A stretch of 63,821 nt of DNA, counting the filler, from Folioceros fuciformis (Eukaryota): assembly GCA_049999805.1 (NCBI GenBank). It is 4 parts of 3 records of this genome, joined end to end, with 100 filler letters (N's around TTAATTAATTAA, not from the genome) between each part and the next. Parts side by side here need not be neighbours in the genome. Positions count along the whole stretch, not along the records: positions 1 to 26,386 come from JBNGIO010006136.1; 3 more parts are not named here. One strand, given 5' to 3'. Below are positions 1 through 63,821 of the stretch, piece by piece. The stretch's first letter is position 1, and every line of letters begins with the position of its first letter. Position numbers and translations under genes: made by a program. A model generated the notes under the pieces. It did no database searches. It had not been told where the DNA came from and saw only the letters and a list, made by a program, of their open reading frames with translations.

Positions 1-600
1 GTCAACTGCGCTGGTTTAAAGAAGATCATGGACTCCTCGGACAGAAGGAAACTCGCGTTTATTGTGCAACACATGGGTGATTGCCACTGCAGTGGGATTG
101 TTCATCACCAACCCCCCATCCACCGCTGTGCACGTTGAGGATCGAAACAATAGTTAGTCAAAAGGAGATTTTTGTGAAAAGGTTTGAAAACTCATTCACT
201 TACGAAAAGGCAGATCAGAGAATTGCATACAAAATGGCAACAATAAGAAGAAGAAAAGAAAAGAAAAGAAAAGAAAAGGGGTACTCCAAAAGTACAGTGA
301 AGTGTGATAAACCTTTCTCCCTCACACTTAGGTACAAGTACCGTAGTGTTCGTGCATTTGATGTGTTCGTGATTTGTTCGTTAATGACTGTGTCACTACA
401 TGAGGATGAGAAAGTGCATGGAAAGAGAGAAATTGCATATTCCGTAGATGAGTGTGTTGGTGCCAGCATTTGGGAGAGGAGATGACCATGATTGCATCGA
501 CTTAGTATACGTTTAGAGACATTTTCTCTCCCATGACCATGAGGTCCACCATTGGAATGCTCATGCAAATCTACAAGTGAATAACTTTTGAGCCAAGAAA
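1..600 (-). pseudogene. Possible degenerate retroelement integrase fragment
   Basis: HEHSNGGPHGHGRENVSKRIL resembles the gypsy integrase H..GGH.G...KIL zinc-binding segment. It is interrupted by a (GAAAA)n run at ~253-277. Confidence 0.3.
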
Positions 601-959
601 GTTAGATTGGTATAAATTAAAGTATCCCATACCTATGGATATTGCAAGTTTGTTTGGAGCCTACAAAATATGCATATGATAACGAAAAAAAAAGGGTGTA
701 TGTATATTTGAGGTTAGGTGGGCGTGGAGGGCCGGCCAACCCGAGAAAGCGAGGGATTAGTGCGGGCACGCGGCGCCAGAGGAGTGGCGAGCTTTGAAAA
801 GTTGGATGTTGTGGGAGGAGCATCTTGGACGAGGTTGGAAAATTTTTGAAACCGAAGCGGACGAGATGATTGGACTTCACACTGAGTGAGTAGCGAACGG
901 TAAAGGGGAAAGGCGATGGCTCTCCTGGCCTGGCCTCGCCCCGGGCGATTTGTTTCGAA

Positions 960-1356
960 AAGACGTGGTGGCATGTGGGCAATTTCATGCTTCCAAGCCA
1001 CGGCTGTTTCCACACTCTATACAAGTAAAGGAGACGGTCCATAGTGGAAACACGCAGCCAACGTGGCAGTACCTGATTACCGCGTGGAAAATCACAATGA
1101 GGCCAGGTCACCAGGGGTAACAGCAAGCGGCGGGCAGGATCTGTCACAGGCGCCTGCCTACCTCACACCTCTCTCTCTTTTCCTTCTCTCTCTTCTCGGA
1201 GGCCCTTCCCTTCCTTCTCATTCCCCATGCCTCGCCTTGTCTTGCGTTCCTTTCCTTCCACTCTCTCCTCTCGTGGTGCGCTTTCCAAGGTGGGCTCCTC
1301 TGCACCCCGCGCGCCCTCCGCCCTCCCGCGCTTCCTCCCCGGCTCACATGGACTGA
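960..1356 (+). promoter_or_regulatory. Promoter/5' leader of MEI2-like gene: ACGTGG (G-box/ABRE-like) motifs, CT-rich leader, minimal uORF
   Basis: GACGTGG at ~962, ACGTGGC at 1061-1067, a pyrimidine-rich tract at ~1168-1270 and ATG-GAC-TGA at 1348-1356. Confidence 0.4.
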
Positions 1357-1370
1357 ACGATTAAACGCCG

Positions 1371-4300
1371 ATGGACGCCCTGGGGAGATCAGACATGCCT
1401 TCTAACGCATCTGCCGACTTCGGGGCGGGAATGCGTAATGAGCATCGTTTGGCAGCGCAAGATTGGTCGAGGGCAGGTTCTTACAGCTTGAAGAGCGTGG
1501 ATGACTGGTCCATGGCCGACCGGAGGACGACTCTGTCGCCTTTCTCCTGGTCCAACCCGGGCAGGATATCGTCGTTGAGTGGAGATCCCGCCGCGGTATG
1601 GTATGCGATGAGGTTTTCGGGTGGGGAGGGACTGTCGGCAGAGACTGCTGCGTCGCATTTGAGTGGTGATTTGGATGGGGAGGAGCCGTTTGAGTCAATG
1701 GAGGAACTTGAGTCCCATGTTATAGGGAATTTGCTGCCCGACGACGAAGATGATCTCCTTAGAGGGGTAGCGGATGATTTTGACTGCTTGGTTCCTCCCA
1801 GCAATGGGGAGGAATCAGAGGACGTTGATCTATTTATCAGCGGAGGAGGGATGGAGCTAGAGGGGGATGCGCAAGATGCCCATGGCGCCCACGATGTACT
1901 ATCCGGAGGCTCCGCGGCTCAGCAAGGGCCCAACGGACCAGGATCGGTCGCTGGGGAGCATCCCTACGGGGAGCATCCCTCCAGAACCCTTTTCGTCCGC
2001 AATATTAACAGTAACGTTGAGGACACTGAGCTGCGCTCGCTTTTCGAGGTAAATGATACTCTGGTCACAGCTTCCCGGTGTCCCGTGTTTGTGGTGTAGT
2101 ACGTTTCTGATTGGGATCTGGGACGGAATATGGGATGCAGCAATATGGTGTTATCCGCACTTTGTACACTGCCTGTAAGCATCGAGGTTTTGTCATGATA
2201 TCCTATTATGATATAAGGGCTGCTAGAAGTGCAATGAGGGGTCTTCAGAACAAGCCTCTGAGGAGACGGAAGCTGGACATCCACTTCTCCATTCCAAAGG
2301 TGCCGTTTAAAAGACCCTTTCAGTCTGGAAGTGCATTGGGTGTTGCTGGTGTTTGCGGCACGTAACTGGAGGTTAACACGCTGTGTTTTCCATCTGCTCA
2401 GCATTTATATGTAGCTGTTTTCTCATGTTAGACTTTCCCTGGGGGTTTGACGTGCTGTCCATGCTTTTGTCCAGGATAACCCATCGGATAAAGATGTGAA
2501 TCAGGGAACACTCGTCGTTTTCAACCTTGACGCATCTGTTTCCAATGATGACCTTCGGCAGATTTTTGGCGAGTACGGCGAAGTGAAAGAAGTGAGTTGT
2601 ACGAAGTGTGCTCCCACCTTACGCTACTGCGTTGCTATTTTCTGCATTACACTGTTTCTGTCTAGATATTGATCTTGTACGTACAATACTTTGTACGGGT
2701 GCTGGGGGAGCCTTATCCTTTTCTGTCATGTCATGTTATTGGATAGATCCGAGAGACTCCTCACAAACGCCACCATAAATTCATTGAGTTTTATGACGTT
2801 CGGGCTGCTGAGGCTGCCTTGCGAGCGTTGAACAGGAGTGATATTGCAGGCAAGCGCATCAAGCTGGAGCCTAGCAGACCTGGTGGAGCTCGCAGAAGGT
2901 TTGTTCACCAGACCCTCCCTGTAGCTCTGCTCTCGGTATCTTGTTACCTTGTCTGTGACTGATGCTGGCCCTTCCAACATTTTTTTTGTATTGGTGTGTT
3001 TCAATGGGTTTCATGAAGAATCATTCGAAGTGGCTTTTAGGTTGTGTGCCCATGTCTGAAGGGTCGACTAGTCTGCGGGCTGAAAGTCATCTGTAGAGCT
3101 TTGTGTCGTGATTTTGTGTTTCCTGAGCGATCTGATATGTGCTCTGTGTCTGTTGGTCTTGGGACAGCCTAATGCAGCAATTGAGCCAAGAGTTGGACCA
3201 GGAGGAGATCCGACCTAGCAGGCAGCAATCCAACTCTCCTCTAGGCAACTCTCCACCAGGTACAAACGTGACGTAATTCTGAATTATTTTCAGCTGAGCT
3301 GCTGCATATTACCTCTTTCAATAGAGGCATGAGCTGGCCATTCTGGTGGGTTTGAGCTCGGGAAGGGGGCATACTCTTAAGTTGTGCGAGAGTACATGGT
3401 GTGTGCTTGCTGTCCAGGAAGCCTCTCCGTTGAAGCAATCCGTGGCACTCATGGGGTGGTCTGGCACTTTGTTTGCAGGTCATCCTCAGTGGGGCTCCGT
3501 CAGTAGTGCCTCCATTGAAAATGGTTCTCTGCGGAATCTTCATTCCTTGAACCACACAAATTATGCTTCTCTTTTGAGCAACCCTTTGAATGGGCTTCCA
3601 GGGAGTCTGCAACCCCACATAAGCCCACCTGTGCCGCACCATATTCTGTGGGGCAATAGTGGTCAGTACCACCACCACACCCAGAGCTCTCCTCCGGTCT
3701 TGTGGTCTGCGCCTTCAGTTGGCAGTACATTTAACGGTCAAGTGCAGACATCATCTCTTGGTTATACAGGAACTCATAGTCACCTAGTCAATGCAGTCTT
3801 ATCCTCACACCTTCCTCGTGTGGGATCTGCTCCTGCACCTGGTGAGCCCTCCGTGCTAGAAAGGCGCCAGAGTTATCTTGGCGAGTCACCAGAGACATCG
3901 TCACTAGTACGAGCTGGTTCTCTGGGTACTATGGGGTTGGGTGGGACCACTGGGGCCTCTGCAGTAAATATTGGCGGGGGACACAGCCTTTTAAGTATCG
4001 GAGCTGCTCATGGAAGTAATGGTGGGCTTGAGCTTGGTTCTTCTCCCAATATGGGAGTCATGTCTCCCCAGCACAGAGGCCGTGGTGTCTTTTCAGCTGG
4101 TGGGTTGGCTGGTTCCATGTCAAATGCACTGGACACTTTCAATGATCGAGGTAGAAGCCGGAGGGGTGATAGTAGTTCTGGTCAAGCTGATAACAAAAAG
4201 CAGTATCAGCTGGATTTGGAACGCATTTTGCGAGGGGAAGATTCACGAACAACACTGATGATAAAGAACATTCCAAACAAGTGAGCTATCTTTGAGAACT

Positions 4301-5358
4301 TCAGTGAAGCTGAAACTGGTACCCGAAGTTAGAATGGCTTTGAAGTCATGGCTCGATCACCAGAAAGTAAGTTTCTACTGGGTGCATCTTTCTGACACTG
4401 AGCTTGGCAGATACACCTCCAAAATGTTACTGGCTGCTATTGATGAGCATCACCGAGGGACTTACGACTTCATTTATCTCCCCATTGACTTCAAGGTGCA
4501 GTAACTGTGCGGTGGTGACCACTGCTTTAGTTTGCAGCATCTGATACCGACCCTGTTTGGATCAAACTGCAGCTCTATTTTCAAGGGTGTGTTCAGGTGT
4601 TAACAATCTGTCCACTTACGTGCTTTGTCTATCCTACAGAACAAGTGCAATGTCGGGTATGCCTTCATCAACATGATTGCTCCTTCACGAATCGTACCGT
4701 TCTATCAGGTGATCTGCTTTACCAGGTCATGTTGAGAATTGTGTGTCGAAAATGTTGCGGCTTCATGCAATCTAACTTTGCACTAGTCTGCTTTAGCAGA
4801 GATTCTTGATGGGATTCTTGATCTTGCCTATCTCTAGGCAAGGAACTATTGTTCTTGTGGGCCGAGTGTGGATTTTGTTGACATGCTGATCTTATAGTAT
4901 ATTCCTTTATTGCAGGCTTTCAATGGTAAGAAGTGGGAGAAGTTCAACAGTGAGAAGGTGGCTTCACTTGCATATGCAAGGATACAGGGGAAAGCTGCCT
5001 TGGTTGCGCACTTCCAAAACTCCAGTTTGATGAATGAAGACAAGAGGTGCCGGCCTATTCTGTTCCACTCTGAAGGACCCCATGTCGGAGATCAGGTAAA
5101 GTTTCTTGAAGTAACTTGAAGGGTTATTTATTTTGGTAGTTGTGCCCGTTTTGAATATCATGCTTCTCTGTTCCCTTCTAGGAGCCTTTTCCAGTGGGTG
5201 TGACTGTGCGTATTCGCCCCAGCAGAGATCGCAGCAGCAGTGGTGGCAGTCATCAGGGGAGTCCTTCCACCAGTAACAGCAGCCGTGATGACTCGCTGCA
5301 TGGATCTGCTGTTGGAATGACGCAGCGCAACTTCTCTCCGGACAGGGATCAGGATTGA
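1371..5358 (+). CDS. AML: MEI2-like RNA-binding protein (AML class, three RRMs), multi-exon
   Basis: Spliced model with exons ~1371-2048, 2141-2299, 2475-2591, 2747-2898, ~3168-3259, ~3418/3479-4281, ~4411-4495, ~4640-4708, 4917-5095, 5182-5358. RRM1 has GEHPYGEHPSRTLFVRNINSNVED and RRM2 has NQGTLVVFNLD...KFIEFYDVRAAEAAL. The MEI2-specific RRM3 reads [66 protein letters not shown]. Stop TGA at 5356-5358. Confidence 0.95.
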
Positions 5359-7287
5359 CGTACTCCCTGTAGCAAGGATGAAATGTTAGACTCGGGTCTT
5401 CATAACCTGGCAGGTGTCTTGGCAGGCTTTGCGTACAAGTCGTCGGGAGTTCTCCTGAGAAGTGCCTCCTTCTCTGAATTGTTCCGTGAAGATGGGACTG
5501 GCTGATGAGTGATGGATAACCTGTATATTTGAACGGCTGCTGACAGCTCTGTGTTGCGGCAGTGGAAGGCACTTCTCGGATTTGCAAGTAAATAAATTCG
5601 AAGTACCTGGAGGTGGACAGTGAGGCAGTTTCTTGAGCGGCAATAGGTCTGTAAAAAGCATCATAAAGGGTGTACCGGCATGTTTGATTGGAAAGGGAGA
5701 TCCCAGGCAGTGTGAAGGGGCTGGACAGTCCACGGCTTGTTGGTTGGCTGTCTGGGTATCGCCATGAATGTACAGGTCCAGAAGTGGGGATACAGTACTT
5801 TGTAGCTATGAGATTAGGGTACATTGCCATTTTTCTTTGCATCTATTCTTATGCTCGATTTGGAGCAGGTGCTATTTTGTAGCGTGACAGGATACGGGAC
5901 TTCTATTGGTCATTGACTAGATGTAGGGGCGATTGATTATCTGGTTGGATTTGTAGCCGTGATACTGTATGAGAGTATGAGGGCAACGGGTTTTTCATGT
6001 CGTGTGTGACGTATTTGGCTATTCTGCGGCCGGTTTCTGCAAGGAGCAACCGGGGTGGTGTTCCCATGTCCTGCATTTTGCCAAGCCATCAGGTTATGGA
6101 TACACTTATCAGGTTGCCATTGTACTGAGCAGTGAATTTTCAGTTTTAGTAAAGCAGGTTGCATTTTTGGTGTAATGCAGACATCTTCAAAGCTTTCAGT
6201 GCAATGGTGTTCGTCTTTTCCTTCCTAGCTCACGAAAATAGTGTGTACAGTTAGTCTAATTTGTATCTAGATGTTTCTTCCTATACTGTAAATTTTTGTT
6301 TTGTAAATACAAAGGAAGTTTGCACGCTGTCTTGGACGATGTTGACGGTTGGGTGCTATTCGAAACTAAGGGGACCTCTGGAAGGATCGGGCTCCCGGAG
6401 CCCCAATGGAATGCGATAAAATGGTGTGGAACAGTAGAATTTTAGTGGAAGGATGGATCTCCGTGGGACTTGGATTCTCTTGGAGTCTCAGGGACTTAGA
6501 TTCTAGTAAAACAATAGAATCCACTAATGGATTTTCGTCTATTAGAATGCTTGAAGACCCACCTACAAGGATTTTCGTAACGAGACTTGAATTCTACTCT
6601 ACTCTGTTAAGGACTGGATTTTTGTCATAGCACTGGGATTCTAATCATACTATTACAGTCCACTAAGATGGACTTCCATCATGAATTTGAATTCTATTAA
6701 AGTTCCCCATCTTCCCTCTAGGGAGGGTACCTATGGTAATTCCAGACCCATCTAAGTGCATAAGGTAATCCCAGAGTTCTTGCGGGCGAATCCAACTTGA
6801 TGATCTGGGCAAAAGGAGTTCTCACGGGAAATGAGCTCCTTTCTACAACAGAAAATGGCTTCGTGCAGCACAACTTCCCAGGGTCGGCAGCCGTCTTTGA
6901 GGCCCCTTGTGAAGAATCCGATGCGCTGAAAGTGATGGAATCGTCGAAGGATACCTGCCACTCTGCAATGGGCGGGCGCATTCCCCATTACAAACGGAAA
7001 TATGATAATGAATTTCGTGCGGCATAGGTTGCGACGACGCGGACTACCTACCTGCCCACCCATGACCGTTAGAGCGCTTATCATGGTCTGGATAGGCATA
7101 GACACGCCTACCACGCGTTGTAACGATTCCCGATATAGAATCTGAGATTATGCATAATTCAAAACAGTCCAGGTCTAGCCTGTTGTGAGTATACATACTT
7201 TGAAGAGGCGTGCTTTGAAATGACTCAAAGCTGCAGCTATGAATCCTCCTTTCATTTTCCTCCTGACATCAATGAGGAGAGTAAAAA

Positions 7288-9490
7288 TCACTTCGATACG
7301 GATACAGGGTAAGAATTGGTGGCATTGTCGAAAGTGCAGGCGCAGGTACACAAACTACGAGAGCCCTGCACCAGCCTTTGTGCTCTTCGCATATGCAGCT
7401 TCACCCATGGCAGTTTGGTAGCGACCTGCTTGTTCAAGGCACAGTAAGCAGAATTCTGGTGTCGGGCCGTCGGGCAACTTGATCACGTGCACCGTATGGC
7501 TTGTTTACTGCCACTTACCATGCGCCAGGTGAGGTCTTCAGGGCCGAACGGCTGCGCAGGATTCGAATACCGGAAATGTACAGAGTACTGCACAGTATGA
7601 ACAAAAGTTAGAGGAATAAGGCCCAACAGACGGCTTAAAGACATGGGCTTCACTCCTGCAATTAGCACCTCCGCGAGATGCTTGCGAAGGGACGCTCTCT
7701 GCTCGTCACCGATACCACGTAGATAACCCAACAACCAGCCAACTTGGAGTGCATCTTTCGAAGAGACAAATAATGCAATCTGCAAAAGTGCCACGAGGCC
7801 GACAAACTGTGAGGCCGAAACCAGAGACAAGCAAAACAGTTTGGGCAGCACAACAGACCGTGCGAGAAGCTTGTAGAGACAACGCACCTTCTTGTAGTCC
7901 AGAATCCCTTCGAAAGGGAGCTCCAACTCGTCGCTGACTATTACAGGAATGCAGCCACTTAGAATGGCATCAAAGAGCCTAGCTGAGGAGGGAGTATCTC
8001 CAGCTGGGCTGAGGCAAAAAATCGAGCTGAGACCGAAATGAGAGAGAGCAGGCAGGCGCATTAAACAGGGTAGCAGGCCGAAACAAGGAAAGAACGCGTC
8101 CCAAGACTGAAGCCACGTCGCATCTTCATCAATACCTGCGCATCCCGGACTGTGCAGCCTGCTTTCCCGCTTCACCAGGAGAACCTTCTTCTATTACCAC
8201 ATCGCCCTCGTTTTGCAGGAGGGCAGCTAGTTTATTACGGATCTTTCCTCCCTAATACCCACAGCGCAGAGGAGGACACAACGGGGGTAAGAAACTGGAA
8301 GACAAGGTGAGGTGGGGCAGGGGAAAGCTGCAACATGCTGGGATGTGGTGCACCACACCGCATTCCGCTTTATTCTTCCGCGAAAGAAAAGTAGAGTGCG
8401 CCTTTCAGGCAGGGACGAGATCAGACACGCAGTATCACAAGGTTCCACATTGGAAGCATATGGAAGGACCACATCCTTCTCCAAAGAGACTTGGCCGGGC
8501 TTGTACCTGCGTGGGCCAATGTGAGAGGAATGGATACTGTGAAATTTATGAGAAATAGCAGGACGGTAGTGGTACCAGTTTCCTGTCGCATCTAGGTCTG
8601 GAAGAAGCCATATTGCGTTCTTCACATGATGCCGAACTGACTTGAAAGACCAGGGATGGTGCAGTGGAAACACATGGTCCCTCCCACCAGAAAGGTGCCA
8701 TGCTGGCTGATCCAGAATCCAATCCAGAGCTTCCTACACTCCGACAGACTAACGAGTGAACGTCAGTGAAGACCCCGTGCAAGCTGCAGCCTGCCTTCAA
8801 CTAAAAGATCATCTAGAGAAGGAGTTGTGTGAGCACCCTATAAAGCCGCTTGCACACGCGCTTGTCCAGGAGGAAGAAGCTGATGGTGGTGAAAAAAGGT
8901 ACAAAAAAGACGTCGGCGTCCGACTGTTCCACCACTCGCACAACACTTTCCAACTGGCGCTGTGACTGGGGTAACACCAAGTCGGCATACAGCCAGTAGT
9001 CGACTGAATGCTGCCAGCCCAACAACTTCAATTTCAATCGAAGACGGGGACACAGATACGGTGAAGTAGGCAAAGGCAGACAAGGAAGTGGTAGGGGTAG
9101 CACCTGCTCGATGAGCCGATGGACAGGACTGCCATTGGACGTCCAATTGACAGTCTCCTGGTAGCTGGTGTAGAAGAGAGAGAGCAATTGGCGTGTGAAT
9201 TTCTCAGGCATGTCGTAAACATAGACTCTCAACGGCCGGGCTGCGCGCCAGATGCTGGCTGACGACGCCAGCTCGGGGGAAAGGACAGAGTGGGCAGGGC
9301 CAGGGGTAGGGGTAGCAGTCCTGGCCAGGAAGAACTCAAGGGAATGCAGAAACGAGCAGTCCACAGTGCTGGACCTGGAGGAACTGGTCCAGGACGCGAC
9401 AAAATAAGAGGGCACGAGCAAAGCTAAAACAGAGAGCAGGATGATGAGAGCGGCCCTTCTCACCACTCTCCTGACGAGCCGACCTGTCAT
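7288..9490 (-). CDS. ARAD1: Exostosin/GT47 glycosyltransferase, arabinosyltransferase ARAD1-like, multi-exon
   Basis: Type II membrane N-terminus [26 protein letters not shown]. Family motifs: [129 protein letters not shown]. Last exon [28 protein letters not shown] ends at TGA (7290-7288). Confidence 0.93.
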
Positions 9491-9571
9491 ATTGGAATTG
9501 CCAAGAGGAGAAACTCGGAGCCGGAAAGCTCTACCAGAGAAAAGAGAACAAAGCTTAGAACGGCAAGCCAC

Positions 9572-10057
9572 CTAGGCCTTTTTCTGATGCCGCAAGAGAG
9601 ACGATGTGGCCACCACAACTCGGATCTGTGTCACCACGACAACTAACACCTGCGTTCCCTCGAACACCCTAAACAAGATCGACCGCTGGTCACCGTTCTG
9701 ATTGTAGAGCTCAGCGGACGTGAGCGGTACAAGAGACAGCACGAGCGCCAGAACTGTTGCCACCATATAGCTCCTTAGCAGGATGGAAGAAGATCGCCTC
9801 AACCCTAGAATCCCCGCGCACACACCCCCGGCTCCTATGGCGCCCCAGGCCACAGCTGCAGCAGGAGCATGGGGCGGCCACAGGAAGAGCAGCCAGAGAG
9901 CCCGCACCAGGAGCAGTACGCCTTGAACCCTCAAGTACCTGCCCACAAGCAGCCGGCTCTTCGCAGCGCGCTGGAATCGCGAGTCGATGGTCATCCTGAA
10001 GCCATAGTCGGAGCCGTCCGTGCCCACGGGCCTGGCGCCCGGTCCTCTGTCCGGCAT
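9572..10057 (-). CDS. JAGN1: Jagunal-like ER membrane protein, single exon, 161 aa
   Basis: N-terminal jagunal signature RPVGTDGSDYGFRMTIDSRF, about four hydrophobic segments, and C-terminal QKKA resembling an ER-retrieval dilysine motif. Confidence 0.85.
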   Translation of the reverse strand: MPDRGPGARPVGTDGSDYGFRMTIDSRFQRAAKSRLLVGRYLRVQGVLLLVRALWLLFLWPPHAPAAAVAWGAIGAGGVCAGILGLRRSSSILLRSYMVATVLALVLSLVPLTSAELYNQNGDQRSILFRVFEGTQVLVVVVTQIRVVVATSSLLRHQKKA

Positions 10058-10481
10058 CGTCCGAGCCGTTGCGTTTGCAAAAGCTTGAATAAGTCTAACT
10101 GTGGGATGCCAATGCCATAGACCCCTTCTTGCTCTTATAGAGAATGATCTGCAGTTCGCGAGATCACTCCATGGATCTGTTCGGGTGGCACCGAGCTCCC
10201 ATTTTTGTCGGGGAGATATATTGTCGGATACTTTGCTAGTACATGTAATAGTAAAGCTTTAGTTTGCGACATTTTTGTTGAGGATAGTCTGCAGACGAGA
10301 ATCGATCCCGCGTCTTCGAGTTGAAGGATGATTCTCTACCACTGATCTATATTATATTGCATTGACACCGAAATGTGTAAGGTGAAGTCTCAGCCTCAGC
10401 TGAAGAACGTTGCATTGATGTACTTCGAAGGGGAACAGCAACTGGTCTGGGTAGATGGATAACTGGCAAGAGCGCGAAAGA

Positions 10482-13400
10482 TCAGAAGTCGAAGCTGACA
10501 GAGTGATAGTGGAAAGCAACAGGGCTTCCAAACAGGGAACTGTGCGACTGGCATTCCTCAGCGACGGTCTGTTGCAAGTTTAGTGGGCCGCACACCAGCA
10601 CTCCCACATGTGCATTTCGTCCAGCCAACCGCTTTTCCACCTCGTTGAACAGAGCTGCCTCAGCGAGAAAGACACGTTCGTGAGTGAAACTTCCTCTACC
10701 GTTGAACAAAATCAGCACGCAGGAAGTCAAGCCATTGAACCTAATCAGCAGGCACGCAGTGGATCAGAAGAGGCAGTGGTAGAAAACACACCATGAACAT
10801 CTGGACGACTGCCGTATTGGACGATTCCGGAATCCAGAAGTCTGCCAGTGAACGCCGATGTTGGAGACGCATTGGGAGCTGTCATCTCCGTTTCAGCGAC
10901 ATATCCAATGGCTGTGTCCGTGGGAGCAAAGCGAGGAGGCCGGTACAGCTGAGGCTGCACCCATGAAGTCCAAGCCAGTACAGTGGCTGCTCCGAACCCA
11001 ACGCCGACAGCGCACGCCAATAAGAACCACATCGCCTTCAGCCACGAACTGTAGTCATCGTAGTCCGGACCCGTGATGTAGTTGACGAAAAGAGCCCAAG
11101 CAAGCAGCAGGCCCATCACGGCCGCAGTGAGCACCAGGAAGTGGCCCAGATTACTGTCTTTGGCCACTTCCGGGCAGATGGGATGGAGTCTTCCGTCACT
11201 GTTGAATGCGGCCGCACAGTTGACGCCCTGCTTCGCTTTCTCCACCACGTCCTCCGGGTCTGCTACCTGCTGCCGGGTGACGAAGCCCAGGATGCGTAGA
11301 TTGAACGAGGAGTGAGGCACATCTGGGAAAGTCATGCGATTCAGGATCTGCAGCTCGTCGGCCTTGCGAACAGCCCACACCAATGTCACGTCCGTGGGTA
11401 GCTTGCCCGTCTCTCCGCCCCCGGTGTGGGTGCTGTAGCGGTGCATGAGGTCCTTTAAGATGGATATGAAGGGCGCGATTCCGCTCCCGCCGGCGACAAA
11501 CATCAAAGTGTCGTACCTTTGCGGATGCACAACACAAGTCCACACGGTCCTGATGCTTCCAAGCAGGATTCGAGCTAGGACGGCAATGCATCTACAATGG
11601 CACCTGGTCCAGGTGAGTGTCGACCACGATCATGAACGTACCTGAGGAAGTAAGGGTCTTCGTGTCCGTAAGGTCCCTCGACGGCAGCCTTGATGCCGAA
11701 CGGGCATCTCGAAGTAGTAGTCGTCGGCGAACCATCAGATGCAGCGCGATCCATCACGTCTCCATGGGCGTCGACTTCTACTCCAGCCAACCTCTCCAAG
11801 CCTGTTGTCCAACCTCCAGCCCGCTTCACCAGAATGGTGATGCGGTCCTTCTCCACGAGGGAGCTGGAGGCCATGGTGAAAGGGTGCCATTGCCACCATG
11901 ACAGTGCAGGTATCTGCACAAATACGAACGCCGCGGCGGTGTACTCCAGACCTGCCGTGGTACCGGCGTGATCCGACACAGCACGCGTCCAGCAATTGAG
12001 TAGTGAGATCTGGAGCAAAGCGACAAAAGTGCAAACAAAGGTCGCAGCAGCTAGCACGGACCTGGATGCTTGGCGAACACCAGCTCTATAGTGTCGCCCG
12101 GAAGACAACGAACGGATATGATGCCGGCTTCTTTTCTTGACTGGATGAATCGAAGGACGCGATCGAGCATGAAGATGAAGACGTAACCCATCCACATGAA
12201 ACCTGTCCACTCTCCCAGGTGGATCATGGAAAAGACCACCCACAGCACGTAGAGCTGGTGGAATCCGAAGAAGACCTCGAAGAATTTGGTCCGGACTGGA
12301 TACCACGACGTGACCATTATCGCCAAGCCAACCACTCCCGCAAGCGTTCCAGATAGGTAGTTGATTCCGGTGTGCTGCCATAACTTCCACTGCATCCACG
12401 GACACACAAATTCTCGAAATCAGTAAGTAGGTGGAGACCGTGATGCACTTGAGGTTGGATTGACTGGGTGGGCTCTTCACAGAATTGCAAATCTCTCGGT
12501 GCATTGGCCGGCGACTTCGTTAAGGCTACATGGATGTGTTGCAAGTTGCAGCATTAAAGACGCCCACGTCCAGACTTACTTCATGGAGCTTGTCCGTCCA
12601 CGCCCAATAGGCGTATATAAGGGCGGCATGCCCAATAGTGAAGACCATCATGATGAAGGCGGCCCACTTGTGATACTTCACAGCATGCTCGAACGGAATG
12701 TTCACCAGACGTAACAGCACCGACCCCCTGGAGACTGGCAGGAAGACGAACCCGAAGGGCACGATGATGCCGAAGCCAGCTATGAGAGCAGCATACAGCA
12801 GCTTGCCTTGATTTCTGCGATTGCCCCGCACAGAAACACCACAAGACACGGTGTTCAGTAGCCAGCAACAAATTTAAAGCAAGTTACGTGCGACAATCCC
12901 TCTACACCTGACAGGGGCCAGCAAATGGCATGCACACACCGAGTTATCTTGTTCTCGTCGAGCCAGTCTTGGGTGACGTACTCCTTGATGCCCAAATCAG
13001 TCCAGTATCCAACCGTCCAGCATGTTAGCGCCACCATGAAAATGATGAACGTGAGGTCTGCCGCTGACACCACCCCGAGGTAACTTCGCGTCAGCACCGG
13101 GTAGCTCCAGACGCTCACCCGAGGCCGGCCCCGAGCCACAATCTCGTCGAACCAGTTGTTAGCGCTGCACACAAGGGTCCCCGCGCCAGCGATCAGCCCT
13201 CCCGACCCGCATTTCATGATCATCCCACCTCTCCACCACCAACCCAATTGAATGCAGCACTCACACTCTTTGGATGGCTCTGGGAGAGACGACGTGAAGG
13301 TACAAGGCCGCCACCATTGCGATCAAGATGGCGATTCCTGTGAACAGAAACATGTAGTACGCTGCACAGGGCAGGTGGTGAGCACGACCGCATTTTCTCA

Positions 13401-13675
13401 TTCACGTAGTACAACTCCCGCATGCACGATATTCCTCTTTACCCAGCTAGCACTGGCACAGGCTTCAGGGTACGGTTGCAGGACTTACTTGCTTCCCCAT
13501 ACGCTTTGTTGTCCATCCTCGTGTACAGGGGCTCGATGACGACCGACCATTCCTTGGTGGGAAACAGCCACCAGAGCAAGAGCCACCACAGGCTTAGGAC
13601 GAGCAACAGCAGCATGAGCAGTTGCGCCAGCACTGCTGAAGTGCACCGGTACCCCGAGTTGCAGAGATTGGCCAT
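10482..13675 (-). CDS. FRO: Ferric reduction oxidase (FRO6/7-like), multi-exon
   Basis: Transmembrane region [27 protein letters not shown] with heme-ligand His residues, FFEVFFGFHQLY, FAD-binding QWHPFT, VEGPYGHE, NADPH-binding LMFVAGGSGIAPF, and C-terminal VLVCGP...FHYHSVSFDF*. Start MANLCNSG at 13675 is inferred. Confidence 0.93.
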
Positions 13676-13809
13676 GGTGCACGCTTCAGGCCTGTCGAGT
13701 CTTTGCTCCTCGCTCGTTGCCCACACTGAGAAGATGGCGGGCAACAGCTGCGACCTTGTCCGAAATCCTTGGCCAGACAGATGCATCCAGCCGCGCCATA
13801 AGCACAGAT

Positions 13810-13818
13810 CTTTATAGG
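13810..13818 (-). promoter_or_regulatory. TATA box candidate for FRO
   Basis: CCTATAAA on the minus strand about 140 nt upstream of the inferred ATG. Confidence 0.4.
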
Positions 13819-14760
13819 CACGCCCGGCCTCCTCAACTTGACCGTACCGTGTGTCGTACAAGTTGCATCCGATTAGTCCGTTGACACTGCAATGGCCGGG
13901 CGTGTGGGCGACCATGACCGTGGCGTGGGGAACACACCCCGCAGCCTGGAAGCCTGCGTCCCCGAGCCCCCAACCCAAGGAACCCCTGATGTATATTTAA
14001 CTTCCAAACCACCAACTTATCTACTCTAATTAAAATCAAGCTGGCTGTCCGACAACTCTGAACTTCATGGATTTCCTTAACCCTAAACTATGGCTTATTA
14101 TATATAAAGTATATTTTTCCTCAGTGTTATGGAGGAGTGGTGGCGCAGTTGGCTAGCGCGCATGTCTTATAGCAACGGAGAGTACGGGTGTCGGAAGGTC
14201 AAGACTCTTTCTCCCCATGAAATTATGGATTTTTCAAAAGGGTTTACATGCATATATCTTGCTGGTTATCTTCCGATCCCATGCTGGAAAAAAAGACCCT
14301 TTTACGACGAGGAAATGTCGTGGGTAACGGCCACCTTTTTCAAACACCGCCCAACGGTAACAGAGTTTGAGCTCAGGGGAAGTGACGCACGTAGAAGACC
14401 GTCGCGCAGCAGGTCCAGGGCCTTTGGGGCTGGGACTCGGACTTGAGCTCGGTCCCTTTGGCTTCTAACACGGTTGCTCCATGGGCAAGTCCGAGAGAAG
14501 GCGGGAAATTATGATGCGGCTGCCGCGGAGTTCTGAGGAACACGGCAACACGCATGGTTTCTCGTCACGTTAGAGTAGAATGGTTTCGTTCCGAGGGAGT
14601 GGCCTGAGGCTGCGATCTCTGGTAGTCGGTGTGAACGAAACATCTTCATGGGGTGATCAAAATGAAGCGCAGCATTCCTCCGGTACGTTTCGCTCTTGCG
14701 CGCTCTTGCACATGATAGTAGCTTTTGCACATGATAGAAATAGTAGATTCCGTAATAGTT

Positions 14761-15010
14761 TGTAAGATTAGTGGTTATAGCATGTTGGGGCTTATGGCAA
14801 GTCCTAAGGATTTGTTGTCTAGAGCCTAGTATATAACACTAAATTGGTCACTCTAGGTATATAAAGGGCCTCTCTTGAGGCTGTTGAGTAGTATTGTTAC
14901 TAAGTCTCTTGTGGATATCTTGTGGGTCTCTGTTGTCTTTGCCTCTGTACTCTTGCTCTCCTGCTATAAAGCCTTTCCTTTGTTTCCATGATCCTGGTAT
15001 AATCCTAACA
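14761..15010 (+). mobile_element. Solo-LTR-like element
   Basis: Begins TGTAAGATTA (alternative start TGTTGGGG at 14783) and ends TAATCCTAACA, giving imperfect terminal inverted repeats. Internal TATATAAAG at 14858 is followed by a T-rich R/U5-like tract. No clear 5-bp TSD. Confidence 0.5.
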
Positions 15011-15101
15011 GCACCCATACTTATCTCTCTGCTTCCTGGCTTTGTGTGGAAGACATGCAGGCGTTGGCAATCTTCTGCTATCTCACAAAGTATGCCCTGT
15101 T

Positions 15102-17199
15102 ATGTCTTGCAACGCAGGTGAACACCGTCAGCACCCTATAACGTCAGCGGTGGGAGTACTCATTGCTCTTGGGTTTGCCATGGGCGTGTTCGTCTGCTTG
15201 TATGCCCAGTTTCGGCGAAAGAAACACAAGCGAAAGGCTACAGAGCTGCCTTTGAAAGACTCCTCTGCTCGCCATTGCTTGCTCCCTTCCTTGACTCATG
15301 AACAGGCTAAACCGCTTAATGGTGAGTTCTTCGTCTCAGCGTCCGCGGGCCACAAATGTGCCGTTTGGCTTCTTTATCACTTGAGCATCAGACAAGGCTG
15401 ATGAGTGAATTTTCGCAGGCAGGCAGCTTCTGTCCAGTATCACCTTTAATTTTGATTCACTGAGATGGGTTCCCAAGCACATAGAATTCTCATTGCCCGA
15501 GCTCAGTCTCGCTACCAACAACTTCCATGAAGCAAATGTCCTGGGCGAGGGAGGGTTCGGGAAGGTGTACATGGGAATCCTGCCTGTCCCCCCGTATACC
15601 AAGATTGCTATCAAGGTGTTACGGTCTGGGAGCACACAGGGTTCGAAAGAGTTCGTCACAGAGGTTGAGGTGTTGAGCAGACTTGATCACGACAATCTGG
15701 TAAGCTTTTGCACAAGTTTCCCTCCGACCGTCTGCTTCCAAGTTGACCATGAATACGGATTTACCTGCTGCACTTGGTAGGTGCGACTTGTAGGACACTG
15801 TGTGACTGACGAAGAGAGGATCCTTGTGTATCGCCATGTTGCCAACGGCAGTCTGGCTAATCATCTACATGGTAAGCGAAGTAGCTGTGTGTAGCTTTAA
15901 GCTTTTATAAGTTGAGACTTGGCTACTGGAGCTCGTCTGCTAAGAACGGTATTTGCAACTGCAGGAGGGGCATCAAACGGTTGCCCACTATCATGGGAGA
16001 TGAGGGTGAAAATCGCTCTAGGGGCTGGTCTTGGTATATACCATTTGCACCAACAGCATCCTAAGATTCTGCATCGTGACATTAAGGCTGCCAACATCTT
16101 GCTCACCCGGAGCTTCAATGCCAAGGCAAATTCCCCTCCTTTGAGTGCATGCTACAGCTCCCTTGCTGCTGTCTGTAGAGTTTAGTAGGTTTCACAGATT
16201 TTTTCTGTAATGCTGCCATCCTTTCAGGTTTGTGATTTTGGATTTGCGAAGCAAGTATCCGCAACCCCTCTTCATCCCAGCAGCGTAGGCCAAACACTGA
16301 AAGCGCAGTGCTGCACCCCCTCAAGGTCATGTGCAATGGGCACGTTGGGATATGTTGCACCAGAAGCGTTTGCCACAGGAGAGTTTTCATCTGCCAGCGA
16401 TGTCTACAGCTTCGGTGTGGTACTACTTGAACTCCTTTCTGGAAGGAAACCCGTCGATGTAACACGCCCTGACAAGGAAAAAAGTGTGGTTGGCTGGGTG
16501 AGCAGTGCTGACTTGCCCTCATGGACGTGGGATTTAGAAGCAGATCTTCTTTCTTGTGAATCGTAACCGTGCCTCACTTGTGCATTTGGACGGTTGCAGG
16601 CAAGGAACGCAGTCATGGATGGCAGGCTGAACAAGCTGATGGATCCTAACATGCCAAACTCGTCTGCCATCACACAAGAGTCAGTGATCGAATTCGCCAG
16701 AGTAGCAGTGGCTTGTGTTAGCATGGAACCCTCTTCAAGGCCAAGCATGGGTGACGTAGTGTATGTGCTACAGAACTTACAGGCCGGTACGTTTTATGTG
16801 ATGCTGTCATGCTACCCGATAATTGATGCTTCTGCATTTTGGTTGGGCGAATTCGCTTACGGTTGCAGATTGTGGGATTGTCTTTCAGGCCATAAGGTAC
16901 GGCAATCGCAGCAAGGAGGCGCATGGGAGGTTGAGCGAGAAAGCTCAGATTGCCAACCAATCTCCTCCTCGTCGCCATCAGGCGATAGCTCGAAGGTGTT
17001 CTACGATTTTCCTTCTTCAAATTTCGCTTCTCCGGCTCCGGATTTCAGTGTCGATGAGCCAGGCACTGATGAGGAGGTGCAGTCCGTTCTCAGTGTGGCG
17101 GAGGAAGGCTGTGCAAAAAATGTCAAAGCGTTCTCTTGGCTTAAAGACACCATGTCAAGCGTTGCTTCGACCACCAAGGGCTTGATGATGAGGGGATGA
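15102..17199 (+). CDS. Receptor-like kinase (Pelle/RLK family) with TM helix but no visible ectodomain, multi-exon
   Basis: TM segment [19 protein letters not shown] followed by RRKKHKRK. Kinase motifs: [106 protein letters not shown]. The true start is uncertain because a splice acceptor also exists at ~15117. Confidence 0.88.
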
Positions 17200-18075
17200 A
17201 TGGCATACCCAACTCCAGGGGAATCCATTATATTAAGGGCTGAGTGTATGTCCAGTGGCTGTCTTTGCAGGCACATTTATTGTACAATGAGAAAGGGGCG
17301 ATTCTTAGCTCTCGCTATTGAGACCTGCGTCTTCATGTAAAATTTATAGGCCAGTCTAATTGGTAGGACAAATTGGAGACCAGGGATTTGATTCCTCTGC
17401 AATGTGAGTGTGAGGCGTGTACATGTTCGCGGCGGAGTATTGCAGTTGGATACAGCCATTCCGGGTCTCGTCACGTCATACCTGAAAGGTTGAGGAGAAA
17501 CGAGCACAACTGCAGGCAGATGTTTGATACTTATGTGTTAGCCAAGACTTCTCCGGCTCCGGATTTCAGTGTCGATGAGCCAGGCACTGATGAGGAGGTG
17601 CAGTCCGTCCTCAGTGTGGCGGAAGAAAGCTGTGCAAGTAATGTCAAAGCTTTCTCTTGGCTTGAACACACTGTCAAGCGTTGCTTTGACCACCAAGGAC
17701 TTGATGATGAATGGATGAATGGCATATCCAACTCCAGGCGAATCCACTATAGTAAGGGCTGTGTGTATGTCCAGTGGCTGTCTTTACAGGCACATGTATT
17801 GTACAATGAAAAAGGGGGGATTCTTAGCTCTCGCTCTTGAGACCTGCGTCTCGATGTAAAATTTATATACCAGTCTAATTGGTAGGACAAATTGGAAACA
17901 AGGGAATTGATCCCGCTGCAATCTGAGTGTGAAACGTGTGGGTGTTCGCGGCGGAGTATTGCAGTTGTGTATAGCCATTCCGGGTCTCGTCTTGTCTCGT
18001 CATACCTGAAAGGTTGAGGATAAACGAGCACAACTGCAGGCAGATGTCTGATACTTCCGTGTTCGCCAGACTTCG
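17027..18075 (+). repeat. Tandem direct duplication, ~521 bp unit x2 (RLK last codons + 3' flank)
   Basis: CTTCTCCGGCTCCGGATTTCAGTGTCGATGAGCCAGGCACTGATGAGGAGG occurs at ~17027 and ~17548, and the copies stay colinear to CAGATGT(T/C)TGATACTT..GACTT. The second copy is frameshifted. Confidence 0.95.
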
Positions 18076-18126
18076 TCTTACGAACATGTAACCCTACCTT
18101 CTAAGTCTGTGTGCCTTGTCCAGAAA

Positions 18127-19111
18127 ATGCTTAGGGTCAGCCTCCGGGCGATCCTGCAGGCTAGGCCTGGAGTTCGCCAAGCGTTCGTCACTGGTCGATC
18201 GCCACACGGCGTCCATGCCAATGCCTCGCCCACTGCAGGGCTGCCGGGGCAATGTGCTTTGTCTGAGGGTTGTGGCAGAGGGTGCTCCAGCCAGGCCGGA
18301 GCTTCTGCAGGTTGCTCTCCTGCTTTTCTCCCGTCTTTTGGACACGCCAGGTCGTTTCTCAACCTACGGCAGCTTGGCTCTCAGGTAGCAGCTCTCCACC
18401 AGAGGTAGGCAGCAGCGGTGCGGAGCAGCTGCAGCCACCCACTTCGAGCCTGAAGGTGACGAAGACTGGTACGTACGATTTGGACTACGACAACGACCGT
18501 GGCATGATACCAGTGGAGGGGAGCAACACTCACCTGTATGATGCACGAGGGCTCGTGGAGAAGTGGCTTGGTCATCCCACGTTCTGGGGCATGATTTCAG
18601 GTGGGGAGCTTTTCATCGAGTTCAATTAGGGTTTCAGTGTCTTCCGGCCTACGCTCTCCAGCGTTGTTGAGCTACATTGGCAGCAGCTACTGGCTGGAGT
18701 GTGCAGAGGATGCTATTGCCAAGACCGAGGCCTCCAGGGACGGGCCTTTCGGGGAAGGCCCGATTTTGCGTTGGCAGACCAGGGTTGTGCTGGGACCTGG
18801 TGGAGACGGATTCCACCCTGCCAATCGTAAAGTAAGCGTGGCGGTTTATGTGAAGGAGCTTGGGATTTCCCGGCGTGCCAAGGCCCGGCTTTTGGCTCTC
18901 GTGGGGAAGAGGTACAATCCGGGCAAGGATGAGCTGACCATCACCAGCGAAAGGTACGCCGAGACTCTCATTTCCCTTCCGCTGCATTTTGAGGTAGGGT
19001 CTGAGCATGGATTGATGCTTGTGAAAACCCAGGTACGAAGAGCGTGAGGAGAATCGCAAGGATGTTCTGAAGACGCTGATTGCTCTCATTCATGAAGCCA
19101 AGGCAGCCTAG
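18127..19111 (+). CDS. Mitochondrial ribosomal protein mS35 (S24/S35 family)
   Basis: YWLE..PILRWQTRVVLGPGGDGFHPANRKVSVAVYVKELG..RLLALVGKRYNPGKDELTITSER|YEEREENRKDVLKTLIALIHEA*. The Arg-rich N-terminus resembles a mitochondrial presequence. 5' exon structure is unresolved. Confidence 0.85.
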
Positions 19112-19710
19112 GATGGAGGTTTCCTGAGCGTTTGGGAACGAAATGAAGCGTTAGGTGTGGTGTGCTTACTTAGTCGGACAAATCTTTTTTTGTCTTTGTC
19201 GGCAGGAGCTGTGCCTAGGCGGGAAAGCCTGGCGAAGGCGGGCCCCTGTTTGGGCAGAACTGCGCGGTTCGCCTCGTTACGGCACGTTCGCCTTTTGTTC
19301 AGAGTCTGTGTAGCGCCTGTGGGTTCTGCAATAGGGCCAATGGGACCCAGTAAATCGTTCTTTTTCCCGTCACCAGCTGGCCCTTTTCTCAGGTTGTAAG
19401 CTGCGGCTTCCGCGGCCTTGTACGCGTCCTTCGTTCCTGGTGGTAGGAGGGGGGCCCGGCGCTACTCCCCGAATGAGCATCACACGGCGGTTATACCTTT
19501 TTCCTGACGGCATTACCCTGAGGTGCGCATTTCCACGAGACAGGTTGCTCTGGGCCTCGCTGCACCGGTCTTGCCATTCCAGGCTCTCCTCTGCAAGTTC
19601 TGAGGAGCGCTGGGCCGTGGTCAGACAAGCTCGTTTTTTTTTTCCGGCGGAATTCATGACTACACGAGCTGAACATCTGAGGACGCAGTCACACTGGAGC
19701 GCAAGCTGGC

Positions 19711-21964
19711 ATGGATTTTCTGGATGCCGCCAGCAGCAACTCCAGTGAGGCTGGATCTTCCTCGGATGCGCACTCTTCACTTGGCTCTATCTTCTCGTCC
19801 CTGGATTCGAATGAGGATTCTGTCCTGAAGGTGGATGGCAGCGATGGTGAGGCGGGCACTGCTGGGGCATTCAGCGACTTGGGAGCTGTCGATAGTGTGG
19901 TTCGAGTGACTAATGTAGTCCGTGGATGTGGCCTTGATTATGGCGCCAGCGATACAATGCTTGGCCAAGAAACTGCTGTTTGTGCTCGACAGAAGACTAC
20001 AAAGTCAGATTCACGTTCTCCTACTGCCCTCGATAGGATGACAGACACGCCGTGCGCTTCGATGCCACATAGTAAGGCCAAGTCAGAACGCAGTGTCGCC
20101 GTCTCTGGCAGGAGGAAGGTGTTTGTGCTCAGCCTCGATGGTGGCGGGATTCGCGGTGTTATTGCTGCACGCGTCCTTTCCAACTTAGAGTCTGTGCTTC
20201 AGGTTTTCCACTGAACTTGTGTCAGCATCGCCGCACCTCCACTCTGTGCTTCAGGTTAGTTGCCAACCTTGTATGCTCGTAGTCTGAGGGCCTCATGGAT
20301 CTTCACACCGTTTTTTGGCAGGAGAAAACTGGTGAGGAAGTGCAACTGTGTGACTACTTCGATCTCATAGCGGGAACCAGCACTGGAGCAATATTGACTG
20401 CAATGATTGCCACTCCTGATGAGACTGGGAAGCCATTGTTCACCGCCAAGGGATGTTGTGACTTCTATGCAAAGTATGGAAAGCGAATATTTAAGAAGCG
20501 TCTGCTGGATCATGTTTTTGGAACTGTGAGGAAGCTCTACCAGCCAAGATATTCAGCTAGGGGATGGGAGAAACTGCTGAAACATTACCTTGTGAGGAAT
20601 GGCATCGCCCTCACACTGAGGGATGTGCTAAAGCCTATTCTTATTGCTTGTTTTGACATCTCTCAAGCTGTACCTTTCTTCTTTGCACGTAGTGCGGCCA
20701 TGAAAGACGAAAGCAGAAACTTCAGGTGTAGCCTGAACCAATTGCACAAAGTGACATTCTGGGGTGTACACGTCTTTGCGTTCGTCCGAGGAGGTTTGAC
20801 CATCTTTGATGATTTTCCACTTATGCAGATTGTGGGAGGCTATCCGAGCGACTACCGCAGCCCCCACTCTCTTTCCACCTGCAGAGATCACGTCGGTTGA
20901 CGGCAGGCAGTCGGCTACGCTGGTGGATGGCTGCATCATTCAAAATAATCCGGTGAGGATTCTACTTTGTGGAGAACAGAATCTCGTCGCACATGTTTTT
21001 TCTGCATCTGAGCCTTGCCACTGGTTGTAGGCACTGTTCGCATTGACTCATGTGCTGGGAAACAATGAGGAGTTCCCCGAGGCAGCTTCTTTACAAGATG
21101 TGATGGTGAGTTTCCATGTCTCCCTCCTGCTGTTCAGGCTCTTTCAACGAAACCATGACCTTTCACGTACAGTACTGTCAAATATCGATATTTGCCAAGA
21201 CAGATTTTGTCACTGGGAGCTGGACAGGTGGATGAAAGCCATGAGCTGCGGCATGCCAAGAAATGGGGTATGACAGGCTGGGTACGCCCCCTCCTAAACA
21301 TCATGATGGCCGGGACCTCCGGTGAGTGTGCTCCTCTCATCTAGCCTTTCTACATTGTTGCTGGCTTTCCATATTGTAGCTATCCATGAAACAGCGTTGC
21401 AACATTCGTGTGATTCATATCCCGCCACATCATGCTTGCAGACACAGTCGACTACCAGCTCGCAGCAGCCTATGCTGGGCATAATTGCTCCCCAAACTAC
21501 CTTCGAATTCAGGTACTTTACTGCTGTAGGTGTCCCTGGGAAGCATTTCCGTCATGCCGTGCTGAGTGGTCTCACTTTGCGAAATCTGGCGTGTTCAGCT
21601 TCTGGGTCTTCAGAAGGAGAAAAGTGCGGTGGATTGCACAAGCAAGAAGAACATTGAGGAGCTGATGAGGGCTTCTGATGACTTACTTCTGCAGCAGGCT
21701 GTGATGTTCAACGCCCACGGAGAAAGAGTGAGAATAGTTGAGACGTACGCTGACCGACTTTCATGGTTTGCTGATCAGTTGATCGCTGAGAAAAAGTACA
21801 GAGATGAACCAGAGCACCTCAGAATGTTCCATCACCAAAAGGCGGCTGGAATTCCATCTAGGTTTGGACCAGCTGCACGTATGCTATCACCTCTTTTCAG
21901 CCATTTAGCAGCCCACGAAAGAGAGTGGGGTTCCAGCGGCAAGTCTGCATCGTTTCGAATTTAA
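19711..21964 (+). CDS. Patatin-like phospholipase, multi-exon
   Basis: VLSLDGGGIRGVI oxyanion motif, DYFDLIAGTSTG (GxSxG nucleophile), ATTAAPTLFPP, LVDGCIIQNNP, ILSLGAG, AKKWG and NYLRIQ. Confidence 0.92.
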
Positions 21965-22143
21965 GATGCAGACGGCATAACTAAGTTCTGGAACCCATCA
22001 TCGGCACAGCATTCTGGCCCCATTCATTGCTCGATGATATCTAAGTTGAGAACAAAGTGAAAACGGATCAGCAATCAGCTCTAGCCGATTTCATCTTATA
22101 GCAGAGCAGACCATAGAAGTGGAGGGGGGTGGGAACATCTTGA

Positions 22144-22914
22144 CTAACTGTTCAACCCAACGTCAGCCTTGCCGGACAAATAATGATTCAACATGTCATC
22201 CTCATCCAAATCCTCATCGCCAAAATCCTCCTCGAAATCATCGATCTCATCCTCGTCCTCGTCATCCGCTGTATCCAGGATGGGCTTTCCACCCTTGCTT
22301 GCCAGAGCCCTACCCGACTCAAACCAGAAACGTCCTGTGATCCTCTTTTCCCTAGCAGCCACCAGAGCTGCTTCCGGAAGCAATTTAGCTCGCTCGAGGG
22401 CCTGTTCCGCCTCAAATCGCTCTCGCCAGGCTAGGAAAGTGGCCACCGTAACCAACTCCCCGTGGGGTTCGATCACCTCATCCTTTTTACTCTCCAGATC
22501 CTCTTCCACGGCGTCCACATCAGGCCCCTGGGTGCCGTAATGTTCCCTCAGCCACTCTTTGGCTGTGGTTACGAGCGTGTAGATCATGGCCATGCCAAGA
22601 TTGCTTTCTATCTCGCGTGTCACCACCTCCTTCAACAGCTTGAGATCATTAGCCTTGACGCCCTGCAAGCTCCTCACATCAAATAGCGGCGGCTCATCAG
22701 GATACTTGGGGGTGTGCGCAAACACAAGAGCTAATCGAACAGGAATGTCTGCCATGTCTTCTTCGTCGTCCCCGGTTGGTGTAATCGTGATCTGAAAGCA
22801 GCGGCTGGCCGTCCCAAGTCCACCCTGCCCACTCTCCAACTCCGCCATGTCCTCCATCAGTATGGCTTGCAGAGCCTCCAATTCCATGTCCTGTTCCTGC
22901 TCGTGCTCGCTCAT
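22144..22914 (-). CDS. RWD domain protein (RWDD1/GIR2/DFRP2-like), single exon, 256 aa
   Basis: EQEQDMELEALQAI, HTPKYPDEPP, NLGMAMIYTLV, PHGELVTVATFLAWRERF, KRITGRFWFE and an acidic tail. Confidence 0.92.
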   Translation of the reverse strand: MSEHEQEQDMELEALQAILMEDMAELESGQGGLGTASRCFQITITPTGDDEEDMADIPVRLALVFAHTPKYPDEPPLFDVRSLQGVKANDLKLLKEVVTREIESNLGMAMIYTLVTTAKEWLREHYGTQGPDVDAVEEDLESKKDEVIEPHGELVTVATFLAWRERFEAEQALERAKLLPEAALVAAREKRITGRFWFESGRALASKGGKPILDTADDEDEDEIDDFEEDFGDEDLDEDDMLNHYLSGKADVGLNS

Positions 22915-23217
22915 CGTGACTGCCCGGTCTCACCCCTTGCTCCCCGCACCTCGCGACCAGCTCCCGAGTTACGTTTGTATTAGGTCGGAATAAAATTCTG
23001 CAGCTCAATCCGTTGACATCAATATGTATGACGTTGTTTTCCTTCCAAATTCTCAAACTTCGAAGTAAGAGAGGTTGGAGAGAGTACCATAATGGAGCCT
23101 ATAACTAGTACTTTTTTATTATTGAAAAAGTGCCATCCACTCCAAAGATTGGAGGTCCGACAAAGGTCTTAGTCGAACATCATTCTCAAAAATTACATAA
23201 CATTCATAAAATATCAT

Positions 23218-23490
23218 GATGTGGAATAACAAAGATGTGGAATAACAAAAAGCCTATCTATCACATGTATAGAAGTAAAAAGTGTTCTAAAAATCACGTT
23301 GGCCAATGCTCATTGCAAAGCAATGGATATGCACTGTCAAAAGAAGGCTTTGCAATGGATATGCACTGTCAAAAGAAGGACATGTCGCGTCACATTGTTG
23401 TTGTTCTAAAAATCACATTGGCCAATGCTCTTTGCAAAGCAATGGATATGCACTGTCCAAAGAAGGACATGTCGCGTCACGCTGGCTGCA
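23218..23490. repeat. Nested short tandem repeats
   Basis: GATGTGGAATAACAAA x2. TGTTCTAAAAATCAC(G/A)TTGGCCAATGCTC...GTCGCGTCAC x2 (~120 bp spacing), with internal GCAATGGATATGCACTGTC(A/C)AAAGAAGG x3. Confidence 0.85.
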
Positions 23491-23985
23491 AAGCTATCAA
23501 AATTGCCTTGCCACAAAGATGCCCGAATGATGCCTCACTCTCAACGAGTCACATGTCTATCTTACTACGCGTTAATATCAAAACAACCAACATAGATGCT
23601 TGGACAGTTCAGGCTCTTTTCATTTACTTGGAGACCGTGCTCTCCATGACAATTAGAACCGGCGATCGGGATCCATCTGCCCGCCAACTCTCTTCGTGGA
23701 CATCAAGTAATCTACTATGTGTTTAAGATACCCCTCCTTATCATCAGAGCTGCCTATCCTACTGACCACGGACAAGACGCACGAATCCCATCGGCTGCCC
23801 TCTCCCGTCAACAACCTTTAGTAGCCTTCATTATTTATACAGTTATCCCTACCCGCTCATACCTAAGGCATTAACTATACCATTCATCACCACTTCATGA
23901 CAGCCACCACAGAGGAAAGAGGGAGAATACCATTTCTATGACCTTGATAAACCTTGGCGCACTCCTTGATGAACCTTTCCTTGCT

Positions 23986-26111
23986 TGTTAGGTTTAATTA
24001 GTGATCAATCGTATTTAACCTACTTAGGTTAAATTATATTCAAGGGTCATACCCTTAGGGTTGCCCATACATATTAACAAAGTTTTGTCTTTTTTTTAAA
24101 CACTTGAGATATACACATATATAGTATTGTACACAAAAGTCTCTGCCTCTTGGCTCTCTTGCATATTTTATGCTAAATGACTATCTTGTGATAGTTTACA
24201 TGGTATCAAAGCCTAATCCCTCTGTGCCATTCGATGCAACCACTACACCCTGCACTTGGTCTGCTAAGATTAGCAAACATGCTGCTGCACAGAAATACGA
24301 GAAGCATACATTAGCAATCCATGAGAAGGCAGCCAAATTGCTGAGAAAAATGAATATACTAAGTTCTCACTTCTTGTCTGGGAGATGAAACAGCAACAGG
24401 CACAATGCCTCGAAAGTCTACAAACAGGAGATGTGGCCCCCAACCTAACCACCTGTTTGGACAGAGATAAGATGTGAGAAGAAATTCAGCACATGCTGAA
24501 TATTCAAAATTTGATTAGCAAAGAGGGAGACAAACCTCACATTGCTGCGAAAGGAGAAGGAATACACCTCCACCTTGCCCACACCCAATTCGTCAAGTAG
24601 CATATCCAACTGCACCACAAGCAAGACGATCATCAGAAGTGGTTCTAACCAACGTGGTTTACAGACAATTAGTTGTGCTAAGGCAATAGCGCAATGGCAT
24701 AGCCATTGCTCTACTAATTGGAGGCTTGGATGCTGACCTTGTACCAGAAGTCGAATTCCTGAAAAACGCTTATGAGATATGAAAAAAAAAAAAAAAAAAA
24801 AAAAAAAAAACGGCAGTGTTAACCCTGTGTGCAGTGAAACACGAATTCTATAATCTAAAGATGAGAGAGGGAGAAAAGGTATCGAACTTCACAAGCAAGT
24901 TTCGACATCTAAAAGCTTAAATTGCATCACTCATTGGAACCAAGATGGGTGAAGTGGATGTTGTTGCTGAGCTCCTCATTAGACTACCACCTTCGTACCA
25001 GTCATTTATTACTAGCCAGAATGGCCCTATGCGGACTACACATGATGCTGCTGCTTCTAGAAGTGTAAGCACCATCACCCTTGAAGAGGTCATCGATGCC
25101 TTGTACCAGGAAGAGCACAGCAGAATGTTTTCGATGGGAGCTCCTAAGAGCTGAACAGAGAAGGCATTAGCAACAAATCATAGGACATTCAAAGGAAAAG
25201 GCAAGGCAGGAGGTAAACCTGTGCAAACTTCTGATTTCTCTAGCCCATCTAAACGACCTGGAATTGCAACTGGTGTGGCATAGCCGTTCATTGGGCTCGA
25301 GAATGCAAGAAGAAGAAGGTAGGAGAACCTCGAAGAACTCCTAAGAATACTGCAACTGTTGCGATTAAGGAGAAGAACATCGGTGACACCAAACCAACGG
25401 TGAAGATACTTACAGTCTGCCTCGCTAGATCCATAAGTGATGAGGGTGGCTGGTATTTAGACTTTGGTGCCACGTCACACATCTACAAAAACAAGGATCA
25501 GTTCTATATGCTGAAAGCTGATCACACAGCGAAAAGAGTTCTGCTGGGAGATGAAAGGAACCATTCCAGTCTTCCTATTCTAGGCTGTGGGACATGCAAG
25601 TTCACTTGATATCTGTACCCTTCATCATAAGGCAAGCTTAGTCTCCAAACATTCCCAACGCCTTGCTATCCTATGGCATGTCAGGCTTGGTCATGTTAAT
25701 AAACAAAAACTAGTAGACATGTCTCTACAAGAGTGTCATTTAGAACCCTTACCTCAAGCCTTTAAGGACCTGCCGTCTTGTGAAGCCTGCATTGTTGCAA
25801 ACAGAAGGCTCATCCTTTTCCAGTCGCAGCATCCTACAGAGCCACAAATGTGTTAGAACTAGTGCATGCAGACATCTCTAGAAAAATGCAAATCCCATCT
25901 CTGGGAATTCCATATATTACCTACGCATCACAAATGATTACTCTCGCTACACTTGGACATATCCAATGCAACTGAAGAGTGACACCTTCGATCTTTTTCG
26001 AGAATGGCTGCTGATGGCTGAAAAACAGATAGGACATTTCGTTAAATATATCTGGACTGACAATGGAACAGAATTCCTGAACCACGCTTTTGATACATTC
26101 CTCCAAGAGAG
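23986..26111 (+). mobile_element. Degenerate Ty1/copia LTR retrotransposon (5' LTR, PBS, gag, protease, part of integrase)
   Basis: Putative LTR TGTTAGG(23986)...TTTACA(24200), then PBS TGGTATCAAAGC (tRNA-iMet type, 24201-24212). Fragments: LPPSYQSFIT, zinc knuckle CNWCG..HWAREC, WYLDFGATSH, LWHVRLGHVN, CEACI, LVHADI, WTDNGTEF. Many stops and frameshifts. Confidence 0.9.
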
Positions 26112-26386
26112 TGTAGGGTTATTAAAGCCCAATGTGCTTAGACTAATGTGTTTAGTCTAATATTAGTGTCTAGTTAAGTACCATTAGTTTATATTAGCTT
26201 AAGCTAATCTGTAGGAAGCATCCTGTGCGCTTCTTGTGAAGCTTCCTAGGGAGCTCTTCTAGAGGGTATAAATACCCCCTTGAGCTCCCTTGCATATAGA
26301 GACTCTGTGTGAGAGTGTGACCTCTCTTTTCTCCTCTCATCCTTGCCTCCTCCTCTTCTCTCCTTCACCATGCAGCTCCTCTAGCG
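26112..26386 (+). mobile_element. Second LTR inserted into the copia integrase (truncated by contig end)
   Basis: The integrase frame (DTFLQES) breaks abruptly at TGTAGGG. The insert contains GGGTATAAATACCCC (TATA) followed by a CT-rich R region. Confidence 0.7.
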
Positions 26387-26486
26387 NNNNNNNNNNNNNN
26401 NNNNNNNNNNNNNNNNNNNNNNNNNNNNNNTTAATTAATTAANNNNNNNNNNNNNNNNNNNNNNNNNNNNNNNNNNNNNNNNNNNN
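26387..26486. other. Artificial contig linker N44-TTAATTAATTAA-N44
   Basis: Identical 100-nt structure at three places; the 12-mer has stops in all six frames. Confidence 0.97.
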
Positions 26487-27693
26487 ATTAAGGGAGCATT
26501 CTCTTGAGTGCATCCTCTTGGAAGTGCATTCTCTTGTTAGAAATCCGGTTGAGGTGTGCGTGTGCGTAGCGTGCAAGATCATGTGACTCGATCGAGGATT
26601 TAAGAAGCCAAGTTACAGCTTTGAGAAGTGTGGATGCATGTGGAGGAGATTTTGTGTTGTCTAAAGGAAGCAAACGCAGCCTATCACTTTTTAAGCTCTC
26701 TAAACATTTCAACTTGTGCCTTACTAACATTTGCTTTCATTGTATTCTCTTTCAACTTGATGTTGGTAGACTCCTTGAAATACAATTTGCATATATGTTG
26801 TATAAACAAAAAAACTTCTGTTCCTTGTTTTCCTTATCATGTCCATTCGTAGAAGTTGTCATATTAATGACATATGCCTCATGTTCATCATCTTGTAATT
26901 GCAACATGAGTAAGTGGAATTGTTGCCAAATTTATTCTATTCCCTCTTCACCAACCAGGTCAATAATAAAACTCTTTTGTCCACAAATCCATGCCTCCTT
27001 CTAGCAGGTACATAGTCTTTGTCCCCAAAACAACATCAAAATTTCCAGATTTAACCACCAAACACTTTACCTCAATCGTTGTTTCCTCTTTTGTCGTATG
27101 TTTGAAACATAACTGTAACTTCCTTTTCATTTCTCCCAGGACATATGTTGTACCAAATTGGGTTGTGCTCCCGAATTAATCAACACCCTTTTCGGTGCAA
27201 AATCATTTATAAAAAACCCACATTTACTGTTATCCAAAAACGCAATTCCTAGCTAAACTTTAGATCGATCTTCATAATTTGGCTACTTGCTTTCAACATT
27301 ATTATTTGCTACTTGAGAAGAACTTATATCTTACAAAAGTTCTCAAATTTTTATTTCCCTTACTCCTACCTTTACACATAGCTCTAGCTTACTCCTAATA
27401 CAGAAGATCAGATCAGCTTACAAAGCTCGTACATTTCTACTTCCATGTTCATCCTCAAGCCTCATTACTTTGCTTCTCACCTTCCAATGAAAATTGTTCA
27501 AATCCACATTCATAACTTCAAATGACTCTAGATACTTCCATCCAAACAAATATCTTCTCCCATGGTCCCTACGACTATCCTCTGATCTAATATTGTATTT
27601 CGGTTGAACAGCATCTCTATCCTCTCCATCCTTTAGGTCTACTTCATGCACAATCGTTTCAACTGAAACTCTCTATAAGATTCTACATATCCT

Positions 27694-27908
27694 ATTTTTC
27701 TTTCTTCTTTTCCATCATTTTAACCTCTTTAATTTTAACTCCACTATTTTCTATTTCTTCTTTTTCCATCGTTTTAATCTGTTTAATTTTGACTCTACTA
27801 TTTTCTATTTCTTCTTTTTCCATCGTTTTAATCTCTTTAATTTTGACTCTACTATTTTCTATTTCTTCTTTTCCATTGTTTCAACCTATTTAATTTTAAC
27901 TCTACTAT
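27694..27908. repeat. ~54-bp tandem repeat x4
   Basis: Unit ACTCTACTATTTTCTATTTCTTCTTTTTCCATCGTTTTAATCTCTTTAATTTTG, with starts at ~27738, 27792, 27846 and 27899. Confidence 0.9.
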
Positions 27909-30900
27909 GACACTTGCTATCTTCAATTTCTTTATTTTTACTTTCAGGTATGATATATGCAGTTCCAATGCTTTGTGGGACTTCTTAACTCCATTATCAC
28001 CATTCATCTTATCTGCACCTAATCCCACAAAATGGTTACCCCTAGCTCTATGCACCTTTCTAACAATCTTAACACTTTGCTCTTTATGACCAAACTTGGT
28101 AGGTTTACATAGCGGATGCTTTTGCCAATATACTCTCTCCAAATACCCTTCTTATCACGATGTTTACAAGTTACATCCCTTTTAATCATACACTCCATCA
28201 TCACATGCGTATTACTTCTAAATCTAAAGCACTTTATCTCTTTATTTGTTTCCGCGTTCATAACATGTTTCATGTGTGAGTTATCCATTTTTGAGATATT
28301 TGCCTGTTATTGCTAACCTAGCCTCCACTCAGGTAAATAATTATGTCGTGGTTTCATAGTAGTATAAAATGTCTCTTTTTCATTCTGTTCAAACTTTTTC
28401 TACCCATTGCCTTCAACAACACTCTAGCATGTTTATGCTCCTATGTAATTGGAAAAACCTGATTCAACGTGGATGTTTTTCATAGAATGTTATCAATTCT
28501 CAAAAAACATCCTCTTTTTTATGTCCTCATCCAAATTACATATGTATTTAAAACATGCTTTTCCAAAAGACATCCTCTTTTTATATCCTCATCTAGATTA
28601 CAAATGTATTGAAAAACATACTTTCATCTCATTATGCATCCCAATATTTATCACAAGTTGACTTGTTCGATTGTAAAACATAAGTGCAGTTTCATCACGT
28701 TTTCTTCTCAAATTTGTCAATTCTTCTATCTTAATATCATTATCTATTGGAAACCTCATTTCTAAGCCATTGAAAATTTTCTTTACAGGTCCCACATGCT
28801 TATTGCTCATCACCAGATCCATAAAACTTGTAAGTAAAACTTGTAGAACGACAATGTTGGCAGGAGAGGCGGCATCAATAACCCTAGTGTTAGGCAGACC
28901 CTTTCTGCTCCTAGAGCATGATGGTTTAGGTGCTATTAGTAGTCATTAGGCTTGAAGGGGTCAGCCCTTAGTGTTCCTATCATGGTTTATCTCCCTCTTT
29001 AGTGGTAGATGGTTTTTCCATCTTGCTCTTCTCAAATAAATACATTATTATTAAACTTTTTGCCATCACCGCACAAAAGATTTCTCAACAAAGTAAATTC
29101 ATACATAGGATCTAGTTCTAAATTCTCTCTACCACATTCCTACAACTTGAGCGTTTAGAACATGCACTTTAGCTGATTAATTGAAACCAAAGACGTTGGA
29201 CGCTCATAATACTTTTCACTTTTTGCAGGCAACATAACTCTTCCTCTGCCTTTCTTATCCACCACAAAAGTTCTTTCAATCAATAAGCTTAACATTTGAT
29301 TATTATGTCTATTCATTAGATTCAACCCTAGATTTCTATTCTTCAACGACAAGTGTTTTTCAGTAGATTTTATGGTTCCATTTTGCACTTCCATCACAAG
29401 TTCTCTATCCCTAATAACGATTCCTCTCCCCATGCACATATGATAATTGCAACCTTTTGTCTCCTGCTTCTACCCTCTAACATCTCTTACACCTCTTGCT
29501 AAGATCTTGCTTAATCTCCAAATCTTGAACTCCCTCCCTCTCACCTTTATCTGACGCATCCACCATTTGGGAAATTCCTTCCTCACTTTCTGATTCATTG
29601 CTTAATACATGTGTCCTCCCCAACTTTTTGCCATTCTCCTCTCTTCTAATTGACCCTAGGCATTCTACCCCTCACCCTAGTTCTTCTTCCTCTTTCTCGA
29701 CTCATAGACTTCATCAAAAAGCATCTCAACTTCCACTCTATCATCTCCATTGCTAGACTTTGCCATTTGACAAGTTTGTCTTGCACTAGCTCTAGTCAAC
29801 TCAGACATTGTTAATTGTAGGTCTTCTCATTTCAACAACTTTTATTATCTCCTATAACAATTGATTAAAATTAAAACTTGAAAACTTTCTAATATGGTTC
29901 TCTTCTTACATTGGCTTGTATCCAAGCTACAAAGGGTGCAAGGTGGTAAACACTAGCTTTAAAATTTAATGTCTTAAGCAATTCCACACTAAGTTCTCTT
30001 CTCTTCTTTTTCTTCTCAAACGTTCTACCAAACTTTTTATATCTTGAAAATGTTTACCAAGCACTACTAAGTCTTCAGCCTCTAGCTGACTTCATTTGTG
30101 AAGTTTGGAGCCTCCTAGTATAAGATGACGTAAGCTGTCTTGTTGTTTCTCTTTTCCACAATTGCCTTTTACAAGCTCCTAACTTTTATCTTCTCGATAT
30201 TAAATATCACACTCCCACTTTGGAAAACATTTTCCTTGTTTTCAATTGATGGCTTTTCTTTCATTTATAATCACCTCTACTATATTCTCTTATGTTTGGC
30301 AACAACTCTTAGCGGGAATGTGTTGTTCTGCAAAACTTCTCACACACTATTTAAGCCCAAATTATTCAAACAACTCTTACTCATAAACTTTCACTTTGTG
30401 TACAAAACATATACCACAAGTGGAACTTTGGTTGCACTCAACTTCAAAATTTGCTTCTATGTTGCTCTCTCTTCCTTGCTATTGGTCTATCCAGATCCTA
30501 AGCCATCTATGACAGGCCTGACTTCAGATACAAGTCCTTATGAGTTTACTCTACTAGACCTTCTAATTGGCACGTTCCTAGTTATTGTCTCTTCACTAAC
30601 CTTCCATTTGGTGAAACCTCTTTTGATATGTTCTTCCATTTCGAGCCTGGTAATATGTACTCTTTACCATGAAAGCTTCTTAGGTGAATCTTTTTTGTGA
30701 TAGTCCTCCAATTTTTCTGGCTCCTCCTCGAACTTGCGCCTGTTTTCTTGACCAACACCAATCTTTGCTTGTTGTCGCTGCTCTTACCACCCCTCTCCGC
30801 ATAGCAAACCTGCAGAAATAATTTGGTGAAACTAATTTCTCTTCTCAACCTCGCTTCTCACAACTTTGTGAGAATTGTAGAAATCTTACTCCGTTTTCCA

Positions 30901-31006
30901 CTTCCCTCCCAAGAACTCCTAAAGCTGATTGAAGCTCTTCCCTGGAAAACTTATGCACTTTAAGGCTCCACCTGAGCTCGGACTGTGCCAAGTTGTCACT
31001 TCTCAA

Positions 31007-31093
31007 TCCCTCTTCTACATAGTTAGCATCGGATCCCTCACTGCCCTCTTCTACATAGCTAATAGCATCGGATCCCTCACTGCCCTCTTCTTC
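31007..31093. repeat. Short direct duplication (~36-39 bp)
   Basis: CCCTCTTCTACATAG...TAGCATCGGATCCCTCACTGCCCTCTTC occurs twice. Confidence 0.8.
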
Positions 31094-31376
31094 TTCTTCT
31101 ACCTCTCCCGCTTTTCTGAATTGGCCTTCTCTCTCTTCCGCACTTGGTTCCGACTGCTCTTGGGCTGGCGGTTGTATAACGGTGACGGGTCGGGTTTTCT
31201 GGGTTAGTGAAAATGTATGTTTTCACGTACAATTTCTGCACAGTAGCTCTTCTTAGGAATGCGTCAAGCCAGGAGCGTAGCATCTGTTGCTGGCATTGCC
31301 AGCCATGGCTGTTTGGGGCGTTGCAATGGAGTCACGCGGACAAGACACATAGTGACCACAGTTCCTGGACTGTGAA

Positions 31377-34300
31377 ATGCGGTTGTCCAATGGCTTCTGT
31401 GGGGCGAGCTTCCGCTCCCCTGACTTCGTTCCAGTGCCGGGTACTGACGAACAAGGAAGGCGTCAGGTGCAATTTTGCAAGAACGGGGAAACAAGGCGCT
31501 CGTTTGGATTTCGGGAATCTCAGGAGGTTTTGTGTGTGAACTTGTCGACGAGGGTGGATGCTGTTCTGGAACTCCAGGTGGATCGTCGTGCTTTCGAATG
31601 CAAGGGGAGCTTGCCGGATGATGCTGACCCTCACGGGCCTGCAGGGTGTGGAAGGGGCGTAACGGATGAAACAGTTATCAGGCTATGTCATCAGGACCGT
31701 CTGTATGATGCTCTTGAGGCGTTGGGAATTCTTGTGCTGACGGACTGTTCTGGTGTTTCAAGGCCTGTCTTTTATACTGTTCTGAAGCAGTGTGCAGCCA
31801 AGAAGGATCTTGTTCTGGGTCGCCGCGTCCATGCTTTCACGGTGAGAAGCGGGTACCAGTCGGACACGTTCTTGTGCAACCACATCTTGCGAATGTATGC
31901 TTCCAATGGCGGGTTGCAGGAGGCCATGGATGTGTTCACCGGGGTGGCCCAACCAGATGCTTTCATTTGGTCTTCTATAATTTCGGCCCACGTCAAGCAC
32001 GAGCAGGACAAGCAGGCCATACAACTGTACCGGCAGATGCGCAGGTCACGTGTGAAGCCAGATGGGCATGTGTTTGTGGCCGCCCTTCAGGCTTGTGCAA
32101 TGGGAGCAGATTTGAAAACTGGGCAGGAGCTGCATGCTGATGTGCTGGCCAGCGGCGTGGAGCCTGATTTATTTGTATCTAGTAGCCTGGTGGACATGTA
32201 TGCAAAGTGTGGCAGCTTGGAAGACGCTCAACGAGTGTTTGACGCTCTTGTTCATAAGAATGTGGTAACGTGGAATGCTCTGCTAGCAGGGTATTCCCAG
32301 CAGGGCATGGGACAAGAAGCACTTCGGCTCCACGGTGCCATGCAAGAAGAAGGCAATGTCGTACCTGATTCCCTGACTTTTGCATGCATTCTGCGGGCAT
32401 GTGCAATTGTGGGTCCCCCAGCGTTGGTGAAGGGGAAAGAGCTTCACGCACAAATCAGAAAACTCGGATATCAAACTGATGTGGTTGTAGCCAGCAGTTT
32501 GTTGAACATGTATGCGAAGTGTGGCAGCTTGGAAGATGCTCAGAAACTGTTTGACGGACTTGGCCAGAAGGATGCGGTAACATGGACTGCCCTAATCGCA
32601 GGATATTCTCACCATGGCATGGGCCAGGAATCCCTTCGTCTATACAATGCCATGCAAGAAGGCAAGGCCATGCCCGACTCTGTGACTTTTGTGTGCCTCC
32701 TGCAGGCGTGTGCAAGTGTTGGCAACCCAGCTTTGCAGGACGGAATTCGTCTTCACACGCAAATTAGAGAACAAGGACATGAAGCCGACGCATTTGTGGC
32801 CAGCAGTCTGGTAAATATGTATGCCAAGTGTGGCAGTTTGGAAGATGCTCAGAGACTGTTTGACGGACTTAGTCAAAAAGAGGTGGTAACCTGGAATGCT
32901 ATGATGGCTGGGTACTCTCAGCAGGGCAACGGGCAGCAAGCCCTCCATCTCTACAGTGCTATGCAAGAAGAAGGCAGCACTATTCCCAATCCTGTTACCT
33001 TTGTGTGCCTGTTGCAGGCATGCGCCCACATGGGCACCCCAGCCTTGGAGGAGGGTAGGCAGCTTCATGCACAGATCAGAGAACAAGGACACCAAGCTGA
33101 TGTGTTTGTAGGCAACAGTTTGGTGAACATGTATGCAAAGTGTGGCAGCTTGGAGGATGCTCAGAGAGTGTTTGATGGGCTTGGTCAAAAGGATGTAGTG
33201 TCGTGGACTGCTCTAATTGCAGGATACTCCAATCAGGGACTGGGCCAGGAAGCTCTTGATGTGTACAGTGCTATGCAAGATGAAGGCATCGTTATACCTG
33301 ATTCTGTGACATTTCTGTGCCTTCTGCAGGCATGTGCTACTGTAGGCACCCTAGCTTTGGGAACAGGGAAGCAGCTTCATGCGCAAATTCGACAGCGCGG
33401 ACATCGAACCGATGTATTTCTAGCCAACAGTTTGGTGTACATGTATGCAACTTGTGGTAGCTTAGAGGATGCTCGTAGAGTATTTGATGGTCTTGCACAC
33501 AAAGATGTGGTCACGTGGAATGCTATGATAGCAGGATATTCCCAGCAGGGCATGGACCAGGAAGCGCTCTCTCTCTACAGCGCTATGAAAAACGATGGCA
33601 TCGCTGTACCCAGTGCTGTAACATTTGTTTGCCTCCTGCAGGCATGTTCAAATGCGGCAGCTTTGCATGTGGGAAGGCAGCTACATGCCCAGATTGACGA
33701 ACAGGGACTTCAAGCTGATGTGATAATAGCTGGCAGTTTGATACATATGTATGCAAAATCTGGTAGCATGGTTGATGCACGGCAGGTGTTTGAGGGATTG
33801 CCCGCAAGAAATATTGTCGCCTGGAATGCGTTGATTGCAGGATATAGCCATCAAGGAGACAGCAGTAAGGTTTTCGACTTGGTTATCAAAATGAGAGAGA
33901 ATGACATCCAGCCTAATGGCATTACGCTCCTTTATGTACTAATAGCATGTAGCCATGCGGGTCTGGTTAGCGAGGGGCGACGTTACTTCGAGGATATGAG
34001 CAAGCACTGTGGGATAATCCCCACAGTGGAGCATTACACATGCATGGTAGATCTCCTGGGCCGTGCGGGCCGAGTGGATGAGGCAGTTGCTCTGATAAGG
34101 ACGATGCCTGTGGTGGCTGATGTTGCAATCTGGCATAATCTGTTGGGTGCCTGCCAAAAATGGAGCAATGTGGAGTCCGGACGCCATGCTTTTGACCAAG
34201 CAGTTAAGCTGGACCAGAAAGATGCAGCAGCATATGTATTGATGTGGAACATTTACAATGATGCTGAAATGTGGGAACTGGCAAACGAGGTGCAAGCGAG

Positions 34301-34436
34301 GAGGAAACGAAGCAGGGCATGGAAGCAGCCGGGTCAGAGCTACTGGACAGACCTGGACGGACTAGTGCACAGTTTTTTGGTCGGGCGTAACGGATCGACC
34401 AGAAAGAGTGGAAGAAGATACTCAGAAATGAACTGA
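31377..34436 (+). CDS. PLS-class PPR protein with E1/E2 and PG box, no DYW domain (organellar RNA-editing factor type), 1019 aa, single exon
   Basis: Repeated P (VTWNALLAGYSQQG), L (DSVTFVCLLQAC) and S (SSLVNMYAKCGSLEDA) motifs, P2-L2-S2 (ACSHAGLVSEG, HYTCMVDLLGRAG), E motifs, then WKQPGQSYWTDLDGLVHSFLVG and a stop. Confidence 0.95.
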   Translation: MRLSNGFCGASFRSPDFVPVPGTDEQGRRQVQFCKNGETRRSFGFRESQEVLCVNLSTRVDAVLELQVDRRAFECKGSLPDDADPHGPAGCGRGVTDETVIRLCHQDRLYDALEALGILVLTDCSGVSRPVFYTVLKQCAAKKDLVLGRRVHAFTVRSGYQSDTFLCNHILRMYASNGGLQEAMDVFTGVAQPDAFIWSSIISAHVKHEQDKQAIQLYRQMRRSRVKPDGHVFVAALQACAMGADLKTGQELHADVLASGVEPDLFVSSSLVDMYAKCGSLEDAQRVFDALVHKNVVTWNALLAGYSQQGMGQEALRLHGAMQEEGNVVPDSLTFACILRACAIVGPPALVKGKELHAQIRKLGYQTDVVVASSLLNMYAKCGSLEDAQKLFDGLGQKDAVTWTALIAGYSHHGMGQESLRLYNAMQEGKAMPDSVTFVCLLQACASVGNPALQDGIRLHTQIREQGHEADAFVASSLVNMYAKCGSLEDAQRLFDGLSQKEVVTWNAMMAGYSQQGNGQQALHLYSAMQEEGSTIPNPVTFVCLLQACAHMGTPALEEGRQLHAQIREQGHQADVFVGNSLVNMYAKCGSLEDAQRVFDGLGQKDVVSWTALIAGYSNQGLGQEALDVYSAMQDEGIVIPDSVTFLCLLQACATVGTLALGTGKQLHAQIRQRGHRTDVFLANSLVYMYATCGSLEDARRVFDGLAHKDVVTWNAMIAGYSQQGMDQEALSLYSAMKNDGIAVPSAVTFVCLLQACSNAAALHVGRQLHAQIDEQGLQADVIIAGSLIHMYAKSGSMVDARQVFEGLPARNIVAWNALIAGYSHQGDSSKVFDLVIKMRENDIQPNGITLLYVLIACSHAGLVSEGRRYFEDMSKHCGIIPTVEHYTCMVDLLGRAGRVDEAVALIRTMPVVADVAIWHNLLGACQKWSNVESGRHAFDQAVKLDQKDAAAYVLMWNIYNDAEMWELANEVQARRKRSRAWKQPGQSYWTDLDGLVHSFLVGRNGSTRKSGRRYSEMN

Positions 34437-35896
34437 TCTGGCGTGGTCTCACACGGCGCCTGTCTTGCTTGTGGTATTCCTATGCTTGACGAACGCGACG
34501 GGGCCAACCAAGTAATCGGATTTACGTTCAGAGAACCGGTGTATAGTCGTACAAGTGACCTCTGACATAAGCTACAGCCGTATCCGACACCTATTCTCAT
34601 CAGGCACAGTGTTGTGCACGACATCGCAGTTTGTTCCTTAATTGATTCGTAACTGTTCTACCTCCATTCACCTCAATGTTGACCTTCGTGCCCATAAAGT
34701 TCATCAGACCAGCTCGTTGGAAAAGAAGAGTTCTTTTGAAGTCATTATTTGCCTTATGCAAGAAACCACTTCCCCCCCGTCAAAGCCAGCCGCCAAGACA
34801 GGAACCCCGTCCACAGCGGGCATACAAAGTCACAGCAGTCGTTAAAAAAGTGCCTTCGTCCTCCGTAGGGACTCCTGGACCCCCGCCCTCTTGCGGGTAC
34901 CTTGATATCATGGCACTCCGCGTCAGTATCTTTCTGAGGCATACTCCCAAATACTCTTCTCACCAAGTCCAAGCTCCCGCGCGTTGCATACTTCGTCCAT
35001 CCAGCAGCTACTGACGAACGGCTTGGACTCTGAAGACACATGCACCTGCTGCCAAGGTTCAGCTATACTCCCATTCAGCAAGCTTTCAGGGCCGCCACAA
35101 ACAAGGAGCTATCGGTCTCCACAGTTTACCTGCACACTCGATGATCCAGACCTCTTAAGAGCTTCCAGCCTTATGAAACTTCTGGATGGTTTTCTACAAT
35201 CATGGCAAACCACGTCCCCACATTTTTCTCAGGAATTCGTCTAACGGCCCCCGAGCGCGTAGTACGCTGCCATACTTAGCGCACACGTATACCAGATATT
35301 TGCTACAAGCCCTTGTTGTCAGGTCTGTGCGAAAAGTTGAGTTCCCTTCGCCAGTGCGGCTGCCTTGACTGGGAGTCCAGATTCCGGGGAACTGCTTCCA
35401 ACGGGTCGTCCCACAACATGTCGTGACGGCGTCATCCTCCAGTCCCCCAATCTGTGGCTGTCCCGAGGCACAATATTTTAGACAGCTCTCGCTCATTTTC
35501 ACTAGGAGAAACCAGCGGTTGCCAAAAATCCACAACAACCGTTCTCCCTAGTTCTGGCAAGAGTTGTACGACGAGGCCTATTGGCTCAGCCTTTGTACGC
35601 AGCCACATGCGAACTTGGGCAGATGCAAGTAACCTGTTCGTCAAACTCGCATTGCAGCTTGCGTCATGAACCTGACCCTTGTATGCCATATGGAAGAGCT
35701 GGTTATCATGGCCAACTCAGTTGCAACATTGTGGCCAAGACAGGTACCCAAGGTCCCCGCCCCTTCCCCGTCTCCGGACCACTGTGTCTACTGGCACCCG
35801 GAAGCTCCTGCCACGTTTTGTCGTGGATGCAGGCAGTCACAACAAAAAACATGCTTCCGCCGTGAACATCTTCACAGAAGAAGTGGCTTCTTGACG

Positions 35897-37870
35897 CTAC
35901 CATTCCTCTATCTCATCTTCGTCTTGCCCTTCAAAGAGAGGCGAAGGCGCTAGATTCCTGTTAGTGTCACTGTTGACTCCCAAAACTCTAAAGTTAGACA
36001 TCTCCGCTGCCATCTCTTCATCTTCTTGACTGGTAGTGATATCTTCTGCAAATGAACTACTGGGATCAGTAAGCAGGTTTGCCCTTTGAGACATGGAGGA
36101 ATGCCTTGTGGAAAGTAAAGATAGCCGTTGGGAGAACGGGCGAATCTCAGAAGCAATCACGCTGGCACTAGACGAACTCCAAAATCCATCAATTGACAAC
36201 CTCTGTGACCATATGTCGGCCTTGACCTTGGCCATGCTCTTCTCAACCTGCCACAAAGCTGGCGACCTTAAAGCCTGCCACCTTCTGGGGGCTGGATGAG
36301 CATTGCCAAAGAGAACACCGCGGCCCGCCACAGAACCTGCTGCTGCTCCACGTATGTCGCGAGCATCTACGTGATCCGCTTGTGCCATGACACACTTTAT
36401 CTGCCAGCTTCCCTTCATCCCTAGCAATAAATCGCTGGAACTGAAGTAGGCAGCCACATCTGCCAAATCATCGATTGCCTCCTCGTCAATGAAGTCCGTC
36501 ATGTTCTCCTGAAGAAAGGCAAGCGCCTTCCCACTTTCAACAGATGCTCGCGCTAGAATAGTTTCAGGCTCTTCCATGTCCAAGGGCAGTCTCCGGAACG
36601 AATACGAGAGACTACATTTGAAACGCTCCTCTGAAAGCACCCCTGCCTCATCATCATTTCGCCTCTTGTTGTAAAGCAGCTTTCCCAAAGCATGGAACAG
36701 GGCAAGGCTACAATCTCGGCCAAGATTCAAGCTTGGCTTCCCATGGAAAGCCGAGGCGTGGTCGGGGCCGACTGCCATGACGTGCTTATCTCCATTTCTT
36801 AACCGGGCCCTGCCTGCTTTACCACCTTTGGCCTTACGGGAAACCCTGCGATCCCCGAGGCTGTCAGGCTCATCCTGGTGAAAGCCAACACAAAGGAACT
36901 GTAGACACGCCAATGCACTCCTCACGTCACCCCCGCAGCTTTGTGCTATCGCCGACAGCACCTCCAATGGCACCTTGTATCCCTCAGACCCGGCGACTCT
37001 GACAAGCAGCTTGTTCATCACAGTGACAGCTACAGGATTGAAGGCTATTGTGGTGGCTCCTTCACAATCGAAAGTCCTCTGAATCTCCAGCATGACTCGG
37101 TACACGTCACCTGTGCCTCCATTTTCAGCTGATTCAGTCATCACCACAACCGTGGGGAACTGAGTGGTCAGGAGAGTGGACCGAAGGGCATGCATCAAAC
37201 GTGCCCTTTCTTGCATCCCTGCAACCGTAGGGAAGTCGTCTATGAGGAGGACTTTCCCTGCAGCTCTGTAACCAGAGCTGCTGACTGCCAAACCGTCTGC
37301 GAAGAGCGGCAGGGACGGAAACTTTTTGGAGTTGTCCAAAAACGCTACGAATTCCTCCAGTTTGGAGACATAGGGCAGGCGCATGACACCGTTGTGCAAG
37401 TGCTCCTGCCATAGCGTGGGAACCGGTGTGGTCCATTCCAAGAGCTGAAACCCTATGACATCCGCCAGCACATGCACCACGGAGGACTTACCGGCGCCCG
37501 GGGGTCCCGTTAGCAGGAGAACAGGGAGACCGGCAGACGCAGCAGAGGTAAGCTGGTTTTCCAGCCATGCTCTGACTTCCGCCACCTTCCTGGCATGCAC
37601 CACAAGATCTGCCAATGTCCGCGGAGCATACTTCGCATCCCAAGCTGCGGGTTGGCCTCCGTCACTCCTTGCGGCATTGCCGACATCGTTCGGCCCGGAG
37701 GTTGCCGCTGGTACGGGAGATGTTACTGGAGTGAAGGGGAGTGCGGCCCAATTCCCGGTGACGTCCTGGCCAGCTGTGCCATGATCAGATGCGCGAGAAT
37801 GACGCAGAGAATGATCGACTTCGGTGTCGGAAGTGACCGCAAGCTTACGCTCACGCTTGCGCTTCACCAT
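35897..37870 (-). CDS. RAD17: Cell-cycle checkpoint clamp loader RAD17, single exon
   Basis: WDAKYAPRTLADLVVHARKVAEVRAWL, Walker A TGPPGAGKS, LLIDDFP, IAFNPVA, GGDVRSAL, GRDCSLALFHALGKLLYNKR, and C-terminal DEIEEW. The first ATG (MVKRKR) is at 37870; the frame stays open upstream to 37969. Confidence 0.95.
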   Translation of the reverse strand: MVKRKRERKLAVTSDTEVDHSLRHSRASDHGTAGQDVTGNWAALPFTPVTSPVPAATSGPNDVGNAARSDGGQPAAWDAKYAPRTLADLVVHARKVAEVRAWLENQLTSAASAGLPVLLLTGPPGAGKSSVVHVLADVIGFQLLEWTTPVPTLWQEHLHNGVMRLPYVSKLEEFVAFLDNSKKFPSLPLFADGLAVSSSGYRAAGKVLLIDDFPTVAGMQERARLMHALRSTLLTTQFPTVVVMTESAENGGTGDVYRVMLEIQRTFDCEGATTIAFNPVAVTVMNKLLVRVAGSEGYKVPLEVLSAIAQSCGGDVRSALACLQFLCVGFHQDEPDSLGDRRVSRKAKGGKAGRARLRNGDKHVMAVGPDHASAFHGKPSLNLGRDCSLALFHALGKLLYNKRRNDDEAGVLSEERFKCSLSYSFRRLPLDMEEPETILARASVESGKALAFLQENMTDFIDEEAIDDLADVAAYFSSSDLLLGMKGSWQIKCVMAQADHVDARDIRGAAAGSVAGRGVLFGNAHPAPRRWQALRSPALWQVEKSMAKVKADIWSQRLSIDGFWSSSSASVIASEIRPFSQRLSLLSTRHSSMSQRANLLTDPSSSFAEDITTSQEDEEMAAEMSNFRVLGVNSDTNRNLAPSPLFEGQDEDEIEEW

Positions 37871-38840
37871 ACCATGGGTTCGAAGTCTGTTGAGGAAAAG
37901 CTTGGAACAAACACGAGCCCTGGAACTGCGTCGGTACGTCGTGGCAGGCCAGCATGGCGATTCTTCCACTAAAACCCTACCGGGGCCGTTGCCTACAGGT
38001 GCATGTTCATGATGCGCAAAGCAGACCTACTGTCCATGGATCCGCAGTGTGCCTGGTTGACATGCGCACGACGGTGTGAACCCGTCGTTTGAACTGAAAT
38101 TTAAAAAGCTTAAAAACATGAGGATGGATTCGTATGCATGTCATTGGACAAAGAAAAAGGAAAACTAACAAAATTAGGCAGTTAGTTTAGTTTAGTATAT
38201 TATAGTATGAATGAAATAGTTGGTATATTATATTATTGAGAAGCCAATAGAATAGAATAGAATAAAATAAAAGCAGAGTATTATAAGATATTTCGAAAAT
38301 TTCCCTCTTGAAAAATAACGTCTATCTTTTATCTTATGCTTAGGAGTGTTCAAATGAAATTGGCTTTACCGATAAAGCGTGCAGCAAGGCAAGGTAGGTG
38401 TAGTTAATACGTTAAGAAGCTTGGTTTTTACTTGAAAAGCAAGTCCTGTCGAGGCCGAAGTTGGGCACGAGAGGCGGTTTATGGCAGAATGCAGGCGAAA
38501 AGTGGAAAGTAGGAAGGACCTGACCTACTCGGAGAAGGCGTGGGTTTGGGCCAGTTTGGTGTCCAGCAGTGGCGAGAAGGCCGCAGTGCTTGGTGCCATG
38601 AAAGGATATGGATGCCTCTAGGTGGTTGCTCGTGTCCTGGGGCTGTCGTGGTCTTTCCTTGTGGCACGTGCGGCGCCCTGCCGCATGCTACAACGCGTTT
38701 GTGTGGAAGCTGGGAAATCGCATATGCTATACCTCGGGGTCGGACAATCCACCTGCGGTGTCAACTTAGGGTTATCTGCAATGTCCTCGTCATAGCGAGG
38801 ACGCCGGGAGCATCGAGCAAGGAGCTGGCCAATTTCAGCC

Positions 38841-41800
38841 ATGGCTGGTCGAGGTGCTGCACTCACGCGTCCGGCCTGGTTGAAGCATGCGGAGGAGGCG
38901 AAATTGAAGGATGAGGAAGAAAAAGCTGCTGCGGCACGGGCTGCTTTCGATGCCACTTTCCGGGACGTGGAACAGGGAGCCCGGAACGGAAATGCCTCTT
39001 CCGACAGTGAGGCTGACGAGGCGGACAAGCTTGCAAACAAGCCAATTGGTATGTGTTTCTTGTGCGTCCTCATCTGTGATGCTTGTTGCCTGAGCCTAGG
39101 GCCAGCCACCACTGTGAGATCATAATATGGAATTGACTGCTGGTGAGATTGATTGACAGGTCCTGTGGACCCATCCAGATGTACAGCTGCAGGAACAGGA
39201 GTTGGAGGAGGCGCTGCTGGTGCAGCCGCCTCGTTTGTTGTGGTCACCAAGGATTCCGATGGGAGGAGGGCTCCTCATGGAGGCGCCTACATAAGAGTGA
39301 AAATCACTCCTGGAGCTGGAGTTGGGGGAACGGAGCAAGAAGCTGTCGTCAAGGATCATTCCGACGGGACGTATACGGTCACCTATGCAGTGGCCAAGAG
39401 AGGGGATTATATGGTCAGTGTTGATTGCAACGGCCACCCCATTCTTGGTAGCCCTTTTCCTGTTTTCTTCAGCGGCGGAAATCCGCAAGTCGGGGGCACC
39501 ACGTTGCCGACATCCGCGCCTATTCTGGGCTCGTCTCCCTTCTTGAATGGAGTGGCCCAGCCTATGTCCGCCTTTCCTAACATGGGCATGACAGGAATAT
39601 TCCCGGGAATGCTTTCATCGTTGATTCCTGGACTGCTTCCTGGGGCTACAGGCGGGGCCGTTTTGCCTGGCATTGGAGCCTCTTTTGGGGAGGTCTGTCG
39701 TGATTACCTCAATGGCCGGTGTGCAAGGACGGATTGCAAGTATAATCACCCCCCTCAGAACCAGCTTATGGCCGCTTTGGCAGCCGGCAGTACCATGGGA
39801 GGTCTCAGTCAGATGCCCATGGCTCCATCAGCAGCTGCAATGGCTGCTGCTCAGAGCATTGCTGCGGCACAGGCGTATCAGGCAGCACAGGCACAAGCAG
39901 CTGCTCAACAACAGCAAAAACAGCCATCTGCAGGTGACATTCCACTTCGTAGGCTAACGGCCCCACTGTTGTTTCTTGTCATCTTCGTGTTTCTGGAGCT
40001 CGTCACTGCGTCTGAAATGTCCCAAGTATGTTGTGCGTTGCTCTGATGTTACTGCTTGATTGTTGAAGGTGCTGGGGAGGTCAATGATGAAGCACTTTCC
40101 GCTGAAGAACCTGCTGGAAGTGGTGAGCCATCATGCACAATACATGTAAGCAATCTAAGTCCAGGTCTGCAAGTAGATCACTTGCGACAGCTTTTTGGCT
40201 ACTGCGGAACTGTGGTTGATTGTAAGATTTCTGATTCCAAAACATCTGCATATGTGGAGTTTTCAAAACATGAGGAAGCAAAATCTGCATTGGAATTAAA
40301 TAACATGGACGTCAAGGGTGCCTCTTTGAAACTGGAGTTGGCGAAACCTGTTCGCATGGTGAAACAGGCATCAAGTTTGTGCACCGCCACAGCAACCTCA
40401 ACTCCTACTGCAGCAGCTCAGCCCGCTCCTCCCTTGCCAATGATGATGCAGCAGGCTGTGGCCATGCAACAGCTGCAATTTCAACAAGCTTTGTTTATGC
40501 AGCAGGCCATGGCTACGCAGCAGGCAGCAGCTCGAGCTGCTACTGTGAAATCTGCGGCTGAGATGGCAACAGCAAGAGCTGCAGAAATCAGCAAGCGACT
40601 CAAAGGACCCAATGGTGACGGGCAAGAGGAGGAAGAGCAACCTACAAGGTGTGTTGGGCTGAACTTGAAACATCTCGAAATGTTTGGACCTACAGCATTT
40701 GTGGCATGCTCATTTTCAATGTAGTTCATGGTTCCCATTCTTTGAGTGTCCTCACCAGGTGTACCTGATCATTGATATTATTTACTGTACGGCAGGTCTC
40801 GGTCTCAATCGGTTGGAAGGTCCCGGAGCAAATCAAAATCGAAATCAAAATCACCGATACGGTACAGGCGAAATTGGCATAATCAAACAAACTCACGCTC
40901 TCCTAGCCGCTTTCGCAGGGATAGGGATCGCCGATCCCGCTCTTGGTCTAGAGACCGATTTCACAAGAGGAGTAGGAGCAGAGACCGTGGTCCTTACGGC
41001 AGAGGTGGCCGTGATGGATATTTCAGGTACCACCCCCGGCGTGAGTGGGAAAGGGGAAGAGAAAGGGAGTATCAATCTCGGGTTTCACGGAGGAGCAGGA
41101 GCAGGAGTAGGAGCCGAAGCCGCATGAGGCGATCACGAAGCCAATCTAGGTCCCCCAAGCATAGGAAAGTACATCATTCTCCAATGAGGAGAAGACGGGA
41201 TGAGGGTAAACCCACTAGGAGTCTTAGGAGATCCAGGTCTACTTCTAGAGATCGACATAGAGGTTCACCTAAGAGCAGTCCTACAAGGCCTGGGAGCCCT
41301 TGGAGAAAGAGGGGAAAGAGCGTCAAAGAAAAGGATTGGGGCCAAGGAGATGAGGCTAGAAACGGTCATCAGATTGGAATGCTTTCTGTTGACACGAAGG
41401 TTGGTCATGGTGATGAGGATCTTACTGAAAAGTCCAGGCATGCAAGCAACTCTGCCCTGGGGTCTACGATTGCAGGTGCTAATGATCATTGCTCAGGGTT
41501 TATTCAGGATGAAGAGAATGGGGCTTCTAGAGAGCGAGGAACAGCATTTGAGGGTGCTGTGAAATTAGATATGGTTGATAAGGAGAGGATAGAGAGGGCA
41601 AAGGAGAAAGTGGTTGCAGCCAAAAGCATTGAGGAAGTTGAGCATTTTAAATTGGAAGGGGTTGGAGTGTCTAAGAAAGAAAAGTCCAGCCATGAAAGCA
41701 AGCCCCCCTGGCATCCTGTGGGGACTAGTCTCGAGGAGAGCCCAAGTCGCATTAGTGCTGCATGGTCTCAGAATCTAGTAGAAAAGCGTGCAAGAGAAGA

Positions 41801-42392
41801 AATGGGGAGCGGAAGGCAGTTTGTTCAGTTGGGTGAGGAGCTTCCGCAGGATGACGGCCTTAAACCTGACGACCTTGTGTCCCCTGGTATCAAGAGCGAA
41901 AGGCTTGTGCCAACTGAGGATCCCATGGAAACTGATAATCAGGATGATGTCCCAGTAGCAAGGTCTGATGGCGGTGTGTTGGCACCTCATGATGAGGATA
42001 ACAATGAAGAAGAGCAAGAAAGAAGACGGGAGAGGCACAGGCGGCATCGAAAGAAGCACAGTCGAGATGGGATTGAGGTTGACAAGGTTGAGGGAGATGG
42101 GGACAGGGATGACCCTGAGGGAGACAGGGATGGGGACAGGCAGGGCCGTAAAGACAAGAGGCGACATAAGAAACGGTCCAGAAAGGATGATGAAAAGAAG
42201 AAACGAAAGCATAAGCACCGCAGGCACAGGTCTCCTGGTGGCTCAATTGAAGGATCACCGTCCATTGATGCAGGTAGGAGCAAAGTGGCAGAGGTTGAAA
42301 GCGGGGCTCAGAAGAGGAGTTCCAGTAAACACAAGAGGAAGCACAGGGAAACTTCAAAATCAATAACTTGCAGCCTGAGTTCAAGTGATTAA
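38841..42392 (+). CDS. Filamin-repeat + CCCH zinc finger + RRM + RS-rich protein (putative splicing factor), 4 exons
   Basis: Exons ~38841-39048, 39160-39933, ~40069-40648, 40796-42392. Filamin repeat GPVDPSRCTAAG..KDHSDGTYTVTY, CCCH finger CRDYLNGRCARTDCKYNHP, RRM IHVSNLSP..AYVEFS, a Q/A-rich helix, and an RS tail continuous in frame from 40797. Confidence 0.88.
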
Positions 42393-44037
42393 CAGGGTGG
42401 CTGTTTTGAGGATGTTATTGTGCTGAGGAGACGGTTATTGTTCTAGTCAGTGGGTTGTTCCTCTGACTTGCTGCATTTCCAGCATTGGATGACTTATCGG
42501 CTGGCACCTGTGCATGTCCAGCATTCTGGTTGGGTGTCCAGCGTCCCTGTCTCTTCAGCTTGGTGGCACCTCGGTTACAAGTGTCTTTGGTGCGGCTGTT
42601 GAGCTTGTCTTAGTGACAAGTATCTCTGCTGTGGCTGGGCGTGTTGTTCTTTTGCAGGGACATCATGGCCGGCATGGTAGTGAAGCGCATCCGTCATCAC
42701 GGCCTATTGTCTTTGGCAAATATGTAGGTAGCTAGACTGGCCAAAACTTTCCGGGGTTGTGCAAGTTCAGTTGTGCCACAGGACCCGCTGTCGTCAATGA
42801 AATTTTTTTCTCTTTGGTTGTGACTACTGTGTAGGAACTTGAGTCCCACAAGTCTTTGTTTGTGTATACTAGTGGTATCTGTTTGGTGGAAGTTGGCTTG
42901 GACTCGGTGTAACCTTGTAGCAATTTGAATGGCAATGGTGGGAGTTCATTTCCAGGCGTGTGTGAATGTTGGGTGGGATGGGGTTGGAGATGGGGCTGGG
43001 TCCAGGATGTGAAACGGAGTGTCTTGAGTGCAAGAGAGCTGGCAACGATGAAGCTAAAGTTGGTGGTAAGTACAGTGGAGGAGTGTGTTGCATAAGCAGC
43101 TTTTATGGCGACTCGGAAAGTAGTGTCCAGTGTGACAGGATTGTGTGTGCTAATCTCGCGGGGTGGTGCTGTGGTGGGTGGTGGTGGAGGTGAGGGGCGG
43201 AGTGGGATCGTGTTTGTCGACAGACGTTTTTTTTGTGAAATGGCAGTGAGGGAAAGGAGGTGCGGAGCAGGCCGTGTGGCGCGTCTGTAGCCATCTTCGA
43301 AGGTGTAAATTTCTCCATCTTCTTGGTTCATATACCTAGCTTCAGACCTAGTCTTTGTAAGGCAGGCTGGCTTGGTGGCAAGTTGGCTGGCCTCTCACTG
43401 TCTTTCACACAGTCTGGGTCCTTCTTGACGAGAAAGCCACATTTTGTCCCTCGTGACGATGGACGTAGACTAGATCATGGCTCTCCTCAAGAAAGCCTCT
43501 GCTGGTAGCTTGTCACAATGTCTACAACTGTATACTCTCGAGTGGTCGCTGTTATTGTTGTGTTAAAGTATCAAAGTGACCCGACAAGGCACGTGATATC
43601 TGGTATTGCAAAGAAGGCCGATTCCACATGGCGCGTCCCCATTGGCTTTGTAGAAGATCAATTCAGCCCGCGCAAATCGTCTGTTCAAACTGGTGTCCAA
43701 TTTTAACTCAAACATCCATGTCTACCAGCCTGGTTGTTACTCGAGAAGTGGGGTTTGGCGCGCTGGAGACCGGACTGCCAGTCCTCTCGCGAGTCCGAGT
43801 GTGGGAGCCGCTTCCCGAGCTCGCGCCGTCGTCTCGGTCCCTCAGTCCGTGCGCCCGATCTCCTTGCTGCGTGGCAATGCGCGCCTCTGAGCTGCGCAGA
43901 TCGTAGTCTGGCTGAATGAATCGAGCTAGGCCAGGCTAGTCCCTTCTCTTGTCATCTGCCAGTGGGCTCGTCTCGCCGGGGCTGGGCTGGGGTGGACTAG
44001 GCCAGGCCAGGCTGCGGATGCTGCCTGGGCTGCGACC

Positions 44038-47000
44038 ATGGACCAGGAGTGGGCTCTCGAGACCGCATCCCAGCTCCACGCGGACGCATTGTCCCTGCTG
44101 GAGTCGACGGACACTTCCCTGATAGGCCCGGAGCTGGAGCTGGGTGAGACTGACGATGCCGTGCTGGAGGAGGATCCGGAGCCCGAGCTGGAGCAGCAGC
44201 AGCACGAGGAGGAGGAACAAGGCGAGGAGAACGGAAGGGGAGATGCCGACGGCGACAATGCTCTGCCGGAAGGGGCCCTGACTCTCCCGCCTGTTGTACC
44301 TGCATTGGAGGAAGTAGTTGTGACCCCGCCGCTGCGGCCCGCACCAGCGCGGGCTTCCAATTCTGCACCTGCAATTGCCGGCCCTGGCTTGGGAGCCGGG
44401 AAGCTCATCAATGGGGGCGTCAGGCGCAGCGTGACCGCGACACCGGCCTCTAGTGTGTCCACACGCCCTTTCCTCAGGTCCTCCTCATCGGCGGCTGTGG
44501 CGAGGAGGCTCTCCACCAGCAACGGCAAGGCCAACGGCCCGCTGCATCCGAGCAGCAACGGGAGCAATGCGAGCCCGGCAGCAGCGGGCCCGACGATGAA
44601 GCGCTCGTCTTCGCTCAATCTGGATGTGCGGCGTAGCTCTGCCAGTCCGCGCACTTTGGCGCTCTCGTCTCCTAAGCCGCTGGCTACCCCGCCCGGCTCA
44701 CGGCGCGCTTCCCTCTCAGCTGTGTCGTCGACTAACTCTCCCGTGTCTCCTTCCGACTTGAAGAAATGGGCTTCGTCATCCTCTTCCTCTGCGTCCAAAG
44801 GCCCTGGCTCGAACCTGTCCCCGGCGGCTTCCAGGCTGCCGTCTCCCCGGGCCGTTGTTGCCAAAGCTCCTGCACAGACGGCAAAGCTGGCGGCGGTCTC
44901 CAGCTCAACCTCCAGTCCCAAGCCGAACTCGGCGGGGTCTTCTCCCTTGGTTCCCAATGCTGCGAAGTCCTCTCCTTCGACGCCCTGTACCCCTGCTGCG
45001 AATGGCACCAGAAAGCAACAGCCGACTCCGGTGGTTGTTAAGCGATCTCCCAAGACAGCTTCGCCCTCGGCTCCCTCCCTCGCCAAACACACTTCCCCAT
45101 CTTCGGCTGACAAGACCAAGCTCTCCACTGCTGCGAAGGGGGCCACGCCGTCCCCTTTGTCAGCTGATAGGGGCCCGAGTATGTTGTCCAGGAGAAAGTC
45201 TCTCACTTCTGAGACACGGGATCCGCGGTTCATCAATCTGCCTTCAGTGGATGTTAAGGCAGGGGATGACGTGGTGAGCTTCTAGAAGTTCATGTCTAGT
45301 GCACCACTCTTAAGAATCTTCGGCTTGATTCTCTTTGACCCTCAACATGAAATTCCCTTGTTTGCAGAGGTTGGATCTGAGGGGCCAGAAGGTCCGAAGC
45401 CTGGATGGAAATCTTGTCAACCTCACACCAAAAATGGAGGTGTGTTTCACTGCCCCCCGAGAAGCAATTTTGACGATTACAATTTTCCCTTCGGCTCCTT
45501 GTCTTCGGGCTTGTCTTCTTATGCTCATGTTCCTGCCCGTGGCAGTTTGTTTACCTCAGGGACAACAAACTCTCCACCCTGAATGGCATTGAGACACTTC
45601 GACGAGTCAAGGTGAAGTGCCTGTTCCTGTGTTTTAGAACCTTCTGGGAAAGCAGGTTGTGGACAGATTTAACCGTGGTCTGGGTCCTGGTCTCGGTGAA
45701 CTACAGGTTCTGGATCTAAGCTTCAACGAGTTCAAAGGGTCCGGGTTTGAACCACTTGCAAGTTGCAAAGGCCTTCAGGTATGCTCCTTGTATCTTGGCG
45801 TATGCCATGTGTGACTCCGAATTATTCACCAGCTTCTGGTGCCTTATGTATCCTTTTTGGATGCAGCAACTTTACCTGGCAGGCAACCAGATAACCTCCC
45901 TCACTGGATTGCCGTCTCTGCCAAATCTAGAGGTATCTTTCCTAGTTGACTGCCAACTTTCAGCTTTTCCTTTGTTTAGCTTCAAGAATGAGGACACGTT
46001 CTCAACAAGTTCATGCTCACAGTTCCTCTCAGTCGCACAAAACAAGATCAAGTCTCTTGCCATGGTCACTCAACCAAGGCTTCAGGTTAATTTGCTTGCT
46101 CTTCGCTTTGCAGTGTTCACCCACGGGCTTTGTGTCTACAGCTAACCCTGTTCTTTCCATGTGCAAAGGTACTAGCAGCCAGTAAGAACAAAATCTCGAC
46201 GTTGAAGGGTTTTCCACATCTCCCTGCTCTGGAGGTACGTCATGAACATACTTTTAAACTCTAGCTGAACTCCCAATGAACGTCACATGTAAAGGCTCTG
46301 TCAGTGCATGAAATAATGTTCGTCTTCAGTGATGGAGAAGACCTTTGACTTGACCAATAAAATGACTGGGCAGTCCTATCGTGGCCCACGTCTTAGCCCC
46401 TTTCGTTAATTTCTAGTGTCCTAAGGCAGACTGTTACTTGTTTCAGCATCTTCGGCTTGAAGAAAATCCTATTCTGGATGTGCCTCATGTGGAAGCAGCA
46501 TCCATACTTTTGCTGGGACCCACACTGAAGAAGTTCAACGATCGAGGTTGATATTCACAACTTGTTGAGTTGGTTTTTGCGTCAAGTTTGTGCCCTGATT
46601 TGTTGTTCTGCATCCTGATTTCCATCTGCCTGTTGGTTATCGAGTGTGATCGTTCGGGTCCATAATTGTAACGTAGCAGGTGTGGCCTGCGAGACCTGAC
46701 AGTGCTATCGGAGCTGGCTGCAGATCTTTCGTTGTCTGAGGTGGAGCTAGCTCAAATGTACCCTGCGCACACGGCGTTCAGTATTCGAGAGGGTTGGAAT
46801 CTGTGCTCACCTGAAGAAGCGGCTGGTAATAATCTTCTGAAAGTAGACTAGGATGGATGTTGAAAAACAATGCAACATAGGTGATTTGACCTTCGCTGTC
46901 TGTATAGATTCGATTTTAAGGTTTTTGACTGAACAATGGGAGGGAACACTACCCCAAGGCTACCTTCTTAAGAAGGTTTCTGTCGACCGTCCTATGGAGG

Positions 47001-50000
47001 AGGATCCTTGTCGCTGCGACTTCCTGTTCGAGAAAGAGGACGGGACAGACGATTCTGACCTTGACCTACGCTATCAGTGGTTTGTTGGGGAGAAAAGCTT
47101 GACAGACTTTGTGGCAATCGAGGGAGCTACAATCAAGGTAATGGTTTTCCTTTGTCTTGAGGCTTGTTCAGTGGACGTGTCCTTTCATCTAATCAGTATG
47201 TATTGTGTCTAGAGCAAGAGTTTTGATTATTATCTTGGGAATGTCTTTGTGAGCTAGGAATATTGGCCGAAGCATGATGATGTGGGCAACTACCTCAAAA
47301 TTGAGTGCACTCCAATTGTAGCTGGAGTTGAATGCTCTCCAATTCATTTGATCTCGCTGCCTGTAGCCACAGGTAAGATGGAAGAGAAGGTTTCTCACGG
47401 CAACTGACTCCTTTGATGCGCTGATCTCTAATCGTTTGTGCAGGTAGTGGAGTTCCGAAGGTTCTACGACTGGACGTGGAAGGAGAGCTCATGGAGGGTT
47501 TTACGCTAAGAGGTTCTGCCTACGTTGCCTGGCGAGGTGGCACTCCGAGCAAAGGAATCGTGAGGTAGAGATCAGTGCTCTTCAAGATGTGACATTCTCT
47601 ATGGTCCTGGTGTTGTACCACTGTGTCCTTTACCATTTCTGATGGTCGAGCCTTCGCAAGCAGCTGGCTTCGGTTCACCGAAAATGGAAGTCCTGTTGCA
47701 ATTCTGGGTGCCGAGGAATACGAGTACAAGTTGACTGTGGATGACATAGGGGCCAACCTTGTCTTTATGTATACTCCTGTGACTGAAGAGGGAGCAAAGG
47801 GGGATTCTCAGCACGCAACTACGAACCTGATTCAAGCAGGTATGATGCTACTCGGTATTTGAATTATGGTGCACTGTCATCTCCCTCCTAGTCTGATTCA
47901 GTAATCGTCGCTGTCTGTCTGGCAGCCCCTCCAAGCGTTGGCAACGTGCACATTGTAGGCGACGCGGTTGAGGGGAACACTATCGAAGGTGTTGGAAAAT
48001 ATTTTGGTGGGAGAGAGGGACCTAGCAAGTTCGAGTGGCTGCGTGAGGATCGGGATTCCGGGTGCGGCTATTGTCCTTGTCTTCTCGTAACTTCATGTCC
48101 TGGTAGCTGACTTTGTTTAAAATTTAGTACTCCTCTCAAGACTCCTGTCGCCTAGCTGATGGGCCCATAACATTGTACAGAGAATTCAAACTTGTTTCCC
48201 GAGGAACCTGCGAGTATTTTCTAACTGAAGACGATGTAGGTTTGCGCATCATGTTCATCTACACTCCCGTCAACAACCAAGGTATCTTACTTGACACTCC
48301 TGTAAACAAGCTGGAGATGGATTTCACCATTAGCTACTCTCTTACTAACTTGTGCTTGATGGACATGACAACGGTCCAGCTGTTCAAGGCAATCCCGCCT
48401 CTATCATCAGTGCGAAAGTGGTGCGTGGTAAGTTCTTTATGTCACGGATTTGATGTTTCACAGGTCTCTGTTTGCATTTTGCGCGCCTCGGTTGTGGGTT
48501 TTGTTTCTGACGTATGAACCTTTTTTCCGTTACAGCTCCTTTATTTGGCAGTCGATAGTTTCTGACGTTAGCGTCAGATTTGGAGGTTTGGTACCTTGTT
48601 CATTGACCTCGCTGTGTGCTGCAGCTCCACCCAAGGTTACAAATCTCAGAATCATTGGTGATCTTAAAGAAGGGAGTAAGCTAGCTTTGAGTGCCACATT
48701 TGTTGGCGGCGTGGAAGGTCCAAGTCGAGTGCAATGGTTCAAGTCCCCATCTTCAGTATTGAAGAATCCAGCTGACTTGGATACCATTAGTACGTCTAAG
48801 GTTGCTAAGGTACACTCCAGCGGCCTGAGCGTCGTGACTTCACCTTGATATCGATACTTAATATCTGAACCAGGAATGCCTGTGTAAATGAGTCTGTGCT
48901 CACGTGGGCTGCCTTTTGGTGCGTCAGACGTTCCGTGTCCCCCTTCCAGCTATCGGTCACTACCTCGTAGCCAAATACACTCCTGTGCGCTCGGATGGAG
49001 AGATCGGTGAACCTGTTTTTGTGGTATCGGAGAGTCAAGTGGAGAGTACGAACCTTTACCTGCTCATTGCATTTCCTGGGCGCGGACTCGTTAGACATTG
49101 TTGTCCTTGTTGCAACCTCTTGTTTCGTGCGGTTGTAGTCGGATTGTTTTTGCTTTGACAGCTTTGTCAATGTTTTCACAGTGCTGTCTCCTGCTTTGAC
49201 GTCCCTCGCCATACTTGGAGAGCTTTTGGAAGGTGAAACGCTGACAGCGTCATATGGGTACGTCGGTGGTCATGAGGGTCAAAGTCAGTACAACTGGTAC
49301 CTGCACGAGGTGAGTTCTCGCAGCGTTGGCACCCGTGTGATGAAATAGCCATGTCACTCTTTGGCAATAATTCCAGGTGACGTCTTCGTGGTGAAGCAGT
49401 TCGAGAACGACCTGGGGTATTTAATACCTGAAGCTGCTGGAAAGATCCAGTATCAAGTTAGTTTGCAAGCAGTAGGCAAGTTCGTATCATTGAGGTGTGT
49501 ACCTGTGCGAGACGATGGAGTGGTTGGTGAAGGCAGGACGGCATTGTGTCCAGAACCTGTCAGACCTGGTATTATTCTTCAGAACCATTTGAAGCTGAAA
49601 AACCTGGCGTGAACTTATTTGGCAGCAATCTAAGTTCATGGGTGCCACCATTTGTGCACAGGCTCTCCCAAGCTTTTGTCGCTGCAGATCAGTGGAGAAG
49701 CTGTGGAAGGGGCCCAGCTGACTGTGAAAAAACAGTACTGGGGCGGTGAAGAGGGTCCCTCCAGACTGCAGTGGTATCTGGTAATTTTCGGAACTTTTGA
49801 CATTGTTTGACAGGCTATCTTGAATTTTCGAAGGGTTTTTTTGTGTTCGATGAAGCGGTAAGTGGTTCTTTCTGGGGGTTTGACTTGTGTGTGACACATG
49901 ATTGCAGACCCGACCAGATGGTGCACAGCGAGAGATCAAGGGAGCTGTAGGTGTCTCTTATGTTGTACGGAGTGAAGACATTGACGGATTCTTATGCGTG

Positions 50001-53000
50001 TCCTGTGACCCTGTTCGCTCCGATGGTGTGAGAGGTGCTACAGCGGTCTCGCAGCTTGTGGGTCCTGTGTCACCATGTGAGTATCCTGGGTCGGTACGCA
50101 GGAGAACTAAGATCTGGTGGTCGTACTCTTGAAACTGAAGATATTGCTCAAAATCTGATGCAGCTACGCCAGCGTGCGAGTCTCTTGAATTAATCGGAGA
50201 TCCAGTTGAAGGTGGAACTTTGCAATTGCAAGCTCTCTACACTGGAGGGTGAGATGGTCTATTCGTAGCTCGTGTGGGGCCTTTTGTCGAGTGGCAGGTT
50301 GAAAGGCGAGTTTAACTTTTGCTGATGGCATGCAGTGTACGAGGAGCTTGCCGTCAGGAATGGCATCGGAGAGACTTTTACGGAAGAGATGTTCTCTTGA
50401 GCCTCAATGGTAGTAACAGCCGGCTTTCGGTCAAAGTGCCTGGTGGGTCGTTCAATGTGGGAGTTGGCTGATCGATGAAGTTACTTCTTTGTCGGGGTGT
50501 CTGCAGATACTTTGCATCTGACAGGGGACGATGTTGGAGCTCGGATTCGCCTCGTTTTCATTCCTGTTCGGCAGGATGGGGTAGTTGGAGAACCCGTCGA
50601 AGTGTTGTCAGATGTGGTAGTCGACGGTATGGCCACGAACTTGCGCTCTGTTCTGTACGGCTGCCTATGCTCTTCCGTGGCTGAAACCAAGTTTCTCTCC
50701 GCACAGCTGACCCGGAAGGCAAAGAGCTCGAAATACCACACTGCTCTGAGGATGCCCTAGTCACTCCTCGAAAAGTGTATTTTGGTGGTCAAGAAGGGCC
50801 AGGGGAGTATGCTTGGTATCGAACAGCTGAGGACGCGGTGTCTCAAGAGTTGCCTCACGACGCAAAACTACTAGCACACACTCTGTATGCAAACGTTCAG
50901 TTCTTTGCTTTAGTCGGTAATTCATGACTGTTCACAGCCCTTGATTCAAACCTCCTGACAGCCTTTGTTTCAACACTCAGATCGTATACACCAAGATTGG
51001 AAGATGTGGGTCGTCATCTTGTTCTTCATTGGGTGCCCTCCCGCAAGGATGGGAAGCGGGGGAAGCCTGTGCTTGCATGTAGCAAGTTTCCGGTTGAAGC
51101 TGGTGCGTTCTTTTCCTTTGCACCTTGTCTGTTGTATGCTAGTCCACGTGGAGTGAAAGGCTGCTCATGACGCTGTTTGTGGTGAGCAGCGCCTCCGTCA
51201 GTCCATAGTGTCCACTTGGCAAAAGTCAGTCCTGGCTTATATCAAGGAGAGGGAATCTACTATGGTGGGGTGGAAGGTAGTAGCCAGAGAAGTTGGTACA
51301 GACTAACTCCAGATGGAAGCAAGCTACTTATTGAGGGCGCCGTTTCCTCTACATACGCTCCCAACGACGATGATTACACCTGTCGTCTTATATTTGGGTG
51401 ATGCATAATGGCTTTCTCAAATGAATGAACCGTACCAGCTTGGGGTACATTGCCTGCCTGGCTGACGCAAAGGTATTGCTTGGCTGTTCCAGGTATCTTC
51501 CTGTTCGAGCAGATGGTATTGTGGGAGAGCTGGTACTGACGGAACCAAGCTCCGTTGTTTATCCTGGTGAGCATTGTTCACAGGAATGCTGCATAGTGCA
51601 CACCGTCTTAGCTTGGCAGCTAGCAATTCCTGCAGTGTTCTGACCATGTCTTTTGTCACCATCAGAGATGCCGACAATTCACAGAGTGGTTTTCACCGGC
51701 AGAGCTGTTGAGGGCGAGGTCCTCACAGCGTTGGAAGTAATACCCAAGGGAGAGACACAGGAGAAAGTGTGGGAGAAGTATAAGAAAGAAATAAAGTACC
51801 AGTGGTAAGTGTCCATCGAGACTTTAAATTATTTCTTTACTGGTTACTGTCAGTGAACCTTCGTTTGCTGTTAACGTAGCAAAGAGCTCGGTTGGTTTGT
51901 CAAAGGTCTCGATCTCGGGCAGATGAAGATGTATTTGAGCCAATCCTTTTGCAACGGGTCTGTAGCTTCAAAGTTCGGCTGGAGGATGTTGGGTACCACT
52001 TGCGATGCGAGTGTACATTGGTTGACGTTTTTGGCAGAACTGGAGAGCCAGTTTCTGAGATCTCCGCCCCTGTACAACCAGGTAAGTTGTTTGGCTCGCC
52101 TGTGTCCTTTCATGATCTTGACACTGTACGGTGAGGAGTTAACGATGTGCCTGAACTAATTGCAGGATCCCCTAAAATCGACAAGCTGGAAGTGGATGGT
52201 CAGGGATATCACACTAGTCTGTATGCCGTGCGAGGCCTGTACTTCGGTGGAAAAGAGGGCAAAAGTACGGTACAATGGTTTCGTGCTATGGCTGGGAGTC
52301 CCGATCTGATACCCATTTCTGGTATGTTTGAGTAAGTGTGTTGGTAAGATGAGGTAGCATCAACGCGTATAGACGCTGAAGGCATGGTTATTTTATGGGT
52401 TGTCAGGCGAAATGGGACGGATGTACGAGGCAAATGTGGATGATGTGGGCTACAGGCTTGTGGCTGTGTACACCCCTGTACGAGAAGATGGAGTGGAAGG
52501 TGTACCGACTTCGGCGTCCACTGATCCCGTGACCGTTGGTAAGAATTGTGCCCTTCAGATCGGCGCTGTCTGCGCGTATGAAGAAAATTGCCTTGTACTG
52601 ACTTAGTCTGCTGCTTGCCTCCCTGTATGCCAGAACCTGAGATTGCAAAGGAGGTGAAGCAAAAAGTAGATCTGGGCGTGGTGAAGTTCGAGGTAGGGTT
52701 TGTATGGTATGTTGGCCGCAACAGTCCTGGGTAGTGGACCGATGATATTGACTTAAAGGAATTGTTGGCCTTTGTATGTCAACAGGCTTTGCGGGATCGC
52801 GACCGGTCGCCCATGAAGGTAGGTGGCGATGCACGTGAGAGGCAAGCGAGGCGTGTCTTCGTTGGTGAAGTGTGCATTGGCTTGAGTGTGTTATTTATGG
52901 CTTGTGTGTGCTTCAGGGGCAGCTAATATTGGGTAGCCTGGAGAGGCGCGTGCTGGAGGTAAATAGAAAAAGGGTGAAGGTGGTAAAACCATCCAAAACG

Positions 53001-53318
53001 TCGTTCACATCCACGGAGCTGCGAGGCACCTATGCACCGCCGTTCCATGTGAGTTCCCCCTTAGTCAACTGGCGGTTGAGCATGCGTCCAGCTGTGAGGT
53101 CAGCTTCACTGTACCGTAACGTGTGTGCCTCTCTGTCATTCCCTCAGGTCGAGCTGTTCCGCAACGACCAGCACCGACTGAAAATTGTGATAGACTTGGA
53201 GAACGAGGTAGACCTGATGGTGCAGTCGCGACATATCCGAGATGTGATTGTCCTCGTGCTGAGAGCCCTTGCCCAGAGATTCAACAGCACACCCTTGAAT
53301 CTGTTGCTCAAGATGTGA
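44038..53318 (+). CDS. AIR9: 187-kDa microtubule-associated protein AIR9 (basic S/P-rich N-terminus, LRRs, A9 Ig-like repeats), many exons
   Basis: DPRFINLPSVDVKAGDDV|RLDLRGQKVRSL, LRR exons (LYLAGNQITSL, FLSVAQNKIKSL), repeated A9 units (YFGGREGPS.FEW, PVRSDG..GEP), VDGQGYHTSLYAVRGLYFGGKEG, and C-terminal RDVIVLVLRALAQRFNSTPLNLLLKM*. Confidence 0.96.
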
Positions 53319-53392
53319 TTCCATTATACATTCATAACTACTAGTAGGCGGGAAAAAAATATAGGTTAAACACACTGGCGTACACTAGTAAC

Positions 53393-54457
53393 CTAGGAAA
53401 CATGTGCGACATTGGTGTGGCCCAGTGTAACTATGACAAGAAATTGAATGGGGGTGACAAGGTATAGGAAGGCAATTCCCATTGTGGTGGCGCTGGCCAC
53501 GGAGTCGGAGAAGAGACGCTCAATATCCCTGTCGTGCGACTCCCACTGCTGGTAGAGGAGGAACGACGAGATTCCCCAGCCGGCCAGCAGCGCAGGGCAA
53601 GGGAAGCACGCGTAGAGTCCTTGGTCCATGAGGAATTTGAGCGGAGGCGGCACCACCAGCACGAAGAGTATCAGGCCGGCCGGGACTGTCACGATTGGCT
53701 CTGCGCATGTGCAATGCAGCGCAGTAAGCAAGCAAGCAAGTGAGATGAGCGTCTGACAGATAGCGCAGCTACCTCAGCGAGGTTAGGTACGTTTGCCAAA
53801 TTAGCTACGCTGATGGACAAAGTGCCTAGGCATGGTGGAGTGAATATACCGTTGAGTACGGGCCACGGGAGGAAAATGTATAAGAAGACGAAGACGAGCG
53901 CGATCCACTTCACGAAGGAACTCCTGACATTTGCAAGAAAACAGTTGTTCAGGGATTGAGATGTGCTGCACTCGCAGCCACGTGTGTTGCTAGCGTGGAG
54001 GGGGAAAGGCGTTTGGAAACCACGAGACTGACCGGAGGATGGCGATCTGCGTTCGGAGCAGGTGGACGGCCGTGAAGGGCACGAGAAGCTGAAGCATGAG
54101 GGAGCTTTTGGTGCCGTTCACGTAGTGCGCCGTCCAGTCCAGAATCAGTAGATACCTGCAGATGGAGACAAGTCGAAGTCAGAGGGAGCGGAGCAAGAGG
54201 CGAGAAGCGGCTTGTGCAGACGACGAACGGGAGGCCTACAGGGGGACGATGGTGCCGACGAAGCCCAGCACTTCGGCTACTGCGAAGAAGAGCGCCCATA
54301 TTATCTGCGAGAAGTCGCAGCAAGCAAGTTTCGGCAGTTGCATCTCGGACTCATGGTTTGGCCCTGCTCTTGAGATAGGCTGGGCATTGAGCTCCAGATC
54401 GACGTCGACGTCTGGTGAATCCTCCGACACCGGGCTGGGAATCAGAGGCTGATCCAT
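53393..54457 (-). CDS. COR413-PM: COR413/WCOR413-like plasma-membrane protein, divergent, 4 exons
   Basis: The spliced model gives ...VPL|YLLILDWT..LLVPF..LR|SSFVKWIALVFVFLYIFLP|EPIVTVPAGLILFVLVVPP..FLLYQQW..TMGIAFLYLVTP. This matches the COR413-PM pattern YLLILDRTNW..LL.P..RG..GKWIA..ELP..L.L..VAP..YLLQEH..T.GI. Confidence 0.75.
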
Positions 54458-54660
54458 TTTTGCGGGAGCATGAACATTTGGAGGCTGCGCCTGAGTGTGC
54501 GCGGGCTGGTGGCAGCAGGACGAGACCTGGCTCCAGTCCGAGTTATGGTGGCGAGTCGGGGCCAACTTGGCATTACACTCCGTCGTGGGGAGTGGGGCAC
54601 GCAACCCCCTTTCCGTTTTTAGAAAAAGTCGTTGTTTAGTATATAGCTAACGCCTTTTTT

Positions 54661-55470
54661 TTACAATGCGGTGAAGGGGGTGGCGCGGGTATGCGAGGCG
54701 GACAGTACATTCAGCCCGTGGTTGAACCCGACCAGCGCGTCCTCGCAATCCGCGACCAGCCGGGCCAGGCTGCTGCTCCCGGGCTCGTCTTCTGCTTCCG
54801 CGTCGGCCATGGCAGCGTGCGCCTCCCGATGGCCTTTGAGGTTACGCAGGAGGCGCAACAGGTTCTTGTAGGATTCCACCACATGCTTCGCCGCGGCCCC
54901 AAGCCCGTGCAGTTGCGGTACCTCCATGCTGTGCGTCCATGGCCGAATCTCCTTGGCGTAGATGGCATCGAATGCCTTTGCGGTGTCCACGAAGTTGTGC
55001 AGCTGCCTTCGGAGCTCCCCCTCTGCCTCCGCCTGCCCGGCGCCCTGCTCCTCGCTACTGTCGTAGTTCCTGCTCCCGGCTAGGGTTAGGGCCTGCTCCA
55101 GCTCTGCGGCCTGGGAGGTGAGCTCCGCGAGCTTGGCCTGCAGGTGCGGTAGCTGCGGGGGCGAGGCCGACAGGGTAGCCGCAGTGACCACATCCGCAGG
55201 GAAGAGTTTGCAGTCGTCGGAGAATACTTGAACCTGCCGTTCCGCTATCCCGTCCAGGAGCTGTACGTCCTTGGCCAGCTGGTCATCCCCGCTCCACTCC
55301 GAGTTGTCGGCGAAGAGGCTGGCCTCCACCAGCTCCACCAGTGCTTGGAGGCCCTCAGCGCGGTTTTCGTAGCTGCCTTTGCCCTGGATGGCCTCGGTGT
55401 CCAGCCCCGGCGTCAGGCCAAGGAATTTCGCGATCTGCGCCAGGTACTGGATCTTTCCCCACTCCTGCTC
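54661..55470 (-). CDS. AUG7: AUGMIN subunit 7 (HAUS7-like), 5'-truncated by contig end; visible part intronless
   Basis: IQYLAQIAKFLG, LVEASLFADNSEWS, DCKLFPADV and KEIRPWTHSMEVPQLHGLG. The frame is open from the gap to TAA at 54663-54661. Confidence 0.9.
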   Translation of the reverse strand, partial: EQEWGKIQYLAQIAKFLGLTPGLDTEAIQGKGSYENRAEGLQALVELVEASLFADNSEWSGDDQLAKDVQLLDGIAERQVQVFSDDCKLFPADVVTAATLSASPPQLPHLQAKLAELTSQAAELEQALTLAGSRNYDSSEEQGAGQAEAEGELRRQLHNFVDTAKAFDAIYAKEIRPWTHSMEVPQLHGLGAAAKHVVESYKNLLRLLRNLKGHREAHAAMADAEAEDEPGSSSLARLVADCEDALVGFNHGLNVLSASHTRATPFTAL

Positions 55471-55570
55471 NNNNNNNNNNNNNNNNNNNNNNNNNNNNNN
55501 NNNNNNNNNNNNNNTTAATTAATTAANNNNNNNNNNNNNNNNNNNNNNNNNNNNNNNNNNNNNNNNNNNN
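55471..55570. other. Artificial contig linker
   Basis: N44-TTAATTAATTAA-N44. Confidence 0.97.
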
Positions 55571-58500
55571 CTAATATTCTGTAATTAGGGTTTATTAAGA
55601 TAACCCTATTTTAACACTCCCACTTACGTAGCCATTAGGTAATTAACTAACTTCATTGAACTGCTAATAACTAGCATTAACCAATTAGGATAAATAAATA
55701 ATAAATGGATAAACCACGAAAAGACGAAACCCGTTACGAAAAACGGATCTGAACGCCAGGGAACGGGTTTCACGGGCAGCCACATCTCGCGTGGGCAGCC
55801 TCATCTCGCGCGCCTCAGCTGTGAAGCCTGATCCTGCCCTTGATGGCGAGCATCTCCTGATGGCTCCCACTGCTGCGAACGCGGGCTGATGGTGGTGAAG
55901 CGCTGGCTGAGAGAGCCGCGATCAGCTCTTAATGCTGACAAATCTGGACAGATTGTGGAGTGAGAAGGTTGCTACTTGTGTGAGTCTACCCAAGGTGCTG
56001 CAGAATCACCCATCTCTGTCCAAGCTCAGTTGCTGCAGATTCGCACACGTCTGTGCTTGGCTGTTGCAAGTGGATTGGGAAAGATGGATACCAAGCGCCT
56101 GCAGATTCTTACTTGTTCCTTGCTGGCTACGAGCTGTGAGTTCCTTCTATTGTGAGTTCCTACTGATTAGATTGCACACTATTGTTGTGTCGTGTACAGG
56201 AACTGTCAAGAGTCTTAACTAAAATAGTGACAGGTGTGTGTTGACCTACAAGAGGTGAAATGTTACAGACCTGCATGTAGACACGCTGAACTAAGAAGTG
56301 ACTTGATTTTCTGAACAGTCTACCACACTCAGGTTTTCCTTGTGTATGTGGTGTTTCTCCTTTGAGAGAGGCTTTGTCAGCAAGTCAGCTGAGTTCTCAT
56401 CTGTTTTACAGTATTCCAGCTTGATTTCCTTGTTTCTAACAGCATCCCTTATAAAATGATGGTGCACCTCCACATGTTTGGTTCGTGCATGATATATAGG
56501 GTTCCTAGCTAGAGCCAATGCTGATTGGTTATCACATAAAAGGAGGGAAGGTTCAGTCTGTGGCTGTTGAAGATCTGTAAGTAACCTTCTGAGCCAAATA
56601 GCTTCTTTAGCTGCTTGCGTTAATGCTTGATATTCAGCTTCGGTTGAGGATAGCGAAACTGACGTCTGCTTTTTACTGGACCAGGTAACCACGCCTCCAG
56701 CAAGCTTAAAACAATATGCTGAGATTGATTTTTTGTGTCCGGGTTAGCGGCCCAATCCGCATCGCAGTAACCCAGCAGGGTAAGCTTTTCTCCCTCTTTC
56801 CTTCTATAGTATGTTATGCCATGGCTAGCAGTTGATTTTAGGTACCTTAGTATCCTTTTCACGGCTGACCAGTGAATTGGTCCAGGGTTGCTGAGGAATT
56901 GTGCCACTGCACTCACAGGCTGCGAAATATCACATCTACAGTTAGTCGAGCAATAATTCAGAGAGCCAACTGCTTGGCTGTACGGTACACTAAGCATATA
57001 TTTGATCTCCTCTTCGTTCTTAGGAGACTGATCCTTGCTGAGTTTGACGCCAGTGGCCATAGGAGTACTAGCTGGCTTGGCATCAGCCATGTTATATCTT
57101 GTTAACATTGTTTTTATATAGGTTTCTTGATGAATAGTTACAATTCCAGCATTTCTATCATGTTTAAACTGTGTGCCTAAACACCAATGCAACTCACCTA
57201 GGTCTGACATATCGAATTCTTGTGAAAGCACGTGTTTGACTCTCATCAACAGAGGCATTGTGGTGCTTGCTAGGATGCAATCGTCAACATAGACTGCGAG
57301 GAACAGGTAGTCCTCCTCTTTGCCTGCAAGTATATACACATTAGAGTCCGATTCACTTCTTTTGAATCCCATAGCAATGAGAAATATGTCCAGCCTTTGG
57401 TACCAGGCTCTAGGTGATTGCTTGAGTCCGTAGATGACTTTAACTAACTTGCACACCTTGTCCTCTTGTCCCTTTTAGATAAAACCAGGTGGTTGAGACA
57501 TATAAATATCCTCCTCAAGATTACCTTGCAAGAAGGCAGTCTTGACATCCATCTGGTGGATAAACATGGAGTAGAATGCCACAAATGCGAATATAACTCT
57601 TAGTGATTGAAGTTTTACCACAGGTGAGAAAGTGTCAAAATAGTCAACACCAGGTACTTGTGTGAACCCTCTGGCACATAGTCTAGCCTTGTATCGTTCG
57701 ATACTGCCATCTGCCTTCAATTTTCGCTTGAAGACCCATTTACAGCTTATGATTTTTCTGCGTTTAGGTCTGTCCACTAGTACCCATGTTTTATTATCCA
57801 TTAATGAGTTATACTCGGACTGAATTGCAGGCTCCCATTTCTCTTTATCAGGGCCAGTTCTAGCAGCCTCGATTGTCAAGGGATCAAGGCCATCATTGGC
57901 CACAAGAAAGGCTTCAACTCTTGGGTCTTCTAGATTTTCTAGACCAGGTCCAGACTCATTTTCTTCTTCTGAATGTGAGTTGGAGGGATCAGCTGGGGTG
58001 TGTGTGATCTTAGAGGACTGCCATTCAGCATCTGTGTAAGGCTTTTCTGACCATTGGGATCTAGGAGGTCGATTTCTAGTGGAGCGTCTCAAGGCTCCCA
58101 CTGGCTGCAAGTTGTCTCTTGGATGACGAGGTGGTGAGAGGACAGGATGATAAGGTTGAGGTTCGACAGGCTGGTCAGCAACAAAGTCATCAATGAAATC
58201 TGCAGGTATATTTCCCTTCTCAAGGTCACTACCTAGATCACTATCTGAGGTATGGCCTTGATTAATTGGCTGATTGACTTGGGGACCAGCTGGGAATGGC
58301 TGACCTAATGGAAGTTGCTGACCTGCTGAAAATGGTGCTCCCACTGCAGCTGGAGCTGATACTAATAGGGTATCATCCTCCTCGTCCTCCAAGGGAAGAT
58401 CATCCTCCAAGGGAAACTCCTCAAAGGAGGTGAGAGTCTCATGAGGTAAGGAATTTGTAACCTTAAGTTGAAGGGCTCTCTTCTCATTAAAAATGACTGA

Positions 58501-60909
58501 TCTTGCATGAAACACCTTGTGCTTGAGGGGATCATACAGCTTGTAGCCGTGAATCCCAGATGTATAGCCAATGAAGATGCATGGTGTAGTCTTGGTGTGC
58601 AATTTTCTGCGTAACTGCTGAGCTACATGTGCATATGCAGGGCTACCAAATATACGCAATGAAGAAACATCCGGCTTCCTATTGTGCCAAGCCTCAAAGG
58701 GTGTCACCTTAGCAAGTGCAGCAGTAGGGAGGATGTTCTGTAGGCAGGCTGCTGTAGCAATAGCTTCGGCCCAAAATTTTAGAGGTAATCCTGCTTGATG
58801 AAGCATACTTAGGGCTGATTCTTGCAGCGATCTATGCTTACGCTCTGCTCTCCCATTCATCTCTGAATTATAGGGGATTGTCAATTGACGAGTGATTCCC
58901 CTCTGTCTGCAGAAATCTTCAAACTCATTGGAAAGGTATTCGCCACCATTATCCGAGCGAAGAGACTTCAACAACTTGCCAGTATGGCGCTCTGCATAGG
59001 CTAAGTAGTCCTGAAAAGTCTGGAAAACCTCACTCTTTGCCTTCAGGATATACAAAACTGTAAAATGTGAATAATCATCCATATAGACTATAAAATATCT
59101 GCCACCTCCTATGGAGGGTACTGACATAGGACCACAAACATCTGAGTGGACAAGAGACAATAGCTCAGTTTTGGGCTTGTCCTTTCCACTACCGAAATGC
59201 TGTTTCCTTTGTTTTCCATGGATGCAGGCTTCACAAAAGTTTTCTGGAATGTGCTTAATAGATTCCATACCACTGACCAGCTGTTCCTTCACTATCCTGG
59301 TCATGATTGCAGTTCCTGGATGCCCTAAACGGCAGTGCCATGTGAAGACTGAAGATGAATTGGGATTCAGAGAGGAAACTGCATAATTATGAGCTGCAGG
59401 TATACTATCATTCTCACATAGCAGTGGAGTTATATTCAATTTATATAGGTCATTATGTGCAAGTCCTATAGCAACAGGAATTTGCATATTTGATTTCCTA
59501 TAAATATAACATGCCTCATCTTCGAGCATAGTTCTGTAGAGCTTAGTTCTGCCTAAGCACATGCTGCTAACCAAGTTTTTGGCTATAGCAGGAACATGAA
59601 GGGTGTTTATCAAATTGAGAATGCTACCATCTGCCATTCGCATAGGTACTGTGCCAGATCCAACAATGTCTGTGGATGTGTCGTCGCCAAGGTAAACTTT
59701 TCTTCCAAGTGGAGATGACACATAGTCTTGAAAGACTAATTTCTCTGAACACATATGATTTGATGCCCCGCTGTCCCAGAACCAGCTGTATCTATCTGCA
59801 GCTGAGGATGTTAAACAAACAGCAAGCATACCGGGGGTTGAGCTCCTTACTACGTTAGCCTCAGTTTTTAGTTTGCCATTATCCTCATCGAATTTTCTTT
59901 TCCTACAATCCTTAGCCCAATGTCCAGGTTTTTTGCAATAATTGCATGTACCTGGTTTTCTCGTGGACTGATTCGAACTGCTGCTGTGATTTGAATCAGG
60001 CCTCTTAGCCCTACCAGCACCGAATCTACCTCCTCGACCACGTCCAGGTGTGAATTTGCCTCCGGGTGAGAAGCCTTGGTTAGCATACATAGCTCTCGAC
60101 GTTGATCTAGAGCCCGAAGAACCTGCTGACTTCTTCGTTTGTTCATATTGTTGGAGTGCAGCTGTTACACGCTGGACAGTGAGATTAGAGGATTGTGCTA
60201 CCCCAGCCGAGGCAGGGGTGAGAGTTACAGATTGCTGTAGTCCGGTGCTGAATTGAGTATAGCTGGGAGGTAATGAAGCAAGTAATGTAATAGAAGCCTT
60301 ATGCTCCGTTAATGTAGTCCCTACTGCTGCAAGATTAGCTCGAAGTTTTCTGAATTTGTTTAGGTGATTTTCTATAGAGTCACCTTCTCGCATTTTCAGG
60401 CCATGAAGAGCCTGTTCGGCTGCGACCTCCGACATCATATCCGTGCATTGATATGTGTCGGATAGTAATTCAATAGCTTCTTTTGAAGTCTTGCATAACC
60501 TGATATGATTTATCATGTCGGATGTAAGGCCAGATACCACCACTTGCAATGCTTGCATATCTTTGGTTTCCCATTCATATATATCTTTTTGTGTAGCCTT
60601 ATTTATAGTTCCTCCTGGTGTAGGAGGTCTATTACTTCCGACTACTGGTTTCGGTTCTGAACCATTAAATGGAATTCTTTTAGGATACAATTAATCCTAA
60701 AATGCCATATATCAAACTCTCTCCCGTCAAAGCGGTCTTTCTCTTTTAATAAATGTACAGAAGACATCTTGAGAGAATCGATATATGCTTCTGAGCTAGC
60801 TATTCAAGCTGCTCATTTCCAAATAAAAAAATTTAAATGTGAATTTTCTGAGTCCTTATTTTTAAATGGAGGACTCATAATTGATGTCTGATGTTTTATT
60901 GATAAAATT
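55571..60909 (-). mobile_element. Nearly intact Ty1/copia element (gag-PR-INT-RT-RH), PPT and start of 3' LTR
   Basis: gag ATG ~60767 (DRFDGREFDIWHFRI), CNYCKKPGHWAKDC, WFWDSGASNHM, WHCRLGH, VHSDVCGP, LRSDNGGEY, YKARLCARGFTQ, QMDVKTAFL, LAVYVDD, GYCDADWA, RTKHVEVHHHF, ADLLTKPL; pol stop at 56291. PPT AAGTGGGAG (55625-55617) is followed by LTR start TGTTAAAAT (55616). Confidence 0.95.
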
Positions 60910-61009
60910 NNNNNNNNNNNNNNNNNNNNNNNNNNNNNNNNNNNNNNNNNNNNTTAATTAATTAANNNNNNNNNNNNNNNNNNNNNNNNNNNNNNNNNNN
61001 NNNNNNNNN
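60910..61009. other. Artificial contig linker
   Basis: N44-TTAATTAATTAA-N44. Confidence 0.97.
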
Positions 61010-62774
61010 ACACTGCCTTCCATATGCCCTGGCTGATTGCAGTCCATACACAACCTCTCAAACTCCCTGTCCCCTTGACAAGTTGCTGAAGGACAACTAT
61101 GACGAATTGCTGAAGGACAACGGCTTGCAAGATGCCCAATTCCTTGGCAGTTGTAGCACAAGATAGCATTCAGCTGTCCAGCCATCCTCACCACTTGGTT
61201 TTGCATTCCTCTGCCCGCAAGACTCCGCAGATTCATAGGGTATTGAGTCTTCGGGTGCCCATAAATTGGGGTTGCCTCCTGAATCTGGTATGTATCTACC
61301 AGGTGCATTCCTTCCTCCTCTTCCTCATAGTCCAGCAACTGCACTGTCATCTCCTCTAGTTCGGCCATCATCTTGTCCATCCTCGCTTCCACCTTGGTCG
61401 CCTTCTCCACTTCCCTCCTCACCTGTTCAGCATCCTTCCTTACACTTGCAAGATCATGTTTTGCCTTCACCAGCTCCTTCCTTCGGGTGTGGCGCTTCCA
61501 CTCCGCTTCGATTCTTGATTTCTTCTTTTTTTTCCTGTGGCTGCTCTCATCACTCGACGAATCTCCCTCCGAGCTATTGCTGCTTTCTTCCTCCGTGGAG
61601 CTATCCGAGGAGTCCTGGAAAGAGGTCTCTTGCTCCGTAGAATTATCATCCGAGGACGAGGAGTACTTCTTCTTGGTTTTCTTGGATTTCTTCTTGTCTC
61701 CCCGGCCCTTCCTCTCGTCCTTCCTTGATTTCTTCCTCTCCTCCGCATTGGACTCTTCGTAGTTCAGGGCAGCCCTGATTGCTCGGTCCAAATCCTTCTC
61801 AGCTTTGAGTCGTACGTGCTTCCCCATCATTGTGCCTAGGCCCCTAGCAAACCAGCGTATTGCCATGAGCTCTGAATGGGGGCCAGCACGGTCCCGTAGG
61901 CTATGGAATCTCTCCACATAGGCCTGCAACGTCTCCCTTGCCTTCCTTCGCAACCTCTCGAGCTTGGACAAGACGTATCCCTCAACATCCACTCCTCGAA
62001 ACCGCTCACAAAAAGTTCTCTTCAATGCTTGGAAGGTGGTTGGAGGTGTGGACGACTTGAGGTACTCCCGCTTGTACCACTTGGCTGCAGCCCCTCGCAG
62101 AACTCCATAGAACAGCTGCACACGCTGTGCATCATCCGCCTCCTGATTCGAGATGGTTAACTGTTCAAAACGCTCAACAAAGTCGTCAGGATCCTCATAA
62201 CCCTTCCTTTCTCCATACAGGGGATATGACTGCTTAGTAGTCACAGCAACTGGAATAGTAGCCATGGCTGGCGCAGTGGTTTGGGCTACCGCAGTAGTCT
62301 GTCCGGCTACCAGCCCAGGTCTGACCTTTATTCCTACAAAGTCTGCCTGAACCGTACTAGGTTCGCGAAACTGACCAAGTTGGCGAGGTTGGCTTGGTTG
62401 GATCACCACACCCTCCAAGGGTCGTTCCCATGAGCATTCAACACCAAATACCTCTTCCTCTACCTCCGCTAATTCTGTCAGCAGTCGCCCTTCCTCGATG
62501 GCTGGGCTCTTTGGCTCTTCCCGACTGGCGGCTGTCCCACGCTCACGTTGTGATCTTCGAGACACTCGCTGGGATTGTTCCACCGCCTGGCGCTGTCGCC
62601 TCTCCACAACTCATTCCAACAGCTCAAACTCTGAATCACTATCCCTCCCCCGCGGCATCCATCAACCACTCTTCTGGCCCCCCTTGGCCTTACTGGTCCT
62701 TCCTCAAGTCCTTGCTCAACTGTTAGTCACTCACCCATGTGTGTAACAACTATTCATTCCCCGGCAACGGCACC
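61010..62774 (-). mobile_element. Ty3/gypsy-type gag with tRNA-Asp-like PBS (truncated by contig end)
   Basis: PBS-like GGTGCCGTTGCCGGGGA (62774-62758). gag-like EDPDDFVERFE, LRGAAAKWY, TFQALKRTFCERF, ETLQAYVERFHSL, FARGL, with zinc knuckles CYNCQGIGHLASRC and CMDCNQPGH. Upstream ATG at 62738 with two in-frame TGA stops. Confidence 0.85.
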
Positions 62775-63821
62775 TTCAATCCACAAAGAGCTAGTGTAGC
62801 GGACGTCCGTCACCCTGCACCTACCAAGCTGTGAGTTCTTGCAATACTTGTGGAAGAAGTGCACACCTGCGTCCATCTGCGAGCACACCTGGAACCACGC
62901 CCGGTCAGACAGAGCCGGCGTTGAAGACTGTCCACAATTTGCTTGCTGAGGAGCGCCGTCACACGCACACAACACTGTGCGATTTTCGGCGGATGCGTGA
63001 GGTTCAGGAGGAGCGCCTCCGCAACAAAGTCGACAACATCAATTGCAGATCCAAACATCTGTCTCATGATTTGAATGCGTTGTTCACAAAGGTTGCGCAC
63101 CTGGAAGGAGTGATCAAGCAGCGGAGCTCACAGTCATTGGAAACTGAGCCAGAAAGAACAGTATTTATTAACCTCCATCAAACCGTGCGAAACTTCTCCT
63201 CAGAGCTTCCTTGCATTTTACCTGTAGGAAGATCCAAGGACGACGTCATCTCAGAAGTGGCTGCATTCTTGACACACATGACACTTGAGGAGAAATCAAG
63301 GAAGATGGTGGTTGAATATGTCGGAACCTTGGGATCCAAGCCCTGCAGGGAGGCCACTGCGCCGGATTCCTGCTAGACCCGGAATGTCACACCCAAGATC
63401 GAGCTTTGAAGCATCACCTTCAAGCTCAAGATCTGGACCTGTCCCCAGAGAGGGTCGGATCTGAAGAAGTACCTGAAACGGTACCAACTTCTGGATTTTA
63501 GGGGATATATGAAGAGTCGCCAATCTCTGGGTTCGAACAGGCACCTGTCCTTCCAGAAAATCCTTTTGACTACTCAGACGAGTACACCCTTCCAGATCCT
63601 GCACCAAGTTCAGTCAGCACTCCTGGCACGCTAGCGTTTGGTGTTATTTTCTCTCAGTCTCCCTCTTCTGATAGTTCGGTCTCCACACCAAGGTCCTCAC
63701 ATAATTCACCTGCCTCTAGTGATTCTTCTTCACTCTATCGTGATCAACTGTTTGATCTAAGTCAAACACAATTTAGTCAGTATACTGTCATGGGTACCAC
63801 TAATCCTCCTGCAAACGTCAT

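What the first reader, a model, noticed from the sequence alone, without database searches (positions are those of the whole stretch)
9488..10057. Candidate bicistronic/readthrough locus: intronless jagunal ORF 81 nt upstream of, and in frame with, ARAD1-like GT47
Seen: the jagunal TAG (9574-9572) and the GT47 ATG (9490) are on the same strand, separated by 81 nt (27 codons) with no in-frame stop, and no TATA or AATAAA is visible in the spacer. Established: jagunal proteins are ER membrane proteins linked to secretory trafficking and glycosylation, GT47 ARAD proteins are Golgi type II enzymes, and bicistronic nuclear mRNAs are rare in land plants (CDC26-TTM3 is the known type case). Inference: there is little room for a separate terminator and promoter. 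The two ORFs may share one mRNA (reinitiation or leaky scanning, or UAG readthrough giving a fusion), possibly because a jagunal retrocopy landed in the GT47 5' leader. That would couple an ER factor to a wall-polysaccharide enzyme.
Basis: partly seen in the sequence, partly recalled or inferred. Interest (0 to 1): 0.78.

Follow-up and report, generated by a model that had tools for sequence, protein, structure and literature searches.

The report
Two plant genes, probably one mRNA
In a hornwort-like plant, a small ER membrane-protein gene (jagunal) has lost its introns and sits 81 bases in front of a cell-wall glycosyltransferase gene, probably on the same messenger RNA; this would be a new land-plant case of one mRNA carrying two genes, but translation of both from one molecule is not yet shown.

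Summary
In detail: a 161-codon jagunal ORF (10057-9572) ends 81 nt before the ATG (9490) of a nine-exon, 479-aa GT47 gene. Own-genome searches found one copy of each. One spliced contig from a public run covers jagunal, the spacer and GT47 exons 1-4 without a break. The spacer is A-poor (11%), and the first AATAAA-like hexamer lies 1,024 nt past the jagunal stop. A shared RNA is therefore likely (about 0.7), but a contig cannot exclude overlapping mRNAs.

Stop-codon readthrough is unsupported: 41-50% of comparable 81-mers are open by chance, and the spacer scores as non-coding. The pairing looks derived. Other plants keep an intron that this jagunal lacks (16 of 16 distinct loci), no GT47 lies beside jagunal in 52 related loci, and Selaginella has the two genes on different scaffolds.

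Five upstream AUGs make GT47 translation by leaky scanning or reinitiation uncertain; an internal GT47 promoter is the main rival. In the same genome CDC26 lies 96 nt before a biotin carboxylase gene instead of TTM3, hinting at more such loci. Nothing shows functional coupling of the two proteins.

The parts
10133..10140 (-). TATA-like word (CTATAAGA) upstream of jagunal; candidate core promoter of the whole unit
   Evidence: Only TATA-like hit among three words scanned over 7000-10500; 47 nt upstream of the first base of the X1 contig. Function inferred.
10058..10093 (-). Part of the 5' leader covered by RNA contig (36 nt, no AUG)
   Evidence: Record 3 of X1 begins at 10093; a contig does not show the true start.
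9572..10057 (-). ORF1: intronless jagunal homologue, 161 aa, four predicted membrane helices, ends in KKA
   Evidence: single copy in G000; lacks the intron found at this site in 16 of 16 distinct plant loci.
9991..10005 (-). Out-of-frame 4-codon uORF inside jagunal; AUG in strong context (A at -3, G at +4); its stop overlaps the AUG of the invariant Met22
   Evidence: Met22 invariant in 34 of 34 aligned proteins.
9835..9870 (-). Out-of-frame 11-codon uORF, AUG in weak context (C at -3, C at +4)
9764..9766 (-). Last AUG before the GT47 start (in-frame Met98; T at -3, G at +4); the next 275 nt are AUG-free
9491..9571 (-). 81-nt inter-ORF spacer; 11% A, 68% pyrimidine; non-coding by codon score; unspliced in the RNA contig
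7288..9490 (-). ORF2: GT47 (exostosin-family) glycosyltransferase, 479 aa, nine exons (9490-9104, 9010-8837, 8733-8576, 8506-8359, 8251-8136, 8026-7888, 7779-7669, 7587-7519, 7425-7288), N-terminal membrane anchor at about residues 13-32
   Evidence: Eight GT-AG junctions in X1 contigs give an open 479-aa frame; 59-71% identical to 19 plant orthologues; the only locus in G000 with 47-86% identity across all exons.
7136..7287 (-). 3' untranslated region covered by RNA contig (152 nt)
   Evidence: Record 1 of X1.
10359..10484 (-). Context: stop codon and 3' UTR of the upstream ferric-reductase (FRO-type) gene, on a separate RNA contig; 424 nt from its stop to the jagunal ATG
   Evidence: Pfam; record 4 of X1.

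Best explanation
One transcription unit, started upstream of jagunal, makes a spliced mRNA of about 2.2 kb that carries two separate ORFs, jagunal then GT47, and both proteins are made from it at least in part.

Shown: the anatomy, the GT47 splicing, continuous RNA cover across the spacer, and that both genes are intact and were found once in the assembly.

Inferred: (1) that single molecules span both ORFs. (2) That scanning ribosomes mostly start at the first AUG (A at -3, C at +4, short leader) and make jagunal, while some leak past it, translate the strong 4-codon uORF, resume scanning, pass the two remaining AUGs with a pyrimidine at -3, and start at the GT47 AUG (A at -3). GT47 output would be low and adjustable. 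(3) That the arrangement arose in this lineage when an intron-free, probably reverse-transcribed, jagunal copy came to lie in the GT47 leader and the intron-containing parent was lost; the A-poor spacer would be what is left of the GT47 5' UTR. No functional link between the two proteins is needed.
For: Record 3 of run X1 (1,471 nt, no mismatches) covers 10093-9104 in one piece and continues through spliced GT47 exons to 8358; no joint lies in jagunal or the spacer. The exon-2 piece is not among the rows shown and is inferred from two joints with the same depth. After the jagunal stop the first AATAAA-like hexamer (one mismatch allowed) is at 8550, 1,024 nt on, in GT47 intron 3. The spacer has 9 A in 81 nt against 25.5% in the two local 3' UTRs (binomial P 0.001) and 24-32% in the first 150 nt after the stop of three other plants' jagunal mRNAs. 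Both genes were found once and are intact, so both proteins are presumably made. AUGs are sparse in jagunal: 1.04 per 100 nt against 2.36 in ten local coding stretches (Poisson P 0.012), and 5 against 8-11 in three other plants' jagunal CDS. ORF1 (483 nt) is the size typical of algal upstream ORFs (medians 444 and 600 nt; PMC7896298). Origin: a GT donor follows the same codon in 16 of 16 distinct plant loci (38 of 38 contigs) and is absent here; retroposition is the origin proposed for human bicistronic pairs (PMC13303939). A second locus of similar layout, CDC26 96 nt before a biotin carboxylase ORF, exists in this genome.
Against: A short-read contig across two genes does not show a single transcript; overlapping mRNAs would merge, and X1 is one run of one study, marked RNA only by guess. 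Five AUGs precede the GT47 AUG, one in strong context; in algal reporters one extra AUG cut ORF2 output to less than half, or to background (PMC11291117). In Arabidopsis 7 of 8 tested readthrough RNAs barely translated ORF2, and most were NMD targets (PMC9768141); here the jagunal stop lies upstream of eight exon junctions. The AUG shortage is largely explained by the protein sequence: synonymous recoding expects 2.9 out-of-frame AUGs against 2 seen (P 0.38), and the 275-nt window was chosen after looking. The spacer's A content is not below that of local introns (P 0.13), and a pyrimidine-rich leader fits an internal promoter equally well. The poly(A)-signal scan is weak: the one 3'-UTR hit for GT47 (7256) is 120 nt from the contig end. 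The pairing is not conserved in any plant examined. No parent gene or insertion scar was found. OST4 and TOM22, upstream ORFs in algae, show no recognisable close downstream partner here.
Confidence: 0.45

Rival explanations
1. Two starts, one end. The long RNA exists and is the jagunal mRNA, with spliced GT47 as its 3' UTR, but GT47 protein comes mainly from a shorter mRNA started at a TATA-less promoter inside the 3' half of jagunal or the spacer.
For: No AUG in the 275 nt before the GT47 AUG (0 of 1,912 overlapping 275-nt windows in ten local coding stretches are AUG-free); a pyrimidine-rich, A-poor spacer; five upstream AUGs on the long RNA. Polycistronic-like loci in Populus carry single-gene RNAs too (10.1101/2025.07.17.665350). 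It fits the contig and the lack of a jagunal poly(A) signal equally well.
Against: No TATA-like word inside jagunal or the spacer; the promoter would overlap a constrained coding sequence; the long RNA would be a likely NMD target with no translated downstream ORF to protect it (inference).
Confidence: 0.27
2. Two separate, overlapping mRNAs in a gene-dense genome. Jagunal is polyadenylated inside GT47 exon 1 or intron 1, GT47 starts inside jagunal, and the assembler merged them.
For: A contig cannot separate overlapping RNAs; hornwort genomes are gene-dense (PMC8075897); local 3' UTRs covered by contigs are only 123-152 nt; plant poly(A) signals are degenerate (recalled).
Against: No AATAAA-like hexamer in the first 1,024 nt after the stop; spacer 11% A and GT47 exon 1 16% A against 26-28% at the two local 3' ends.
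Confidence: 0.2
3. A fusion protein is made by UAG readthrough, or by an intron that removes the stop: four jagunal helices, a 27-residue cytosolic linker, then the type II GT47.
For: The spacer is in frame and open. The topology is feasible: four predicted helices would leave the jagunal C-terminus on the side of the GT47 N-terminal tail (inference). Nine in-frame GT-AG pairs exist on paper.
Against: An open frame has 41-50% chance; the spacer's codon score (-8.45) is below every 27-codon window of jagunal and GT47; GC3 is 0.33 against 0.71 and 0.59. No stable structure follows the stop (z -0.19 and +1.5). No joint in the spacer in X1 (rare forms can be lost). No fused protein among longer candidates (weak) and no jagunal-like sequence in 124 proteins dominated by GT47 homologues. 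GT47 has a normal family N-terminus from 9490. In algae in-frame pairs occur at the chance rate of one third.
Confidence: 0.05

Closest known systems
CDC26-TTM3 (CPuORF HG30) and HG8 CHCH-Mic1, the dicistronic mRNAs of land plants
   Same: A small conserved protein that acts on its own is encoded upstream of an unrelated enzyme. HG8's small ORF has different partners in different taxa (PMC3426882), as jagunal and CDC26 seem to here.
   Different: ORF1 is a 161-aa four-helix membrane protein against 65 aa for CDC26. The pairing is not conserved in the other plants examined. In this genome CDC26 itself lies before a biotin carboxylase ORF.
Exclusively polycistronic loci of green algae, translated by leaky scanning (PMC7896298, PMC11291117)
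   Same: ORF1 size, spacer under 100 nt, apparently short leader, no poly(A) signal after ORF1, fewer AUGs than average, secretory-pathway proteins among the partners (OST4).
   Different: A land plant; five upstream AUGs with one in strong context; exclusivity, start sites and translation untested. 'Jagunal' and 'exostosin' do not occur in the 7 supplementary files of PMC7896298 held as text.
Readthrough transcripts of Arabidopsis (PMC9768141) and polycistronic-like RNAs of Populus (10.1101/2025.07.17.665350)
   Same: An RNA spans two same-strand nuclear genes in a land plant.
   Different: There the first gene has its own poly(A) site or single-gene RNAs coexist, intergenic splicing is common (158 readthrough RNAs), and ORF2 is rarely translated. 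Here the spacer is only 81 nt, unspliced, and leaves no evident 3' end for ORF1.
STREMI-SLC35A4 and other human bicistronic pairs proposed to arise by retroposition (PMC13303939)
   Same: Two genes of independent origin are joined; one is intronless; the downstream product is a Golgi glycosylation protein; no direct functional interdependence was found there.
   Different: There the intronless, retroposed ORF is the downstream one and ORF1 is a microprotein; here the intronless ORF is upstream and full-sized.

Membership tests
Jagunal (PF07086) | N-terminal GTDGSD-type motif and homology to jagunal proteins | tested here: met
   Motif residues invariant in 34 aligned proteins; 55 homologues, 53 with a PF07086 hit at E<=0.001; atlas top cluster Jagunal 88% of members, score 0.93.
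Jagunal (PF07086) | Pfam score over the curated cut-off | tested here: inconclusive
   24.7 bits against 25.4, E 2.9e-5; the protein is divergent (best identity 39%).
Jagunal (PF07086) | Four-helix membrane fold of human JAGN1 | tested here: met
   Model pLDDT 85.5 with four long helices; 6WVD is rank 1 in Foldseek (prob 0.99, E 0.075, TM 0.54) and the only profile hit under E 0.5.
Jagunal (PF07086) | ER residence and role in secretion or glycosylation | not testable with these tools
   Known from animals (abstract starts); no paper held jagunal, Arabidopsis, plant and endoplasmic reticulum together.
GT47 glycosyltransferases | Exostosin domain and N-terminal type II anchor | tested here: met
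   PF03016 over cut-off in three exon-containing frames; hydropathy peak at residues 13-32.
ARAD1 arabinosyltransferase | Orthology to Arabidopsis ARAD1 and arabinan activity | not tested
   Orthologues carry the automatic name 'probable arabinosyltransferase ARAD1'. The nearest Arabidopsis-genus protein aligned is 511 aa (P0155); I recall this as the uncharacterised At5g16890 group rather than ARAD1, from no call.
Algal-type bicistronic mRNA | Transcripts span both ORFs | tested here: inconclusive
   One spliced short-read contig bridges both; no long reads were listed.
Algal-type bicistronic mRNA | Poly(A) signal at the downstream gene only | tested here: inconclusive
   No AATAAA-like hexamer for 1,024 nt after ORF1 and an A-poor spacer, but this lineage's signal is not established.
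Algal-type bicistronic mRNA | Start site at the upstream gene only; poly(A) tails at the downstream gene only; co-expression | not testable with these tools
   Contigs show no starts, ends or levels.
Algal-type bicistronic mRNA | Both ORFs translated as separate proteins | not testable with these tools
   Indirect only: both intact, conserved and found once.
Algal-type bicistronic mRNA | Weak ORF1 start context and few AUGs before ORF2 | tested here: inconclusive
   First AUG has A at -3 and C at +4; four more AUGs follow, one strong; density is low (P 0.012) but not beyond the protein's own make-up (P 0.38).
Conserved plant dicistron (CDC26-TTM3 type) | Pairing conserved across land plants | tested here: not met
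   0 of 52 related loci have a GT47 hit; 24 of 38 genomic contigs hold the last exon and at least 935 nt beyond it; different scaffolds in Selaginella moellendorffii. No other hornwort locus could be read.
Programmed stop-codon readthrough | Coding-like, conserved extension with a stimulatory signal after the stop | tested here: not met
Retrogene | Loss of ancestral introns | tested here: met
   Intron after the same codon in 16 of 16 distinct plant loci, absent here; multi-exon layouts.
Retrogene | Parent copy, target-site duplication or poly(A) remnant | tested here: not met
   One copy in four searches; no convincing flanking repeat, the best being 11 nt with a mismatch and an arm inside the GT47 CDS; no A-run in the spacer. 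Such scars decay with age.

The most novel reading that the evidence does not exclude
Hornworts use obligate, alga-style bicistronic mRNAs for ordinary single-copy genes, and small upstream ORFs move between host transcripts: a 161-aa four-helix jagunal rides in the leader of a GT47 gene, and CDC26 has left TTM3 for a biotin carboxylase gene. The downstream enzymes would be made only by leaky scanning with reinitiation, on RNAs that escape nonsense-mediated decay despite many exon junctions after the first stop.
Probability: 0.22. Interest if true: 0.82.

Novelty: new member of a known kind. Interest (0 to 1): 0.55.

Why it matters
Land plants have very few known mRNAs that make two independent proteins, and their upstream ORFs are small. 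A natural case with a 161-aa membrane protein upstream would show how far plant ribosomes can leak or reinitiate, and how such an RNA survives nonsense-mediated decay. It would also give a derived, datable example of a two-gene mRNA forming by intron loss and relocation. With the CDC26 partner change it makes a direct test possible: are alga-style bicistronic loci common in hornworts? If the internal-promoter or overlap reading is right, it is only a tight gene pair that annotators should not fuse.

Tried and rejected
Readthrough fusion: rejected. Recent retrocopy beside a living parent: rejected as far as the assembly goes; the one other hit (E 1.29) was set aside as chance. Conservation across land plants: not found.

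Rows dropped before the intron count: of 52 loci, four (L013, L015, L017, L026; 69-70% GC, only a short motif match) were treated as chance and ten (L003-L012) as transcripts, leaving 38.

No RNA holder is on record for this stretch; X1 is RNA by guess, and I rely on its nine GT-AG joints. The uncovered bin 10143-10283 in X1 and the contig depths are not used as evidence. X2 gave one 51-nt match and X3 none; both are uninformative.

The word-index search with jagunal found nothing; the exhaustive search did. A planned positive control, CDC26-TTM3 in this genome, failed: the TTM3-like end lies at a contig edge and the next contig does not continue it. OST4 and TOM22 showed no close partner by inspection of downstream AUG frames only. 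The bacterial promoter scan is irrelevant here. The GT47 tree cannot place the organism (long branch). Earlier-findings look-ups returned nothing. The DNA around the nearest relative P0001 could not be read, so conservation within the lineage stays open.
Full report
VERDICT. The anatomy is real, and a shared RNA is likely (about 0.7) but not proven. Readthrough to a fusion is unsupported. The open question is whether GT47 is translated from the long RNA (0.45) or from an mRNA of its own (0.47 over two rivals).

1. OBSERVATION. On the minus strand an ORF runs from ATG 10057 to TAG 9574-9572 (161 aa). It is followed by 81 nt without an in-frame stop and by the ATG at 9490. The spacer has no TATA-like word and no AATAAA at up to one mismatch. 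Frame and openness are chance-level: 49.6% of 20,000 shuffles and 247 of 606 local non-coding 81-nt windows are stop-free. What needs explaining is the short distance. The upstream ferric-reductase gene ends 424 nt before the jagunal ATG.

2. THE TWO GENES. ORF1 is a divergent jagunal. Pfam gives 24.7 bits against a cut-off of 25.4. An exhaustive search found 55 homologues, best identity 39%, of which 53 hit PF07086 at E<=0.001. The model has four long helices (pLDDT 85.5), and human JAGN1 is the top match by profile and fold. ORF2 is a GT47. Eight GT-AG junctions in RNA contigs give an open 479-aa protein with an N-terminal anchor, 59-71% identical to 19 plant orthologues. Its N-terminus from 9490 looks like the family's normal start. 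'ARAD1' is an automatic database name. ARAD1 belongs to GT47 clade B (PMC3342304, passages), but orthology to it was not tested. Four searches found one jagunal in G000, including a pattern that lies within the ancestral first exon. One locus matches the GT47 orthologue at 47-86% over its exons; the other matches are 24-47%. The assembly is fragmented (7,240 contigs), so single copy is a lower bound. The genome encodes an intron-split LCIB-family gene, which among land plants was found only in hornworts (PMC8075897, passages), so the organism is probably a hornwort (inference).

3. RNA. One run, X1, holds the stretch; it is RNA by guess only, but its contigs join nine GT-AG introns. Record 3 (1,471 nt, no mismatches) covers 10093-9104 in one piece and continues through spliced exons to 8358. 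It therefore bridges jagunal, the spacer and GT47 exons 1-4, with no joint in the spacer. The FRO gene is on a separate contig. A contig across two genes does not show a single transcript, and contigs show no starts, ends or levels. Joined with the downstream contigs, the RNA would be 2,195 nt.

4. DOES JAGUNAL HAVE ITS OWN 3' END? The first AATAAA-like hexamer after its stop is 1,024 nt away, in GT47 intron 3; the first exact ones are in exons 4 and 5. The spacer is 11% A and exon 1 16% A, against 26-28% at the two local 3' ends (binomial P 0.001) and 24-32% after the stop in three other plants' jagunal mRNAs. The spacer thus resembles a leader or intron (P 0.13 against introns), not a terminator. 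This is suggestive only, because the lineage's poly(A) signal is unknown and the scan's one GT47 3'-UTR hit is 120 nt from the contig end.

5. HOW COULD GT47 BE MADE? Five AUGs precede its start: 10057 (A at -3, C at +4), 10005 (strong; four codons), 9994, 9870 (weak) and 9766 (T at -3). After 9766 come 275 AUG-free bases. AUG density in jagunal is 1.04 per 100 nt against 2.36 in ten local coding stretches (P 0.012), but synonymous recoding shows the out-of-frame count is ordinary (P 0.38). In algae ORF2 is reached by leaky scanning, and an added AUG cuts it sharply (PMC11291117, passages). In Arabidopsis 7 of 8 tested readthrough RNAs barely translated ORF2 and most were NMD targets (PMC9768141, passages). 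Pure leaky scanning is therefore doubtful here. The route I think most likely is leakage past the first AUG, translation of the 4-codon uORF, resumed scanning and a start at 9490. Reinitiation after short uORFs is established (PMC11062462, passages); its use here is inference. The main rival is a second, TATA-less start inside the 3' half of jagunal, which the AUG-free stretch and the pyrimidine-rich spacer fit equally well.

6. READTHROUGH. The spacer's codon score (-8.45) is below every 27-codon window of jagunal (minimum -2.55, held out of training) and GT47 (minimum -5.18); its GC3 is 0.33 against 0.71 and 0.59. It has no significant structure. No fused protein appeared among longer candidates (weak evidence), nor jagunal-like sequence in 124 proteins dominated by GT47 homologues. 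In algae in-frame pairs occur at the chance rate (PMC7896298, passages).

7. ORIGIN. Of 52 related loci none has a GT47 hit. Thirty-eight are plant genomic contigs (16 distinct sequences, including groups outside the seed-plant clade); all have a GT donor after the same codon where the window reads straight through, and 24 of 38 hold the last exon and at least 935 nt beyond it. In Selaginella moellendorffii jagunal lies on scaffolds of 751,281 and 4,143,896 bp and the GT47 orthologue on scaffolds of 1,708,524 and 970,821 bp. Intron loss and the new neighbour are thus both derived, which fits retroposition followed by loss of the parent, as proposed for human bicistronic pairs (PMC13303939, passages). 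Against a firm claim: no parent, no insertion scar, and another long unbroken ORF in the window (Rad17, 657 codons from its first Met), which may point to wider intron loss (that RAD17 has many introns in flowering plants is recalled). The sister sequence P0001 (support 98/97) is a full-length unbroken ORF on a contig of up to 16 kb. If that contig is genomic, the intron loss is old; its neighbours could not be read.

8. A SECOND LOCUS. Looking for CDC26-TTM3 as a control, I found the only CDC26 hit (60 aa, intronless) 96 nt upstream of an ORF leading into a spliced biotin carboxylase gene, not TTM3. A TTM3-like end sits at the edge of another contig, so a second CDC26 there is not excluded (the TTM3 label is my reading of a CYTH hit). 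RNA for this locus was not examined, and its spacer holds one short AUG frame. OST4 and TOM22 showed no close partner. So 2 of 4 small genes looked at, one of them the finding itself, have this layout.

9. COMPARISON AND NOVELTY. It would work like the algal bicistrons and CDC26-TTM3. Membership is unproven because single molecules, start sites and translation could not be tested, and it fails the conservation test of CDC26-TTM3. Dicistronic small ORFs with changing partners were noted before (HG8; PMC3426882, passages), and RNAs spanning two genes are common in Populus (10.1101/2025.07.17.665350, passages; its supplements were not seen). I found no report of this pair or of nuclear bicistrons in hornworts: no paper held both 'jagunal' and 'polycistronic', and the top 25 rows listed in each showed none. 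The library lacks most subscription papers, and the original CDC26-TTM3 paper was seen only as cited by others. JAGN1's link to glycosylation comes from animal work (abstract starts). Nothing here ties it to this enzyme.

10. SCORES. Interest 0.55; new member of a known kind. The bold reading, alga-style obligate bicistrons with mobile upstream ORFs in hornworts, has probability about 0.22 and would merit 0.82.

Noticed in passing
L069 1611-760, minus strand (G000:C6320): The only CDC26 hit in the genome (60 aa, intronless) lies 96 nt upstream of an ORF with a biotin carboxylase N-terminal domain in a spliced gene, not upstream of TTM3 as in other plants and algae. A possible partner swap; RNA not examined.
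   Followed up: partly
L067 1662-1447, minus strand (G000:C2113 edge): A CYTH-domain C-terminus that I read as TTM3 sits at a contig edge with its upstream lost; about 370 nt after its stop another ORF begins, with a Cys motif that I recall as GFA-like.
   Followed up: partly
window 35900-38026 (-) and 22147-22929 (-): Rad17 is one unbroken frame of 709 codons and an RWD-domain gene one of 261 codons, in a region where other genes have many short introns; intron loss may be wider in this lineage.
   Followed up: no
window 10359-about 13300 (-): Ferric-reductase (FRO-type) gene with Ferric_reduct, FAD_binding_8 and NAD_binding_6 domains, spliced in X1.
   Followed up: partly
window 7423-8358: Several GT47 joints in X1 have a lower depth than the flanking contigs and the introns have cover, which may mean retained introns; contigs cannot quantify this.
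   Followed up: no
window 56623-60690 (-), 61009-62610 (-), 25253-25606 (+): Ty1/copia polyprotein in two frames, a Ty3 gag with zinc knuckle, and a pol fragment. Observed only.
   Followed up: no
window 26387-26486, 55471-55570, 60910-61009: Three assembly joins, each 44 N, 12 bases, 44 N; the finding lies within one contig.
   Followed up: yes
window 15409-16563, 18595-19044, 20283-20897, 31356-34433, 39153-40721, 45720-53315 (+); 54664-55470 (-): Other genes by Pfam: protein kinase, mitoribosomal MRP-S28, patatin-like, a 1,026-codon PPR ORF, filamin/CCCH/RRM protein, AIR9, and NMP1.
   Followed up: no
L064, L065 (G000:C1919): LCIB-family carbonic anhydrase gene with introns, a hornwort marker among land plants.
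   Followed up: partly
P0052, P0054: Two database proteins join a jagunal N-terminus to unrelated domains (RanBP zinc finger; SET); probably gene-model fusions, not examined.
   Followed up: no
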